A stretch of DNA of 64,000 nt from Chamaesiphon sp. (GTDB lineage Bacteria > Cyanobacteriota > Cyanobacteriia > Cyanobacteriales > Chamaesiphonaceae), in assembly GCA_965246715.1 (NCBI GenBank), contig CBDFFH010000002.1:160001-224000 (forward strand), in the 5' to 3' direction. The translations under genes were made by a program, and so were the position numbers. The stretch's first letter is position 1. Each line of letters starts with the position of its first letter. The notes beneath the pieces were generated by a model. That model worked only from the letters and a program-made list of their open reading frames with translations. It was not told where the DNA came from and did not search any database. This document shows positions 1-64,000 of the stretch, in pieces.

Positions 1-260
1 CTGATTCTCCCCACCGAGAGACAAATAATAATGCTTGGGTCGAAACGGACACACCAATAAAATCTAATTCTTCTTCATTAAGTGATGACAGCAGAGATCG
101 TAATCGCCAGCAAGAACCAGAGTGGGGTAAGATTATAAAAGGTAGTTGCGCCTTATTCTTTGGCTTTGCCTTGATTAAACTTCCTATTATTGGAATTCCA
201 CTTATCATTTGGGGTAGTTGGATCGTAATAGTATATTGTATGAAAAAATTAAATAACTAA
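1..260 (+). CDS. 3' part of a hypothetical membrane protein (runs off the window start)
   Basis: Frame from base 3 is open to TAA at 258-260: ...EPEWGKIIKGSCALFFGFALIKLPIIGIPLIIWGSWIVIVYCMKKLNN; hydrophobic C-terminus. Confidence 0.6.
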   Translation, partial: DSPHRETNNNAWVETDTPIKSNSSSLSDDSRDRNRQQEPEWGKIIKGSCALFFGFALIKLPIIGIPLIIWGSWIVIVYCMKKLNN

Positions 261-309
261 ATTGGATAGAACTGAAAGTAAAAGTATGATTAATCAAGGA
301 GAATAAATT

Positions 310-540
310 ATGGCACAATGGAAAATTGTAGAGGGCTATGAAGTTAAAGAAACTATTGCCCTTTGGATGATTAGAGAAATAGGTCAAACAAGTGACTATC
401 CACACTATAGTGTACCTAAAACACTCACAGGCAAGCCTGATATTTACAACGCTCATTATTCTGATAATCGCAGAGATCATTATGGAATGAATGAAATAAC
501 TGTCGCAGCTATCATGATGGCTTTAGGATATAAAGTGTAA
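310..540 (+). CDS. hypothetical protein, 76 aa
   Basis: ATG preceded by AAGGAG; followed by a hairpin at about 593-628. Confidence 0.6.
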   Translation: MAQWKIVEGYEVKETIALWMIREIGQTSDYPHYSVPKTLTGKPDIYNAHYSDNRRDHYGMNEITVAAIMMALGYKV

Positions 541-592
541 GTCTATATTTTTTATTGATATTTGGATTGAACCAGGCTTATTGAAATAAATA

Positions 593-628
593 AAATACCG
601 ATCTCATTTCAATGCGATCGGTATTTTA
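593..628. terminator. probable intrinsic terminator hairpin
   Basis: aaaataccgatc...gatcggtatttt inverted repeat. Confidence 0.55.
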
Positions 629-692
629 TATGTTTTAACATCCAAAACCTGATAAATTAACAGGTGAAACTTACCTCTCAGCATATCCATCA

Positions 693-1031
693 GTGGCAAA
701 ACTACCAGATACCATAGTCACAAACATCTTTACTCTGAAACGCGGATTGATTGAGTGCATCGACGATACTACTGCAATAGAGTTTAGATTATTTGAGCAA
801 ATCGGCGAAACAGCCGAAACACTGCCAGAGCTGGAAGAACTTCAGAATATCAAAGAGCGGCTATTATCTTCATACTCTCGATTGTATAACCTGTTGTTGA
901 GAGTCTATCAATCTCAGCCAACTGCCTCTACTGATATGTTAAATTTATTGTATGGTGCGATGGAGAGTGGTCAAAACTCTCTGGATGCCAGTGTTGCTAG
1001 TTTACAAGATATTCAACGTAATTGGAATTAG
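693..1031 (+). CDS. hypothetical helical protein, 112 aa
   Basis: ORF with protein-like composition, closely coupled to the next ORF. Confidence 0.7.
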   Translation: MAKLPDTIVTNIFTLKRGLIECIDDTTAIEFRLFEQIGETAETLPELEELQNIKERLLSSYSRLYNLLLRVYQSQPTASTDMLNLLYGAMESGQNSLDASVASLQDIQRNWN

Positions 1032-1033
1032 TC

Positions 1034-1237
1034 ATGAACGACCAATTTAAAATTCCCGATCCTGAGACTAGAGCGAGATCGATCGCCAAGTTGCGAGAAG
1101 CCTGTCGGTTATTAGATTTATTCAATCTACAGCTAGATGAAGCGATCGCACTAGCAGATGCAGACTTGCTCAAACAACGTAAAGCGAGATTATTATACAA
1201 ATCTAATTATCTACCAACAGAGCCGATCGAGAGTTGA
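1034..1237 (+). CDS. hypothetical protein, about 67 aa
   Basis: ATG 2 nt after the upstream stop (MNDQFKIPDPETRARSIAKL...). Confidence 0.6.
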   Translation: MNDQFKIPDPETRARSIAKLREACRLLDLFNLQLDEAIALADADLLKQRKARLLYKSNYLPTEPIES

Positions 1238-1305
1238 TTTTAAAGATAATCGTTCCTACGTGTCTCTTCTAAAAAACCGATTAAAACTATCAATTTAGTT
1301 AATAA

Positions 1306-1340
1306 ATATCACCGATTTCTTTGAAGAAGTCGGTGATATA
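1306..1340. terminator. hairpin between convergent genes
   Basis: atatcaccgatttctt / aagaagtcggtgatat inverted repeat. Confidence 0.5.
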
Positions 1341-1435
1341 GAAGTGCGTCAATTAACACACATTAGGATTGGTGCGTTGCGCTGTCGCGACAACACACCC
1401 TACGCAATCAAAACTTGAAATGGGGAATGTAGGAA

Positions 1436-4400
1436 CTAAGCACTAAAGTACTTAGCAGTCGGATGATAGACAATCAACGCAGTAGTAGACTGCTCAGGAT
1501 ATAGCTGCTCGCTCTCATCCATCGTCATCCCCATCCGCTCGGTACCCATGATTTTCAACTGCTGCAACTGATCCGCCACATTCGGACAAGCTGGATAGCC
1601 GAAACTATACCGCGAACCCTGATAGCGTTGCGCTAACATATCCCGAATATTATCAGGCTCTAAATCGCCATAACCCAACTCCTTGCGGATGCGGGCATGT
1701 CCCCATTCGGCTAATCCTTCGGCCATTTGGACAGCCATCCCGTGGAAGTAGAGATAGTTCGCATAGTTATCGGCTTTGAATAACACTTGGGCTTGCTTGC
1801 TGGCGACTTCGCCCATCGTCACGGCTTGCATCGGGAATACGTCGAACTTATTCTCTGAGAGGGGGCGGAAGAAATCAGCCAGACAGAGGCGACGCAGGGA
1901 TTTTTGGCGGGGGAATGTCCAGGTGACGACAGGGGTGGCGGTTTGGGGGGTTAAGCCTTGCTCGATGACGCTGGGATCGTAGACGTGGACGGAGTTACCT
2001 TCGGCGGTACAGGGGAAGTAGCCATAGATGAGTTGGGGTTCTAGCCATTCTCCGGTGAGGATTTTGGCTTTCCATTCTTCGAGGATGGGGTGGACTTTAT
2101 CGGCGAGGAATGCGTCGTATTCTTCTCGGGATTGCTCTTTGGGTTTGCGGAATTGCCATTGTCCGGCGATGAGGGCTTGGAGATCCATGTGCCAGAATAG
2201 ATCTTCGAGGGCGATCTCATCTTTGAGGATTTTGGTGCCCCAGAATGGTGGTGTAGGCCTGTCGATATCTAATGATACATCTGCCGATCGCACGGTATCA
2301 ATTACCGCTGGTTCTTTGCTCTCTTCAGTCTGCTCTTTTGGCTCTTCAATTTCGACGGCGGCTTTAATCGGGTTGCCATCATCATCGAGGAAACCGTGGG
2401 TGTCGTCCCACTTGTTGCTCTGTTTAGCAGGCATCAGGGCATCCATAAAGTTCAAATCGGCAAAAGCATCTTTACCGTAGATTACCTGTCCGTTATAAGC
2501 CTGCTGACAGTCTTTGTAGACAAATTTGGGGGTGAGCGCAGCACCGCCGAGGATGATTGGGATCGTGATGCCTTTTTCGTTGAAAACTTCGAGGTTTTCT
2601 TTCATGAAAGCGGTGGATTTGACCAGCAGTCCGCTCATGGCGATACAGTCGGGTTTGTGGGTTTCGTAAGCTTGAACGATCGCTTCTACGGATTGTTTAA
2701 TCCCCATATTGACGACTTCATAACCATTGTTGGTGAGGATGATATCGACGAGGTTTTTACCAATATCATGTACGTCCCCTTTGACGGTGGCAATTACAAA
2801 TTTACCTTTAGAATTACTCGTACCCGCATCGGCTTTATCCATGTGGGGTTCGAGCAGAGCTACGGCAGCTTTCATCGTTTCGGCGGATTGCAAGACGAAT
2901 GGTAATTGCATTTGTCCCGAACCGAAGAGTTCGCCGACAACTTTCATCCCATTTAGGAGATAAGTATTGATCACATCGAGCGGTGGATATTTCTCGATCG
3001 CTTTCATCAGATTGGCTTCTAATCCCACCCGTTCGCCGTCGATAATATGGCGAGTAAGTTTCTCTTCAAGTGGAAGTTTATCATCCTCGGCTTTATCCCG
3101 TTTGGTACTCACCCCTTCAAACATGGTGGTAAGTAAACCGAGTGGGTCGTAGGTGCAAATATCACCATCAAATTGACGGCGATCGTAAATCAGATTCCGA
3201 CAGATTTCTTGATGTTCGGGGGATATTTTAGCGAGTGGGAGAATCTTATTCGGGCTGACAATTGCCGCATCCATCCCAGCATTCATACACTCATGTAAGA
3301 ACATCGAGTTTAGTACTTGACGCGCAGCGGGATTTAGACCGAAGGAAATATTAGATAGTCCTAATAGAACGTGACATTGGGGGAGGTTTTCGCGAATCAT
3401 TTTAATTGATTCGACGGTGGCTTTACCATTCTCCCGATCTTCCTCAATTCCGGTCGAAATCGGTAGTGCTAAAGGATCGAAGAAGACTTCATAAGCCGGA
3501 ATCCCATATTCTACCGCTGCTCGGTATGCTCGTTGAGCGATCGCAAATTTCCGCTCGGCTGTCCGTGCCATTCCTTCTTCATCGATTGTTCCAATCACGA
3601 CTCCTGCCCCATATTTCTTGGCAAGTTCCAATACTTTATAGAAGCGTTCTTCGCCATCTTCATAGTTAGTTGAGTTCAGGAGACATTTACCCCCTGCAAC
3701 TTTCAATCCAGCTTCCATTTTCTCCCACTCAGTGGAATCCAACATCAACGGCAGACTGACGTTATTAACAACACGAGAAACCACCTCGTGCATATCTTTC
3801 ACACCATCGCGTCCAACATAATCAACGTTGACATCGAGAATGTGGGCACCTTCTTTGACTTGGGATTTAGCGAGAGAAACTAAACCATCCCAATTTTCTT
3901 CATTTAATAAATCTCGACACTTTTTCGAGCCACTCGCATTCAAACGTTCGCCGATAATTAGGAACGAGTTATCCTGATGATATGGCTGGATCGACATCAA
4001 TGAAGATGCGGCTGGTTCAAATTCGGGATGGCGTTCTTTGACTTGGAGTGTCGAGCCAATTTCGGCTAAAGCTTTAATATGATCGGGACGAGTTCCACAA
4101 CAACCACCAATTACTTGCACACCCCAATCTTCGACGAATTTATACATCGCCAATTTGAGTTCTAAAGGCGTTAATTTGTAATGGGCGTGTCCGCCAATGT
4201 TTTCCGGTAATCCAGCATTTGGCACACAAGAAACCACAAATGGCGATTGTTCGCACAAATGTTTAATATGGGGAGCCATTAAATCTGGCCCAGTCGCGCA
4301 ATTTAATCCTAAGATATCGATCGGGAATGGTTGTAATGCTGTTAATAGTGTCGCAATATCACTACCCGACAACATAGTCGCCTGGGGATTTTCAAACGTC

Positions 4401-4984
4401 GCCGACACCATAATCGGGAGTCTGGCTCCTTTATTTTTAAAAACCCGCTCTAGTCCATTGATTGCTGCCTTAATTTGCAGCACATCCATACAAGTTTCGA
4501 TTAGGAATAGATCTACACCACCGTCATACAGGCCTGTAGCCTGCTCGGTGTATGCTTGCTCTAGTTCTTCATAACCGATATGGCCGATCGAGGGTAGCTT
4601 AGTACCAGGGCCGATCGATCCAGCAACAAATCTCGGTTTCTCAGGTGTCGAAAATTCTGCCGTGCATTTTTTCGCTAGTTCTGCGGCAGTCTTATTCAGA
4701 TAATAAACCTTATCTTCCAATCCATATTCCGCCAACGTCGTCGCCGTACCGCCAAAGGTATCGGTTTCAATCACATCCGCACCCGCCGCCAAGAAATCGC
4801 GGTGAACTTTGGCAACTGCTTCGGGTTTGGTATGGACGAGATATTCATTACAACCCTCATACTCGGCACCACCAAAATCTTCCGCTGTCAGATTTTGAAC
4901 TTGGAGATTGGTACCCATTGCTCCATCGAAGACGATGACGGGACGTTCGGGACTGTGGAGACGCGCGAGGAAGGTATTAGTCAT
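1436..4984 (-). CDS. metH: cobalamin-dependent methionine synthase
   Basis: DGAMGT, GGCCGT zinc motif, [10 protein letters not shown] pterin domain, [11 protein letters not shown] cobalamin motif, [10 protein letters not shown] activation domain. Confidence 0.97.
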
Positions 4985-5178
4985 ATTATTTTTACTTTAT
5001 ACAGATGCGATCGTCGGGTAAAGTCGATTTTAGCAAATCACCTAATTAGTAATCGGCTTGAGAGACTACGCTCTTATTGTAATCAAGTTTGTGTAAGCGA
5101 TTCATCCCAGAGGCTACTGAAATCGCGGCGGAGGGGATGTTTATTTTGCGGTATATTTATTGACGGTTAGAGTGGATT

Positions 5179-6927
5179 CTAAAATCCTAAATCCATTTGT
5201 GCCGCTTTCGCTGCCACCAAGATCTCCTCATCCGACTTAGTAACCCAGTCGGTATCGCCGATTTCCTCATAGAATTTCTGGTCGTAGGGACGAGTCCGAA
5301 CTACTACTGGCATCGGTACAGCATGACCTAATACTAATGCTTGTTGTTTAGAATCCAACTTCGCTAAAACTGATTTCAAACCCTGTGCGCCTGATACGCC
5401 AGTGAAGATTGCATCGATATCTTTTTCGTCGTTAATTAGTGCCGTAATCCGCGTACCGATTTGCGACATGATCTCATTGTCGATGCCAGATGGCCGTTGA
5501 TCGACGATTAATAGAGTTACAAAAAACTTCCGCATTTCCCGCGCGATCGTGCCAAAAATCGTACTCTTGGCAATCGCTGGATCGAGAAATCTATGTGCTT
5601 CTTCGATCGTGATAATCAAAGGAATCGGTCTGTCGGCTTCTTGTTTGCTCTGTAAATATTGCTCGGCTTTATCTACATATAGTTTGTGAATCCGGCGGGT
5701 GAGCATATTCGTCACCAGCATATAAGATAATAAATCTGACTGGTTGCCAAATTCGATCACGATATTTTTACCAGCCTTAAGAGCTTGCATCAGACTTTTA
5801 AGATTGTCCTGACGACTGATGGGTTTGAGATATTTGAGTTTCTCCAACCGCATTAATTTACGTTGTAAAGAGGAGATCGAGCCTTTATGTCCCTTCCCCG
5901 ATTCACAGAATACAGTAATATCTTCATTACTCATTTCTAATAAACGACTAATCCAGCTACTCCCATATTCAGCAGCTAAAATATTCGCATTATCGAGACT
6001 TGCTTCGGAGAGATTTAATTCTCGCGAAACTAGCTGTAAATCTTCGATATCGATCATCTCATAAGTGAGATAGAGATCCTGTGCGTCCCGAATCCCGCGA
6101 TTGCGACTGGATTCGGGATCGAGGGTGTATACCATCACGTCATTCGGGAATAGTTGGCGCAATCCTTTCACCGTTTTGACATTTTTGCCCTCTTGTACGG
6201 CTTCCCAGCCATATTCTGAGTGCATATCGAAGATCAGATTTACCGCGACTTTTTTGCGAATTACCCCGGCAAGTAACAGCCGCGTTAGAAATGATTTCCC
6301 CGTTCCCGATTTCCCAAATACGCCATTACTCCGCTCGACAAACTTCTTTAAGTCCAGACAGACAGGGACATCCATATCTAATGGTTGCCCGATCGAAAAA
6401 TTCTTCCGTGTCGGATCGTCTTCCCAACCGAATACCGATCGGAAGTCGTTCTCATTGGCATCGAATACTTGGCTGAAGTGGCTGGGCACTGTCTTGACTG
6501 GCAATAGCTCCCATTCCATGTTTGTATTAGCTTCAAAGGATGCTAAAGCGGCTTTACCATTCTCACCTTTCGCTTTTTTACCTTTGCCGTTCCCATTCAA
6601 ACTTGCCGTACCAGCTGGCACTGGGTGGATTTGGGTAAACTTATTGAGCATCAACATTGGCGAGAGATTTACCGTCCCATAGGTACCGCTACCCGATAAC
6701 ACATCGAGCAGAAAATCATCATCGGGATGGGGTGGATTGACCAAAATTCGATCGCTAGAAGTCCCCAAACAGACATCGGTTAACAAACAAAAGAAGTCAT
6801 ATTGTCGCCCGCGCACTACCAAAAATTTGCCCACCCGCATATCTTCAACAGAGATATCGGGATGCAGCCGCACTTCTAAGCCACCAGTGAGCGAACCTTC
6901 AATTACCGAGCCGAGGGGTTTATTCAT
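5179..6927 (-). CDS. HerA/FtsK-family ATPase (HAS-barrel + DUF87)
   Basis: Walker A GKSGTGKS, FDMHSEY, Walker B IEEAH, REMRKF and DQRP motifs. Confidence 0.88.
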   Translation of the reverse strand: MNKPLGSVIEGSLTGGLEVRLHPDISVEDMRVGKFLVVRGRQYDFFCLLTDVCLGTSSDRILVNPPHPDDDFLLDVLSGSGTYGTVNLSPMLMLNKFTQIHPVPAGTASLNGNGKGKKAKGENGKAALASFEANTNMEWELLPVKTVPSHFSQVFDANENDFRSVFGWEDDPTRKNFSIGQPLDMDVPVCLDLKKFVERSNGVFGKSGTGKSFLTRLLLAGVIRKKVAVNLIFDMHSEYGWEAVQEGKNVKTVKGLRQLFPNDVMVYTLDPESSRNRGIRDAQDLYLTYEMIDIEDLQLVSRELNLSEASLDNANILAAEYGSSWISRLLEMSNEDITVFCESGKGHKGSISSLQRKLMRLEKLKYLKPISRQDNLKSLMQALKAGKNIVIEFGNQSDLLSYMLVTNMLTRRIHKLYVDKAEQYLQSKQEADRPIPLIITIEEAHRFLDPAIAKSTIFGTIAREMRKFFVTLLIVDQRPSGIDNEIMSQIGTRITALINDEKDIDAIFTGVSGAQGLKSVLAKLDSKQQALVLGHAVPMPVVVRTRPYDQKFYEEIGDTDWVTKSDEEILVAAKAAQMDLGF

Positions 6928-7304
6928 GGAAGGGGTACGTAAATGTAGGTGCGCCCAACCCCTCCCCGGTTATTTTTAAAAACTTTGCGGATTGGAGTTT
7001 GTTTTTACTAGTAATAACACAAACTTGCCACTAGAAGATATTCGATCGGACGATCGGACGCATCTATTTCGATTTTTTTGGGCTGTTCGCAAACTCGATC
7101 GTGAAGTTTTGGGCGTTGCTGGATTAGAGGATGAAAAAGCTAGTTGAGGAGAGGGGGACACATAATATTATTGCAAAGTAACAAACCATACCAGATCGAA
7201 GATGATGTCGATCGATGGTGATTGGTTCGATTCTTAGCAGAATGGCCTGCAGACGTGCGAGAATTTTTATCTAACGCCATAGCAGATGGGAGTTTTCGGA
7301 TCGC

Positions 7305-8138
7305 ATGACTCAGATATATACTCTCTATCACAACAACTGTCCAGATGGATTTGGTAGTGCCCTGGCAGCTTATTTGAAGTTCGGTACTCGCTCCGAATAT
7401 ATCGGTGTCAAACATCAACAGGATCCGCCAGAGATGGCAGCGGGTTCGGAAGTTTATATCTTGGACTTTAGTTACCCGCGCCTGGTGATGGAAGAACTGT
7501 TGCGACAACACGATCGAGTAATTACGCTCGACCATCATAAAACTGCCCAGGAAGCCTTGTTAGGCTTGCGAGGTGCCCTGTTCGACATGAATCGATCGGG
7601 TGCGATGATTAGTTGGGAATATTTTCATCCCGATCGAGAAATTCCCGAACTATTTAAATATATTCAAGACCGCGATCTCTGGGAGTGGAAGTTAGCAGAA
7701 ACTGGAGAGGTGACAGCAGGTTTGCAATTACTCCCGCAGGAATTTGACTGCTGGCTCGAATTATTAACCCCTGAAGGTTTAGCAAAGTTGAGACAGGATG
7801 GTAAGACGATGCTTAAATATCAAGCTAAGGAGATTAATGGCATGTTGAAGCATGTGTATTTGGATAATCTCCCGCCTTATCAAGCGCCGACTGGCGAGTG
7901 GCTAACCGATCGAAAAATACCAACGATTAACTGTTCCAATTATGATATTGTCTCCGAACTATGTCACCGGATGTTGGAAGAGTATCCGGACTATCCGGTT
8001 GTGGCTAGTTGGTTGAGAGGGAATTCTAGTATTTCTTATTCGTTGCGTTCGCAGCCGGATTTTGACTGTTCGGCGATTGCTAAGTTGTATGGGGGTGGCG
8101 GGCATAAAAATAGTGCTGGTTTTAAGATAGCTATTTAG
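7305..8138 (+). CDS. DHH/DHHA1 phosphoesterase (oligoribonuclease-like)
   Basis: HNNCPDG, DFSY, DHH, YIQDRDLW and GGGH motifs. Confidence 0.88.
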   Translation: MTQIYTLYHNNCPDGFGSALAAYLKFGTRSEYIGVKHQQDPPEMAAGSEVYILDFSYPRLVMEELLRQHDRVITLDHHKTAQEALLGLRGALFDMNRSGAMISWEYFHPDREIPELFKYIQDRDLWEWKLAETGEVTAGLQLLPQEFDCWLELLTPEGLAKLRQDGKTMLKYQAKEINGMLKHVYLDNLPPYQAPTGEWLTDRKIPTINCSNYDIVSELCHRMLEEYPDYPVVASWLRGNSSISYSLRSQPDFDCSAIAKLYGGGGHKNSAGFKIAI

Positions 8139-8440
8139 CATCTGCTCGGGATGAGATCTGTCCAAAGCGAAGCGGCAAGCGGTATATATTTGTGGGCTGT
8201 GAGTTTTACTGGTGGGGGCAAAACCCGGATCTGGGGGAGGCTTCCCCCAGACCCCCCGTTGAGGAGCGGAGTGCCGCCCCTCAAACTCCCCTGCACAAGG
8301 GTTGGTTTGTTGGCAGCATAGCGCGCTTCGCATTAGCTTCGCAATGGAAATCGATCTGTGCGTTGGGGTTTATTTTTTGGGGCGGCTCCGAAACGAAGCC
8401 AGGAGTCATTACTCCAAAATCCTTATCCCGAACTCACGTT
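8137..8440. mobile_element. MITE-like element, family A copy 1
   Basis: Right end tccttatcccgaactcacgtt, degenerate left end; core nearly identical to 35314-35611; ATTT on both flanks. Confidence 0.75.
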
Positions 8441-8605
8441 ATTTAGGGTTTGTCGAACAAAAGCTAAAACAAAGATATAGCGGTTCCCGATCGAATGAGT
8501 TACATTCACTAGCCACTAGCCACTAAAACCACTAATAATGCCCTTCACTAGGATGATAACCGCTAGATGAGTATATTCTAATCAAGTGAATATCAGCGAT
8601 CGCGC

Positions 8606-9394
8606 TTAAATAAGCTCGATTTTAACTTCTAAATCTGGTTCGACAGTGATGATACTTTGCATCGGACAGGTTTGCCAATCACCTTTAAATATCGGCTCGG
8701 AGGCAAGGATGACGGCATCGGGATATTCGATGCTATCTTTAATCCAGTAGAAGGTCGGAACGGTAGCACTGTGAGCGAAGCGAGAAGCAATCAATCGCTT
8801 GCCATCGCTAATCACGATATTTGCTGAAATTGTCGTGCGATCGACTGTCGCTAAATCGCGTAGTAGTCTCAAGGTACGCTGCAGGGCAATTTCGAGGGGA
8901 AGTTCGGGATGGGTATGCAATTCGTTGGAAAATAGCGCAAAGATATGTTCGGAATCAGTAGTACCATCGATCGCTCGATAAATATGATGGTGTAATTTAT
9001 CGCGGATTTGCTTATATAAACCGCCCCGAAAATTCTCGATAAATCCGTTATGAATAAACAGTAAGTTACCATCGCGAAATGGCTGGCAGTTGCTCATACT
9101 AACTGCTTGTCCTGGCGTTGCACTGCGCACATAGCTCAACATACAACCAGTTTCGATCGATCTGCCGAGATCGGGTAAATTGGTGTCGCTCCAAATCGGA
9201 ATCGTTTGTTTATAAATAAACGGATCGGTATTTTGCTGGGGATGATACCAACCGATGCCAAACCCATCCGCATTAATTACCCCTGCGGTCATTTCCTTGG
9301 GTTGGTAACTTTGGACGATCAGCGAATGTTCTGGTTCAGCAATCAATCGATCGATCGATTGAGGTTTACCCTGATAAGCAAGCAAACGGCACAT
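8606..9394 (-). CDS. egtC: ergothioneine biosynthesis class II glutamine amidotransferase-like protein
   Basis: N-terminal MCRLL, NADGFGIGWY, VRSAT, NCQPF, HNG, GTTDSEH. Confidence 0.88.
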   Translation of the reverse strand: MCRLLAYQGKPQSIDRLIAEPEHSLIVQSYQPKEMTAGVINADGFGIGWYHPQQNTDPFIYKQTIPIWSDTNLPDLGRSIETGCMLSYVRSATPGQAVSMSNCQPFRDGNLLFIHNGFIENFRGGLYKQIRDKLHHHIYRAIDGTTDSEHIFALFSNELHTHPELPLEIALQRTLRLLRDLATVDRTTISANIVISDGKRLIASRFAHSATVPTFYWIKDSIEYPDAVILASEPIFKGDWQTCPMQSIITVEPDLEVKIELI

Positions 9395-9601
9395 TTAAAT
9401 TATGAGTTATGAATGTAAATTTGGGATCTCTCAGGGGCGAGTTGATGCTAAAAATGCCTACCTTCAATTGAAGTTGTCGAATAAAAACCGCCCTCACTAC
9501 ACTAGTATTTGGAGCTAAATTACGAGTTACGGTTGCGATCGCAACCGTTATCTAAGACTAACTCTCACCACACTAGAGATTGCAGTATAGATGATGGAGC
9601 C

Positions 9602-9630
9602 AAAAAAAGGTAGGCACTGAGTGCCCACCT
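9602..9630 (-). terminator. intrinsic terminator of chlP
   Basis: aggtaggcact/agtgcccacct hairpin followed by a T-run on the minus strand. Confidence 0.65.
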
Positions 9631-9665
9631 CCGATCGTAAGTGTGAGTTTAAATCTCTGGAATCG

Positions 9666-10892
9666 TTATGGTGCTAGTGCATTACCACGGAGGAGACTAC
9701 CGATCGTTTTAGCGGTAATCTTCATCTGTGTGAATGGATTCGCAGGAACTACTGTTTTGTACAGATAGCTATCGAAAGTGAGTTTTTGCACGTCGATGTC
9801 CCCACACATTTCGACGAAGGCTTCGCGAGTCGCATCGGAACGGTAGAATACTGCTTGAAGGATATCCAAGACCTTGTAAGTCAAGCCGTAAGCTTTATCC
9901 CATTGCTTGATATAAACCTTGAGATCGGCTTCGGTCGGAATTTTCGCACCCTGTTCGGAACGCTCGACGATAACTTCCGCACACATCCGTCCGGATTTAG
10001 CTGCAAAGTAAATCCCTTCACCAGAGGACTTGGTCACATAACCTGCTGCATCGCCGACTAAGGCACAACGACCGACGACCCGACGCGGACGTGGATGTTC
10101 GGGGATGGGATGCGCTTCGACTTTAATAATCGTGCCACCTTCGAGCTTCTTGGCAGCGCGTTTGCGGATGCCAGCTTGCAAATTCTTGATATCTGCTTTG
10201 TGTACCTTCATCGTTCCCGTACCGACTGCTACGTGGTCGAACTTGGGGAACACCCAAGCATAAAAATCGGTAGAGACATCATCGCCGACATACATTTCAG
10301 CGAGGCTGTGGTAGTATGCCATTTTGTCTTCGGGCAGTTTGATGCGTTCTTGGAAAGCGATCGCATAGTTATAGTCGCCAGCATCCATTGCTTTGGCAAC
10401 GCGAGAATTGGCTCCATCAGCGCCGATTACCAAGTCAACTTTGAGAGTTTTCGCTTCGCCTTCGAGCGTGCCATTAGCATGATCGGCATAATGCAACACG
10501 TAAGGGTCTTTGGTGTTGAGTCCGGGCATTTCCAACTTGTGGACGGTGCCATTAATCAGTTTCGCGCCTAGCTTCGCCGCTCGATCGCGCAAAAATCCAT
10601 CTAGGACTTCGCGCCGACACATGCCGATGTATTCACCGTCTTTGAGCGTTTGACCGATATCGACTTCGATATTCGACGGCGAGATCATCTTCATTTGCCG
10701 TACCTCGCGATCGATAATCTCTGGCGGCAAGTCAAATTCACTCACCATACAGAGAGGTATCGCTCCCCCACAAGGCTTGGCGTTATCTAATTTGCGTTCA
10801 AATAAATAAGTTTCAATTCCAGCTTTAGCTAGGACTTCAGCAGCAGAAGAACCCGCTGGCCCAGAACCGACAACAGCAACCCGTAGTACCAC
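9666..10892 (-). CDS. chlP: geranylgeranyl reductase
   Basis: GSGPAG, KPCGGAIP, EAHPIPEHPRP, GEGIYFAAKSGR. Confidence 0.97.
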   Translation of the reverse strand: MVLRVAVVGSGPAGSSAAEVLAKAGIETYLFERKLDNAKPCGGAIPLCMVSEFDLPPEIIDREVRQMKMISPSNIEVDIGQTLKDGEYIGMCRREVLDGFLRDRAAKLGAKLINGTVHKLEMPGLNTKDPYVLHYADHANGTLEGEAKTLKVDLVIGADGANSRVAKAMDAGDYNYAIAFQERIKLPEDKMAYYHSLAEMYVGDDVSTDFYAWVFPKFDHVAVGTGTMKVHKADIKNLQAGIRKRAAKKLEGGTIIKVEAHPIPEHPRPRRVVGRCALVGDAAGYVTKSSGEGIYFAAKSGRMCAEVIVERSEQGAKIPTEADLKVYIKQWDKAYGLTYKVLDILQAVFYRSDATREAFVEMCGDIDVQKLTFDSYLYKTVVPANPFTQMKITAKTIGSLLRGNALAP

Positions 10893-11086
10893 AGCTATAT
10901 CTCTCTATAAATTTGCGCTTACAATTACCGGATGTTAGCACGGACTTTTAGTGTCAGGGGCTAGAACCCTATCCAGTCAGCCTGAATTGAAATATTCCTT
11001 TATATAACGACATATTTAGTCAATTATCCCCACGATCGACCAAATCCACACTTAGGAATAAGAATTAAATAACTTACAATTCCTCC

Positions 11087-11224
11087 TTTGGTAGGGGCAA
11101 TGTCTTGTCTCGCTTTTTACGTCGGGAAACCCGACGAGCGCGAGCCGCTGTCTTGTCGTTTTTTTTATTCGGAGGTCCCCTCCGAATAAAACCGCCGCTT
11201 CATGAATTGCCCCTACTACCAAAG
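11087..11224. repeat. REP-like palindromic repeat
   Basis: ctttggtaggggcaa ... catgaattgcccctactaccaaag ends. Confidence 0.5.
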
Positions 11225-11254
11225 ATTGGGGTAAGCGTAGATCTGCATCTTATT

Positions 11255-11487
11255 AAATCCTCATTCCTTAATTGTGGGCGGTTGTGGTAACGATGATATT
11301 GCAGTTAGCTTTGGTCTACATTCCACCACCATCCCAAGCATTTTTTGGGACTTATTCCTTGAGCTTATTGGAACTGGGCAGCTGTTGGATCTGTTGTGGT
11401 TCTAGTTTGGCGATCTTTATCTGGATTGAAAGAGAAAAGCTGGTTGCTATTTCCCAACAGGTCTATTATGGAAGTTCGCCGCTCTAG
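11255..11487 (+). pseudogene. remnant of a cation-transporting P-type ATPase C-terminus
   Basis: [38 protein letters not shown] resembles the last TM helices of P-type ATPases; the rest of the gene is absent. Confidence 0.6.
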
Positions 11488-11608
11488 CAGTAGAGCGCTC
11501 GATATTATTTCCTAAATTAAAATAAGTATTGTAAGTGTCGGTCTGATGCAGATTGAGAGTCATGTCAAACTCAGTGATATAGATGAACATGTTTTGTGCA
11601 GATGAAAG

Positions 11609-14186
11609 ATGTTACTCCAAGAGCGCTCTACGATCGTAGTTATCGATGATTCCCTGGAAGATATCGAAACATATCGACGCTATCTCAGCCGCGATCGCCG
11701 CAACACTTACGATATTCACACTGCCCAATACGCCGCAGCGGGTCTAGAAATTTGTGAAGCACATTGGCCGGATGCAATCCTTCTAGACTTTTTCTTGCCT
11801 GACTTAAATGGCAGCGAATTTATCGAAGCACTTCAAGCCCGCTCGCATGGGCGGATTTTACCAGCGATCTTAGTCTTAACAGGTCAGGAAAATACCGAAA
11901 TTGCCGTTGCCTTGATGAAACAAGGTGCCAAAGATTACTTGCTCAAAAATAAAATCACCGAGCAAGGTTTACAATCGACATTAGCACAGACTTTTAGAAC
12001 GAGTACGATTGCAGCAAGCACTAAAAATCCAACAACGATGGCAGCAAGTTTTAACTGAGACAGCATTACGCATTCACCGCTCGCTCGACCTGACAGATAT
12101 TCTGCAAACTGCCGTCGATGAAATCAAGCAGTTCTTAAGTTGCGATCGCGCGATCGTCTATCAATTTGAAAAAGATTGGCGGGGAAACATCGTTGCTGAA
12201 GCGGTTGGAGCGCAGTGGAAGAGCGCTCTGGCAGCGCCCGTTGCCGATACCTGCTTTCAGGAAACTCATGGCGAGTTTTATCAAGCTGGTCGATCGAAAG
12301 CGCTCCAAGATATTTATCAAGCAGGGCTATCTGCCTGTTACATTGGCTTGCTGGAGGAGTTTCAAGTCCGGGCAGTTCTGGTGGTACCGATCTTACTCGC
12401 ACCAGATCCCCCAGCCAAACAGCCTCAACTGTGGGGATTTATCATCGCGCACCAATGTCAGGCTCCAAGACGCTGGACAGACAGCACTGTAGCGTTTTTA
12501 GACCAGCTAGCGGTGCAACTAGCGATCGCGATTCAACAGGCAGAGCTATTGAACAGACTCGATCGAGAGTTGCACCAACGCGAACGCACCGAACGCGATT
12601 TAAGCCATCAAACCCAAGAGCAACAGCGGTTGATTCGAGAATTAGCCCAAACAACCCAGCTGTTACAACAGCGCAATCGAGATCTCGACTCATTTGTGGC
12701 AGTCGCCACCGATGCGATTCTGCTCCGAGATCTAAACAATCGGATTCTATTTTGGAATAAAGGTGCCGAGCGGCTCTATGGCTGGAGTGCCGCCGAAGCG
12801 ATCGATCGAGATCTAAATACATTGCTATATCGAGATCCCTCACCAGCAGCAGCAACAGCATTCGAGATCGTGTTGCAACAAGGGGAATGGCAAGGCGAAC
12901 TGGAAAAAGTTACCAAAACCGGACAACCGGTCATCGTGCAAAGCCGGTGGACGCTAGTACGCGATGAGTCCCGCAATCCCAAAGAAATTCTCAGTGTCGA
13001 TACCGACATTACTGCGAAAAAACAACTGGAGCAACAGTTTCTGCGCGCCCAACGCCTGGAGAGCCTCGGCACCCTTGCCAGTGGCATCGCTCACGACATG
13101 AACAATGTCTTAACGCCGATTTTAGCCGCTTCGCAACTCCTGCCATTACGACTGCCCGATATCGATGAGCGCAGTCGATCGCTGTTACATATGTTAGAAG
13201 AAAGTGCCAAACGTGGGACTAACTTAGTACAGCAGATTTTATCGTTTGCGCGGGGGTCGGATGGTAGTCGAAATTTAGTCCAAATCCGACACGTCCTCTC
13301 CGAAGTAGTCCGCGTAGCGCGGCAAACCTTTCCTAAATCGATCGAGATCTCCCTCAATCTAGCAACTGTCGATTTATGGCCGATTTCTGCCGACTCGACC
13401 CAACTGCACCAGGTATTGATGAATTTGACCATCAATGCCCGCGATGCGATGCCAGCTGGGGGTATCCTGACGATTGCCGCTGACAATCTCGTGTTAGATG
13501 AAAATCATGCCCAGATGAATCGCGATGTGCGGAGCGGGCCTTATGTTATCGTCACGATCGTGGATACGGGCACTGGCATTTCCCCTGAAATCTTAGACCG
13601 GATCTTCGATCCATTTTTTACTACTAAAGAACCAGGCAAAGGCACAGGATTAGGATTGTCGACCACGTTGGGCATTGTCAAAAGTCATGATGGCTGGATG
13701 ACGGTTGCCAGTCAAGTGGGTCGGGGCACTGAGTTCGCGATCTATCTGCCTGCCGAAGTTACGCCCCAGACCGAGAGCGCGAGCGACACGCTAGCAATGC
13801 CGATCGGCAATGGTGAATTAGTGCTAGTCGTCGATGATGAAGCATCCGTCCGCGAGATTATCAAAGTATCGTTAGAAGCATCCAATTACCGAGTAAGGAC
13901 AGCCAGCGATGGGATTGAAGCGATCTCGATTTACGCTCGCTGTCGATCGGAGATTCAAGTCATTTTACTCGACCTGATGATGCCGTCGTTAGACAGTGTT
14001 TCTACTATTGGCGCTCTGCAACGAATCGATCCCAAAGTATCGATCGTGGTGATGAGTGGCCTTGTCGCAACCGAACCGATTAAAAATATGAGCGATGTCA
14101 ACGTGCAAGCGTTTATAGCCAAGCCGTTTACCTCACAGGTATTATTACACACATTACACCGACTGATAACCGATCGAGTCAGGTAA
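11609..14186 (+). pseudogene. hybrid sensor kinase REC-GAF(CBCR)-PAS-HisKA-HATPase-REC, split by one frameshift (ORFs 11609-12058 and 12009-14186)
   Basis: Removing one T from TTTT at 11992-11995 gives QTLERVRLQQAL joining both ORFs; GIAHDMNN H-box, [14 protein letters not shown]. Confidence 0.85.
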
Positions 14187-15224
14187 CTGGAGATTGGGGA
14201 AAAGATCCAGCCACATTTGTGAACGGTCTCATCCTTTAGAGAAGATCCTAAATTTACGGTAGCAAGTGCAAAAAGTTTGCTGCCGACTCAAAATTATGAA
14301 TCCAAATATTTAGCTAAACCACTTTGGTAAGTGATGGTCTTGCTGTTCGAGGTGCGATAAAACCCACCAACCAAAGGTCGTAAAGCTCAGTAAGAAGCAA
14401 GTGGACAAGAGATAAGCACTACAGATAACACGAACAATAGCAGGTGCAGAGACAGAATCGAACATGGTTCATGCAGCTCAAGGCTGTTGAGATTGTTAGC
14501 GAATTACTTTATATAAGTAATTCTGCGATCTACTACGCGGACTTGGCGGTGTTTTCCAGCACTTTAGGTGTGTGTTCTAGTGCCAGCATCGCTGGATCTA
14601 CCAGTTGCAACGAGACGATCGCTAATTGTCGTCAAAGAAGTTTCTTTGTCCGAGCAGCTCAGAAATCGAGCTACCGGTCTGGCGATCTGATGTTGAGGTG
14701 ACGAATTAATCTCTACCTATGCTTATTTTACCCCAATTTGTTAAGAAATGTTTAAGAGATTTTGACAATCTTGGATCGTCGGCTGAGGAGCCAGACGCTG
14801 TGGTTGTGGTGGAGGTTGCCCAACTCGAGCGTTTTCCATCAAAAAAATTTTGCAATTATCGCAATGGCTATCGTTTCGTTCCCAACGACCTATGATATCT
14901 CGCGCAAACTCACAAAGAAAGCAAATTCCCAGTTATCGATATACTTGTTGACAATTTGTGACTATTGGGGCAATGGCGTAAATTGACGGACACTAGCGGT
15001 TAAGTGGAGCGGGTGGAATGGTTAGCTTAATGGTACGATTTTGGAGGGCACGTCATTAAGCAAATTTATCGATCGAGCATGTTTACAGCAGCCGATCGAG
15101 CGCTTGGTTAAAGCGAATGCTTGCTTTTTGAAGCTCGATTGTTTTATTATCTTAACAGTTCAGTTAAGATTTGTAACAAAAGCTGGATCGTTCGCTACTT
15201 ATCCTTCACTAGGTCATAGTACTT

Positions 15225-16187
15225 ATGTCAATCTCACTCAAGTCCGCTCAGTCGATTTTCTCCAACACCCAGATTGCTGATGCCGTACCAGCTACTACTA
15301 GCGCGTTCGACCAACTCAGTGTTGAAGATCGATTAGCTTTACTTTGGTACGCTTATACCGAGATGGGTATAACGATCACTCCTGCGGCGACGGGTTCGGC
15401 AAGTATGGCACTAGCACAACCGCTGTTGGATCGAATCAAAGCGATGCAGCCAAACGAGCAGACTCAAGTGATGACTGACTTGGCAATGAACAACGACACC
15501 GAAATTTGCCGTAATTACACTGCATTCCGGATGAATACCAAACTTGGTTTTTGGTATGAATTGGGACAAATGATGAAACAGGGTTTGGTTGCACCGATTC
15601 CGTCTGGTTACGCAGCTTCACCTGAGGCAAATGCCGTACTCGAAAATATCAAGCAACTCGATGCGGGTCAACAGATTACGGTATTGCGGAACACTGTAGT
15701 GAACATGGGTTATGACCCTGCACGCGGTCAAGACTACGACAAACGCGAAGCTGCAGCAGTCACACCAAAATCTTTCTCCGATCGATCGCGCGCAGCGATC
15801 GAGGGTGTAGACAACTATACCGTGTTGAGCTACATCGACAACATGAATGCCTTTGACTTTGTTGCTGCATCCAGCTTATTTGCCGAAGAAGGTGCGCTCC
15901 AACCTCCTTTCCAAGCGCCAGTTGTCGGACAAGCCGCAATCCTCACGTACATGCGTGAAGAATGTACTGGCTTGAAAATGTTACCCGAGCGCGGTGTTGT
16001 CGAATCGATCGATGATGGTTACACGCAAGTCAAAGTAACTGGTAAAGTCCAAACTCCGTGGTTTGGTGCCAGCGTCGGCATGAACATCGCATGGCGTTTC
16101 TTGCTCGATCCTCAAGGTAAAATCTTCTTCGTCGCGATCGATCTTTTGGCTTCGCCGAAAGAATTGCTCAACTTACGTCGTGTGTAA
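15225..16187 (+). CDS. ocp: orange carotenoid protein
   Basis: LALLWYAYTEMG, KLGFWY, QQITVLRN, LQPPF, GKVQTPWFG, IDLLASPKELLNL. Confidence 0.96.
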   Translation: MSISLKSAQSIFSNTQIADAVPATTSAFDQLSVEDRLALLWYAYTEMGITITPAATGSASMALAQPLLDRIKAMQPNEQTQVMTDLAMNNDTEICRNYTAFRMNTKLGFWYELGQMMKQGLVAPIPSGYAASPEANAVLENIKQLDAGQQITVLRNTVVNMGYDPARGQDYDKREAAAVTPKSFSDRSRAAIEGVDNYTVLSYIDNMNAFDFVAASSLFAEEGALQPPFQAPVVGQAAILTYMREECTGLKMLPERGVVESIDDGYTQVKVTGKVQTPWFGASVGMNIAWRFLLDPQGKIFFVAIDLLASPKELLNLRRV

Positions 16188-16206
16188 GTAAGGGAATATG
16201 CGATCG

Positions 16207-16240
16207 GGGATAGAGATTATTCTCTATCCCTTATTTTTTT
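16207..16240 (+). terminator. intrinsic terminator of ocp
   Basis: gggatagag/ctctatccc hairpin then ttattttttt. Confidence 0.75.
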
Positions 16241-16358
16241 GTGTTGCTAAATTCAGAGATGATTTAGTTTAGAGGCAAACCCGCAAAATGTAGGGTAGTG
16301 GCAATTCATGAAGCGGTTGACCCAATCGATCGCTGACTTGTGATGAAACTAGACGATT

Positions 16359-17618
16359 TTAATCACCAGCGTCTCTAAGCTCGATGAGCTTGCGCGTTCT
16401 TTGCGGGATGACATTCGATGCAACTTGGAATTTAGCTGCCGCAGCACCCATTTTCATCGATAGCAACCGCTCGTCATCTAGCTGAATTTTAGCCACTGGT
16501 TTACTCGGCTTAATTGCCATCGCTCGAACGATTTGCTTGGCAACCGCACGCGCGAGTAATGGTGGGACAGAGTTACCAATCTGTCTACAACCATGCCATT
16601 TGGTAACGTGAAAGCGAAACCAATCGGGGTATGAATGTAGCCTTGCTGCCTCACGAACGGTAATGCACCGAGGTAAATAAGGATGTATCGGTCGGGGACT
16701 AGTATGTGCCCCACGATCGCTCCCCGTACCCGCTCTTAAGGTATTGCACAAACCATCGGGATGAAGTTTTAAAAACCTACTGATCGCTTCCGCTTTACCC
16801 ATTGGTGTGTTAGCAAATCTTTGCTCGATCTTTTTGGTATGCTGCGTTCGCATACTAGAGGTTAAAATCTGTGGATCGAAAGTTCTGAGATAACTATAAT
16901 CATGAGGATCTGTTAGCAATCCGCGCATGACTTTGGCATAGTCCGAACCCTGTAAAAATTTTGTTTTCACCCAATCTCGATCGAGTAATTCTGGAAATTT
17001 ATCGGCATCGGGAAGATCGCCAATTGCCTCCCAAACTGTGGTACGAGCGATCGGATCGGGATATATCGGGAGTGTCTCACCCACTCTTGCACCGATCAAA
17101 AATAACCTCCGGCGATCTTGCGGCACACCAAAATCAGCAGCATTTAATACTTGGTAGGGTAATAACACTCGATAGCCAATTTTATCGAATGTTTCGACGA
17201 TTTCTTGGAGAAATTGCTTGTGCTTTCCGATTGTTAAACCTTTAACATTTTCTAATACAAAATATTTAGGTTCGAGTTCGGTGACGATGCGTAAAAAGTG
17301 GAATACTAGCGAGTTACGCGGATCGTCGAGCGCACGTTTGCCCATCAGCGAAAATCCTTGACAGGGCGCACCACCACAAACAACATCGATGTCTCGTCGA
17401 TCGAGCTTAGCTAATTGACGAATTTCGGCACCACTCGTATCGATGACACTCTTACAAATCGTTGTGGTGTGGGGGAAATTAAACTCATGAATTGCGGCAT
17501 GAATCGGATCGATTTCTACAACAGCAGCAATATCAAAACCAGCTTGCTCGAATCCCAGACTCAATCCTCCTGCACCAGCAAACAAATCGATACAGATCGG
17601 ACGGTTGGACGGTTGCAT
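16359..17618 (-). CDS. orphan DNA (cytosine-5) methyltransferase, probably the CGATCG-specific (M.Ssp6803I-like) family
   Basis: DLFAGAGG, PCQGFS, ENV, QDRRR, RQIGNSVPP; no adjacent restriction enzyme; specificity inferred. Confidence 0.9.
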   Translation of the reverse strand: MQPSNRPICIDLFAGAGGLSLGFEQAGFDIAAVVEIDPIHAAIHEFNFPHTTTICKSVIDTSGAEIRQLAKLDRRDIDVVCGGAPCQGFSLMGKRALDDPRNSLVFHFLRIVTELEPKYFVLENVKGLTIGKHKQFLQEIVETFDKIGYRVLLPYQVLNAADFGVPQDRRRLFLIGARVGETLPIYPDPIARTTVWEAIGDLPDADKFPELLDRDWVKTKFLQGSDYAKVMRGLLTDPHDYSYLRTFDPQILTSSMRTQHTKKIEQRFANTPMGKAEAISRFLKLHPDGLCNTLRAGTGSDRGAHTSPRPIHPYLPRCITVREAARLHSYPDWFRFHVTKWHGCRQIGNSVPPLLARAVAKQIVRAMAIKPSKPVAKIQLDDERLLSMKMGAAAAKFQVASNVIPQRTRKLIELRDAGD

Positions 17619-17748
17619 GGGCGGTTAAAACGATCGCAAAGTCTGGAACTAAACCATATTATCATTCTGTGCTGAGTGAAAATGTCGAAAGTCCCGATGT
17701 CGCTACCACTCGGTCAATGATGCTAAGCTGAAATTATCGCATGTCAAT

Positions 17749-18195
17749 GTGCCAAACCCAATACTTATGAGAGTAGCAGCATTAGGATTAGATGTCGGTA
17801 GCAAGCGCATTGGGGTAGCTGGCTGCGATGGATTGGGATTGATCGCGACAGGGCTGACTACAATTTGGCGGAGTTCGTTTCAAGAGGATGTCGCTCGATT
17901 GGCTGAGATTATCAAAGAGCGCAATGTCGAACTGCTCGTTATTGGTTTGCCTTATACGATGGATGGAAATTTAGGCTCTCAAGCTAAACAAGTCCAGAAA
18001 TTTGCGCGGCGGATATCCGCAGCATTAGAATTACCGATCGAGTATGTAGACGAACGCCTGACTTCCTACGCCGCCGAACAAATGATGATCGCGGCGAAGA
18101 TCTCAGTATCGGAGAATAAAGCAACGATCGATCGGATCGCCGCCGCTGTTATCCTTCAACAATGGTTGGACGAGCGGGATCGAACCCAATCATAA
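17749..18195 (+). CDS. yqgF: YqgF/RuvX family nuclease
   Basis: LGLDVGSKRIGVA, IGLP, DERLTS, IDRIAAAVILQQWL. Confidence 0.92.
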   Translation: MPNPILMRVAALGLDVGSKRIGVAGCDGLGLIATGLTTIWRSSFQEDVARLAEIIKERNVELLVIGLPYTMDGNLGSQAKQVQKFARRISAALELPIEYVDERLTSYAAEQMMIAAKISVSENKATIDRIAAAVILQQWLDERDRTQS

Positions 18196-18199
18196 ATTC

Positions 18200-18345
18200 A
18201 TCTTTAAAATATCGTCCCCAACTAGAGCGCGCAATGCTAACGAGTGCGCCGGATTTTCGGATGCCTTATGAGAATGTATGGATGCCAATCGCTGGAACTA
18301 GCGAGCAGCTACATGGCTGGTGGGTTCCGGCGGCAATTTCATCGG
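18200..18345 (+). pseudogene. fragment of an alpha/beta hydrolase N-terminus
   Basis: YRPQLERAMLTSAPDFRMPYENVWMPIAGTSEQLHGWWVPA; no catalytic domain follows. Confidence 0.45.
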
Positions 18346-18523
18346 GAAAATTGAGCAATCGAAAATCTGAAACTAGAGATTGGGATCATTTCCATAGTGC
18401 GACCAGTGCAATAGTACGATGAAATGGATGTGATATTAAGTCAGAATAAAAAAGTCATTTACACCTCGGTCGAAGTGACTCCCAAAGAAACTAGATAACT
18501 AAAAAAACATTAATAAATTCATT

Positions 18524-19213
18524 ATGAGTATAGACCGCAAGTGGACATCTAAGAAAAAACGAGCACTAGAAGTATTGCTCAGACTGAAACGATTGTATCC
18601 AGATGCCACTTGTAGTCTAGATTATACAACTCCGGTTCAGCTATTAGTAGCGACAATTCTCTCAGCACAATGTACCGATGAGCGAGTGAACAAAGTTACT
18701 CCGACATTATTTGCCAGGTTTTCTGATGCTCGATCGATGGCATATGCAGATATCATCGAAATTGAAGAGTTAGTGCGATCGACTGGCTTCTATCATAACA
18801 AAGCTAAAAATATTCAAGGTGCCTGTCGCAAGATCGTCGAAGAATTTAATGGCGAAGTGCCTCAACTAATGGAGCAATTACTGACATTACCAGGCGTAGC
18901 AAGAAAAACTGCTAATGTTGTCTCTGCTCATGCTTTTGGGAATATTCAAGGCGTTACTGTCGATACCCATGTCAAACGGCTGACAAATTTACTCGGGCTA
19001 ACTCAGCATTTCGATCCGATTAAAATCGAGCAGGATTTAATGAAATTAATCCCGAAAGCAGATTGGGAAAACTTTTCAATTATGACCATCTTTCATGGTC
19101 GAGCGATTTGTAATGCCAGAAAACCTAATTGTCCCGATTGCGAGCTAGCAGAACTGTGTCCTTCAGCAAATCAGCCAGTCAGAGTAAAAACTAAGACTGG
19201 TGTTGGTAAATAA
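18524..19213 (+). CDS. nth: endonuclease III
   Basis: LSAQCTD, LPGVARKTA HhH, VDTHV, C-X6-C-X2-C-X5-C Fe-S motif. Confidence 0.95.
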   Translation: MSIDRKWTSKKKRALEVLLRLKRLYPDATCSLDYTTPVQLLVATILSAQCTDERVNKVTPTLFARFSDARSMAYADIIEIEELVRSTGFYHNKAKNIQGACRKIVEEFNGEVPQLMEQLLTLPGVARKTANVVSAHAFGNIQGVTVDTHVKRLTNLLGLTQHFDPIKIEQDLMKLIPKADWENFSIMTIFHGRAICNARKPNCPDCELAELCPSANQPVRVKTKTGVGK

Positions 19214-19244
19214 TCGATCGAGATCTATCCCAATTCGATCTTAG

Positions 19245-20834
19245 TTAAGCGGTGATTTTCAAATCTTTTAGAATAGCTGCTGCCGCGATCGCTCCTGTCG
19301 CACAGCCACCCTCCATATAGCCTTGAGCTTCGCTCGAACAATGTTCGCCGATAAAGAATAGATTGCCGACTCTTTCACCTTCAGAGCCAGCGAATTTAGT
19401 CCATTGTCCGACTAAATAACAAGCATAAGATCCGCGCGAGTAAGGTGCGTCGATCCAGTTGGTAACTAAAGATGTTCTTGAAGCTAAATTTTTAGTGCCT
19501 GGATAAATACGATCGAATTGCTCCGTTAATTGAGTATTAGCAACTGATGGTATCGATCGACCAAGTTTAATACCGAGATTACCACCGCTGAAATTAGTAA
19601 TTAAACCAATTTTATTGTCTGTATAACGAGTCGCTTCCCAGGTTTCACTGGTGTCTAGATTACTAAAAGATTGACCGTTAGATTTATACTTATTTCGCCA
19701 TAACCTGTCGCTATAGCTCGTAATTACTTTAGTATTCGTGCCATAGCCAATTTCTCGGATCGCAGCGCGTTTAGCTGCTGGTAAGCTTACTCCAAGATCG
19801 ATATGTCTGAGGACGCTAAATGGTAATGCGAGAATTACGCGATCGAATAGATATTCTTTGCTATTTTCACCCGATCGGAGACTGACTCGATAGCGATTAT
19901 TGGGAGTAGAACGGATCGATTCTAGATGCGTGTTTGTCTCGATGCGATCTCGCAATTTAGCTGCTAATCGATCGACGATCTGTTGATTGCCACCTTGGAT
20001 CTGATATCGCTGATCGCTATTCCCAAAAATCTCGATCTTATCTAGATTTTTGCCAATGAGTAATAATAAGTTAATTGCCGATTGCCGATCGATTTCTAGT
20101 CCGTATTCATTGGTATAGGCAACCTCAATGAATTGTCTCAAGATCGGATCGCGACAATAGCGATCGAGATAATCTGCAATCGACAGTCGATCGATTTGAG
20201 TAGCGAGAGGATTAGTAGACTTATAATTTACTTCACCGATAGCTTTGACATCGCGATCGATTTGTCGGGCTAGGGGTATGAATGCTTTAATTAATTCACT
20301 CTCGTTAACCGACCGATGATTAAAGAACCAAGTATCTTTGGTTAAATTGCGATCGGCAGCAAATAAATCTACTTCTACTAAGCCTAATTCTTTGGCTAAT
20401 TTCCGAATGTATTGATGCCCAGAATCGATGAATTCACCACCTAATTCTACAGTTGTTGGAGTACCCAGTGCCTTGGCACGACTGAGAATCCTACCCCCGA
20501 TGCGATTACTGGCTTCAACAATTCGGCTTGGTACGCCAGATCGATCGAGATAATAAGCCGCTGTCAATCCCGCAATCCCAGCACCGACAATCAACACGGG
20601 TGGCGTTGCTGCCTCAGCTTGGCAATGAAGTTGGCGATCCAATGCCAGCGCGGATAAGGTTCCAGCAGCCGCCAGAGAGCCTCGAAATAGGTTGCGACGA
20701 CTGATTCGCGATTCCCATATTTCTAGAGCTGTTGCTGGCAAAATTTTCTGGCGATCTGCAAATCTCGCAATTCGATAGCCGCAGCGTAACATCTGAATCA
20801 GATGAGTTCTAGCCATAAGGTCGCAGTTAAACAA
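19245..20834 (-). CDS. flavin monoamine oxidase family protein, possibly Tat-exported
   Basis: SRRNLF twin-arginine-like motif, GAGIAG, RIGGR, ELGGEFI, GEH..GYMEG. Confidence 0.85.
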   Translation of the reverse strand: MFNCDLMARTHLIQMLRCGYRIARFADRQKILPATALEIWESRISRRNLFRGSLAAAGTLSALALDRQLHCQAEAATPPVLIVGAGIAGLTAAYYLDRSGVPSRIVEASNRIGGRILSRAKALGTPTTVELGGEFIDSGHQYIRKLAKELGLVEVDLFAADRNLTKDTWFFNHRSVNESELIKAFIPLARQIDRDVKAIGEVNYKSTNPLATQIDRLSIADYLDRYCRDPILRQFIEVAYTNEYGLEIDRQSAINLLLLIGKNLDKIEIFGNSDQRYQIQGGNQQIVDRLAAKLRDRIETNTHLESIRSTPNNRYRVSLRSGENSKEYLFDRVILALPFSVLRHIDLGVSLPAAKRAAIREIGYGTNTKVITSYSDRLWRNKYKSNGQSFSNLDTSETWEATRYTDNKIGLITNFSGGNLGIKLGRSIPSVANTQLTEQFDRIYPGTKNLASRTSLVTNWIDAPYSRGSYACYLVGQWTKFAGSEGERVGNLFFIGEHCSSEAQGYMEGGCATGAIAAAAILKDLKITA

Positions 20835-20897
20835 CTAGGGATAGATTACTAACATAATTTATGTTGTATTCTTTATCACCAATGAGTTATGGAGATG

Positions 20898-20910
20898 TGC
20901 AGTAACCGCA
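20898..20910. promoter_or_regulatory. possible NtcB (LysR T-N11-A) site
   Basis: TGCAgtaacCGCA, about 50 bp upstream of the NtcA box. Confidence 0.4.
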
Positions 20911-20948
20911 TACTTTCAATGCATTTATCTCAAGACAACCCCGAAACT

Positions 20949-20990
20949 GTAACAAAAACTACCATTCTAAGGATAGCATTCCCGTAGCTT
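20949..20990 (+). promoter_or_regulatory. canonical NtcA-activated promoter of nrtP
   Basis: GTA-acaaaaac-TAC (20949-20962), 22 nt, TAGCTT (20985-20990) = GTAN8TAC-N22-TAN3T. Confidence 0.85.
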
Positions 20991-21072
20991 AGGTGTACTG
21001 AGATGCATTAGCCAGTTCGCGCAACTGCCTAATGCATCTCATCGATCGGCGTACAATTTTGGTTACAGCCTT

Positions 21073-22575
21073 ATGCTAAAGGGATTACTTTCGTTTAAAG
21101 GTTCATATCGAACCTTACACCTCACCTGGTTCGCTTTTTTTCTCACCTTCGTATGTTGGTTTAACTTTGCACCGTTTGCATCAGTCATTGGCAAAGAGCT
21201 ACATCTAGATGAGTCGCAAATCAAAACGCTCCTAATTTGCAACCTCGCAATTACGATTCCCGCACGGATTATCATTGGTGCATTACTCGATCGATATGGC
21301 CCCCGCATCACCTACTCGATCCTACTGATGTTTGCGATCGTCCCCTGTATTGCTACGGCTGTAGCCCAAGATTTTAACCAAATGGTGATCGCCCGTCTGC
21401 TGATGGGGATCGTCGGTTCTGGCTTCGTATTGGGAATTCGGATGGTTTCCGAGTGGTTCCCTCCCAAAGATATCGGCATGGCTCAGGGGATCTATGGCGG
21501 TTGGGGTAACTTCGGAGCCTTTGGTGCAGAATTTGCCTTACCAATCATTGCTACTAGTACAGCCTTTTTGGCTGGTGGTGCTACCAATTGGAGACTAACG
21601 ATCGTCTTAACTGGTGTAATTGCCGCGATCTACGGCGTAGTTTACTTTAATAGTGTCACCGATACGCCCCCTGGCAAAGAATACAAGCGTCCTAAGAAAT
21701 ACGGTGCGATGGAAGTCACCAGAGCCAGAGACTTCTTCGGCTTGTTAATTATGAACTTCGGGCTGATTTTTGCCTTGGGATTATTGGCATGGCGGTTGGC
21801 GCAACCGAAACTGCACTTCCTCAATCCTGGGCAGATGTATTTTATCTGGTTCGTACTCGCCGCTCTATATGCCTACCAAACTTATCAAGCTTGGTTAGTT
21901 AATCGCGATGTCGTGCTCGGCAAAAAACAATTTGCACCTGCCGAACGTTATGAATTCAGTCAAGTTGCTCTATTGCAACTTACTTATATCACCAACTTTG
22001 GTTCCGAACTAGCTGCTGTCTCGATGTTACCAGTTTTCTTTGAGAAAACCTTTGGCCTCCAACACGCCGCAGCGGCGATGATTGCGGCTACCTATCCCTT
22101 CCTCAACCTCTTTTCTCGTCCCACTGGTGGTTTTATCTCCGATAAATTCGGCAGTCGCAAATGGACGATGACGATTGTCTCGGGTTTGATTGGGGTGGGC
22201 TATCTTGCCGCTCATCAAATTAATAGTAGCTGGGCGTTACCTGTCGCGGTGGCGGTGACGATGTTTGCCGCCCTCTTCGCGCAAGCTGGTTGCGGTGGTA
22301 CCTATGCGATCGTACCGTTAATCAAGAAAGAAATTACCGGACAAGTCGCAGGTAATGTCGGGGCTTACGGCAACTTTGGCGGTGTTGTCTATCTGACAAT
22401 TTTCAGCTTGACTGATGCACCGACACTATTTGCGGCGATGGGTATGGGTGCGCTGATCTGTGCCTTCCTCTGTGCCTTCTTCCTCAAAGAACCCCGCAAT
22501 TCCTTTGGATTGGAGAATGAGCCTGAAGATCAACTCATTCCGATTCCTAGCAGTGAATTTGGAATGCGCGAGTAG
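21073..22575 (+). CDS. nrtP: MFS nitrate/nitrite transporter
   Basis: LHLTWFAFFLTFVCWFN, GIYGGWGNFG, NFGSEL, GAYGNFG; upstream of narB. Confidence 0.93.
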   Translation: MLKGLLSFKGSYRTLHLTWFAFFLTFVCWFNFAPFASVIGKELHLDESQIKTLLICNLAITIPARIIIGALLDRYGPRITYSILLMFAIVPCIATAVAQDFNQMVIARLLMGIVGSGFVLGIRMVSEWFPPKDIGMAQGIYGGWGNFGAFGAEFALPIIATSTAFLAGGATNWRLTIVLTGVIAAIYGVVYFNSVTDTPPGKEYKRPKKYGAMEVTRARDFFGLLIMNFGLIFALGLLAWRLAQPKLHFLNPGQMYFIWFVLAALYAYQTYQAWLVNRDVVLGKKQFAPAERYEFSQVALLQLTYITNFGSELAAVSMLPVFFEKTFGLQHAAAAMIAATYPFLNLFSRPTGGFISDKFGSRKWTMTIVSGLIGVGYLAAHQINSSWALPVAVAVTMFAALFAQAGCGGTYAIVPLIKKEITGQVAGNVGAYGNFGGVVYLTIFSLTDAPTLFAAMGMGALICAFLCAFFLKEPRNSFGLENEPEDQLIPIPSSEFGMRE

Positions 22576-23194
22576 AATCGGCGAAGTTTTAATGCTGGAG
22601 AGTAATTACTCTAGAGGCGGGCGAGATCTAGATCTTATCCGCCTCTATCGATCTAGAATTCATTGCGGATTTTTTCCAGCGCAAGAGCGGAGAAAGTTGA
22701 TGCCAAAATACTATAGGCAGGGTACGAGCGACAGGGTATTTAGTATTCTCAAATACAGAATATCTCAGCCAAGATCGGTACCGTGCAAATTGAGCGATCG
22801 AACGATCGCAACCCCGATGTACGCTCACAGTAATTTAAAGTAATTCAGTAGCTGAGTGTAAGCTCAAATATAGATGGTAAAAAGTGTCCATCTTCCACAG
22901 CTAATAATCCAAAATCCGGTTTGCAATTTGTCGGCGAGCCGACCACTAGCTTTGTACGTCTGGTTCCCCTTGGATGGGGAACCTTCCAGAACGACGAGAA
23001 GCGTTGGGGTAAGCGCAAAGCGCAGCGTTTGCCTTAGCAAAAGCCTGCCATAGATCTGGAGGTTGGGCTGAACAATGAAACTAGGGCAGCCGTAACCAAA
23101 ATCGGTTTCATCCATTAGACGACATTGATGTCGGTTTAGATGCCCAATACCCGATCCGTACACTGCAAAATCCAAAACTCAAAATCCACCAACT

Positions 23195-25390
23195 ATGACT
23201 GACACAATCAAAACACTTTGCCCCTATTGTGGTGTCGGCTGTGGGTTAGAGGCTTCACCTCCCGCCCAACCAGGAAAATCGATTTATCGGGATAGCAGTG
23301 GTACGCCGATTTGGAAAGTGATGGGAGATAAATCTCACCCGTCTAGTCAGGGGATGGTCTGTGTCAAAGGGGCAACGATTAGCGAATCACTCTACAAAGA
23401 TCGGTTAACGCACCCGATGGTCAGGGAGAGTTTGGACAAACCATTCGTGCGTGCGAGTTGGGATGAAGCCTATCGCCGAATTGTCGAACGGATGCAAACT
23501 GTCATCGAGACGCAAGGTGCCGATGGGATCTGTATGTATGGCTCGGGGCAGTTTCAGACCGAGGATTACTATATCGCCCAAAAACTACTCAAGGGTTGTC
23601 TGGGTACGAATAATTTTGATGCGAATTCGCGGCTGTGCATGTCTTCGGCGGTATCTGGCTATATCCAGAGTTTCGGTGCCGATGGCCCACCTTGCTGTTA
23701 TGACGATATCGAACAAACCGATTTTGCGTTTCTGATCGGGACGAATACCGCCGAATGTCACCCGATTTTATTCAATCGGCTGCGGAAATATCATAAACAA
23801 CACGATCGGGTGAAAATGGTCGTAGTCGATCCGCGACGGACAGCAACAGCCGAAGCCGCAGATCTCCATCTGGCGATTACGCCGGGGACGGACATCGACT
23901 TATTAAATGGGATTGCTTACTTACTCCTGCGCGCGGGTAAAATCGACCAGCAATTTATCGAATCCTGTACTAGCAACTTTGCCGCCTTTGCCGAAGTTAT
24001 CCAACACTATCCCCCAGCTGTCGTCTCCGCAAAATGTGGCATCTCCGAAGCAGATTTAGAAAAGACCGCCAAATGGTGGGGCGCTGCAAACAACGTCTTG
24101 TCACTGTGGTCGATGGGGGTGAATCAGTCTAGCGAAGGTACTGCCAAAGTTCGGCATATTATCAATCTCCACCTGATGACTCGCCAAATCGGGAGACCAG
24201 GAGCGGGGCCATTTTCTCTAACCGGACAGCCGAACGCGATGGGCGGACGCGAAGCAGGTGGACTCAGTCATATCCTTCCTGGCTACCGCCTCGTCAAAAA
24301 TCCCGCCCAACGTGCCGAACTTGAAGAGTTGTGGGGTTTGGCACCAGGACAAATCTCCCCCAACACTGGCAAAACTGCCTGGGAGATGATTACCGGTATG
24401 GAAACAGAATCGGTGGGCTTGTTGTGGATTGCCGCCACCAATCCGGCCGTAAGTATGCCCGACTTAGAGCGAACGAAAGCGGCGCTGGCGCGATCGCCAT
24501 TTACGGTTTATCAGGATGCCTACTATCCCACCGAAACATCGAAATACGCTCACATCCTCCTCCCTGCCGCCCAATGGAGCGAGAAAACTGGAGTGATGAC
24601 TAATTCCGAGCGCACCGTCACGCTCTGTCCCACCTTTAGAAGTCCACCTGGGGAAGCGAAAGCCGATTGGGAAATCTTTGCCGAAGTCGGACGGCGCATG
24701 GGTTTTGCCAAACAGTTTTCATTCAATAACAGTGCAGAAGTTTACGCCGAATTTGCGCGACTCAGTCAAGGTCGCCCCTGTGATGTCACGGGACTGAGCC
24801 ATCAAGTCCTCAAAGATAACGGCCCCATCCAATGGCCCCATCCGACTGGCTGTAAGACTAAATATGGGAAACGGCTCTATACAGATCTGCAATTCCATCA
24901 TCCCGACAAACGCGCCAAATTTGCCGCCTGTCACTCCAAAGGATTGGCAGAGCCTCCCGATCCAAATTTCCCGTTCGTGCTGACCACCGGGCGACTATAC
25001 GGTCACTGGCACACTTTGACGCGAACCGGACGCATCCCCAAAATTCAACAGATGCATCCCGAACCCTTTATCGAAATTCATCCCCGCGATGCCTCACGGC
25101 TGCAAATCGAGCAGGGGGATTGGGTGGAAGTGCGATCGCGTCGCGGGACAGGGCGGTTTCCGGCGCTGGTGACATCAGCGATTAACCGAGGGACGGTATT
25201 CGTCCCCATGCACTGGGGCGATTTGTGGGCGAAGGATGCCGCCGCAAATACGTTTACGCACCCCGCAGCTTGTCCAGATTCGCTCCAGCCAGAATTGAAA
25301 GCTTGCGCCGTGCAATTATTTCCAGTTAAATTTATCGGACTTACATCGGAAAAATTCAAATCAGCTCAATTAATCGAAGCACCCCGTTGA
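23195..25390 (+). CDS. narB: ferredoxin-dependent nitrate reductase
   Basis: [43 protein letters not shown]. Confidence 0.96.
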
Positions 25391-25404
25391 ATAGGGCTTT
25401 GACA

Positions 25405-27621
25405 TCAGTTTTGCTCGTGCAGATCGATCGAATGTCGATCGATCTGTTCCAGATGTTTGGCCCACATTTCCTGATAGGCTTGTTCCATGTCGATCGTAAA
25501 TTGTTTGGCATTCCAGACAGGTGCAGTCTGACGACCAGATCTCAACTTTTCTCGAACTTGCATTCTTAACTCTCGATCGAGTCCCAATTTAATGCCCCAA
25601 TCGATATATTCTTGCTGATTCCAGGCAATTCCTTCACTAATCCCCGCATTGAGCATAAACGTGTAGCTATTGCGCGCTGCAAATTGCTGCCCTACCTGCG
25701 TTACCATCGGGATCCCCAGCCAGAGCGTTTCCAATGTTGTAGTGGCACCATTGTAGGGGAAAGTATCGAGCACGATATCGGCGATCGCTAAATTAGCACG
25801 GTGGGTATATTCATCTGCCACATTCCCCAAAAAGCGTAACCGATCGAATTCGATGCCTTCCTCAGCCGCAATTTTACCAAAAAATTCCTCAATAATCGTC
25901 GGATCTGTATCTCCTTTAATCAGAAAATAGCTACCAGGTACAGATTTAATAATCCGCATCTGAGCGCGAACTGTATCGGGATGGCGCTTATGTCCTCGTT
26001 GTCCGCTCCAGTAAATTATCGCATCGCCAGGAATCCCTAAACTTCTACGGCTAATTGTGGGCGTACCGACCTCAAAACCTGCTACTGACAGATAACACTG
26101 AGGTAGTCGCCAGATTTTTTCCTGATAATAATCTTGAGCATTAGCTGGTAACACATATCGATCGGCAATAAAATAATCGACAGTTGGTAAACCAGTAGCA
26201 TCCCATCCCAACCAACTGACTTGAACTGGGGCAGGTTTGGCCGCTAAGATACTGCAAGTAGTATCTAACGTGAGACTATCGAGATCGATGAGAATATCTA
26301 TTTCATCAGCACTAATTTGGGCGCTAATCTCAGCAGCATCTCGACCGAAACAATAGCTCACATCCGATCGATCGCGAAACCACGTTTGGTAGAACGGATC
26401 TTCCGAATTTTGATTGATACAGTAAGTAAAAATTTGAAATTTCTCGCGATCGTGATATCGAAATAACCAACGGCTCAGCCAGCCAACAGAATGACTTCTT
26501 AGTGTCGATGCCAAGTAACCGATTCTGATAATTTCCAAGCGTTTGACTACAGATGATGGTGCGATCGATCGATCTGGTAAGCGATATTGAATCGATTGGA
26601 GATATTTTTTAGCAATCTGATTTTGAAGCGATCGAAAATATTTGGGTCGATCGGTCAGACAAGCAATAAAAACTGCAGCAACGATGATGAGCTGATTTGT
26701 ATTTGCAAGTAATAGTTCGTCTTGTCGATCGACCAATTCTGACAGTAAGCGATAGTGTCGATCGATAATTTCATCTGCATTGAGCCAGTCGCCAGAACTG
26801 AGGGTAGCTCTGATAATTGTATTGTTAGTAACGATCTTACTAATTAAATTATCGCACAGCTCGTAAGCATGGGTGCAGCTCTTAAGAGCTTGCTTATAGT
26901 CGCGTGTATTGCAATATAATCTCGATAGAGCGTTGAGAGTTGCAATATTATGGGGCTGCACTGCCAAACATTTCTCTAAAACTTCAATAAAAAATGTTTT
27001 ACTACCAAATTGATGTTCTAATGCCAATACTGCATCGATAACTGTAGCGATCGATTCAGTTTGGTACTCAGTCAAATAAACTAAACATTGCCAGATAAAC
27101 TCACGAACTTCTATTGATGGGTAATACAATATTGAAGCTAGCAGGTTAGCCAACAGCTGGCGATCGACATCCCGATCTGCTGCATTTTCCAGCACAGCGA
27201 CAGCATCGAGATCTGACAAAGTTTCTGGAATGAATCTCTCCAACTTAATTTCTAATAATATCGAACGTAATAAGTTATTTACATGAGCAGCATCTATCTC
27301 GCGCAAGTACTGACAGATCGGCCAAACATCATCGAGGCAATCTTGGGCGAGTTTTTCAGTGGCAATCCGATCGAGCGTGCCAGCCAGATCGTGAGTCAAA
27401 GCTTCTATATCTGCCGAATCGCTCTCAAAGGGAATAAACCAAGTTGCTTGAGCGTCTACTTCCCGTTCTTGAAGGAGATAGGCAATACCGAGATACCAAT
27501 AATTGAGATTAGATTCGTCACCCCGGTCGATTATCATCTCATAATACTCGATCGTTTGCTCTAAGATATCGGTATCGAACTGACGATCGATCGAGCTTTG
27601 AGGTAGATGTAAAACTTGCAT
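25405..27621 (-). CDS. O-GlcNAc transferase-like GT41/SPINDLY family protein (paralog 2)
   Basis: RIGYL..HSVG, IDILIDL, KPAPVQ..WLG, LDTFPYNGATTTLE; degenerate TPR N-terminus. Confidence 0.9.
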   Translation of the reverse strand: MQVLHLPQSSIDRQFDTDILEQTIEYYEMIIDRGDESNLNYWYLGIAYLLQEREVDAQATWFIPFESDSADIEALTHDLAGTLDRIATEKLAQDCLDDVWPICQYLREIDAAHVNNLLRSILLEIKLERFIPETLSDLDAVAVLENAADRDVDRQLLANLLASILYYPSIEVREFIWQCLVYLTEYQTESIATVIDAVLALEHQFGSKTFFIEVLEKCLAVQPHNIATLNALSRLYCNTRDYKQALKSCTHAYELCDNLISKIVTNNTIIRATLSSGDWLNADEIIDRHYRLLSELVDRQDELLLANTNQLIIVAAVFIACLTDRPKYFRSLQNQIAKKYLQSIQYRLPDRSIAPSSVVKRLEIIRIGYLASTLRSHSVGWLSRWLFRYHDREKFQIFTYCINQNSEDPFYQTWFRDRSDVSYCFGRDAAEISAQISADEIDILIDLDSLTLDTTCSILAAKPAPVQVSWLGWDATGLPTVDYFIADRYVLPANAQDYYQEKIWRLPQCYLSVAGFEVGTPTISRRSLGIPGDAIIYWSGQRGHKRHPDTVRAQMRIIKSVPGSYFLIKGDTDPTIIEEFFGKIAAEEGIEFDRLRFLGNVADEYTHRANLAIADIVLDTFPYNGATTTLETLWLGIPMVTQVGQQFAARNSYTFMLNAGISEGIAWNQQEYIDWGIKLGLDRELRMQVREKLRSGRQTAPVWNAKQFTIDMEQAYQEMWAKHLEQIDRHSIDLHEQN

Positions 27622-27626
27622 ATAAT

Positions 27627-29843
27627 TTAGTTGTTATTGTAGCGATTGCTTGGATGAAATTGAGTTTCCGCTTGATATTTTGCCCACATTTCTCGATATG
27701 CTTGCTCCATGTCAAGAGTAAATTGTCGAGCATTCCAAACTGGGGCAGTTTGTCGCCCCGCACGCAATTTTTCGCGAATTTCCATCCGAAGTTTTGGAGC
27801 GAGTCCCAATCTAATGCCCCACTCAATATATTCCTGTTGATTCCAGGCAATTCCTTCTTCAATTCCGGCGTTAAGCATGAACGTATAACTATTTCGCGAC
27901 GCAAATTGTTGTCCTACTTGAGTCACCATCGGAATTCCCATCCATAGAGTTTCCAGGGTAGTAGTGGCACCATTATACGGAAAGGTATCGAGAACTACAT
28001 CTGCGATTGTCAGATTAGCACGGTGTGTATATTCATCAGCAACAGTTTCTAAAAATTTCAATCTTTCTAGATCTACACCTTCTTCCCTACAAATTCTGCC
28101 AAACAAATTGCGAATTATCTCTGGATCGCTTTTACCTTTGATTAATAAATAACTGTTTGGCACCGCTTTAATAATACGGATCTGACAGCGAATATTATCT
28201 GGATGACGTTTGTATCCACTCTGGCTGCTAAAATACACTACAGCATCGACAGGAATATTTAGCTCTTGACGAGTGAGAGTTGGTACCCCAACTTCAAATC
28301 CATCTACGGCAACATAGGTTTGAGGAAGTCGCCAGAGCTGTTCTTGATAATATTCGCTAGCATCATCTGGAACTACATAAGGATCGACAATAAAGTAATC
28401 GATCGCAGGTAAACCTGTTGCATCCAGACCCAACCATGTTGCTTGAACTGGAGCTGGCTTACATGCCATTACCAAACAGCTAAAGTCGAATGTCAGACTG
28501 TCTAAATCGATCAAAATATCGATCTTATCTGTCCTAATTTGGGCGACTATCTCTTGATAGTTGATATCAAAGTAGTAGCTAACATCTGCCTTGTCTCGAA
28601 ACCATTGATGATTGAAAGGATCGTTTGGATGTTGATTGACGCAATAAATATAAACTTCAAAATATTGTCGATCGTGATGGTGAAATAACCATCGACTCAA
28701 CCACCCAACAGAATGGACTTTCAGAGTAGAAGCTAGATAACCGATCCGGATAGAACTTGTCTTCTTGGGTAGCGGTGGAGACAATTGATATTTAAATGTC
28801 GATTTAAATAGAGACGGGATAACTTGTTGTTGATAAAAAGCTGCTAGTTTATTCTGTAGGATTCGATCGATGCGAGGATTGTCATCGATATAAAAGCTAT
28901 AATATGAAGTAACTATTAATTGATGTGAAGTATCGGAAGCTGCCTGTAAATCAGCGATCGTAAGATTTTCGAGTAGGTAACGATGCCGATCGATTCTTTC
29001 TTCATAGCTATCCCAATTTCCAGCTATGAGATTTGCCCCTTGAATTAAATAACTTGAAAACAATAGATCGATAGAATTGGAGGCGAGCTGTGCGTAACTT
29101 TCAGCAGTGGCTATCGCTTTTGTAGATAGCCCGATTGCAGAATATAATTTTGATAAAAATTGAATAATATCTAGATCGTTTGGAGAAAAATATAAACAAA
29201 TCTCTACTAGACCTACAGCAAATGTCCCTTGCTTGTATCGATGAAATAGCTCGAAGGCATTAATTATTAATCTAGAGACAACTTGTATTTGTGTATCTCC
29301 TAACAAACGTAAGCAAGCATCGATCGATTTTAAGCTTAGTTCTGTATGTAGTTTATGCGCTAAAATTGAAGTGGTTTCTGCTACTAATTCTTCACTAATT
29401 ATGCAGGCTGTCGTATCTTCTAATAATTCCACTAATTGAAAATTTATTAAATCTTCATCTACTAATCGATCGAGCTGTGCTGTTAAAACAATCGACTTAA
29501 ATATATTTTCTAATAAATCTGGTTTTAGTACCCAAATATAGTGACGAATCGACCAAGCATTCTCTAAATCCGAGATCTCGGCTCGATGGTTTGCTTCTCG
29601 ATCTAGGATCGCTATTAGTTCTTCAGTATATCGCTCTGTTTCTAGCTCGTTTGCATCTGCAAACGGCACAAACCAAGTGGTTATAACTTCTTCTTCTCTA
29701 CCTAATAATAAATAGCTCAGCCCCAAATACCAATAGTTACCGATGGTCGTCGGTTTATTTGCAATCTCCGCTTCGTAAAATTCACATGACTGAACTGCTA
29801 TCCTTGGAGTAGTCAAGTTATGAGTAATTGTAGATATTGTCAT
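27627..29843 (-). CDS. O-GlcNAc transferase-like GT41/SPINDLY family protein (paralog 1)
   Basis: Same GT41 motifs; directly downstream of the pilin genes. Confidence 0.9.
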   Translation of the reverse strand: MTISTITHNLTTPRIAVQSCEFYEAEIANKPTTIGNYWYLGLSYLLLGREEEVITTWFVPFADANELETERYTEELIAILDREANHRAEISDLENAWSIRHYIWVLKPDLLENIFKSIVLTAQLDRLVDEDLINFQLVELLEDTTACIISEELVAETTSILAHKLHTELSLKSIDACLRLLGDTQIQVVSRLIINAFELFHRYKQGTFAVGLVEICLYFSPNDLDIIQFLSKLYSAIGLSTKAIATAESYAQLASNSIDLLFSSYLIQGANLIAGNWDSYEERIDRHRYLLENLTIADLQAASDTSHQLIVTSYYSFYIDDNPRIDRILQNKLAAFYQQQVIPSLFKSTFKYQLSPPLPKKTSSIRIGYLASTLKVHSVGWLSRWLFHHHDRQYFEVYIYCVNQHPNDPFNHQWFRDKADVSYYFDINYQEIVAQIRTDKIDILIDLDSLTFDFSCLVMACKPAPVQATWLGLDATGLPAIDYFIVDPYVVPDDASEYYQEQLWRLPQTYVAVDGFEVGVPTLTRQELNIPVDAVVYFSSQSGYKRHPDNIRCQIRIIKAVPNSYLLIKGKSDPEIIRNLFGRICREEGVDLERLKFLETVADEYTHRANLTIADVVLDTFPYNGATTTLETLWMGIPMVTQVGQQFASRNSYTFMLNAGIEEGIAWNQQEYIEWGIRLGLAPKLRMEIREKLRAGRQTAPVWNARQFTLDMEQAYREMWAKYQAETQFHPSNRYNNN

Positions 29844-30008
29844 GAGTGAATATCGATCGGATGGTAGATCGTATTCCAGTATATTGAACCTAGATAGATT
29901 TCAAATCAGTGCAAATACTTATAGATAATTTTCGCTCGCTCGCTCGCCCAGTAATTACACTAATTTGCTGTCTCAGGCAATAGAGATCGAATTTAACAAT
30001 AAATTGTG

Positions 30009-30542
30009 CTACAACGCGATATATGGGGCAGTGCAAGTAGACGCAGCATTGGTAGGGGTGATAGGTGTAGTAGGAGCTGAAGTTCCAGGAGTCGCCGCTT
30101 CACACAAGACTGTCGAAACTGCGGCTAGATTAACAGAATTGATATACCGATTGGCAGCACCACTGTATCCTTTGCCAGAAGAATCATTAGATTGAGCGAG
30201 AATAGTGGCATTGTCAGTCGTACCATTCAAAGTGTAATTATAATACTTGGTGCTAGCTGTCGTGCTACCTGAAATATTACCGATCGCTATTTGATCGAAT
30301 GTACTAGCAAATTGGCTGTTTTGAGACCGATAAACATTTTGAACGCGATTACTCGCACCAATAATTTGTTTAGCTTCAGACTGTTTCGCTTTAGCAGATT
30401 GGTTGAGGAAGCTGGGTAGTGCTATTGCTGCTAAGATGCCGACGATAATAATTACCACTAAAAGCTCTACAAGGGTAAACCCTTGTTTGTGTCGATCGTG
30501 GTTGAGGTATTGGATAAATTTGGCTTTGAGTTCGGTTCTCAT
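30009..30542 (-). CDS. type IV pilin-like protein 2
   Basis: MRTELKAKF leader, G/FTLVELLVV prepilin site, C-terminal Cys pair; start moved to ATG 30542. Confidence 0.92.
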   Translation of the reverse strand: MRTELKAKFIQYLNHDRHKQGFTLVELLVVIIIVGILAAIALPSFLNQSAKAKQSEAKQIIGASNRVQNVYRSQNSQFASTFDQIAIGNISGSTTASTKYYNYTLNGTTDNATILAQSNDSSGKGYSGAANRYINSVNLAAVSTVLCEAATPGTSAPTTPITPTNAASTCTAPYIAL

Positions 30543-30596
30543 GTTCGTTATTCGGATTGAAATTTGTGAGAAATAGGAGTCGGTAGTTATCCCTAT

Positions 30597-30603
30597 CTTA
30601 CCC
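30597..30603 (-). promoter_or_regulatory. SigF-type promoter element GGGTAAG for pilin 2
   Basis: cttaccc on + strand, about 55 nt upstream of the ATG; same motif precedes pilin 1. Confidence 0.55.
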
Positions 30604-30664
30604 AAACATTGACGATTGTCTATCATCTATATCGATAATTAACTCGAAATTTGTATGAGTTTTC

Positions 30665-30711
30665 TACGAAAAAGCACCACGATCGAAGTGAGATCGTGGT
30701 GCTTTTTCGTA
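30665..30711. terminator. strong bidirectional terminator between the pilins
   Basis: tacgaaaaagcaccacgatc / gatcgtggtgctttttcgta perfect inverted repeat. Confidence 0.85.
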
Positions 30712-30765
30712 ACATTATTAATTTGTAAATCGATATTTAACTTACCGATTAATTAAGCTATACTA

Positions 30766-31323
30766 TTACAGCTTGACGGGAGCGGTACCAGGACAAGTAG
30801 CTTCAGCGGTAGTGGTAGCAGTAAAAGTACCAGGATCCGTAGTATCAGGAGCGGTTCTTTCGCAGACAAGAGAAGAAATTACAGGTAAGCTAGAAGAGTT
30901 AGTGTAACGGTTGCTACCACCAGTATATCCTTTAGTCGCACTATCCAGTGAAACAGCTTTGAGTGTTGCACTATCTTGAGTACCGTTCATGGTATAACTA
31001 TAGTACTTTGTAGTAGCAGTTGTACTACCCGACAGAACACCCATTGCTAATGCGTCGAAACTAGTAGCAAAAGTATTGGAACCTACAGCACCATTGCCAT
31101 CACCACCACGGAAGGAAGTTTGTAGACGGTTGAAAGTACCGATGTTTTGTTTAGCTTCGGATTGTTTTGCTTTAGCAGATTGGTTGAGGAAACTAGGCAG
31201 AGCGATCGCAGCTAAAATACCGATGATGATGATAACAACTAACAATTCGACGAGAGTGAAACCTTTTTCGCTTTGTTTGCGGTTGAGGTGTTGGATAAAT
31301 TTAGCTTTTAGTTCGGTTCTCAT
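30766..31323 (-). CDS. pilA: type IV pilin, probable major pilin
   Basis: G/FTLVELLVVIIIIGILAAIALP, C-terminal Cys pair, GGAG upstream of ATG 31323, own terminator. Confidence 0.9.
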   Translation of the reverse strand: MRTELKAKFIQHLNRKQSEKGFTLVELLVVIIIIGILAAIALPSFLNQSAKAKQSEAKQNIGTFNRLQTSFRGGDGNGAVGSNTFATSFDALAMGVLSGSTTATTKYYSYTMNGTQDSATLKAVSLDSATKGYTGGSNRYTNSSSLPVISSLVCERTAPDTTDPGTFTATTTAEATCPGTAPVKL

Positions 31324-31380
31324 TTTAAATATCTCCGGAAGGGTTAAGGGTTTGTTGTTTCGTTTGCTTCGTGTCCTCAG

Positions 31381-31387
31381 CTTACCC
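31381..31387 (-). promoter_or_regulatory. SigF-type promoter element GGGTAAG for pilA
   Basis: cttaccc on + strand, about 58 nt upstream of the ATG. Confidence 0.6.
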
Positions 31388-31685
31388 ACTTCTTTCAAAC
31401 TACCTATCACCCCTTTCAAAGTTTTTTTTAAATACCCTTTAAAAGATACGGTTATCCACCCTCAAACCTACTTCTCCAGCCAAAATACCGATCGAAATTA
31501 TTTTTTTAGGACGGTCGATATTGAAGATCGCGATCGCAAATTAAATGCGATCGCGATCGAGTTCTTAGTTACATATATGTGTTTTCTATATTTCTCGATC
31601 TCCCAGTGAAGATATTCGATCGACGACTCTAACTCTTAGCGCCCTCTTCGCAGCCGAAAGCAGCTAGGGGATGGGGAGAGGTCAT

Positions 31686-33098
31686 CTACTCATTCATAGT
31701 CTTAAATGTAGCTACGGCAGATGGCGATTGACCGCTGAGGTACCGGAAGATCCAGTATTTGAAGACTGTATCGATAAATACGGGGAAGGTGGCAATGAAC
31801 AGGGAGTTGAATGCTGGGTTTTCGGGGATGCCTAAATGGACGGCGGTACCTTGGAGGATGACTTCCCAGCCGTGGGGAGAGTGAAAGCCGACGAAAGTAT
31901 CGGTGACGAGGATAATGATAAAGGCTTTGGCCGTGTCGCTGAGTCCAGAGACAAGATCGTCGAGGAAGGATTTGAGTACGACGATCTGTTGTTTGCCATT
32001 GACGATCAACCAGGCAAAGGCAAAAACCGAGAGTAAGTCAGCAAACCAGTTTTTGACAGCTTCGGCACTTTGACGATAGAAGCTTCGTTTAATTTCTTCG
32101 GCTTTTTCGACGAGCTTTTCTTCGATTTGCTCGGCGTTGAGTTTGGGTGCCAGTCCAACCATCTGTTTGAATTTGAGATTCTTTTCAAACCGTTCCATCT
32201 CTGCCATTGCCTCTGATTCGAGGTTGACATTGAGGAAGACATCAGCATGACGATAGCTGCGATACAGATCGATCGCTGGGCCGATCGCGACTATTTTGGA
32301 GACATACTGAACTAACAGTGGCACCAAAATCAGTAGCAAGATATATCTTAGTGCCGTTCTGGTCTTACCCTGACTGTAGCGATAATTTTCGAGGACTTGA
32401 GCTTCGGCTTTGGGATTGAGATCTTGCTGAATTCGCTGAAAAGTTTTGATCAGCGACGGATCGATGATGGCTTTTTTGCTGATATTGTCATTGGCTCGAT
32501 CGGCTCGATCGGTCATTGGCTTAGCAGGGCGACGGTCTGATGTGGCAGCTGAATTATTATTGAGGAGATTGGTTGGCGCTCGCTGTCCGAGTGTGAGGGA
32601 GCTACGATCGCTCGACGGTAAGCCATTGCTAGGTTGTTGTCCGAAGATATCTTCGATATATGCATCTGTTTCGGTACTGTCGGCATACCGAGTTAAGATT
32701 TCATCGATAAAACTGAGTTTCTCTAAAATCCGCGCTTCCTGCTCGATATCCTGAGTATAGGGATTGAGGGAGTTAAAGCCAGGGTCGAACTGTTGACTGT
32801 CTACCGATCGAGGATAATTACTACCAGTTACCGTTCGACTGGTTTGAAATTCAGCAAGTCGGATGCGAGCGATATTTAGGTACTTGTTGAGGTCGTTCTG
32901 AAAATAAGTAGCAACTTGATTGCCACTATATTCACTGGCAATCTCGATTTTATCGCCACCAAAATGTTCGTCTTCGATCGCTTTAATTTTCAGAGCGGCT
33001 TTATATGCTTCATCCAATGCCCGATCGGCGGTACGATAAAACCATTGATTTGCTTTGCGCCAGTATTGACCGAATCTGTTGATGAGAAAGCTTTCCAT
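31686..33098 (-). CDS. pcxA: proton extrusion protein PcxA (CemA family)
   Basis: RALDEAYKAALKIKAIEDEHF, LSDTAKAF, FVGFHSPHGWE, ATFPVFIDTVFKYWIFRYL. Confidence 0.93.
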   Translation of the reverse strand: MESFLINRFGQYWRKANQWFYRTADRALDEAYKAALKIKAIEDEHFGGDKIEIASEYSGNQVATYFQNDLNKYLNIARIRLAEFQTSRTVTGSNYPRSVDSQQFDPGFNSLNPYTQDIEQEARILEKLSFIDEILTRYADSTETDAYIEDIFGQQPSNGLPSSDRSSLTLGQRAPTNLLNNNSAATSDRRPAKPMTDRADRANDNISKKAIIDPSLIKTFQRIQQDLNPKAEAQVLENYRYSQGKTRTALRYILLLILVPLLVQYVSKIVAIGPAIDLYRSYRHADVFLNVNLESEAMAEMERFEKNLKFKQMVGLAPKLNAEQIEEKLVEKAEEIKRSFYRQSAEAVKNWFADLLSVFAFAWLIVNGKQQIVVLKSFLDDLVSGLSDTAKAFIIILVTDTFVGFHSPHGWEVILQGTAVHLGIPENPAFNSLFIATFPVFIDTVFKYWIFRYLSGQSPSAVATFKTMNE

Positions 33099-33200
33099 GT
33101 GCGCGAGTAGGCGAGGGGTAAGGGGATGAGGGGGAAGTAAGCCACCATACACTAGTCACTAGCTACTAGCTACTTACTCAATAACAACTAGCTTTAAACT

Positions 33201-35315
33201 ATGTTAAACAAAACAATTTGGATTGAGGGGGGGACGCGCAGTGGGAAAACGGGTGCGCTGGTCGATCGATTTTGTCAGTGGGTGGACGAACGAGTGGCTG
33301 ATGGCAAACAATCCCAACGGGATGCCAAAATATTAATCTTGGCTGGCAACGATGATAGCAAGCGAGTGTTGGGAGATACGATCTCGGAAAAGTTGGCAAA
33401 TTTAGCTCACTATCCAATTGTGGCGAAAACGACGATCGGATTTATTCAGGATGAAGTGTTGTTATTTTATCCTCTCCTGATTCAAAAATTAAATATACCT
33501 GCCCATTTTCCGCTGAGATTGCGGCCAGAGACCGAGCAGGAGTTGGCTACAAAGTTGTGGCAACCAGCGCTAGAACGGCTCGATTGGCGAGCAGTCGCTC
33601 CTTCAGAGTACCGATTCGTGCGGCGAACTTTGGACTTAATTCAATTAGCGGCTTATGCTGCTACTCCGTTGGAATCTATGCCTAGATTACTCGCAAGCGG
33701 GTTTGGCGTGGAGTTAGCTGCGACACCAATTTATAGTTGTTTGGAGTCATTAGCCACCGAGTGGCGGGATTGGTGTTTGGAGCGGGGATTGCTGACGTAT
33801 GGCATCATGACGGAATTGTACTGGCGGCATTTATTTCCGCAGCCTGAGTATCAGCAACATTTACGCGATCGCTATTGGGCGCTACTAGCCGATGATGTGG
33901 ATGATTATCCCGCGATCGGGCGACAGCTTTGTGAATGCTTGTTAGCTGCTGGGGTTTGGGGGGCATTTACTTATAATCCCGATGGCATGGTGCGGTTGGG
34001 GTTGAGTGCCGATCCGGATTACTTGTGGGGTTTAAAGTCTCAATGTGCGAGTAAGATCTATCTCGAATCGATCGCGACACCATTATTCAGCCAGCGTTCC
34101 ACCAATTCGCCGACAGTCGATCTCATCGTGCGAACAGCGCTCGATCCGGGAAATTTTCTCCTACTGCCGAGTGGGGTCAGTGCGATCGAAACGCGCACTC
34201 GGGGCGAAATGCTCAAAACTGCCGCCGAAACTGCGATCGAGCTAATCGCTCGCGGGAAAGTGCGAGCGGGAGAGATTGCCATAATCGCCCCTGGCTTGGA
34301 TGCAATTTCTCGATATACGATTGTCGATACCTTCGAGCGAGCGGGTATTCCGCTCGAATCGCTCAACGCCCAACGCCCACTCAATAGCGATGCTGGCGTT
34401 CGCGCTCTATTAACACTGATGGCATTAACCTATCCAAACTTGGGGCAACTAGTCAGCCGCGATGAAATTGCCGATCTGCTGGTTACGTTGAGTTTAGAGG
34501 AGATCCCCCCAACCCTAGATCGAGGAGGCTTTAAGATCGATCCAGTTCGGGCTGGTTTGTTAGCTGATTATTGTTATGCACCAGCTCAATCCCAGCCTCG
34601 CCTGTTACCCTATCCAAATTTTCCACGCTGGGATCGCCTCGGTGCGAGCGTTACTCAGGCTTACGATCGCATTCTGGCCTGGGTAGAACGCTTACAACAG
34701 CAACAGCCCACACCCCTAAATTTATTAACCGACACGATCGCCTATTTTTTCGATCGAGGTAGTTATCTCCCATTCGATCGACTTTCCGCCTTGCGCGAGC
34801 TGATGGAAACCGCCCAACATTATTGGCAAGTTGCCGAGCGGACGCATAGCCCCGCCGAGTATCTAGAGTCGGCGCATCAAATTACCGCTCGATTTATCCT
34901 GCTGCTCCGGCAAGGAACCGTTAGCGCCAATCCATATCCGAGCGGACAACTCAAGCCTCAAAACCAGGCAGTAACGCTCTCGAACATTTTCCAATATCGC
35001 GCCAGCAAGCGATCGCACCCGTATCATTTCTGGTTGGATGTCGGTTCGCCGCTGTGGGCAGAAGGTGGGGCGGCAACGCTATATGGTGCTAATCTCTTTC
35101 TCCAGGAGCGAATGCGATCGGGGCAGCATTGGACGGAAACCGACACTGAAACTAGCAACGAACATCGCCTAGAGCGAATCTTGCGCGATCTATTTTATCG
35201 GGTCACCGATCGACTCTATCTCTGTAATAGCGATCTCGCGATCGACGGACGCGAACAAACCGGACAACTTTTGACGCTGGTGCATAGTGTTGAGAAAACA
35301 GCGATCTTAGCGTAA
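33201..35315 (+). CDS. conserved cyanobacterial protein with degenerate UvrD/SF1 helicase-like P-loop
   Basis: GGTRSGKT, LADDVDDY, EIAIIAPG. Confidence 0.75.
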   Translation: MLNKTIWIEGGTRSGKTGALVDRFCQWVDERVADGKQSQRDAKILILAGNDDSKRVLGDTISEKLANLAHYPIVAKTTIGFIQDEVLLFYPLLIQKLNIPAHFPLRLRPETEQELATKLWQPALERLDWRAVAPSEYRFVRRTLDLIQLAAYAATPLESMPRLLASGFGVELAATPIYSCLESLATEWRDWCLERGLLTYGIMTELYWRHLFPQPEYQQHLRDRYWALLADDVDDYPAIGRQLCECLLAAGVWGAFTYNPDGMVRLGLSADPDYLWGLKSQCASKIYLESIATPLFSQRSTNSPTVDLIVRTALDPGNFLLLPSGVSAIETRTRGEMLKTAAETAIELIARGKVRAGEIAIIAPGLDAISRYTIVDTFERAGIPLESLNAQRPLNSDAGVRALLTLMALTYPNLGQLVSRDEIADLLVTLSLEEIPPTLDRGGFKIDPVRAGLLADYCYAPAQSQPRLLPYPNFPRWDRLGASVTQAYDRILAWVERLQQQQPTPLNLLTDTIAYFFDRGSYLPFDRLSALRELMETAQHYWQVAERTHSPAEYLESAHQITARFILLLRQGTVSANPYPSGQLKPQNQAVTLSNIFQYRASKRSHPYHFWLDVGSPLWAEGGAATLYGANLFLQERMRSGQHWTETDTETSNEHRLERILRDLFYRVTDRLYLCNSDLAIDGREQTGQLLTLVHSVEKTAILA

Positions 35316-35611
35316 CGTGTGTTCGGGTTAAGAGAAGAGATCTTTACTGCAAAAATTACTGGTGTTGTAGAACCCGGATCTGGGGGAGGCTTCCCCCAGA
35401 CCCCCCGTTGAGGGGCGGCACTCCGCTCCTCAAACTCCCCTGCACAAGGGTTGGTTTGTTGGCAGCGGAGCGCGCTCCGCATTAGCTTCGCAATGGGAAT
35501 CGATCTGTGGGTGGGGTTCGTGAATTGGGGGCGGTTCCGAAACGAAGCTAGGAGTCGTCGATTACCGTTGGTACGCTACGCGAACGGAAATCCTTATCCC
35601 GAACTGACGTT
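35314..35611. mobile_element. MITE-like element, family A copy 2
   Basis: Ends aacgtgtgttcgggttaag / tccttatcccgaactgacgtt; core shared with 8137-8440. Confidence 0.8.
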
Positions 35612-35861
35612 AGATTAGCGTAGATTCAGATCGATGTTTTGCACTAAAAATAGACCAAACTACTAATCGGCATTGCTGGATTAGAGTATGAAGAAGTTAT
35701 ACCAATTTAAAAAACGAGCCTGACAGATGGATCGATCGACTCCAGAGACAGCCTGACTTCCCCAATCCCCAATCCAAAATCCAAAATGGTATCGGTTAAG
35801 GAGAAGACCTAACGTCGATCGCATAGCTGCAAATCAGCCCTTAACGCTCATCGATCGAGTA

Positions 35862-37175
35862 TTATTTCGCCACTTGGGGAATTTTGCCTGCTAATCCAGT
35901 CATCAGCCGGAGTGCTAGATACTTGCAGCCAGGAATCCGATCGAGTAAAAATAAACCCACCCGCCGGATCATCACGATCGGGAGTAAGCGGGTAGAGAAC
36001 ATGCGATCGAGAAAATCTGTAAAAGCTAAAATCGCCCAATTCTCCGGCTTGCGCCAGCGAGTATATCTTTTCAGGACTGCATCGCTACCGATATCTTCCC
36101 CAGCACGCTCTGCGGCAAGTAGAATCTCGGCTAGCGCCGCTGCATCCCGAATGCCTAAATTCATCCCCTGCCCAGCTACTGGATGACAACAATGCGCCGC
36201 ATCGCCGATTAATGCCAGTCTGTGGGCGGTATATTGTTGACTCTGCATCAACTTCACTGGAAATAACCACCGCTGACTGTCTAGTGCCAATTTACCCAAC
36301 AACCCACCCGTGCAGCGTTCCAATTCTTGCAGAAACTCAGATTCCGGTAAATCGCGCAACTCCTCAGCCTGTTGGTGTGGAGCTGTCCAGACGACCTGAC
36401 AACGCCCATCGGCTAATGGTAACACTCCTATCGGCCCAGCATACCAAAACCGCTCGTAAGCAACGCTTTGATGCGGCTTTTCAGGGACGATCGTTGCTGT
36501 CACGCAAGATTGCCAATAATTCCAACCCGCCGTTTGAATTCCTGCCTCAGTGCGTAATGTCGATTTGGCACCATCGGCGGCAATTACTAACCTAGTCCGA
36601 ATCGTCTGGGGTAGGTCATTCTCTGGGGTTTGAATAGTGATTTCTGCACCTGTAGCGGTATAGTCTACGCCAACTACCTGTGCGGGACACATGACGGTAA
36701 TATTCGTGGCTGCTTGCAACTTCTCTTGCAATGCCGTCAATAACACTTCATGACTAGCTGCGTAGCCCAATGTCTCGGTGCCTAAATCCTGGGGATACAG
36801 CTTCACCACTCCCGCATAGTCAGCATCAGAGATTTGAATTTGGCTAAATTGGGTAACTTGTGGTAAAACTTGTTGCCAGATGCCCAAGCCCTCAAAAATC
36901 TGCCCTGAAAGCATCGACATCACATAGGCTCGCCCCTTAGCCACCGAAATCGACGCTGCTTGAGACTCGATCGAGACTACACTCAATCCCGAGTTTTGCA
37001 GCGCAACTGCCAAAGTATTCCCAATAATGCCACCACCGACGATCGCAATATCGTAATCTAACTCGATTGCTGTTGTGGCGGCGCGATCGACACTAGGATT
37101 CAGATTATATTGGTGACGTTGGCGATCGTTTCCCTTGAATGACAACTTCTCTGTCAGAGCATCGAGGCGGAGCAT
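35862..37175 (-). CDS. UbiH/COQ6-family FAD-dependent hydroxylase
   Basis: GGGIIG, AADG, GDAAHCCHPVAGQGMNLGIRD. Confidence 0.9.
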   Translation of the reverse strand: MLRLDALTEKLSFKGNDRQRHQYNLNPSVDRAATTAIELDYDIAIVGGGIIGNTLAVALQNSGLSVVSIESQAASISVAKGRAYVMSMLSGQIFEGLGIWQQVLPQVTQFSQIQISDADYAGVVKLYPQDLGTETLGYAASHEVLLTALQEKLQAATNITVMCPAQVVGVDYTATGAEITIQTPENDLPQTIRTRLVIAADGAKSTLRTEAGIQTAGWNYWQSCVTATIVPEKPHQSVAYERFWYAGPIGVLPLADGRCQVVWTAPHQQAEELRDLPESEFLQELERCTGGLLGKLALDSQRWLFPVKLMQSQQYTAHRLALIGDAAHCCHPVAGQGMNLGIRDAAALAEILLAAERAGEDIGSDAVLKRYTRWRKPENWAILAFTDFLDRMFSTRLLPIVMIRRVGLFLLDRIPGCKYLALRLMTGLAGKIPQVAK

Positions 37176-37410
37176 AGTTACTAATTACAATAATTGGTTT
37201 AACTTCAGAATTAATTAATATTATCTCGGACTAAAATTGCCGAAAATTTGGTAAGTAAGCTACCCTGCTTCTAACCCGCGTAGGCGGGTTTTGACTGTCT
37301 AGGCGCGAATTTATTCGCCAGCCTCACTCGAACTGAATGTAGTTACAAATTGTTTTTATATGGAAGAATGTAATTGTTACTCGATCGTAACATCTTTCTT
37401 TTGAAAATGC

Positions 37411-37543
37411 GGCGTTGCTGAATATGGGTATGATTTTTTGTAGGGGTGCTCCTTGTGGGTACCCTGAATCGATGCGGGGTAAGCACGAGGCATTACCCCT
37501 ACAAAAATTGTTTGTGCGTTTCATACATTAATTCAGCAACGCC
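37411..37543. mobile_element. 133-bp IS1-related MITE
   Basis: TIR ggcgttgctgaat / attcagcaacgcc; 8-bp TSD GAAAATGC (37403-37410, 37544-37551). Confidence 0.88.
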
Positions 37544-37669
37544 GAAAATGCTTTTACCCCAAATTCTGTAGCTTGAAACTGCCAGGCCAGATATCTAGAT
37601 GAGCGCCACAGCCACAGCCGAATAGGGTAATATTTGCTTGGTGTTATCGATCGAGTGGACTTAGCAGCA

Positions 37670-39220
37670 ATGAATCAGCAAAAAGCTTTATCAACATGGG
37701 CGTGGTTGTGGATCGGGAGTGGTTTGACATTGAGTGCGATCTCGATCCAGTCTGAGTCAGCACTGGCGCTCTCGGCTGTCGAAGTCGGGAAGATTGCCAA
37801 GTCAGTCACGGTATCGATCGATAGTGAAAATTCTGTCGGTTCGGGTATCGTCATCAAAAAAGAAGGTAGTACCTATACCGTGCTTACTGCCGCACATGTA
37901 ATTCGCAACCGCCAGCAGACTTATAAAATTACGACTCCTGACGGCAATAGTTATCCGCTAGTAGCCGCAAATATTAAATCTGCGACATCCGATGTCGATT
38001 TAGCAGTTGTTAAGTTTCAAAGTAGCGCCAATTATCCGATCGCCAAATTGGGGAATGTCGAAACAGTTAGTGAAGGCTCTCCCGTCTATGTCGCGGGTTT
38101 TCCGCTGGCAACTGCGGCGATTACTCAGTCAGTTTACAATTTTACCGAAGGCAAGGTAACTGCCAATGCTAACCGTCCCCTAGCTGGCGGCTATTCGTTG
38201 GTTTATAGCAATAATACACTCCCAGGGATGAGCGGTGGCCCTGTATTTAATGAAGCTGGCGAAACAATTGCGGTACATGGCAGAGCTGATATCAAGGAAA
38301 CGACTCAAGCCTCGGAGATTAATTCCAGCGTTCAGACGATCAAGACTGGATTTAATTTAGGCATTCCTACGAATACTTTCATGCGGTTGGCAAGTAAGTT
38401 GGGTGTTAATTTTGGCACGAACCCACCGGTAGTTGTAGCTGCGGCTACAACCAAAGCACCACAAGCAGCGGACTATTTCTTGATTGGAGTAGATCGCTTC
38501 AATCGCGGTAATCTCGGCGGTGCGATCGAGTCGATGAACGCTGCTATTAAACTCAATCCTCGTTATACCAGAGCTTATATTGCCAGAGCTGCGGCTAATT
38601 ACATGAATAAACGTATCGGTGCGGCAATCGGCGATAGCGATCTCGCGATCTCGAGCGATCCAAATTCAGCGATCGCGTATACTGGCAAATGCTTCTTTAC
38701 CAGTGAATTTGGTAATAATGGTGCGGCGCTCGGAGCTTGCGATCGCGCCGTCGAATTAAACCCAAAACTGGCGATGGCATACAATGTGCGGGGACTAGTA
38801 CGCACAAAACTCGGAAATTACGCACCTGCGATCGCCGATCTTCAACAAGCGATCGAACTCGATCCCAAACTATATTATTCATACACGAATCTGGCAATAG
38901 CCCAATTCTCTCAACGCAATACTCTTGGAGCGCTAAATTCGGCACGTACCGCCACCCAACTTAACCCCCAATCATCGAACGCACACGGACTACTCGGTCA
39001 ATTATTGGTGGTAAATAAAGATTATCAGCAAGCATTGTTCGAACTCAATCGCGCACTCGGCTTAAATCCGCGTAATAGTAGTGCTTACGAAGCGCGAGCT
39101 GCGGCTAATCTAGCATTGGGAAATAGCGCCCAAGCAAGAAGTGATGCTCAGCTAGCCAAACAATTTGCCCTCAGCAGCCCCACTGGGTTTATTGAGGATA
39201 TCAGTTTCTTAAATCAATAG
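37670..39220 (+). CDS. trypsin-like serine protease with C-terminal TPRs
   Basis: LTAAHV, DLAVV, GMSGGP catalytic triad; TPR repeats; signal-like N-terminus. Confidence 0.9.
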   Translation: MNQQKALSTWAWLWIGSGLTLSAISIQSESALALSAVEVGKIAKSVTVSIDSENSVGSGIVIKKEGSTYTVLTAAHVIRNRQQTYKITTPDGNSYPLVAANIKSATSDVDLAVVKFQSSANYPIAKLGNVETVSEGSPVYVAGFPLATAAITQSVYNFTEGKVTANANRPLAGGYSLVYSNNTLPGMSGGPVFNEAGETIAVHGRADIKETTQASEINSSVQTIKTGFNLGIPTNTFMRLASKLGVNFGTNPPVVVAAATTKAPQAADYFLIGVDRFNRGNLGGAIESMNAAIKLNPRYTRAYIARAAANYMNKRIGAAIGDSDLAISSDPNSAIAYTGKCFFTSEFGNNGAALGACDRAVELNPKLAMAYNVRGLVRTKLGNYAPAIADLQQAIELDPKLYYSYTNLAIAQFSQRNTLGALNSARTATQLNPQSSNAHGLLGQLLVVNKDYQQALFELNRALGLNPRNSSAYEARAAANLALGNSAQARSDAQLAKQFALSSPTGFIEDISFLNQ

Positions 39221-39274
39221 TTTAGGAGCAAGAGATCGAGCCTCAAGGATATTTCACGATCCAATTTTAGGGTC

Positions 39275-39527
39275 TATAGAATCCCGTTGAGATCTTTTTA
39301 GCGATCGTCTAATAGATATTGGTGGGACGGGCGGGTTCGTTTGGAGTTGGTAGTGATTGGCGGGAATTTTTAGCATAAACCCGCCCCTCCAGATCCATAC
39401 ATATACAACATCACACATTTGATAGAGCGACCGTAGGGGCGGGTTTATGCTAGCTGATATCGAGCTTAACAATCGATATCGAACAAACCCGCCCTCCTCC
39501 TCTAGAAGATCTCAAACGGGTTCCATA
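39275..39527. repeat. MITE/REP composite between convergent genes
   Basis: Ends tatagaatcccgttgagatctt / aagatctcaaacgggttccata; internal gggcgggttt / aaacccgccc pairs. Confidence 0.6.
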
Positions 39528-39546
39528 AAGATATTCCCGATCGCAC

Positions 39547-40746
39547 TTAACTCAATAATTTACTTATTCTCAAACCAGTCCGCTTATTTTCGGCTGGAGT
39601 GCCGAGCGTAATTCGCAAGCCGCCACCAGTATGTCGGATCGAAGTCCCCATATTTTTCAATTGTGTAACTAATTCTGCCATCGCCAGATCTGGATTATCT
39701 ACCCCTGTTATTCGAGCATAGATAAAGTTAGCATCGCTGCGCCAAACTTGGAGCTGAGGCAGAGCGGTTAATATCTGAAATAATCGATCGCGTTCCTCGA
39801 TCGTTTCTGGAATTGTTGCTAATAGAAGTTGACGATGTTGTAATGATAATTGCGCCGCCGCGAGGGAAATACTCGGTAAATTATAAGGCAATCTTACCTG
39901 TTCCAACGTAGCAATCAGTTGGGGGTGAGCCACTGCATAGCCGACGCGATGTGCTGCCAACCGAAAGGCTTTAGAAAATGTCCGCAAGACGATCCAATTT
40001 GGATGTGCGGCTAATTCAGTTACTACCGTCTGCTGGCTGAATTCAAAATAAGCCTCATCGATAACTACCAGAATATCTGGCGGTAAACTCCGCAGCCACT
40101 CTAACTCTGCATCAGTCAGCGCATTTCCCGTCGGCGAATTTGGATGTACCACGAACACCACCCGAATCGGCAGATCTTCAATCGCTTTCTGTGCCGCAAC
40201 TAAATTCATCTCAAAATTTACAGGCGATCGATCGACTGTTACCACAGGTATCCCTAGCGTTTGCGCCAAGATGCCATACATGCTAAATGTCGGCGCAGCT
40301 ACCAAAATACTCCCCGCTCCACCCACACAAGTCGCAATCAGGATCGATCGCAATAATTCATCCGAACCATTCCCCACGCTAATCTGGCTGAGAAGGACTG
40401 CGGGACGACCCACCGCTGATTCACTCACATAACTAGCGATCGCGGCTTTGAGCTGATCGTGTCCCCCATCTGGATAACGATTGCTCTCGACAGACTCCAC
40501 CCACAGCTGCGCCAATTCCTGCTTGAGCGCCAATGGCAAATCGTAGGGACTCTCATTCGTTTCCAATCGATCGATCTGCGCTTCAGCTGTCTCCACTGTA
40601 CCGCCAGGATGCGGCGTGTATGCTTGCAAACTAGTGAGATCGCGGCGGAGGAAGGGTAATGCGGCTGCGGCGGTAGGAAGGCTGGCTCGATCGCTAGTAG
40701 TCATGGTGCGTAGTGAAGTCTGAATTTCCATCATAGATCGATCCAT
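39547..40746 (-). CDS. hisC: histidinol-phosphate aminotransferase (start uncertain)
   Basis: NESP, NRYPD, GNGSDE, PNSPTG, DEAY, RTFSKAF. Confidence 0.93.
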
Positions 40747-40806
40747 CGAGAGAATCCCGCAGGCAGCCTAAATATTCGGCGCTCAAAAAAATATTTCATT
40801 TTGCTA

Positions 40807-40835
40807 TTGACAGGAATAAAAATATGCCTTACATT
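40807..40835 (+). promoter_or_regulatory. sigma70 promoter of tRNA-Glu
   Basis: TTGACA-17 nt-TACATT. Confidence 0.8.
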
Positions 40836-40853
40836 GATAAATGTCTGAAACGC

Positions 40854-40926
40854 GCCCCCATCGTCTAGAGGCCTAGGACACCTCCCTTTCACGGAGGCGA
40901 CAGGGATTCGATTTCCCTTGGGGGTA
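40854..40926 (+). tRNA. trnE: tRNA-Glu(TTC)
   Basis: GCCCCCATCGTCTAGAGGCCTAGGACACCTCCC-TTTCAC-GGAGG...TTCGA...TGGGGGTA cloverleaf; CCA not encoded. Confidence 0.97.
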
Positions 40927-40945
40927 CTTCAGAAAAATATCTTAC

Positions 40946-40982
40946 AAAAAGAGGTGAGGCAATTATTGTCTGACCTCTTTTT
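40946..40982 (+). terminator. terminator after the tRNA
   Basis: aaaaagaggt...acctcttttt hairpin. Confidence 0.7.
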
Positions 40983-41063
40983 GCATCGGTAGGACGATCT
41001 TAGTAATAGTACTAAGATTGCTATTGCTTGCACTCATGCCCAGATAGACTTACACCCAATTCT

Positions 41064-41933
41064 ATGGATGGTGATTTTCTACATATTCCAGTTCTCAGCC
41101 AGGAAATAATTTCGGGTTTGAGTGTAGTTCCTAGCGGCTGGTATTTAGATGCAACTACTGGTGGTGGCGGACATAGCGAACTAATTTTGCAGGCTGCGCC
41201 CGATGTTAATTTAGTTGCACTCGATCGAGATACACAGGCTCTCGATGCAGCGAAGACAAGACTTCAGCCATATGGAGATCGCGTAAAATTTTGGCATGGT
41301 AATTACGCCGACTATCAGCCGTTAGCACAGCGATTTGATGGGATTATTGCCGATTTGGGAGTGAGTTCGGTGCAGTTAGATTTAGCCGAACGCGGATTTA
41401 GTTTTCGGAATGAGGCACCGCTGGATATGCGGATGGATCGATCGCAACCAACGACTGCGGCGGATCTAGTGAATCAGACATCAGAAGTCGAGTTAGCAAG
41501 AATTATCTTTACTTATGGGGAAGAGAGAATGTCGCGGCAAATTGCCCGCGATATCGTCGCCCAACGTCCATTTACGACAACCACACAACTGGCTTATACG
41601 ATCGGTGGTGCGGTACCTAAATCTTATCGTTACGGCAGAATTCATCCGGCTACGCGAACATTTCAAGCACTGAGAATTGCCGTAAATCAAGAGCTAAGTT
41701 CGCTAGAAAAATTTTTGGCAGTGGCACCTACTTGGCTCAAACATGAAGGTAAGATCGGGTTGATTAGCTTTCATAGTTTAGAAGATCGGATCGTCAAACA
41801 TACCCTCCGTGAAAATGAGGATTTAAAAGTTTTAACTAAAAAACCAATTATTGCCACCGATGCAGAAATAGCATCCAATCCGCGCGCTCGCTCGGCGAAA
41901 CTCAGATGGGCGATAAAACTGGTTAATAATTAA
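41064..41933 (+). CDS. rsmH: 16S rRNA m4C1402 methyltransferase
   Basis: [55 protein letters not shown]. Confidence 0.96.
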
Positions 41934-42640
41934 TGTAAATCAATTCCAAATCATAAACAGTAACAGCTAGATCCAGACAACACAATCGATCGATAATCAT
42001 CGGCTCTACCAGCTCCCATTTACCGCCAGCCAAACCACAACCGATGCGGGGCATATGAATTGAAGCTGATAATTCGATCGCTTTATCTGCAACTGTAATT
42101 AAACCTGATTCGATCGCTTCATAACGGACGGGAATATGCGGATCGCCTTTAACAGCTATTTTATGCTGTCCGATAACATTGGCGACCCAAGTATCTGGAG
42201 TGATTTGCACGAATTGAGCCGCACTCAATCCATAGTTATTCGTCTCGCGCTCAGCATACCACTGATGAAAAGCTTGTTCTGGTAGCTTGGATCTTTTGGA
42301 TAATGCGAAGACAACGTCAGTTCGGGATAAGGAAAATTGATTTGCTCCGCTTAAGCACCGCCCTGAACTGGAAGTTCGGGCTAATAACTCAAGTTCTCTT
42401 CAGAGAACTGCCGAATTGATTAGTTCGTTAAAACGAACTTTTGCTATGAGCAACTAATTCATTTGAGGGCGGTCTGGAAACGAAGCTATGAGTCATCGAT
42501 CGGCAATCCTTATCCCGAACTGACGTTAAGACAAAGCCTTTCCCCCATCTACCGATATCGTTGCAAATATGGACGATGATTTTAGTTCCGACTCCTGTTG
42601 GATTGATGGCATCGCCTTTTAAATATGTAATCGATTTCAT
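41923..42640 (-). pseudogene. macrodomain (Appr-1''-p processing-like) gene interrupted by a MITE
   Basis: Excising the element and one TSD restores ...HICNDIGRWGKGFVFALSKRSKLPEQAFHQWY...SIHMPRIGCGLAGG. Confidence 0.9.
42313..42527. mobile_element. 215-bp MITE, family A copy 3
   Basis: Perfect 21-bp TIR aacgtcagttcgggataagga; 5-bp TSD AAGAC (42308-42312, 42528-42532). Confidence 0.93.
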
Positions 42641-42731
42641 CTTATAAATAAATGCTGGCGGTTTTAACCGCAGCTAGGTAAACAAAATCCGCATACTCGG
42701 ATTAACTTAGCCGATCGGATTAAAACGATCT

Positions 42732-44123
42732 TTAAGTATTCGCACTAAATATTGCCATTTGTGTAGGTGCGCCAACTTCTGGATCGATCGATCCGATCGA
42801 GTCAAACTTCACTTGATAATTAAACTTGCTGGCAACTCCCTCCGCCCAAGCTTGAAACTCAGCGCGAGTCCATTCAAAACGATGGTCTTTATGGCGTAAT
42901 TTACCTGCCGCGAGATTGGAAAAATTGACATTGTATTCAACATTTGGCGTAGTTACGATCGCGGTGTGCGGGCGGGCAAATTCAAATAATACTCGCTCGA
43001 ACGCTGGCAGTCGATAAGGATCGAGATGTTCGATAACTTCGATCGCAGTAGCTGCATCATAACCCTCGATCCGACGATCTCGATAAGTCAAACCACCTTG
43101 CAATAATTTCACGCGATCGCGTTGCTTGGGCGAACTAAACTTGTATTCTAAGCGCTCTCTGGCAATCTCCAAGGCACGATATGACACATCGATACCCAAA
43201 ATCTCCTCGAAGTAAGGATCTTGCACCAACAGGCGAATGAGCTTACCTTCACCGCAACCGAGATCGACTACTTTTTGGGCATTGGCAGCTTTGAGGGTTT
43301 GAGCGATGGTTTCTAGACGTTGTTGATTGAGACTGAGCGGCTTTTCGAGGATGGCTTCGTCGGTATCTCGATCTATTTCAGTGGTGTCAGGATCGATATC
43401 TTCCGCACTCGTCAGTTGCGCTAGAGCACTTCTCGTTAATTTAGCCTGACGTTTAAGATAGCGATGGGTGATTTCATTTTTTTCAGGATGAGTTGCCAAC
43501 CAGCCTCCACCATGCCGCAGCAGTTTGTCAACTTCCTCTGTGTCTACCCAATAATGTTTGTCATTATCCAGTACCGGAATCAGCACGTAGAGATGGCTGA
43601 GTAAATCGGCAAGTTTCACCGTCGCACTGACAGTTAGAGTGTAGTAATAGCTTTGACCCCAGTCAGGAAACTCCTCATCGAGTGGATAACCCTCGATCGT
43701 GAGGGTATAACCAAATGGCTCGAACAGCCGATGCAATAAGCTAGTACCGCCCCGACAGGGTACAGCGGAAATCGTTGCCGACAGCGGAATCGGGGTATCG
43801 ACAAGCTCGGGACGGTTGGGGCAGCGGCCATTTAATGCCGTACCGTAAATCTGTGAAATCGCAACACTGAGAAAGGATGAAGCGACATACGGCCGATCGT
43901 TCACATATTGGTCTAAGGTATGTGCTTGCTTACCACGTACCAATTCTACCGGATCGATATCGATGATTAATGCTGCTGTACACCGATCGACCGTCGCTTC
44001 AGGATAAAATACCTGTGCCTTACCCCAAGACAACGGAAAAGTTTGCGATCGATCGGGGTGTTTGTGCAGTAAATAGCCGAGATCGGTAGCTGGATTGTGA
44101 GTCGTGGTAATCGTCAATAACAT
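42732..44123 (-). CDS. hen1: 3'-terminal RNA ribose 2'-O-methyltransferase Hen1
   Basis: ATDLGYLLHKHP, YVNDRPY, KHYWV, DLGCGEG, EVIEHL, TTPN.EYN, RHKDHRFEWTR. Confidence 0.94.
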   Translation of the reverse strand: MLLTITTTHNPATDLGYLLHKHPDRSQTFPLSWGKAQVFYPEATVDRCTAALIIDIDPVELVRGKQAHTLDQYVNDRPYVASSFLSVAISQIYGTALNGRCPNRPELVDTPIPLSATISAVPCRGGTSLLHRLFEPFGYTLTIEGYPLDEEFPDWGQSYYYTLTVSATVKLADLLSHLYVLIPVLDNDKHYWVDTEEVDKLLRHGGGWLATHPEKNEITHRYLKRQAKLTRSALAQLTSAEDIDPDTTEIDRDTDEAILEKPLSLNQQRLETIAQTLKAANAQKVVDLGCGEGKLIRLLVQDPYFEEILGIDVSYRALEIARERLEYKFSSPKQRDRVKLLQGGLTYRDRRIEGYDAATAIEVIEHLDPYRLPAFERVLFEFARPHTAIVTTPNVEYNVNFSNLAAGKLRHKDHRFEWTRAEFQAWAEGVASKFNYQVKFDSIGSIDPEVGAPTQMAIFSANT

Positions 44124-44200
44124 TTAATTCGTACTCGATCTTCGTTAGAACCCATCTCCCAACTATACCAAAGCTTCCAAATCCAAAATCCAAAATTAAT

Positions 44201-44932
44201 TTACTCGCCCTGCGGACATTCCTCCCACAGGCTGGTTGTCTGGCGCAAACTACTCCAGTTACCTCCAGCTAAAATCAGATGATCTAATAGCGGAATGCCG
44301 AGTAACTTGGCTCCAGCTAGCAATTGACGGGTAAGTTCGATATCTGCTTGACTGGCTTGAGTACTACCCGAGGGATGGTTGTGGGCGACAATCGTTTTAG
44401 TCGCACCTTGTTTGAGCACTTCGCGGAAGATTTCGCGCGGTGGAGCAAGGGTTTCCGTCGCCGTACCGATCGTAATTAATTGCGTACCAAGCAATCGATT
44501 TTTGACATCTAATAACAAAATTGCCAATCGCTCTTGTTGCGACCACATCAACTCCTGACTCAGTGCCGCAACCGCAGCTTCTGGACTATCGATAATCGCT
44601 CGATCGGGCGGACGCAAGATACAAGCTCTTTGTCCTAATTCTACTGCGGCGAGAATCGCTGTGGCTTTAGCTGGCCCGACACCAGGAATATTCATTAATT
44701 CTTGCGGTGCAACATCCCGCAACCGCTCTAACGGATCGCGTTGATGCTGTCCTAATTGATTGAGAATATATTCGCCCAATCCGATCGCGGATAGTTTACC
44801 AGCCCCCTGTCCCGTACCCAGCAAAATCGCAATCAATTCGGCATTTTTTAAGTGTTTGACTCCATGTGCGAGGAGACGTTCGCGTGGACGTTCGGTACTA
44901 GGTAAGTCGATAATGCGGAGGCTGTAAGTCAT
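44201..44932 (-). CDS. radC: RadC (JAB/MPN domain) protein
   Basis: ERPRERL, HhH GVGPAKA, HNHPSG...D, LLDHLI. Confidence 0.93.
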
Positions 44933-45069
44933 TACGCGAACGATCGGGAGAACATGTAGTTAAAATTACTTGTCACTTTACGATCGATTGTCGTGCCAGC
45001 GAATCACTGGAATGGCTGATTTTTGCTGTGTTCGCTAAATAAACTGTGGTGCTGTGTCGGAATGAGTAG

Positions 45070-45208
45070 ACTCGCATCTTGCCTCAAAACAAAGTTACTA
45101 GTGTTTTAGTGGCTAGTTTTGGTAGTTGTGAGTAAGTTTTATGACTATTCGACCGCCTTGGTGGCGCGCTTCGCGATCGGTTTTTATATACTGGTGCAAG
45201 ATATGAGT
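45070..45208. mobile_element. MITE-like element
   Basis: Imperfect TIR actcgcatcttgcctca / tggtgcaagatatgagt. Confidence 0.55.
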
Positions 45209-45560
45209 AGATTTGCACCTGACAAAGCTGATAATGCTCGCTTGAGTAATTAGAATCTTTAATGCGATCGATAAGTAGTGTAAATTAGTAATTTAGCGAT
45301 GGTTTTCGGGATTAATAGTGTGAGTGGATCTGGGGAAAATGCAACTGCGACAATTGCTGTCATCAAGCGGCAGCGATGCTCGTTAAACCCGACGATCGGT
45401 AGCTTCAGACACTTGTATTTTTGTAAATATCTATTAAGCTAGATTAAATATCCGCGATCGATCTTGCCGTTACCGTTGGCGAAGCCTGCGACCGATCGCA
45501 AGCGAGTAAGTTCGTGGCAAGACGAGATCTTCATCGGAATGAATTAAGGGAATTGAAATT

Positions 45561-46925
45561 ATGACAAATGCAGTCTATAACCAGACACCCCATCATGTTG
45601 TTATCGTTGGTGGTGGATTTGGTGGACTCTATGCAGCTCAGTCACTGGGTAAATCACCCAATGTAAAAGTGACACTGATCGATAAACGCAATTTTCATCT
45701 GTTTCAACCACTCTTGTATCAAGTAGCGACTGGTGGATTATCTCCTGCCGAAATATCTTCACCATTGCGATCGATCCTCAACAAACAGCAGAATACGACC
45801 GTGTTGATGGGTCAAGTCGATAACATCGATCCAGTGGAGCAGAGAGTATTTTTAAATCACGGTCAGATCGATTACGACACATTGATTGTCGCTACTGGTG
45901 TCAGCCATCATTATTTTGGTAACGACCAATGGGCACCAACCGCTCCAGGCTTAAAAACAGTTGAAGATGCGCTAGAAATGCGGCGACGGATTTTTGTCGC
46001 ATTTGAAGCAGCCGAAAAAGAAACCGACCCAGAAAAACGACGGGCTTGGCTGACGTTCGTAGTCATCGGCGGCGGCCCTACCGGCGTAGAATTAGCTGGT
46101 GCGATCGCCGAACTCGCCTATAGTACGCTCAAAAAAGATTTTCGGAATATCGATACCGCCGAAACCCAAGTACTGCTGCTTGAAGGGATGGATCGGGTGT
46201 TGCCCCCATACCCGCCCGAATTGTCTGCAAAAGCCGAAGTATCGCTAGTAAATTTGGGCGTGAAAGTGCAGACGAAAACGCTCGTTACCAATATTGAAAA
46301 CCATACAGTTACTACCCGCCAAGGCGAAAATATCGACACGATTCAAGCGCGAACCATTCTCTGGGCGGCGGGAGTTAAAGCTTCAGCGATGGGTAAAATT
46401 GTCGCCGAACATACAGGTGCCGAACTCGATCGTGTCGGTCGCGTGATGGTCGAATCCGACTTGAGTGTCAAAGGACATCCGAATATTTTCGTAATCGGTG
46501 ACTTAGCAAACTTCACGACCGAAGAAGGTAAGCCCTTGCCTGGAGTCGCCCCAGTCGCTACCCAAGAAGGTAAATATGTCGCGCAACTGATTCGTAAGCG
46601 GTTGGCGGGTAAGACGTTGCCAGCATTTAAGTACTTTAATGGTGGTAGCTTGTCAGTCATCGGCAGACATTCGGCAGTAGCGGATATTGGTTCGATGAAG
46701 TTTTCAGGATTCTTTGCTTGGTTGATCTGGGTATTCGTCCATATTTATTATTTAATTGAGTTCGATAATAAATTGGTGGTGTTCATTCAGTGGACTTGGA
46801 GTTATTTCACTCGCAAACGCGGTGCGCGGTTGATTACGGGCGATGAATCGCTGGGACAAGTAGGCGTTGACGATCGCGGGGATTATTTTGTATCCTCCGA
46901 AACCAAAGCGGCGGTAAAAGTCTAG
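45561..46925 (+). CDS. type II NADH dehydrogenase-family FAD oxidoreductase
   Basis: GGGFGG, FQPLLYQVATG, GGGPTGVELAG, WAAGV. Confidence 0.9.
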   Translation: MTNAVYNQTPHHVVIVGGGFGGLYAAQSLGKSPNVKVTLIDKRNFHLFQPLLYQVATGGLSPAEISSPLRSILNKQQNTTVLMGQVDNIDPVEQRVFLNHGQIDYDTLIVATGVSHHYFGNDQWAPTAPGLKTVEDALEMRRRIFVAFEAAEKETDPEKRRAWLTFVVIGGGPTGVELAGAIAELAYSTLKKDFRNIDTAETQVLLLEGMDRVLPPYPPELSAKAEVSLVNLGVKVQTKTLVTNIENHTVTTRQGENIDTIQARTILWAAGVKASAMGKIVAEHTGAELDRVGRVMVESDLSVKGHPNIFVIGDLANFTTEEGKPLPGVAPVATQEGKYVAQLIRKRLAGKTLPAFKYFNGGSLSVIGRHSAVADIGSMKFSGFFAWLIWVFVHIYYLIEFDNKLVVFIQWTWSYFTRKRGARLITGDESLGQVGVDDRGDYFVSSETKAAVKV

Positions 46926-46950
46926 CAATCCCAAACTACCACGATCTTTA

Positions 46951-46983
46951 CTAGAGCGGCATCCATAATCGATACCGCTCTAG
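46951..46983 (+). terminator. hairpin after NDH-2
   Basis: ctagagcggcatc / gataccgctctag. Confidence 0.5.
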
Positions 46984-47334
46984 CTCGCCTAATTTTCCAT
47001 TCACCAGCACAGTAGCGGTAAAATTATCTCACTCGATCGTTAAAAGTAGTGCTGGAGATCGAGCCATGCAAATAACATAACTCAACATCGGGCATGCGAT
47101 CGATCGGCAGCCCCAAATAGTCGTTCCACGGATCTAAGACAAAACCCTCAACCATTCGATCGGATCGAGATTAAAGTCGATCGATATCAGATCGATCTAA
47201 AGCACCATCTACAGTTGCTAAAGTCATTCAATCCAAAATCACAATTAGCTTACTTTTGCTAAAGTGCGAACTGCTAAAATTTCGTCAGAGCGTAAGATTT
47301 AGATCGCAGAAATAGGCACCGCAATCTCTGTCAA

Positions 47335-48822
47335 CAGGGTGAACGCACTTAAATTTCCTACTATTTAAAATCCTCGCAAATCAGTTGCAGATTTGAATTA
47401 CGAAAAGTATGAAAGCTTTAATGGTAAACAAGTATAGCCAGTTAATTATGTTATATTTATTGGAAATTCAGATCGCGTCAAATGAAGCTAAAGCCAAGGC
47501 ATAGTATCGCAGAACACTTTGGTGACATAAAAGACATTAGAATTGAACGGGGGAAAAAACACAAACTAATCGATATTATCACGATCTCGATTTGTGCAGT
47601 AGTATGTGGAGCAGATGGATGGGAAGACATAGAGCTGTATGGCATCACCAGAAAAAAATGGCTGGAGGAATTTCTAGAATTACCGAATGGGATACCATCT
47701 CACGATACATTTGCACGGGTATTTTCACAAATTAATCCTGAAGAATTCAATAAATCTTTCCTGCATTGGATTAAAGGAATAAGTAAAATAACAGCAGGAG
47801 AGATAATCGCATTTGATGGAAAACAATCTCGAAATTCAAGAGACGAAAAAAATGGTAAAGGAGTAATTAATACGGTCAGTGCTTGGGCAGCAAGTAATAG
47901 ATTAGTATTAGGACAAACAAAAGTCGAGAGTAAATCAAATGAAATTACTGCATTGCCTGAGTTGATTAATGCCTTAGATCTAGCTGGATGTATAGTGACA
48001 ATTGATGCAATGGGATGTCAGCGAGAAATAGTCAAGAAAATTGTCAAAAAAGAAGCAGATTATGTAATTGCTGTCAAAAAGAATCAACCAAGTTTATATG
48101 AAAGGGTAGAACAGCTATTCAAACAGGCGATTAAAACTCGTGGTGAAAGTCTGAAAACGCATAGCTTCAGCAGTAGAGAGATGAATAGAGGTAGAGAGGA
48201 AACTCGTAATTACCTAATGATATCAGACATTGCAACATCAATAGATCCATTGCTAAAATGGCAAAATCTGACTAGTATTTGCATGGTAGAATCAGTTCGA
48301 GTTGTCAATGAAAAAACCAGCGTAGAAGCTCGTTATTTCATCAGTAGCTTAGAAGATAATGTTGAAAAACTAGCAGAAGCAATCAGAGGTCATTGGTCGA
48401 TAGAAAATTCACTCCATTGGGTACTTGATGTTATTTTCAAAGAAGACATTAGTCGAATTAGAAAAGATAATGCTCCAGCTAATTTTGCTGTTTTAAGACA
48501 TATAGCAGTTAATATAATGAGTCAGAACAAGAGTCGAAAACTAAGTGTTAGGAAGAAGCGATTTCTTGCGAGCCTTGATGAAGAATATTCGCGCGAACTT
48601 CTAGAGGCTATTTTAGCCTAAATTTAACTAACCCCAGAGTATGAATTTGGCTAAATATCTTTAGCCGCACTTTTGCCGGACTAAATTGAGTTAATTTAAC
48701 CTCGTCTTTGGTTTCGATTTTATTGATATTGTCGTAATTGTAGTTAAGCAATCGAATATCATTAATCGCCTATTTTAGTGGCTCTCGATCGAAATAAATC
48801 CTGTTTTGATGCGTTCACCCTG
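47335..48822 (+). mobile_element. ISAs1-family IS, 1488 bp
   Basis: TIR cagggtgaacgca / tgcgttcaccctg; 10-bp TSD TCTCTGTCAA. Confidence 0.95.
47482..48621 (+). CDS. ISAs1 transposase
   Basis: GIPSHDTF, FDGK, SNEITA, TIDAMGCQ, HWSIENSLHWVLDV. Confidence 0.95.
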   Translation: MKLKPRHSIAEHFGDIKDIRIERGKKHKLIDIITISICAVVCGADGWEDIELYGITRKKWLEEFLELPNGIPSHDTFARVFSQINPEEFNKSFLHWIKGISKITAGEIIAFDGKQSRNSRDEKNGKGVINTVSAWAASNRLVLGQTKVESKSNEITALPELINALDLAGCIVTIDAMGCQREIVKKIVKKEADYVIAVKKNQPSLYERVEQLFKQAIKTRGESLKTHSFSSREMNRGREETRNYLMISDIATSIDPLLKWQNLTSICMVESVRVVNEKTSVEARYFISSLEDNVEKLAEAIRGHWSIENSLHWVLDVIFKEDISRIRKDNAPANFAVLRHIAVNIMSQNKSRKLSVRKKRFLASLDEEYSRELLEAILA

Positions 48823-48859
48823 TCTCTGTCAAAGATTCACCAATCGCATTAAAAATTTC

Positions 48860-49686
48860 GGCGTTGCTGGATTAAGATATGATTTGGCGATCGAGAGGTA
48901 ATCTGTGCCGTCGATCGCCAGAACTAACTGAATTAGGAGTTGGTACTTCACCAAATTTAAGATAATGAATTAACAATCTAATAGAATGCTTTAGCATTTG
49001 TTCGCACTTAGAATAACATAATGTTTTTCTTTTTAATCGAGCTAAGTAATGTCTGAGCCTAGTGTTTTCACCCTCAACTCTTGTCATATAAGTTTTACTC
49101 ACGATTTGGTCACCATCTGGAATAAATATTGGATAGACCCTCCACCCATCCGTCACATAAAAATAACATTTCCATGTACTTACCAAATTCTCCCATAGCG
49201 GTCTAAATGTCTTAGCACTGTGGTCGCCTAATACCCATCCTAAAATACCCATCTGAAAGTGATTTACTGCCGTCCAGAGCCAGATCTTGTTTTTTTTGAG
49301 CCAACAAACGTCTCTAACTCATCCAACTCACCAACTTCTGGTATTTGGTCTGAATTATAGTAATCTGGGAGATTTGCCCCTACTTGCTTCACCCAATCCA
49401 TGACAGTTGTATTATGCACACCCATTACTCTTTCTATTGCTCGAAATCCCATCCCATTAACATACATTGACAAACATTTCTGCTTGATTTGTGGTGAATA
49501 TCCTCTGTGTGCTTCATAACAATCTATAAATTGCCGTCCGCAGTCTTTACAAATATGGTTCTGCTTTCCCTTTATTCGCCCATTTTTATTGATATTGGAC
49601 GATCTACATTCAGGACATTCCATTTAGATATTTGCTCTTGTTACTTCTCTCGATCGCCTTAGATCATATCCTAATCCAGCAACGCC
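48860..49686 (-). mobile_element. IS1-family IS, 827 bp
   Basis: TIR ggcgttgctggattaagatatgat / atcatatcctaatccagcaacgcc; 8-bp TSD AAAATTTC. Confidence 0.95.
48872..49623 (-). CDS. IS1 transposase InsA/InsB joined by a programmed -1 frameshift
   Basis: CPEC..CKDC zinc finger + HTH; A8C slippery run at 49290-49297; TDGW, ENTRLRHYLARL. Confidence 0.92.
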
Positions 49687-49865
49687 AAAATTTCTAGTAT
49701 GCAACCTTCTTCACCGTTATTTGGATGAGGGACAAAATCGACTAACGTTGCAATATCTCCGGCTCTGAGTCCATACTCTGGTAAGTCGCGAGTTAATGAG
49801 ACTTCTTGATATAATTCCATTGTCATATGAAAATTCCCAAATCATCAGAATGGATTGGTATAATC

Positions 49866-50210
49866 TTAATCCTCATCCTCTTCATCAAAATCTGAATCTT
49901 TAAATCCTAACCAGAATAGAATTATTTCTTCTACTTCACCTAATTGATCTGGTGTGAGATTTCCTAATTTACGGATCAGTTTTGCATGAGGAATTGTAAT
50001 GATATTTTGCACATCAAAGGCACCAGGTCGAAGAAATCTTACTGCGATATCGACTTCAAATCTCGAACCTCGCGAACTTGTTGTGTGTGGAATGAGTGTT
50101 GTTAACGCCCGATCTCGATCTAATGCCGGAATACTGACAACTAAACATGGTCTGACTTTTGCCACCGAACCCAAATCGACCAACCAAACGTCACCTCGAC
50201 TAGGATTCAT
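49866..50210 (-). CDS. PemK/MazF-family toxin
   Basis: RGDVWLVDLG..AKVRPCLVVS. Confidence 0.9.
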   Translation of the reverse strand: MNPSRGDVWLVDLGSVAKVRPCLVVSIPALDRDRALTTLIPHTTSSRGSRFEVDIAVRFLRPGAFDVQNIITIPHAKLIRKLGNLTPDQLGEVEEIILFWLGFKDSDFDEEDED

Positions 50211-50394
50211 ACGCAGCTTCGTCTTGGTCTAACTGTAGAAAAATTTCCTCGGCATTTAGAACCAAGTCATCATCGGATAATGGTGGAAAGTCTAAATAAG
50301 CTGTCCGTTTGAAAATCTCTGATGCTAAATCTAGTCGCTCTGAGTCTGTCAGGCGATCGAATGTAGTTAAGAAATCTTGTACAACAGGAGTCAT
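50200..50394 (-). CDS. putative antitoxin
   Basis: Small acidic ORF overlapping the toxin start; AGGAG upstream of ATG 50394. Confidence 0.75.
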   Translation of the reverse strand: MTPVVQDFLTTFDRLTDSERLDLASEIFKRTAYLDFPPLSDDDLVLNAEEIFLQLDQDEAAYES

Positions 50395-50459
50395 CGTTTC
50401 TCTCCTCTTCAATATATTCACAGCATAACACCACTTAATCTTTTTGAGCTAGTAGATTG

Positions 50460-50541
50460 GCTCGATCGAATCCTCCCACCATCAGCATCGATCGATAACC
50501 CAAAGCCCGATCGAACACCATCACGATCGAATCCCCCACCA
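50460..50541. repeat. single copy of the about 80-bp GATCG-rich inter-cassette repeat
   Basis: cgatcgaatcctcccaccatcag...aaagcccgatcgaacaccatcacgatcgaatc matches 51200-51480. Confidence 0.75.
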
Positions 50542-50790
50542 CTAGCTTACTTTTGCTAGAGTGCGAACTGCTAAAATTTCGTCAGAGCGTAAGGTTTCGA
50601 TCGCAGAAATAGGCACCGCAATCTCTGTCAAAGATTCACCGATCGCATTAAAAATTTCTAGTACGCAGCCTTCTTCACCATTATTTGGATGAGGAACAAA
50701 ATCGACTAACGTTACAATATCTCCAGCTCTGAGTCCATGCTCTGGTAAGTCACGAGTTAATGAGACTTCTTGATATAATTCCATTGTCAT
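50542..50790 (-). CDS. DUF4926-like protein (putative antitoxin)
   Basis: LYQEVSLTRDLPEHGLRAGDIVTLVD...LEIFNAIGE. Confidence 0.85.
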   Translation of the reverse strand: MTMELYQEVSLTRDLPEHGLRAGDIVTLVDFVPHPNNGEEGCVLEIFNAIGESLTEIAVPISAIETLRSDEILAVRTLAKVS

Positions 50791-50791
50791 A

Positions 50792-51121
50792 TTAAGTCTT
50801 CTTACTAGGTTTAAGTGTCACGAATTGAAATTTGTCATCGATCTGTCTTTCTAGCCAAACGGTAATAACTGATAGAATTGTACCATTTACACCGATGAGA
50901 TCTGCTTCAACTTGGTAAAAGGTACCATACTCGTTGATTTTCTCTTCAACTGCGTCTGTGGATAGTGCCTGTGTCTGAATGGCTAGTTTTAATGCTTCTG
51001 AGTTTTCCTGTGTGAACCCAGCCTGAGCTAAAAACTTCGATTTATCATTCCGTGGTTTTGGCTCCAGTAGATAGCGGGTGATTTTAGCATCTGCAATAAC
51101 TAAATCTTCGGGAATCCTCAT
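50792..51121 (-). CDS. DUF6883-like protein (putative toxin)
   Basis: AKITRYLL...DKSKFL..AGF...YG..Y...TVW...FVTL; coupled to DUF4926 gene. Confidence 0.8.
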   Translation of the reverse strand: MRIPEDLVIADAKITRYLLEPKPRNDKSKFLAQAGFTQENSEALKLAIQTQALSTDAVEEKINEYGTFYQVEADLIGVNGTILSVITVWLERQIDDKFQFVTLKPSKKT

Positions 51122-51199
51122 GATTAGACCTATTTTACTAACTATCTGACACAAGGATATAGTTTCGATCGATTCTTTAATTTTAACTGATCGAGTGAG

Positions 51200-51480
51200 A
51201 TCGATAGCCAAAAGCCCGATCAAACATCATCACGATCGAATCATCCCACCATCAGAGATCGACAAAACATCAACATCGATCGATACCCCAAAACCCGATC
51301 GAACATCCTCACGATCGATTCCCCACACCATCAGCGATCGACAAAACATCAACATCGATCGACAACCTAAAGCACGATCGAATCCTCTCACCATCATCGA
51401 TTGACAAAACATCAACATCGACACACCACCAGCGATTGACAAAACAGCCATAAAATTATCAACATCGATCGACTAAAGTT
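51200..51480. repeat. decaying tandem array of about 80-bp GATCG-rich units
   Basis: caccatcag.gatcgacaaaacatcaacatcgatcga repeated; two full and two shortened units. Confidence 0.85.
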
Positions 51481-51769
51481 TGATCGACTATCCTAACTTC
51501 ACCACATTTAATTTGATTGGATACTGTAATGGTATAAAATTTCTAATTTCAATAAACATATCTCTCGATTAAGTACTAAGTTCAATTCAAAGTGTCGATT
51601 TATACTCTTGCAATTAACCTTTAAGGATTTTTTTGTGAACCGTGATAATTTGGGAAATATTAATGTAATATTGAAAATGAATATTTAGTAATCTTGATTG
51701 ATTCAGAGTGCTGCAATATCCAGATGAATAAGCTCAAAGTCAATTTACATCAATCCTTCTCAGATAAAA

Positions 51770-52663
51770 ATGAAACAGAATCCTAATTTAATACAAAAAA
51801 TTTTCTCTCGGGTTTCTATTCTCAACAACAAAACATTATTGATTCTTGGCGTACCAGTAGCTTTATTTGGAATAATATCTGGCTGGATAGTTTTCCATGA
51901 ACATATTGAAAAAAATGCCGCAGGTGTCAAAGAGCAAAATAGACTAAAGGAAGAATCGATAGATAAGAACTTTAAAGATGCTTCAAAACAAATAGGGAGT
52001 AAAAATCTAAAAATCAGAGAATCTGGAGTTGAAGCTATGGGAAGAATCGATGCAAGTTTTTCTGACAAAACTCGATGGGATATCATGGAGAAACTAGCAA
52101 GTGTTATTCGAGCTGATTCTCCAGCCACAAAGAGGAATAAAAATAGGATAAAGCCTGCTCCTATTCCAGTGACAGCGAAGAAAGCTCTAGAGATTATTAA
52201 ATTTCATAATTATAATAAACCAATTAAATATGAATTCTTGGACTTAAAGAAAGTTAATTTGTATCATGGCGATTTGCAGGCAGCAAAGTTCTCTAGAGTG
52301 GATCTTCGTGATAGCCAATTATACATGACAGGTCTGAAGGAAGCAGAGTTGAGAGAATCTAATTTGAGTCGAGCTTATTTAAGGGCATCAGATCTAAGCA
52401 ATACTCATTTAAACAATGCAGATCTTACTGAAGCAGATCTTATGGGAGCTGACCTTATAAAAGCAGATCTTAGTGGAGCGAAACTAAATGGAGCTAACTT
52501 AAGAGAAGCTAACTTAAGTGGAGCTATTTTTGATGATAAACAAATAAAAAAAGCCTGTAATTGGAAAATGGCAACAGATGATGAAGGAAGAATACAGAGA
52601 TTAAAGGAAGACAATTCTTCGGAGCCAGAAACAGAACCTGATTGCGAAAAATTTGATTTTTAG
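51770..52663 (+). CDS. membrane-anchored pentapeptide repeat protein
   Basis: N-terminal TM helix; ADLTE/ADLMG/ADLIK/ADLSG/AKLNG repeats; AT-rich. Confidence 0.9.
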   Translation: MKQNPNLIQKIFSRVSILNNKTLLILGVPVALFGIISGWIVFHEHIEKNAAGVKEQNRLKEESIDKNFKDASKQIGSKNLKIRESGVEAMGRIDASFSDKTRWDIMEKLASVIRADSPATKRNKNRIKPAPIPVTAKKALEIIKFHNYNKPIKYEFLDLKKVNLYHGDLQAAKFSRVDLRDSQLYMTGLKEAELRESNLSRAYLRASDLSNTHLNNADLTEADLMGADLIKADLSGAKLNGANLREANLSGAIFDDKQIKKACNWKMATDDEGRIQRLKEDNSSEPETEPDCEKFDF

Positions 52664-52715
52664 AGAGTCGTTAGCTAGAGTTAGTGAGAGTAATGGCTAC
52701 CACGCAGTTGATCGA

Positions 52716-52916
52716 TTATTTCTCAGACAATATTCGTTGAAATTGCTGAAGTTGTTGCTCTTCCTCTTCTTTAGTTTCAGGCAATCTGTACCAAACTGCT
52801 TCTGCATCTGGGGTACGACGGCAGTAGATTTCTCTAAGGGGTTCGACTTCATCTCGATGAGCTAGCGCGTAAGCTTTTAACTCAGCGATTGTCATTGTTT
52901 CAAATTTCAGGTGCAT
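52716..52916 (-). CDS. DUF6887-like protein 2
   Basis: FETMTIAELKAYALAHRDE. Confidence 0.75.
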   Translation of the reverse strand: MHLKFETMTIAELKAYALAHRDEVEPLREIYCRRTPDAEAVWYRLPETKEEEEQQLQQFQRILSEK

Positions 52917-53126
52917 TTAAGTCGCCTTTAATTGTTCTAGTTTTTGTTGAATTAAAATTTCAACTTGCTTAAACTCATCACTTGAATTGGGAAGATCGAA
53001 TGTCTCTGGAGACGCATCCGCAGTGAATCGATCTACAAACGCATGAAATGCAGATAAATCGTCGGGGTGAGAGATAACATAGGCTCTCAACTCACCTTTT
53101 GTCATGGCATTAAAATCAGGGTTCAT
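52917..53126 (-). CDS. DUF6887-like protein 1
   Basis: PDFNAMTKGELRAYVISHPDD. Confidence 0.8.
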   Translation of the reverse strand: MNPDFNAMTKGELRAYVISHPDDLSAFHAFVDRFTADASPETFDLPNSSDEFKQVEILIQQKLEQLKAT

Positions 53127-53299
53127 TGTAAGAATCTCCAGCGACCATTACGGTAGATTTCTATCTGTATATTTTCACCAGCCAACATAAATATGTTGCC
53201 CGTTCGTTCGTCAATGCGAACAATGAAAATAGGAGTAAAGGTATTGGTTAAAAACTGGCACAGGATAACACACCTAATGCCTTGCTCGGCGGTTGGCAA
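53123..53299 (-). CDS. DUF6888-like protein, 58 aa (absent from the ORF track)
   Basis: TTG start; MPTAEQGIRCVILCQFLTNTFTPIFIVRIDERTGNIFMLAGENIQIEIYRNGRWRFLQ; ATGA overlap with next gene. Confidence 0.75.
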   Translation of the reverse strand: MPTAEQGIRCVILCQFLTNTFTPIFIVRIDERTGNIFMLAGENIQIEIYRNGRWRFLQ

Positions 53300-53369
53300 A
53301 ATTTGGATACCTCACAATTACGATTATAGAATACCTCACTAGATAGCGATCGACCCACGCAGACCAGGA

Positions 53370-53422
53370 AGTTAGTCTGCGTAGGCAGACTTTGCACCAC
53401 TAGCAGCGGTTTCAACCGCTGT
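53370..53422. repeat. short double-hairpin dispersed repeat (relatives near 37274 and 42657)
   Basis: agtctgcgtaggcagact + cagcggtttcaaccgctg. Confidence 0.55.
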
Positions 53423-53434
53423 TGTAACAGGTTC

Positions 53435-54418
53435 CTAACTCCCCCCAATTCGCGCCACATCGCGAGAATTCTCCTCAAACGCAGCATTGAGCGCATCATC
53501 ACCACTCAAGCCCGAAGCCAGCGCATTCTGAATCGCCTGCAACACCCGCTTATAGTCACGCGGCATCACCTTCACGAACTTCGGCACCATCTCATCCCAG
53601 TTGGCTAGCACTTCCGATGCTTTCTTACTCTTGGTATATCGGGCGTGCTTATCGATCGAGTCCTTCAACTTCCCAATCTCTTCAGCATCCGTCACCTTCT
53701 CTAACCCCACCATCTGCGTATTGCAGCGCGTCGGGAAATCGCCCTGCTCGTCGAGGATGTAGGCAACACCGCCACTCATCCCCGCTGCGAAATTGCGTCC
53801 GGTTTTACCTAATACGATCGCTTGTCCGCCTGTCATGTATTCACAACCATGATCGCCGATCGATTCTACAATTGCACTCACACCAGAATTACGCACACAG
53901 AACCGTTCGCCAGCCATGCCGTTGATGTAGATTTCGCCGCTGGTGGCTCCGTAGAGGGCGACGTTGCCGACGATGACGTTTTCGGCGGCGATGAAGGTGG
54001 ATTTGGGCGAGGGGTAAAGGATGATTTTACCGCCGCTGAGTCCTTTGCCGATGTAGTCGTTGGCATCGCCTTCGAGTTCGAGAGTGACTCCTTTGGGGAT
54101 GAATGCGCCGAAGCTTTGTCCGGCACTACCTTGGAATTTGAGGTGGACGGTATCGGCGGGGAGTCCGTGCCAGTGGTTTTTGGTGATTTCGTTACCGAGG
54201 ATGGTGCCTACGGCGCGGTTGACGTTGCAGATCGGGAGGGTGGCTTTAGTTGGTTTGCCGTGTTCAATTGAGTCTTTGCACAGGTCTAATAAAGTAGTAA
54301 TGTCGAGGGATTTGTCAAGTCCATGATCTTGGGCGATCTGGTGATAGCGTCCGACTTCTGCGCCTGCTTCTGGCTGGTAGAGCAGATTAGATGCGAGGGC
54401 GGCATTTGGCTCGATCGA
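53435..54418 (-). pseudogene. gltB: gltB 3' fragment, copy 1 (last about 327 codons of glutamate synthase large subunit)
   Basis: Open frame with no native start: [64 protein letters not shown]. Confidence 0.93.
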
Positions 54419-54743
54419 AAGCTTGTCACCCGATCGAAGAGAGAAAAATGATATGATTAGTGCATGTATTAAGTATTGCGTTTATCTCAAGGATATACCT
54501 ACTGCGCTTTTAACTCCAGAGGAGCAAGATTTTATGAAGACGATGGCACAAATCGATGCTTGGTATGAAACTGAAATTAATAAGGCTAAACTTGAGGGTG
54601 AGCTTGAAGGTGAGCAACGTCAAAAACAGTCGATCGCACTTAAAATGATTCAAGAAAATATCCCCTTTGAGGTAATATCTCGGATTACTGGACTTAAAAT
54701 CGATCAATTACAACAACTTCAATCTTCACCAAACAATGGTTGA
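54419..54743 (+). pseudogene. 5'-truncated Rpn-like gene; C-terminal 69-aa ORF 54534-54743 is intact
   Basis: KLEGELEGEQRQKQSIALKMIQENIPFEVISRITGL tail; AGAGGAG upstream of ATG 54534. Confidence 0.7.
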
Positions 54744-54770
54744 TTGACCGTAATCGATCGAGCTTAATAT

Positions 54771-55166
54771 TTACCAAATTGTTTTCACATGAGGGTATTT
54801 TAGAATATTGTTGTCGCAGGTAATTAGTGGGACATCAGATCTTCTTGCCATCGCTACAATAATTCTGTCAGCAGGATCTTTATGGAAATCGCCTGGTAGT
54901 TGGGTACTGGCGATCGCGTCTTCAGGATTCAGTGCTTCGATTACTATTCCTGAGTGACTTTTGGCTAGGGCATACCAATCATCAATCGGTAAGGGTAATG
55001 CTAATTTACCCAGACTAGATTTTACGGCTATCTCCCACACTGAAATAGCTGAAACTAAGATGCCATTTTGGTCTTCTTCAATCTCGATCTGTGCTCGTGC
55101 AGCATTCGATAGTTGACTCGGATCGTGCAAGAGCCATAACCAAATATGGGTATCAATAACAATCAT
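54771..55166 (-). CDS. VapC/PIN toxin
   Basis: IDTHIWLW, VSAISVWEI, HKDPADRIIVA, LITCD. Confidence 0.92.
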   Translation of the reverse strand: MIVIDTHIWLWLLHDPSQLSNAARAQIEIEEDQNGILVSAISVWEIAVKSSLGKLALPLPIDDWYALAKSHSGIVIEALNPEDAIASTQLPGDFHKDPADRIIVAMARRSDVPLITCDNNILKYPHVKTIW

Positions 55167-55396
55167 TCACCCAAAGCCATCCACAGATCGGTCATTGGGG
55201 CATCAAAATCAGGTTCGATCTGAATTGGCGTTCCGCGCAAGGGATAATGTTTTTGGTCGTTTAACTTAGTCTCGTTCTGGGTTGTGGCTGTTACTGGGTA
55301 GTTACTACCGAGGGAGCGGATAAAGTCTAAAAGGCTTAGTTGCATTGGTTCGGGGATTTTCTCTAGTTCCCGGACTATCGATTCTATCGTACTCAT
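55163..55396 (-). CDS. putative antitoxin (DUF2281-like)
   Basis: LEKIPEPMQLSLLDFIRSL...DFDAPM; ATGA overlap with vapC. Confidence 0.8.
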   Translation of the reverse strand: MSTIESIVRELEKIPEPMQLSLLDFIRSLGSNYPVTATTQNETKLNDQKHYPLRGTPIQIEPDFDAPMTDLWMALGE

Positions 55397-56091
55397 GATG
55401 TAATGGGGTAAATTGAATATGATTCAATTTTACCATTCTCACATTTAGGCAACAAGGATCGATCAAATTGTCAGAGACTACCTCCGGTAGGCTACGCCAA
55501 TGAGTCATAGTAACAGCATCGAATCCCCAACTCTCACAATCAAAAACACTAAAATTATCAATATCAAGTTAACTATAAACTTTTGTTTAATGCATGTCGT
55601 AAAATAGTCTCTGTATATTGTGCATGTTCGTTGGTATGTCCTGTTGTTTCAACTGAGACAGCCATTCTAGTATCTTGGCTATCATATAGATGAATATAGA
55701 AAATATGTTGCCCATCTTGCGTTCTGCGATTAGATCTTTGTAAATCATTCACGGGCGCAGCAAAGGCCGCATCATTGTATCTGACAAGATCGATCCATTC
55801 TAAATCTTCTAGCCGATGCCTTAGTGTGTCCCAACTTCTGGGGCGATGATGAGCAAATCCCTCCTGGACATTAACAACTTGATTTCTATCTCTATGAGAG
55901 ACAGGAGGTGCGTTAACCCTCTGTTCTAATTCATTGTTTTCATTGCGTAGATTATCAACGCTTTGCTGTAGGTTATTATTTTCATTGCGTAGATTGTTAA
56001 CGCTTTGCTGTAAATTATTATTTTCATTGCGTAGATTTTCAATTGTTTGATTGTTATCATCATCGATCATTCCGATTATATCCTGTCGCTC

Positions 56092-57506
56092 GGCTCTACC
56101 GAACTTGCTATGCTAAGTAGTGGATAAGAATCAAGTTTAATTGACAAAATTGATAATTTTGAGTTATGGAAGCTTGGTGCAGCATAAATGACAGATTTTA
56201 TTATAGAATAGTAAGATCTTGATTTCTGGCAACAAATAAGCTTGAATTGCATTATGTCATCCAAATCGCAACTAAAAACCATTAATGAAATTCTTAATAT
56301 CGACGGAATGACCGTCACTGCTTATAAGATCTTAGATGAAATCGGTTATTTTATTTATCTAGAAAATCAGCAATTAAAAGCAGTGTGTCCTCATTGTGGA
56401 ACTGAAAGTAATAAACTTCATGAGAATCACCAATTAACAGTGAGAGATCTACCATTCGGTGAACATGATGTTTACCTTAAAATTAATCGTCGTCAATTCA
56501 AGTGTATGAGTTGTGGTCGAAAATTCAGTGAGGAATTAAATTTCATCAAAAAGAGAAGTCATTTCACCGAGCGAATGAAGCAGAAGATTGTCGAAGAGAG
56601 TCTAGCTAGTGATATTAAAAGTGTTGCCAAAAGAAATGGATTAAGTGAGCAAGAAGTGGAGACAATAATCAAAAAAGCTGGGGTAAATCTAGTGCAAAAA
56701 AAGCCAGAGAATTTAACCAGACTAGGAATTGATGAAATTGCCTTTGTTAAAGGGCAAAAAAACTATTGTGCGGTGTTAGTAGATCTAGAAAAAAGAGAGT
56801 TAATAGCCATCTTACCAAAAAGGACTCAAGAATGTATTGGTGAGTGCTTGAAGTCTTGGGGTTCGGAGGTTTTGAACCAAATTACAGAAGTAAGTATCGA
56901 TCTATTTTCATCATACAAAAGTCTGGTAAATGAATTGATACCAAATGCTGAAGTGGTTGGAGACAGATTTCATGTAATGAAACAGATAAATGAAGAGTTA
57001 GATCGAGAGAGAATTAAAATCAAAAGAGAGGCTGAGAGGGTGAAGAACAAAGATGAAAAGAACAAGAAATTAGCAGCATTAACTCACAGTAAATATGCAA
57101 TACTCAAAAACGAAGCGGATTTGAATGAATTGCAAAAAGAGAAGTTGAAAGAGATTGGAGACGTTTTTCCAGAATTAGCAGCAATGCACAAAACAAAAGA
57201 GTTATTTAGAGATATATTTGAATCAAAAACAGATTGGGGAAATGGGCTAATAAGCTTGTGTGACTGGCTCAAGAATGCTTGTGGGAAATTCCCCAAGAGT
57301 TGTGGAACTATTAAAAGATGGATTGGTGAAATAATTGCCTATTTTGATAATAGAACAACTCAAGGAGTCGTCGAAGGAATTAACAATAAACTCAAGCTAA
57401 TAAAAAGAATGGGATATGGGTTTAGAAATTTTGAGAATTTTCAGATCAGAAGTTTGCTAGCATGGCATTTCAATCCTTGATTTAGCATAGTAAGTTCGGT
57501 AGAACC
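56092..57506 (+). mobile_element. ISL3-family IS, 1415 bp
   Basis: TIR ggctctaccgaacttgctatgctaa / ttagcatagtaagttcggtagaacc; 8-bp TSD TGTCGCTC. Confidence 0.95.
56254..57480 (+). CDS. ISL3 transposase
   Basis: CPHCG..CMSC, LGIDE, VSIDL, DRFHV, EGINNKLKLIKRMGYGFRN. Confidence 0.95.
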   Translation: MSSKSQLKTINEILNIDGMTVTAYKILDEIGYFIYLENQQLKAVCPHCGTESNKLHENHQLTVRDLPFGEHDVYLKINRRQFKCMSCGRKFSEELNFIKKRSHFTERMKQKIVEESLASDIKSVAKRNGLSEQEVETIIKKAGVNLVQKKPENLTRLGIDEIAFVKGQKNYCAVLVDLEKRELIAILPKRTQECIGECLKSWGSEVLNQITEVSIDLFSSYKSLVNELIPNAEVVGDRFHVMKQINEELDRERIKIKREAERVKNKDEKNKKLAALTHSKYAILKNEADLNELQKEKLKEIGDVFPELAAMHKTKELFRDIFESKTDWGNGLISLCDWLKNACGKFPKSCGTIKRWIGEIIAYFDNRTTQGVVEGINNKLKLIKRMGYGFRNFENFQIRSLLAWHFNP

Positions 57507-58527
57507 TGTCGCTCTAGATCGAGCTGTTCTCTCTCTTGTTCGAGTTGTTGCGCGTTTTGCTCAGATTCAATCGCTCTTTGTTCAGCATCAATTGCCCTTT
57601 GTTCGGCTTCCAGCTTCTCTGCCTGAGTTCTAGATTCTGATTTTTGAATAGATTCAGCAATTTCTCGATATTCACGAGCACTATCACGAGCTTCAATAGT
57701 AGCTTGATTTGCAGAAAGAACTTGGTCTGTAGCCTGCCGAATTTTTCTCTCACTCTCTAGTTTTACCTCAGTAGCTTGACGAATTTTCTGCTCTGCTTCT
57801 AGCTCTTGGCGATCGGCCCTAACTTTTATATAAGATGCTAATTCTGTTAATAGCCAAACAAGAACACCTGTCAGTATTGCAGAACCAGTAATTGCATTAT
57901 AAACTTTTTGCCACTGTTGTTCCAAGGATTTTGCCACCATGATAGCAGTTCAGATTGAAAGGATGGTGGATTTCCTCTTAATAGATAAACTCTGCCGATA
58001 ACATTTCCGCGATTTTGTTTACCAGTTGAAACTTTTTGAATAGAACGAGGACTATCGAACTTCCATTCTTGTTCGATCGGAGCTGGATCGCGTAATATGA
58101 GAAAATCTCCATTTAGCTTCTGCGCCGGATAATCTGTATCGTTAAATCTTTCAGCCCAGGTTGGCGAATATTGATATTTTTGTATCTCTAATTTCTGTTT
58201 GCCATCCGGTGCTGTTTTTACGATTGCTTTTGAGGCATAGATGATTTTTTGCTGCCGACAGTCTAATTTATCAGACTTGCAATCAGTTACAATAATACCA
58301 AATAGTCCATAGTTGCTATCTAAGGTTTCTTGTAAGCCTTTTGGGTCATTATTCAATAGTTGCGTTGATAGTTTAGTGGGCAGTGTATTAGCTAAAATAT
58401 TAAAATCAACTGTCTGAACTCTTTTGACAGTAACATTCCAATAGTTTTCATTATTGTAATAAATAGTACATACGCTGGTTAGTGTCGAAAACCCTAAAGC
58501 ACCAATCAGTCGGATTGCCGAGCTTTT

Positions 58528-58665
58528 AGCGCATTCCCAATCGCTTGCAACACCCGCTTATAGTCACGCGGCATCACCTTCACAAACTTCGGCACCATCT
58601 CATCCTAATTCGCCAGCACGGACATCGCTTTCTGACTCTTGGTATATTGGGCGTGTTTCTCGATC
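58528..58665 (-). pseudogene. gltB: gltB 3' fragment, copy 2 (about 138 bp)
   Basis: [41 protein letters not shown]; aligns with copies 1 and 3. Confidence 0.9.
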
Positions 58666-58675
58666 TCAAATTGAG

Positions 58676-59014
58676 TTATTCCTCTGTTAGATCGGGTTCC
58701 AAATCCAATGCAAATAAGATCGCTTGTTTAATTTTCAGCATCACATCATCGGGTAGCTGCCCTAATTTTCTTTCCAATCTGACTGTTGGTATCGAAGCGA
58801 TCCCTTGAACATTGGCGATCGAATCTCGATCTAGAAACCGAAGTCTTGGCAAGACAACTTCGTATGAACTATCTCGATACTGAGTTGTCAATGGCACATA
58901 GATTGCCAGTGCCCTTGGGGGATCTAGATCGTGGCGGGAGACAATTACAACTGGACGAGTTTTCGCAGCTATCCCCAGATCCGCTAGCCACACTTCACCA
59001 GGATTAAGGTTCAT
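58676..59014 (-). CDS. PemK/MazF-family toxin
   Basis: PGEVWLADLGIAAKTRPVVIVSR..VPLTT. Confidence 0.9.
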   Translation of the reverse strand: MNLNPGEVWLADLGIAAKTRPVVIVSRHDLDPPRALAIYVPLTTQYRDSSYEVVLPRLRFLDRDSIANVQGIASIPTVRLERKLGQLPDDVMLKIKQAILFALDLEPDLTEE

Positions 59015-59192
59015 CGATTAAATCCAGCACATCTTGTTCGACAGTTCGCGATGGCAGTAAATCGAGAATATCGCGATCTGCCAAATCAATAATTTCTGAG
59101 ATATATTGACGGACTCGATCGGATATTTCTGGCTTCCACTCTTGCAATTTAATTCCTAGTCTTTCAGTCAAGGCATCCATCAGTATCTCCAT
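59004..59192 (-). CDS. putative antitoxin
   Basis: Small acidic ORF overlapping the toxin start. Confidence 0.75.
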   Translation of the reverse strand: MEILMDALTERLGIKLQEWKPEISDRVRQYISEIIDLADRDILDLLPSRTVEQDVLDLIDEP

Positions 59193-59329
59193 TGCAAATG
59201 ATGGGACATTTCTATTTTGCCAAGTTTATGACAGCATAACAAGTAAACAGAGCAATGCTTTTAGACCATTCTACTAGCATTGCCTCACTCGTGCGCCCCT
59301 GGCGGAGCTTTGCTCATCGATCTAACGTC

Positions 59330-60001
59330 TTAACTCCCCCCAATTCGCGCCACATCGCGAGAATTTTCCTCAAACGCAGCATCTAGAGCATCATCGCCAC
59401 TCAACCCCGAAGCCAGCGCATTCTGAATCGCTTGCAACACCCGTTTATAGTCACGCGGCATTACCTTCACAAACTTCGGCACCATTTCATCCCAATTAGC
59501 CAGCACTTCTGTTGCTTTCTGACTCTTGGTATATTGAGCGTGTTGCTCGATCGAACCCTTTAACTTCTCAATCTCCTCAGCATCCGTCAGCGTTTCCAAT
59601 CCCACCATCTGGGTATTGCAGCGTGTCGGGAAATCACCCTGCTCGTCGAGGATGTAGTGGCAACTCCGGCGGCGATCGTGCCGACTCCGACTTCGGATAC
59701 TAGTTTGACGTTGATTCGGGCTTCCCGATTGGCATTTTTGAGATCGTGGATCAGTTCGGCGAGATCTTCGATCGAGTAGATGTCATGGTGCGGTGGGGGT
59801 GAAATCAGCCCTAAGCCTGGGGTGGAGTGACGAACTTTGGCAATCCAGGGATAGACTTTTTTGCCTGGGAGTTGTCCGCCTTCGCCTGGTTTGGCTCCCT
59901 GTGCCATTTTGATCTGGATTTCTTTGGCTTGGGAGAGGTAGAGGCTGGTAACGCCAAATCGTCCTGATGCGACTTGTTTGATGCCGCTATTTTTCGAGTC
60001 G
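59330..60001 (-). pseudogene. gltB: gltB fragment, copy 3: FMN-domain piece fused out of frame to the 3' end
   Basis: [53 protein letters not shown] joined near 59657 to YILDEQGDF...VARIGGS. Confidence 0.93.
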
Positions 60002-60055
60002 ATCGAGATGTTAATATGTCTCTATTCCGACCGTTAGTAGGCTCCACCACCGAGC

Positions 60056-60994
60056 ATGAGTAAAAGCATCGACCATGACCAGTTGTTCAAGCAACTATTA
60101 ACGACTTTCTTTCTGGAGTTTCTAGAATTATTTACACCAGAATTCTTCGCCGCGATCGATCCTCAGAGTCTTGAAATTCTCCCGCTCGAATACTTTACCG
60201 ACATCGAAGCTGGCGAACGCAAGGCGATGGATGTCATTGTCAGAGTTAATCTTCTCGGTCGTCCCAATGCTCCACCTAGCAGTCGAGTGTCGGTAGTCGT
60301 CAATTGCGAACACCAATCCACTACCCAAGCTAATTTTCATCGGCGGATGTTCTTTTACTTCGCGCAACTGCATCGGAAGTACTTACAGCCAGTCTACCCG
60401 ATCGCGTTATTCTCCTTTGATGAGCCATATCGACCGGAACGAGATTCTTATCAGGTTCGAGTGCCTGGTTTGCAGGTGATGGATTTCAATTTCCTGACGA
60501 TCCAACTCAATCGATTGGACTGGAGAGAGTTTGTGGCTCAACCCAATCCAGTCGCAGCGGCGTTAATGGCTAAGATGGAAATCGATCCAGCAGATCGCCC
60601 ACGGGTTAAGGTGGAGTGTTTGCGGATGATTGCGAACCTCAAGTTAGATAAGGCGAGAACTTTTCTGATATCGGGATTCATCGATAATTATCTGCGGCTG
60701 AATCCGATTGAAGAGCAGCAGTTTCAGGTTGAAGTTGATAAAATTAAATTACCTACAGAACGGGAGAACGTGATGGAACTTACTACTAGTTGGATGGAGA
60801 AAGGAATAATACAAGGTCGGGAGTCAGAAGGAAGGGGATTAGTAGTCAAGCTTCTAACTCGGAAACTCGGCAACCTCTCGCCAGAACTTTTATCGCGGGT
60901 AAATGGTTTGAATCTCGATCGAGTGGAAGTCTTGGCAGAAGATTTGTTAGATTTTACCAATGTGGGAGATTTAGAGCGGTGGCTGGCGGTTTGA
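60056..60994 (+). CDS. Rpn/YhgA-like PD-(D/E)XK family protein with DUF4351-like tail
   Basis: DHDQLFKQLL, D...EHQS, RMFFYF, NPVAAALM, LAEDLLDF..DLERWL. Confidence 0.88.
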   Translation: MSKSIDHDQLFKQLLTTFFLEFLELFTPEFFAAIDPQSLEILPLEYFTDIEAGERKAMDVIVRVNLLGRPNAPPSSRVSVVVNCEHQSTTQANFHRRMFFYFAQLHRKYLQPVYPIALFSFDEPYRPERDSYQVRVPGLQVMDFNFLTIQLNRLDWREFVAQPNPVAAALMAKMEIDPADRPRVKVECLRMIANLKLDKARTFLISGFIDNYLRLNPIEEQQFQVEVDKIKLPTERENVMELTTSWMEKGIIQGRESEGRGLVVKLLTRKLGNLSPELLSRVNGLNLDRVEVLAEDLLDFTNVGDLERWLAV

Positions 60995-61271
60995 CTTTGT
61001 TAATACCGTTCTTACTCGATTGGATCGATCGTTAGATCGAGTCATTGGCATCTATGTTGCTATTGGAATGGTCGAAACTTTGAGAAATGATAAATTTTTA
61101 TGACAGATACTACTAAAATTAATAAATTTATCTCTGGAAATGATTAGAATGAACATGTTTCAGTTCTGAAACAAAAAATATTTAGAAGAAATTAGATTAG
61201 ATAGTAAGTGCCTTAATTTAGATGAACAGTGACTCTTGAAAATCCGCTTGTAATTAAGTAGGGAAGATAAA

Positions 61272-63011
61272 ATGAGTGCATGTCAAACAGTTAATGTATG
61301 GACAACAGAAAAAGTTCTAGTTCCAATTGTCTCCTTCATAACGCGAGCGCGAGAAGTATGCCAAGAGTTAAGACAACAAATTGAGGAACAGGTCAGTCAG
61401 CCTGTTGAGAATTGGATTTCTCAACAAGAAAGAAGATGTCGTGATCTTCCTTGGTGGAATCCTGTAAGATGGTTTTGCGAAATTGTTAGTGTTGTAGTTA
61501 AGGTAGTTACTTGGGTTGTAATTACGGTTGTTAAGTGGGTTATCACGATAGTTTGTCAAATTGTTACCGAAGTTATCGGTGCAATTGTGACTTTTGTTCT
61601 TCGAGTTATAGCTTGGTTAGTTTCTTTCGCCGTCTGCCTTTTTACCGATCCGCTTGATGCTCTTAAATCATTTCGGGATCTTTGGGGAATTATCCTCGAT
61701 CTAGTAGATGATATTTTTGATATTGTTAAAGTTCTGATAAATGATATCGCTGGTATTTTGGATGATATAGACAATCTACTTGGTTCTTTAGCTGACTCAC
61801 TAGGAATTGTAGGCGCAGTAATCTTTGGTATATTCCGTGGAGCGGTTCAAATTGCGAGAGATGTCGTGAATATTGTTCGCGATTTTATCGAAGGAATACA
61901 AAATTTAGTAGGAGGTATCTTAGGTCTAAATCTTTGTCGTATTTTATCAGGACTATCTGATATTGGAATCGGAGCTGTTATGGCTATCATTCGTACTGGT
62001 GGAGGATTTATACCTCTTATTATTGTACGTGCGGCTGGAAACATCGTTGCAGGCGTTCGTGATTCAGCTAATCTTAACCGGATTGAAGATATAATTACGG
62101 ATGCTCTCAATAATGCTTTTCCTGAAGATCCAGAGCGAAAGGAACGTGCAATCAAGCGAATTGGTTTGGGAAATCGTCCAATGGGACTCCCTTTTACCTC
62201 CCAGCCCCGACGATATTTTCTCTCTTCTCGATCGAGTGACATCGATTTACGAGTGCTTCACAAAGAAGAAATCATAAATTTATATGAGCTTGCAGGTTAT
62301 TTTTCTGGGTGCAAAGATGCTCTAAACCGTCCTCGCGGAGAGGTCGTTTATGCAGGAACAGATTTGAAAGTTTCGTATGCTGATTTAAGCCGCTTCTTAG
62401 ATGAAGGAGTAGAGGCAGCACCAGCCTTTAATGTTTATCCAATTACCAAAGCAGTATTTACGAGATATCTATATATAGCTCGTCGTAAGTCACAGCAACT
62501 TGGGATCAAGCTATATTGGAATTCTATTGATGAATTACCCATCGAAAAACCTGACCAAGTTCAATTTATGATTGCTAACGGAGGTTCTGGTGTCCAATCA
62601 TTACTTGAGCAGCAACTTGCTCGTTTTGGTCGCACAGGCAACAACGATGACTTATCTCAAATTCCTAATTTGGCTGTATTTAACTTCAGCCCAAATAATT
62701 TCAATGGAATTACTTCATGGTTTAGACCACCATTAACTGATGCTAAGACTGGGATTGCTTTCAAAGATCGTTTTCCTGAATTTGCCTTTCGTTGGGTGCT
62801 TATTCACGAACTAGGTCATTACTGGGGGTTGAATCATCACGGTGGACTTGAATCCATTATGTTTACTCCAAACGATAGTCCCACCCCTGTTACGCCAGAA
62901 ACAGTTTTGGAGTATCTATTACTGTCAGGTGAACCCAATTTTAATCTTCAGGATGCGAGAGATACATGGTCATGGATTACGAAAACTGCTAGTAAATCTT
63001 TACTTCCTTAA
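61272..63011 (+). CDS. membrane-associated protein with C-terminal metzincin-like zinc protease motif
   Basis: Cys/Trp/Val-rich N-terminus, long amphipathic helical region, HELGHYWGLNH followed by SIM Met-turn. Confidence 0.8.
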   Translation: MSACQTVNVWTTEKVLVPIVSFITRAREVCQELRQQIEEQVSQPVENWISQQERRCRDLPWWNPVRWFCEIVSVVVKVVTWVVITVVKWVITIVCQIVTEVIGAIVTFVLRVIAWLVSFAVCLFTDPLDALKSFRDLWGIILDLVDDIFDIVKVLINDIAGILDDIDNLLGSLADSLGIVGAVIFGIFRGAVQIARDVVNIVRDFIEGIQNLVGGILGLNLCRILSGLSDIGIGAVMAIIRTGGGFIPLIIVRAAGNIVAGVRDSANLNRIEDIITDALNNAFPEDPERKERAIKRIGLGNRPMGLPFTSQPRRYFLSSRSSDIDLRVLHKEEIINLYELAGYFSGCKDALNRPRGEVVYAGTDLKVSYADLSRFLDEGVEAAPAFNVYPITKAVFTRYLYIARRKSQQLGIKLYWNSIDELPIEKPDQVQFMIANGGSGVQSLLEQQLARFGRTGNNDDLSQIPNLAVFNFSPNNFNGITSWFRPPLTDAKTGIAFKDRFPEFAFRWVLIHELGHYWGLNHHGGLESIMFTPNDSPTPVTPETVLEYLLLSGEPNFNLQDARDTWSWITKTASKSLLP

Positions 63012-63025
63012 ATGGAGAGACTGAA

Positions 63026-63406
63026 ATGATATATACGATTAGTGATACTTTGTCAGTGAGCGAATTAAAGTTAGCAGCTACAAGACGGATGGTGACTCGA
63101 ATTGAAATAAAAATCCCTGATACTGACGAATCAATTCAAAAACAATTAGCCTATAAACTCACTCGTTCCATTCGTGCTTGTGGATGCGAAATAGGAGCAA
63201 TTTTTTTTACTGCAACGTTGATTTTATTTACAGTCTTAGCCTTCGGAGCAGACAGACCTGTGTTAGAGGTAATTCGTAACAATGCTGTAATAGAAGTATT
63301 CGCATTACTATGTAGCACTATAGCGGGTAAGGCTATAGGTTTAGCCTATGCACAAATTGAGCTTTGGCAAACTCTGAATAAAGTTCAAGTTTTACTACAG
63401 AAATGA
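63026..63406 (+). CDS. small two-TM protein with CGC motif
   Basis: ACGCEIGAIF followed by two hydrophobic helices; GGAG upstream. Confidence 0.75.
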   Translation: MIYTISDTLSVSELKLAATRRMVTRIEIKIPDTDESIQKQLAYKLTRSIRACGCEIGAIFFTATLILFTVLAFGADRPVLEVIRNNAVIEVFALLCSTIAGKAIGLAYAQIELWQTLNKVQVLLQK

Positions 63407-63469
63407 TGATCTAACCGAAATGATTCATTATTTTCCTCGATTGACTGCCCAGTAATCAGGTTAAGTATC

Positions 63470-64000
63470 ATGCAACTTTTTCCAGCTTTGATTCGCGATT
63501 TATTTGTGAATTCTTGGTCAGCATTATACCAAGTGTTTACCATTTTTGTTGATTATGTGCGCCGACTCTGCATAGAGAAGCGCGTGCCAGAAAGGATTCG
63601 ACGACTCTCAACAGATCCGTGTGTTGCAATCCAAAGACCAGAATTCAAGCGACCAGATCCACTCATCTATTCACAGTCATATTTGATGGAACAGGGGTTG
63701 GCTGTCACTTGGGATAATCCTGACATTGAGCTTCGCCGTAATGGTGTAGTAGTTCCTTCTGAAAAATTGGAACTCGATACTGAGTATGAAATTGTTGCAA
63801 CTGTATGGAATAATTCTACCGATGCTCCCGTAATACAGTTGCCAGTCTCATTTTCCTTTTTGAGTTTTGGTGCTGGCACACTAGAGCAAACCATTGGTAT
63901 TAATAAGGTCGATCTAGGGGTAAAAGGTGGCTTAAATCACCCAGCATTCGCCACTATATTTTGGCGGACACCAAATATTCCTGGACACTATTGTATTCAA
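63470..64000 (+). CDS. hypothetical protein with probable beta-sandwich domain (runs off the window end)
   Basis: Open from ATG 63470: ...RPDPLIYSQSYLMEQGLAVTWDNPDI...VWNNSTDAP...WRTPNIPGHYCIQ. Confidence 0.8.
   Translation, partial: MQLFPALIRDLFVNSWSALYQVFTIFVDYVRRLCIEKRVPERIRRLSTDPCVAIQRPEFKRPDPLIYSQSYLMEQGLAVTWDNPDIELRRNGVVVPSEKLELDTEYEIVATVWNNSTDAPVIQLPVSFSFLSFGAGTLEQTIGINKVDLGVKGGLNHPAFATIFWRTPNIPGHYCIQ

Follow-up and report, generated by a model that had tools for sequence, protein, structure and literature searches.

The window analysed here is a stretch of 64,000 nucleotides on contig C2 of a freshwater Chamaesiphon sp. (genome G000); positions given without a contig name refer to this window. 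The intact gltB gene (C2:229245–233888, minus strand, 1547 amino acids) lies 5 kb past the right edge of the window and is followed by four 5′-truncated copies of its own end, here called tails, with toxin–antitoxin and defence genes standing between them. Three tails are inside the window and were all found by BLAST on the minus strand, as the original prediction had said, and the three distinct peptide variants that it named are present in the sequence; the E-values of the gltB copies (1e-49 to 0) are far beyond chance. The fourth, tail A, is located to the right of the window (C2:227531–227745, minus strand; gltB nt 4430–4644; dN/dS 0.03). Tail 3 (59331–60001, minus strand; dN/dS 0.06) joins gltB nt 2835–3178 (94%) to nt 4308–4643 (89%) across a deletion of 1130 nt at a microhomology. 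Tail 2 (58528–58658, minus strand) comprises nt 4429–4559, is 91.6% identical to the intact gene, contains an in-frame stop and has lost the last 85 nt of gltB. Tail 1 (53435–54391, minus strand) comprises nt 3688–4644 with 91.5% identity to the intact gene, a stop-free frame and a dN/dS of 0.085. The gltD gene, expected together with gltB beyond the right edge on the minus strand, is not next to it but at C2:147366–148841.

Among the PDB entries the anchor protein matches the NADPH-type enzyme 7mfm best (1922 bits vs 1361 bits for the ferredoxin-type 1llw). These matches rule out a ferredoxin-type glsF and identify the anchor as an NAD(P)H-type gltB. This gene looks dispensable, as a complete sister genome retains fragments only.

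Reading from right to left, a PIN pair and a MazF pair (C2:227758–229193, minus strand) lie between the intact gltB and tail A, and an ISAs1 copy (C2:225890–227383) follows outside the window. An inverted block of genes without known function, with a weak metallopeptidase motif, extends on the plus strand from 61272 to 64000 and on to C2:225911. The Rpn-like DUF4351 gene (60056–60994, plus strand; Pfam DUF4351, TIGR01784 below the cut-off) is divergent from tail 3 at a distance of 55 bp. A candidate antitoxin without family and a MazF gene (58676–59192, minus strand) separate tail 3 from tail 2. The next feature (55573–58356, minus strand) had been taken for a membrane gene but is the remnant of one 556-aa open reading frame, frameshifted and split by an ISL3 element at 56092–57506; it is whole in G019 and has one apparent membrane segment, a coiled coil and a C-terminal match to the PADLOC CARF7 model. 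The following pair of a DUF2281/VapB-like antitoxin and a PIN (VapC) toxin (54771–55396, minus strand) is the cassette shared most widely of all. Adjoining tail 1, an Rpn-like C-terminal fragment (54423–54743, plus strand, divergent) matches TIGR01784 with E 2e-7, below the cut-off, and is 72% identical to its G005 counterpart. Beyond tail 1 stand a DUF6888 and two DUF6887 genes (52716–53299, minus strand), which are the first cargo after long gltB ends in G006, G017, G022, and G023, an inverted pentapeptide-repeat gene (51770–52663, plus strand; 99.9% in G026), and DUF6883 and DUF4926 genes with a candidate antitoxin and MazF (49866–51223, minus strand). The array's left end is a second DUF4926 copy (47240–49831, minus strand) broken by IS1 (48850–49696) and ISAs1 (47331–48824); a core NADH dehydrogenase-like gene, radC and hen1 come next. 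Pfam confirmed the predicted cargo families, namely PemK/MazF twice, PIN, DUF2281, DUF6888, DUF6887 twice, DUF6883 and DUF4926 twice, and also the pentapeptide repeat. Much of the cargo is co-oriented as proposed, but the two Rpn-like genes, the pentapeptide gene and the inverted block oppose the rest. Transposases of the ISAs1, IS1, and ISL3 types occur inside the array. As anticipated, the window contains no integrase: no tyrosine recombinase was found there, and contig C2 carries a single one, at 323523.

The assembly of G000 consists of 55 contigs, and the array contains multi-copy IS elements. Exactly matching contigs assembled from public runs, which may derive from the source sample, extend across the stop of tail 1 and the end of tail 2; an array-spanning contig was not found among them, and the left junctions of tails 1–3 are not bridged in the pieces listed. 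Public-run contigs matched at 90% likeness join the modules in other orders (for example 59193 to 52927, 61003 to 54772), which is a hint only.

Further anchor genes and shared cargo within the genus

The genes acnB and metH bear the same tail arrays as gltB; carB and secA do not. A second anchor of this kind, metH (1436–4984, minus strand), is in fact within the window, and its tail of 1371 nt (C2:155626–156996) lies just to the left and is 99.6% identical to its gene, whereas the repeats are otherwise 86–96% identical. The assumption that a housekeeping gene anchors the array suits acnB and metH better, which are more clearly housekeeping than the dispensable-looking gltB, and gltB is not the only gene to carry such a platform. 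The three anchors are 4.6 kb (gltB), 3.5 kb (metH) and 2.6 kb (acnB) long, and their 3′ parts are 85–95% identical across the genus, compared with 76–82% for carB and 81–87% for secA.

Tails of gltB were found in 11 of the 18 genus genomes whose gltB loci were examined, and those of acnB and of metH in 6 of 15 genomes each, both complete genomes included in the case of metH. Tail-free gltB stretches occur in G001, G002, G006, and G015, among which there is no same-species pair; the complete genome G001 has neither a gltB nor an acnB tail in the stretches covered. Most relatives are fragmented assemblies with contamination up to 8%. Outside the genus, 60 of 401 genomes of the phylum have one strong gltB-end match each and no second among the matches listed; 112 weaker matches, and a third match in three genomes, are outside those listed.

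Variable cargo and repeated tails after gltB in relatives had been proposed as a check, and both are present, with cargo common between species; tails of this kind occur in complete genomes too. Nearly all gltB cargo of G000 recurs, reordered, after gltB in other species, and cargo behind a tail in one genome is found behind a long gltB end in another. Junctions of cargo and tail are shared as well, between species with a core-gene identity of only about 80%. The PIN–tail junction, that of tail A in G000, is common to G000, G003, and G022, the Rpn junction of the tail starting at gltB nt 2835 to G000, G011, and G013 (twice in G013), and that of a SacI-family nuclease with acnB nt 1291 to G000, G013, G016, G021, and G022, each time with different downstream cargo. 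In addition, the MazF junction of tail 2 occurs in G021, and a metH junction following an NB-ARC gene in G000 and G005. In total there are 14 junction classes at gltB, 6 at acnB and 7 at metH, most of which adjoin RNases or genes without known function.

Cross-genome matches within the locus sets numbered 115 for gltB, 145 for acnB and 90 for metH, some flanking core genes counted; between anchors there were none for metH–gltB and metH–acnB and one, within the same genome, for acnB–gltB. Each anchor gene has a private cargo pool. In G019, G021, and G026, unrelated core genes also surround short pieces of gltB and their cargo, so that part of the movement does not use the intact gene as its anchor. 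The region after the gltB stop falls into 21 classes at 31 ends, a diversity which we do not count as evidence because turnover of small intergenic repeats may partly explain it.

Divergence of the tails and traces of recombination

Compared with the intact gene, the gltB tails have a dS of 0.26–0.43 and a dN/dS of 0.03–0.16, and the long gltB copies of other genomes a dS of 0.18–0.46 and a dN/dS of 0–0.11. For acnB tails pN/pS is 0.03–0.15 in nine of ten and 0.37 in the remaining one. The gltB tails diverge from the intact gene and from one another (dS 0.26–0.51) as orthologues of separate species do. They are foreign alleles that evolved under purifying selection, and this orthologue-like divergence marks them as displaced ends of once-functional genes. 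This agrees with the original prediction, which had derived them from formerly functional genes and not from one recent duplication, as dN/dS is not near 1. Tandem duplication on the spot with later decay, or a fault of the assembly, is the least probable of the explanations considered: the fragmented G000 assembly, the multi-copy IS elements and the nearly identical metH tail would suit it, but it is opposed by these low dN/dS values at species-level dS, the junctions shared with other genomes, the tails in complete genomes and the bridging public-run contigs, and tails 8–13% apart make confusion by the assembler unlikely.

Synonymous divergence from G000 (pS) is mostly 0.44–0.69 in the flanking core genes and only 0.23–0.33 in the last 750 nt of gltB. 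In G002 and G022 it is 0.47–0.60 at the 5′ end of gltB and falls to 0.24–0.33 at the 3′ end. Tail 1 and its G026 counterpart have 45 mismatches in 428 nt upstream and one in the last 158 nt, which places a crossover near nt 4487; the cargo that follows is 99.7% identical to G026 over 2927 nt, compared with only 94–97% for core genes. Likewise, the metH tail of G005 differs from G004 at 30 positions in the first 495 nt, at none in the last 279 and at four in the following 1 kb. In these two cases the crossover sits inside the tail that is joined to near-identical cargo. Internal deletions of tails have microhomology. For DNA uptake, comEC and dprA are intact in G000 and HHH_3 (ComEA-type) matches are present, which suggests a putative competence.

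Proposed stepwise insertion and competing explanations

We suggest that the cassettes were probably stacked one by one after gltB by homologous recombination with DNA of other species of the genus, and that the tails are the displaced ends. A rare illegitimate join, for gltB often at the abundant CGATCG palindrome, would put part of the 3′ region of the gene after some cargo. In the resulting order of gene end, cargo and tail both arms match any relative's gene, so that two RecA crossovers with linear DNA taken up in natural transformation would bring in the cargo. The insertion would restore an intact gene and move the resident end and its cargo downstream, and tails would afterwards shorten through microhomology deletions and IS insertions. 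Toxin–antitoxin and restriction–modification cargo would be selectively retained because the flanking repeats permit loss by looping out, and long, conserved, stand-alone genes would be the best anchors because they have room for both arms. The best reading of a tail that follows a cassette is a displaced resident end or the second homology arm of the cassette, not a passenger. The proposed serial uptake of gltB tails with cargo from related donors is supported by the foreign alleles and the shared, reshuffled cargo.

Several observations speak against this scheme. The insertion step and competence are what we infer, the latter from genes. The identity of gltB ends is no higher in pairs sharing the first cargo (92.3 vs 91.8%, 6 vs 410 pairs, p 0.26); for acnB and metH it is higher (p 0.03 and 0.015, the pairs not being independent). 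From the stop codon on, G003 and G013 have cargo that is 98–99% identical, but mismatches between their gltB ends persist until 10 nt before the stop, a switch which an in-tail crossover does not explain. In addition, the G026 tail is split by an IS close to the presumed crossover, and in-tail crossovers fit a simple replacement through the tail as well as an insertion.

An unlikely, bolder sub-case is that the nucleases beside the long tails drive homing in the manner of the yeast WHO elements: cleavage of the recipient gene by the Rpn-like nuclease (gltB nt 2835) or the SacI-family nuclease (acnB nt 1291) would make repair from the donor necessary, giving a bacterial WHO element. The two most widely shared long-tail junctions indeed adjoin DNA-nuclease-related genes, and recurrent tail starts are described as a hallmark of WHO arrays in the available text of PMC7282813. 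However, most junction classes adjoin RNases or genes without known function, the metH junction common to G000 and G005 comes after an NB-ARC gene and not a nuclease, and no sharp pS or identity step was seen at gltB nt 2835 or acnB nt 1291. The recurrent long-tail starts share their upstream flank, which indicates one inherited junction and not repeated cutting. A fixed recombination site common to both starts was also considered; no similarity was seen by eye.

Slightly less probable still is that recombination directed by CGATCG (HIP) is the main engine, with HIP-to-HIP excision circles of tail and cargo integrating by one crossover. CGATC/GATCG lies within 12 nt of 8 of the 14 gltB junction classes against a background of 0.156 (p 4e-4; 7 of 13 if two evidently related classes are merged), four independent flanks converge on one TCGATCGA site close to gltB nt 4421, and HIP-linked site-specific recombination has been reported (PMC4390886, available part). 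Nevertheless, the motif is at none of the six acnB and two of the seven metH junction classes, which rules out a general requirement; internal deletions use other microhomologies, and the HIP joins may have arisen secondarily, when longer tails were trimmed.

We regard as very improbable an integrative element whose own or trans-acting integrase targets these genes and brings a replacement 3′ end. The acnB arrays of G000 and G009 contain an integron-integrase N-terminal fragment, and an integrase fragment lies near the gltB remnant of G026; integron integrases exceed the cut-off in 7 of 27 genus genomes, and G000 has 23 tyrosine-recombinase matches. However, there is no full integrase in the array stretches covered, no tRNA inside the arrays scanned and no common sequence at the tail starts, and tails measure 46–1800 nt. 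The two best integron-integrase matches of G000 are sub-threshold fragments on contigs C51 and C27, with none on C2, and none of the 27 genomes has a match at the gltB locus (that of G026 is 1.9 Mb away). A simple scan for attC core pairs gave 12 hits, palindromic pairs counting on both strands, against a background of 4.2 ± 3.3; all lie within or next to IS, Rpn, or inverted-block genes, none folds below −0.15 kcal/nt, and no folding attC-like site lies between cassettes. The gltB stop region as an attI-like site was rejected, as there is neither IntI nor attC.

Returning to stepwise insertion by homology, we give even weight to the broader reading that such cassettes are passive, self-targeting mobile elements of bacteria for which one long core gene supplies both arms, their addictive and defence genes homing additively across species without recombinase or nuclease and drawing on a genus-wide pool for each anchor. 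It is an open question how chromosomes acquire toxin–antitoxin and defence genes in the absence of mobile elements, and the locus gives a concrete, testable route. Its signature, 3′ fragments of a long gene that lie after it and are diverged but low in dN/dS, can be looked for in any genome. The mixing of 3′ halves of some core genes across species would mislead phylogenies, and metagenome bins may miss defence hotspots of this kind. Additive insertion through the two arms of one gene could also serve gene stacking in cyanobacteria.

Comparison with known systems

A bacterial equivalent of these gene-tail cassette arrays was not found in the literature searched. The original prediction called the array integron-like, which holds for the layout only: chromosomal integrons are likewise ordered arrays of small toxin–antitoxin and defence cassettes, the newest presumably beside the entry point, but they have IntI and attC, and here neither an IntI nor attC-like hairpins were found and long homologous repeats take their place.

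The closest layout is that of the WHO elements of Torulaspora and Lachancea, which form clusters after a metabolic gene interspersed with its 3′ fragments (available text of PMC7282813 and of bioRxiv 10.64898/2026.08.13.744650), as 3′ fragments are interspersed after intact gltB, acnB, and metH. WHO entry is described as replacing the 3′ end and pushing the old end downstream, the fragment being a homology arm (PMC7282813, same text). According to these texts, each WHO unit encodes an allele-specific homing endonuclease and spreads in meiosis from one cut site. In contrast, we see diverse toxin–antitoxin and defence cargo, many junctions, three anchors and exchange across species; among the proteins scanned with Pfam, NCBIfam, and PADLOC there were toxin–antitoxin, restriction–modification, Wadjet, GmrSD, AIPR, and Rpn-like matches and none to LAGLIDADG or inteins.

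Restriction–modification genes inserted with long target duplication are addictive genes between long direct repeats, with no other mobile element and mostly in competent species, Microcystis being among the genera listed (PMC2853133, available part). Here, too, cargo lies between direct repeats of more than 30 bp and a mobile element is not needed. As that part describes them, those inserts are single, with near-identical repeats of about 30–420 bp, whereas here there are serial arrays with repeats of up to 1.8 kb that are diverged coding 3′ alleles.

In Rhs/CDI orphan modules and Vibrio T6SS immunity arrays, entry is proposed to be homology-anchored with an illegitimate far end, older modules are shifted downstream, and ready-made arrays then move by homologous recombination (PMC5361080, available part). 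In those systems it is the anchor's variable toxin tip that is displaced; here the end of the anchor does not vary in function, and what is new is the cargo after it. GltB, AcnB, and MetH have conserved ends and are not polymorphic toxins with a variable tip and cognate immunity.

Finally, homologous recombination spreads toxin–antitoxin islets that are located between core genes and lack mobility genes (PMC13617665, available part). As described there, they use both flanking core genes and replace the interval between them. Here one gene supplies both arms, so that cassettes accumulate and the core gene on the downstream side varies between species.

The gltB array and its tails

The window covers C2:160001–224000 of the genome studied here (G000). 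The intact gltB gene comprises 4644 nt and lies on the minus strand at position 229245–233888 of contig C2, that is, beyond the right edge of the window as the original prediction had it. The gene belongs to the NAD(P)H type (match to PDB entry 7mfm with 1922 bits vs. 1361 bits for the ferredoxin-type 1llw), the ferredoxin-type glutamate synthase gene is found on contig C15 (1llw match with 2279 bits), and gltD is 80 kb distant from gltB. The three predicted 5′-truncated copies of gltB, here called tails, are all present in the window; the total downstream of the intact gene, however, is four, as tail A (gltB nt 4430–4644) is located just outside. Tail 3 consists of nt 2835–3178 and 4308–4643, tail 2 of nt 4429–4559 with a stop codon present, and tail 1 of nt 3688–4644 with an open frame. 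Toxin–antitoxin (TA) pairs of the MazF (three) and PIN (two) kinds separate the gltB copies, together with DUF6888/6887 and DUF6883/4926 genes, a broken gene of 556 aa, two genes of the Rpn-like type, four IS elements and a block of unknown genes in inverted orientation. IS elements aside, no array segment of at least 150 nt recurs at 80% or more elsewhere in the genome. The window was also predicted to be free of integrases; the sole tyrosine recombinase of C2 is 89 kb beyond gltB.

Upstream of gltB (C2:234000–246000) there is a second TA-rich stretch with HigB, PIN, other small pairs and IS, and gltB is thus positioned within a TA island of roughly 40 kb. Short dispersed repeats of 25–79 nt, rich in CGATCG, cluster around the DUF6883 and MazF cassettes (window position 50460–51446), and a palindromic REP-like repeat with dozens of copies across the genome follows tail 1 (window position 53372–53421). 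Exact contigs of public sequencing runs, which may be from the source sample, cross the stop of tail 1 and the end of tail 2; none of these contigs spans the whole array and read support is partial.

Decay after a local duplication should lead to dN/dS values near 1 and is very unlikely, as the values against the intact gltB are 0.03 (tail A), 0.06 (tail 3), 0.16 (tail 2), and 0.085 (tail 1), in line with the earlier proposal that the tails stem from formerly functional genes. The corresponding dS values are 0.26–0.43, those between tails 0.29–0.51, and long gltB copies from other genomes fall into the same range of dS and dN/dS. The substitution patterns show the gltB tails to be foreign, once-functional alleles.

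Arrays in the genus and further anchor genes

The gltB end is matched in 21 of the 27 genomes of the genus, in some through the paralogue only. In 11 of the 18 genomes whose gltB loci were fetched, a gltB copy is preceded by foreign sequence (G000, G003, G005, G011, G012, G013, G019, G021, G022, G023, and G026), whereby most of the relatives' assemblies are fragmentary. Two gltB ends at contig edges in G016, G017, and G018 are not classifiable as tails, and the fetched stretches of G001 (complete), G002, G006, and G015 contain none. Nearly every cassette of G000 is found near gltB pieces of other species with 72–93% identity and in differing orders, which bears out the predicted variable cargo behind the relatives' gltB; the inverted block does not recur there. 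Relatives carry extra cassettes behind gltB (Wadjet, GmrSD, AIPR, DndB+HNH, RES-Xre, methylases, deaminase+Imm1), and the core genes after the array vary from species to species. Beyond the genus, a strong gltB-end match is present in 60 genomes, and in none of them is there a second one among the matches listed.

Several junctions between cargo and tail are common to different genomes: PIN/tail-4421 to G000, G003, and G022, MazF/tail to G000 and G021, Rpn/tail-2835 to G000, G011, and G013 (twice in G013), and RES-type flank/tail to G005, G013, and G019. The cargo after the tail differs among genomes with a common junction. These gltB junctions are inherited as units. Furthermore, the G003 tail is followed by cargo that in G013 comes immediately after the long gltB end (95.6% over 2 kb), and the cargo behind tails 1 and 3 of G000 is the first cargo in G017/G022/G023 and G015.

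In G013, two gltB tails flank a complete Wadjet jetABCD set (locus L011:3691–10195). The complete sister genome G026 (loci L022, L027) has kept gltD and has gltB as fragments only; one fragment together with a cargo gene resides inside a 1.75-kb insert that is absent from G000, upstream of genes which we take to be cydA-like.

A self-search of 4634 ORFs of G000 yielded 30 same-strand 3′ copies downstream, 9 upstream and 3 inverted, counts that take in IS and paralogue matches; acnB and metH were prominent. Of the 15 genomes whose acnB loci were fetched, 6 have tails of this gene, and five of these six have in common the junction at acnB nt 1291 of a cassette with a methylase and a SacI-family nuclease. 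The acnB array of G000 (C51:1–18997) contains at least three tails, this cassette, a TcmP/radical SAM pair, PIN TA pairs, and an N-terminal fragment of an integron integrase (C51:439–801). Tails of metH are likewise found in 6 of 15 genomes, three in G026 and one in G001. In G000 the metH anchor is at window position 1436–4984 with a tail at C2:155626–156996, and an 8-kb block of gene plus cargo is 92% identical to G005. Cross-genome cargo matches within the locus sets number 115 (gltB), 145 (acnB), and 90 (metH), those between anchors 0, 0, and one, the latter within the same genome. The cargo pools are shown, at the level of sequence matches, to be private to each anchor gene. The control genes carB (26 of 27 genomes, 76–82% identity with the sister left out) and secA (22 of 27 genomes, 81–87% identity, the second secA of G016 aside) have no tails. 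The phenomenon is real, genus-wide and not confined to one anchor.

The ferredoxin-type glutamate synthase gene is possibly a weaker fourth anchor, with a few short pieces of its 3′ part (86–93% identity) at G011:C579, G013:C146, G015:C24, G021:C180, and G023:C207. Short single 3′ tails (55–156 nt, 89–95%) are located in G000 at C15:369326, C55:186467, C2:271993, C38:66682, and C27:136171; judging from the likeness of translations, the genes are presumably a sulfite/nitrite reductase, argC, a radical SAM gene, a comF-like gene and an oxidoreductase. Mirror-image 5′ heads lie upstream of gltB in G022 (L020:59–368) and, in G000, of polA (C13:7649–7890) and at C9:115407–115502 and C5:365042–365111; several end at a CGATCG-type site. 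The gene pair after the G022 head, which we assume to be AbrB/Doc-like, is also present upstream of gltB in G000.

Junctions, crossovers and a probable route of insertion

Of the 14 gltB junction classes, 8 have CGATC or GATCG at a distance of up to 12 nt (p 4e-4 against a background of 0.156); for acnB and metH the numbers are 0/6 and 2/7. The HIP palindrome (CGATCG) helps at gltB and is no requirement. The most frequent 8-mer of G000 is TCGATCGA (4633 copies, 757 per Mb), a pattern listed for Chamaesiphon minutus at a close 750 per Mb (PMC4390886), which suggests a Chamaesiphon-like cyanobacterium. The tails have many internal deletions, most with overlaps of 3–18 nt. No folding attC-like site was found between the gltB cassettes of G000 and no tRNA within the arrays scanned; integron integrases above the cut-off are present in 7 of the 27 genomes, none at gltB loci.

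Compared with G000, core genes beside the relatives' gltB loci mostly have pS values of 0.44–0.69 (three, probably mobile, 0.20–0.38), the last 750 nt of gltB 0.23–0.33, with a drop from 5′ to 3′ in G002 and G022, and core genes of G026 0.09–0.19. The cargo of tail 1 is common to G026 over 2927 nt with 99.7% identity. Between the G026 tail and tail 1 there are 45 mismatches over 428 upstream positions, 3 in nt 4468–4486 and a single one over the final 158 nt. This pattern points to a crossover within the tail; it has to be borne in mind, however, that an IS splits the G026 tail at nt 4463–4468. Against a G004 end, the metH tail of G005 shows 30 mismatches in the initial 495 nt, 0 in the final 279 nt and 4 in the kilobase that follows.

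Foreign alleles, common junctions, anchor-private pools and in-tail crossovers are shown; the following route is inferred. A rare illegitimate join would first yield a unit of gene end, cargo and tail. Because both arms of this unit would match any relative's gene, two crossovers would suffice to insert the cargo, whereby the gene would stay whole and the old end would be displaced. The tails would then be eroded by deletions and IS, and addictive cargo would resist loop-out. Both comEC and dprA are intact in G000. Duplications made by transformation are already known (PMC3784515) and HIP1 is reported to raise transformation efficiency (10.1101/2024.09.10.611283). Four points count against this route: gltB end identity is no higher among pairs with a common first cargo (p 0.26), the boundary between G003 and G013 coincides with the stop codon (cargo 98–99% identical from there on, gltB ends differing up to 10 nt before it), ectopic tail–cargo pieces exist, and the assemblies of most relatives are fragmentary.

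Comparison with known systems

Searches of open-access literature yielded no description of bacterial core-gene tail arrays, subscription papers being outside the scope. Less probably, insertion would be driven by the Rpn-like and SacI-family nucleases, in the manner of the WHO elements of yeast. WHO clusters behind FBA1 have the same layout as the gltB arrays; the latter, however, are devoid of the homing endonuclease and the single cut site that define WHO elements (PMC7282813; bioRxiv 10.64898/2026.08.13.744650). Insertion with long target duplication (PMC2853133), displacement arrays (PMC5361080), and TA islets that spread through homologous recombination (PMC13617665) each resemble the tail arrays.
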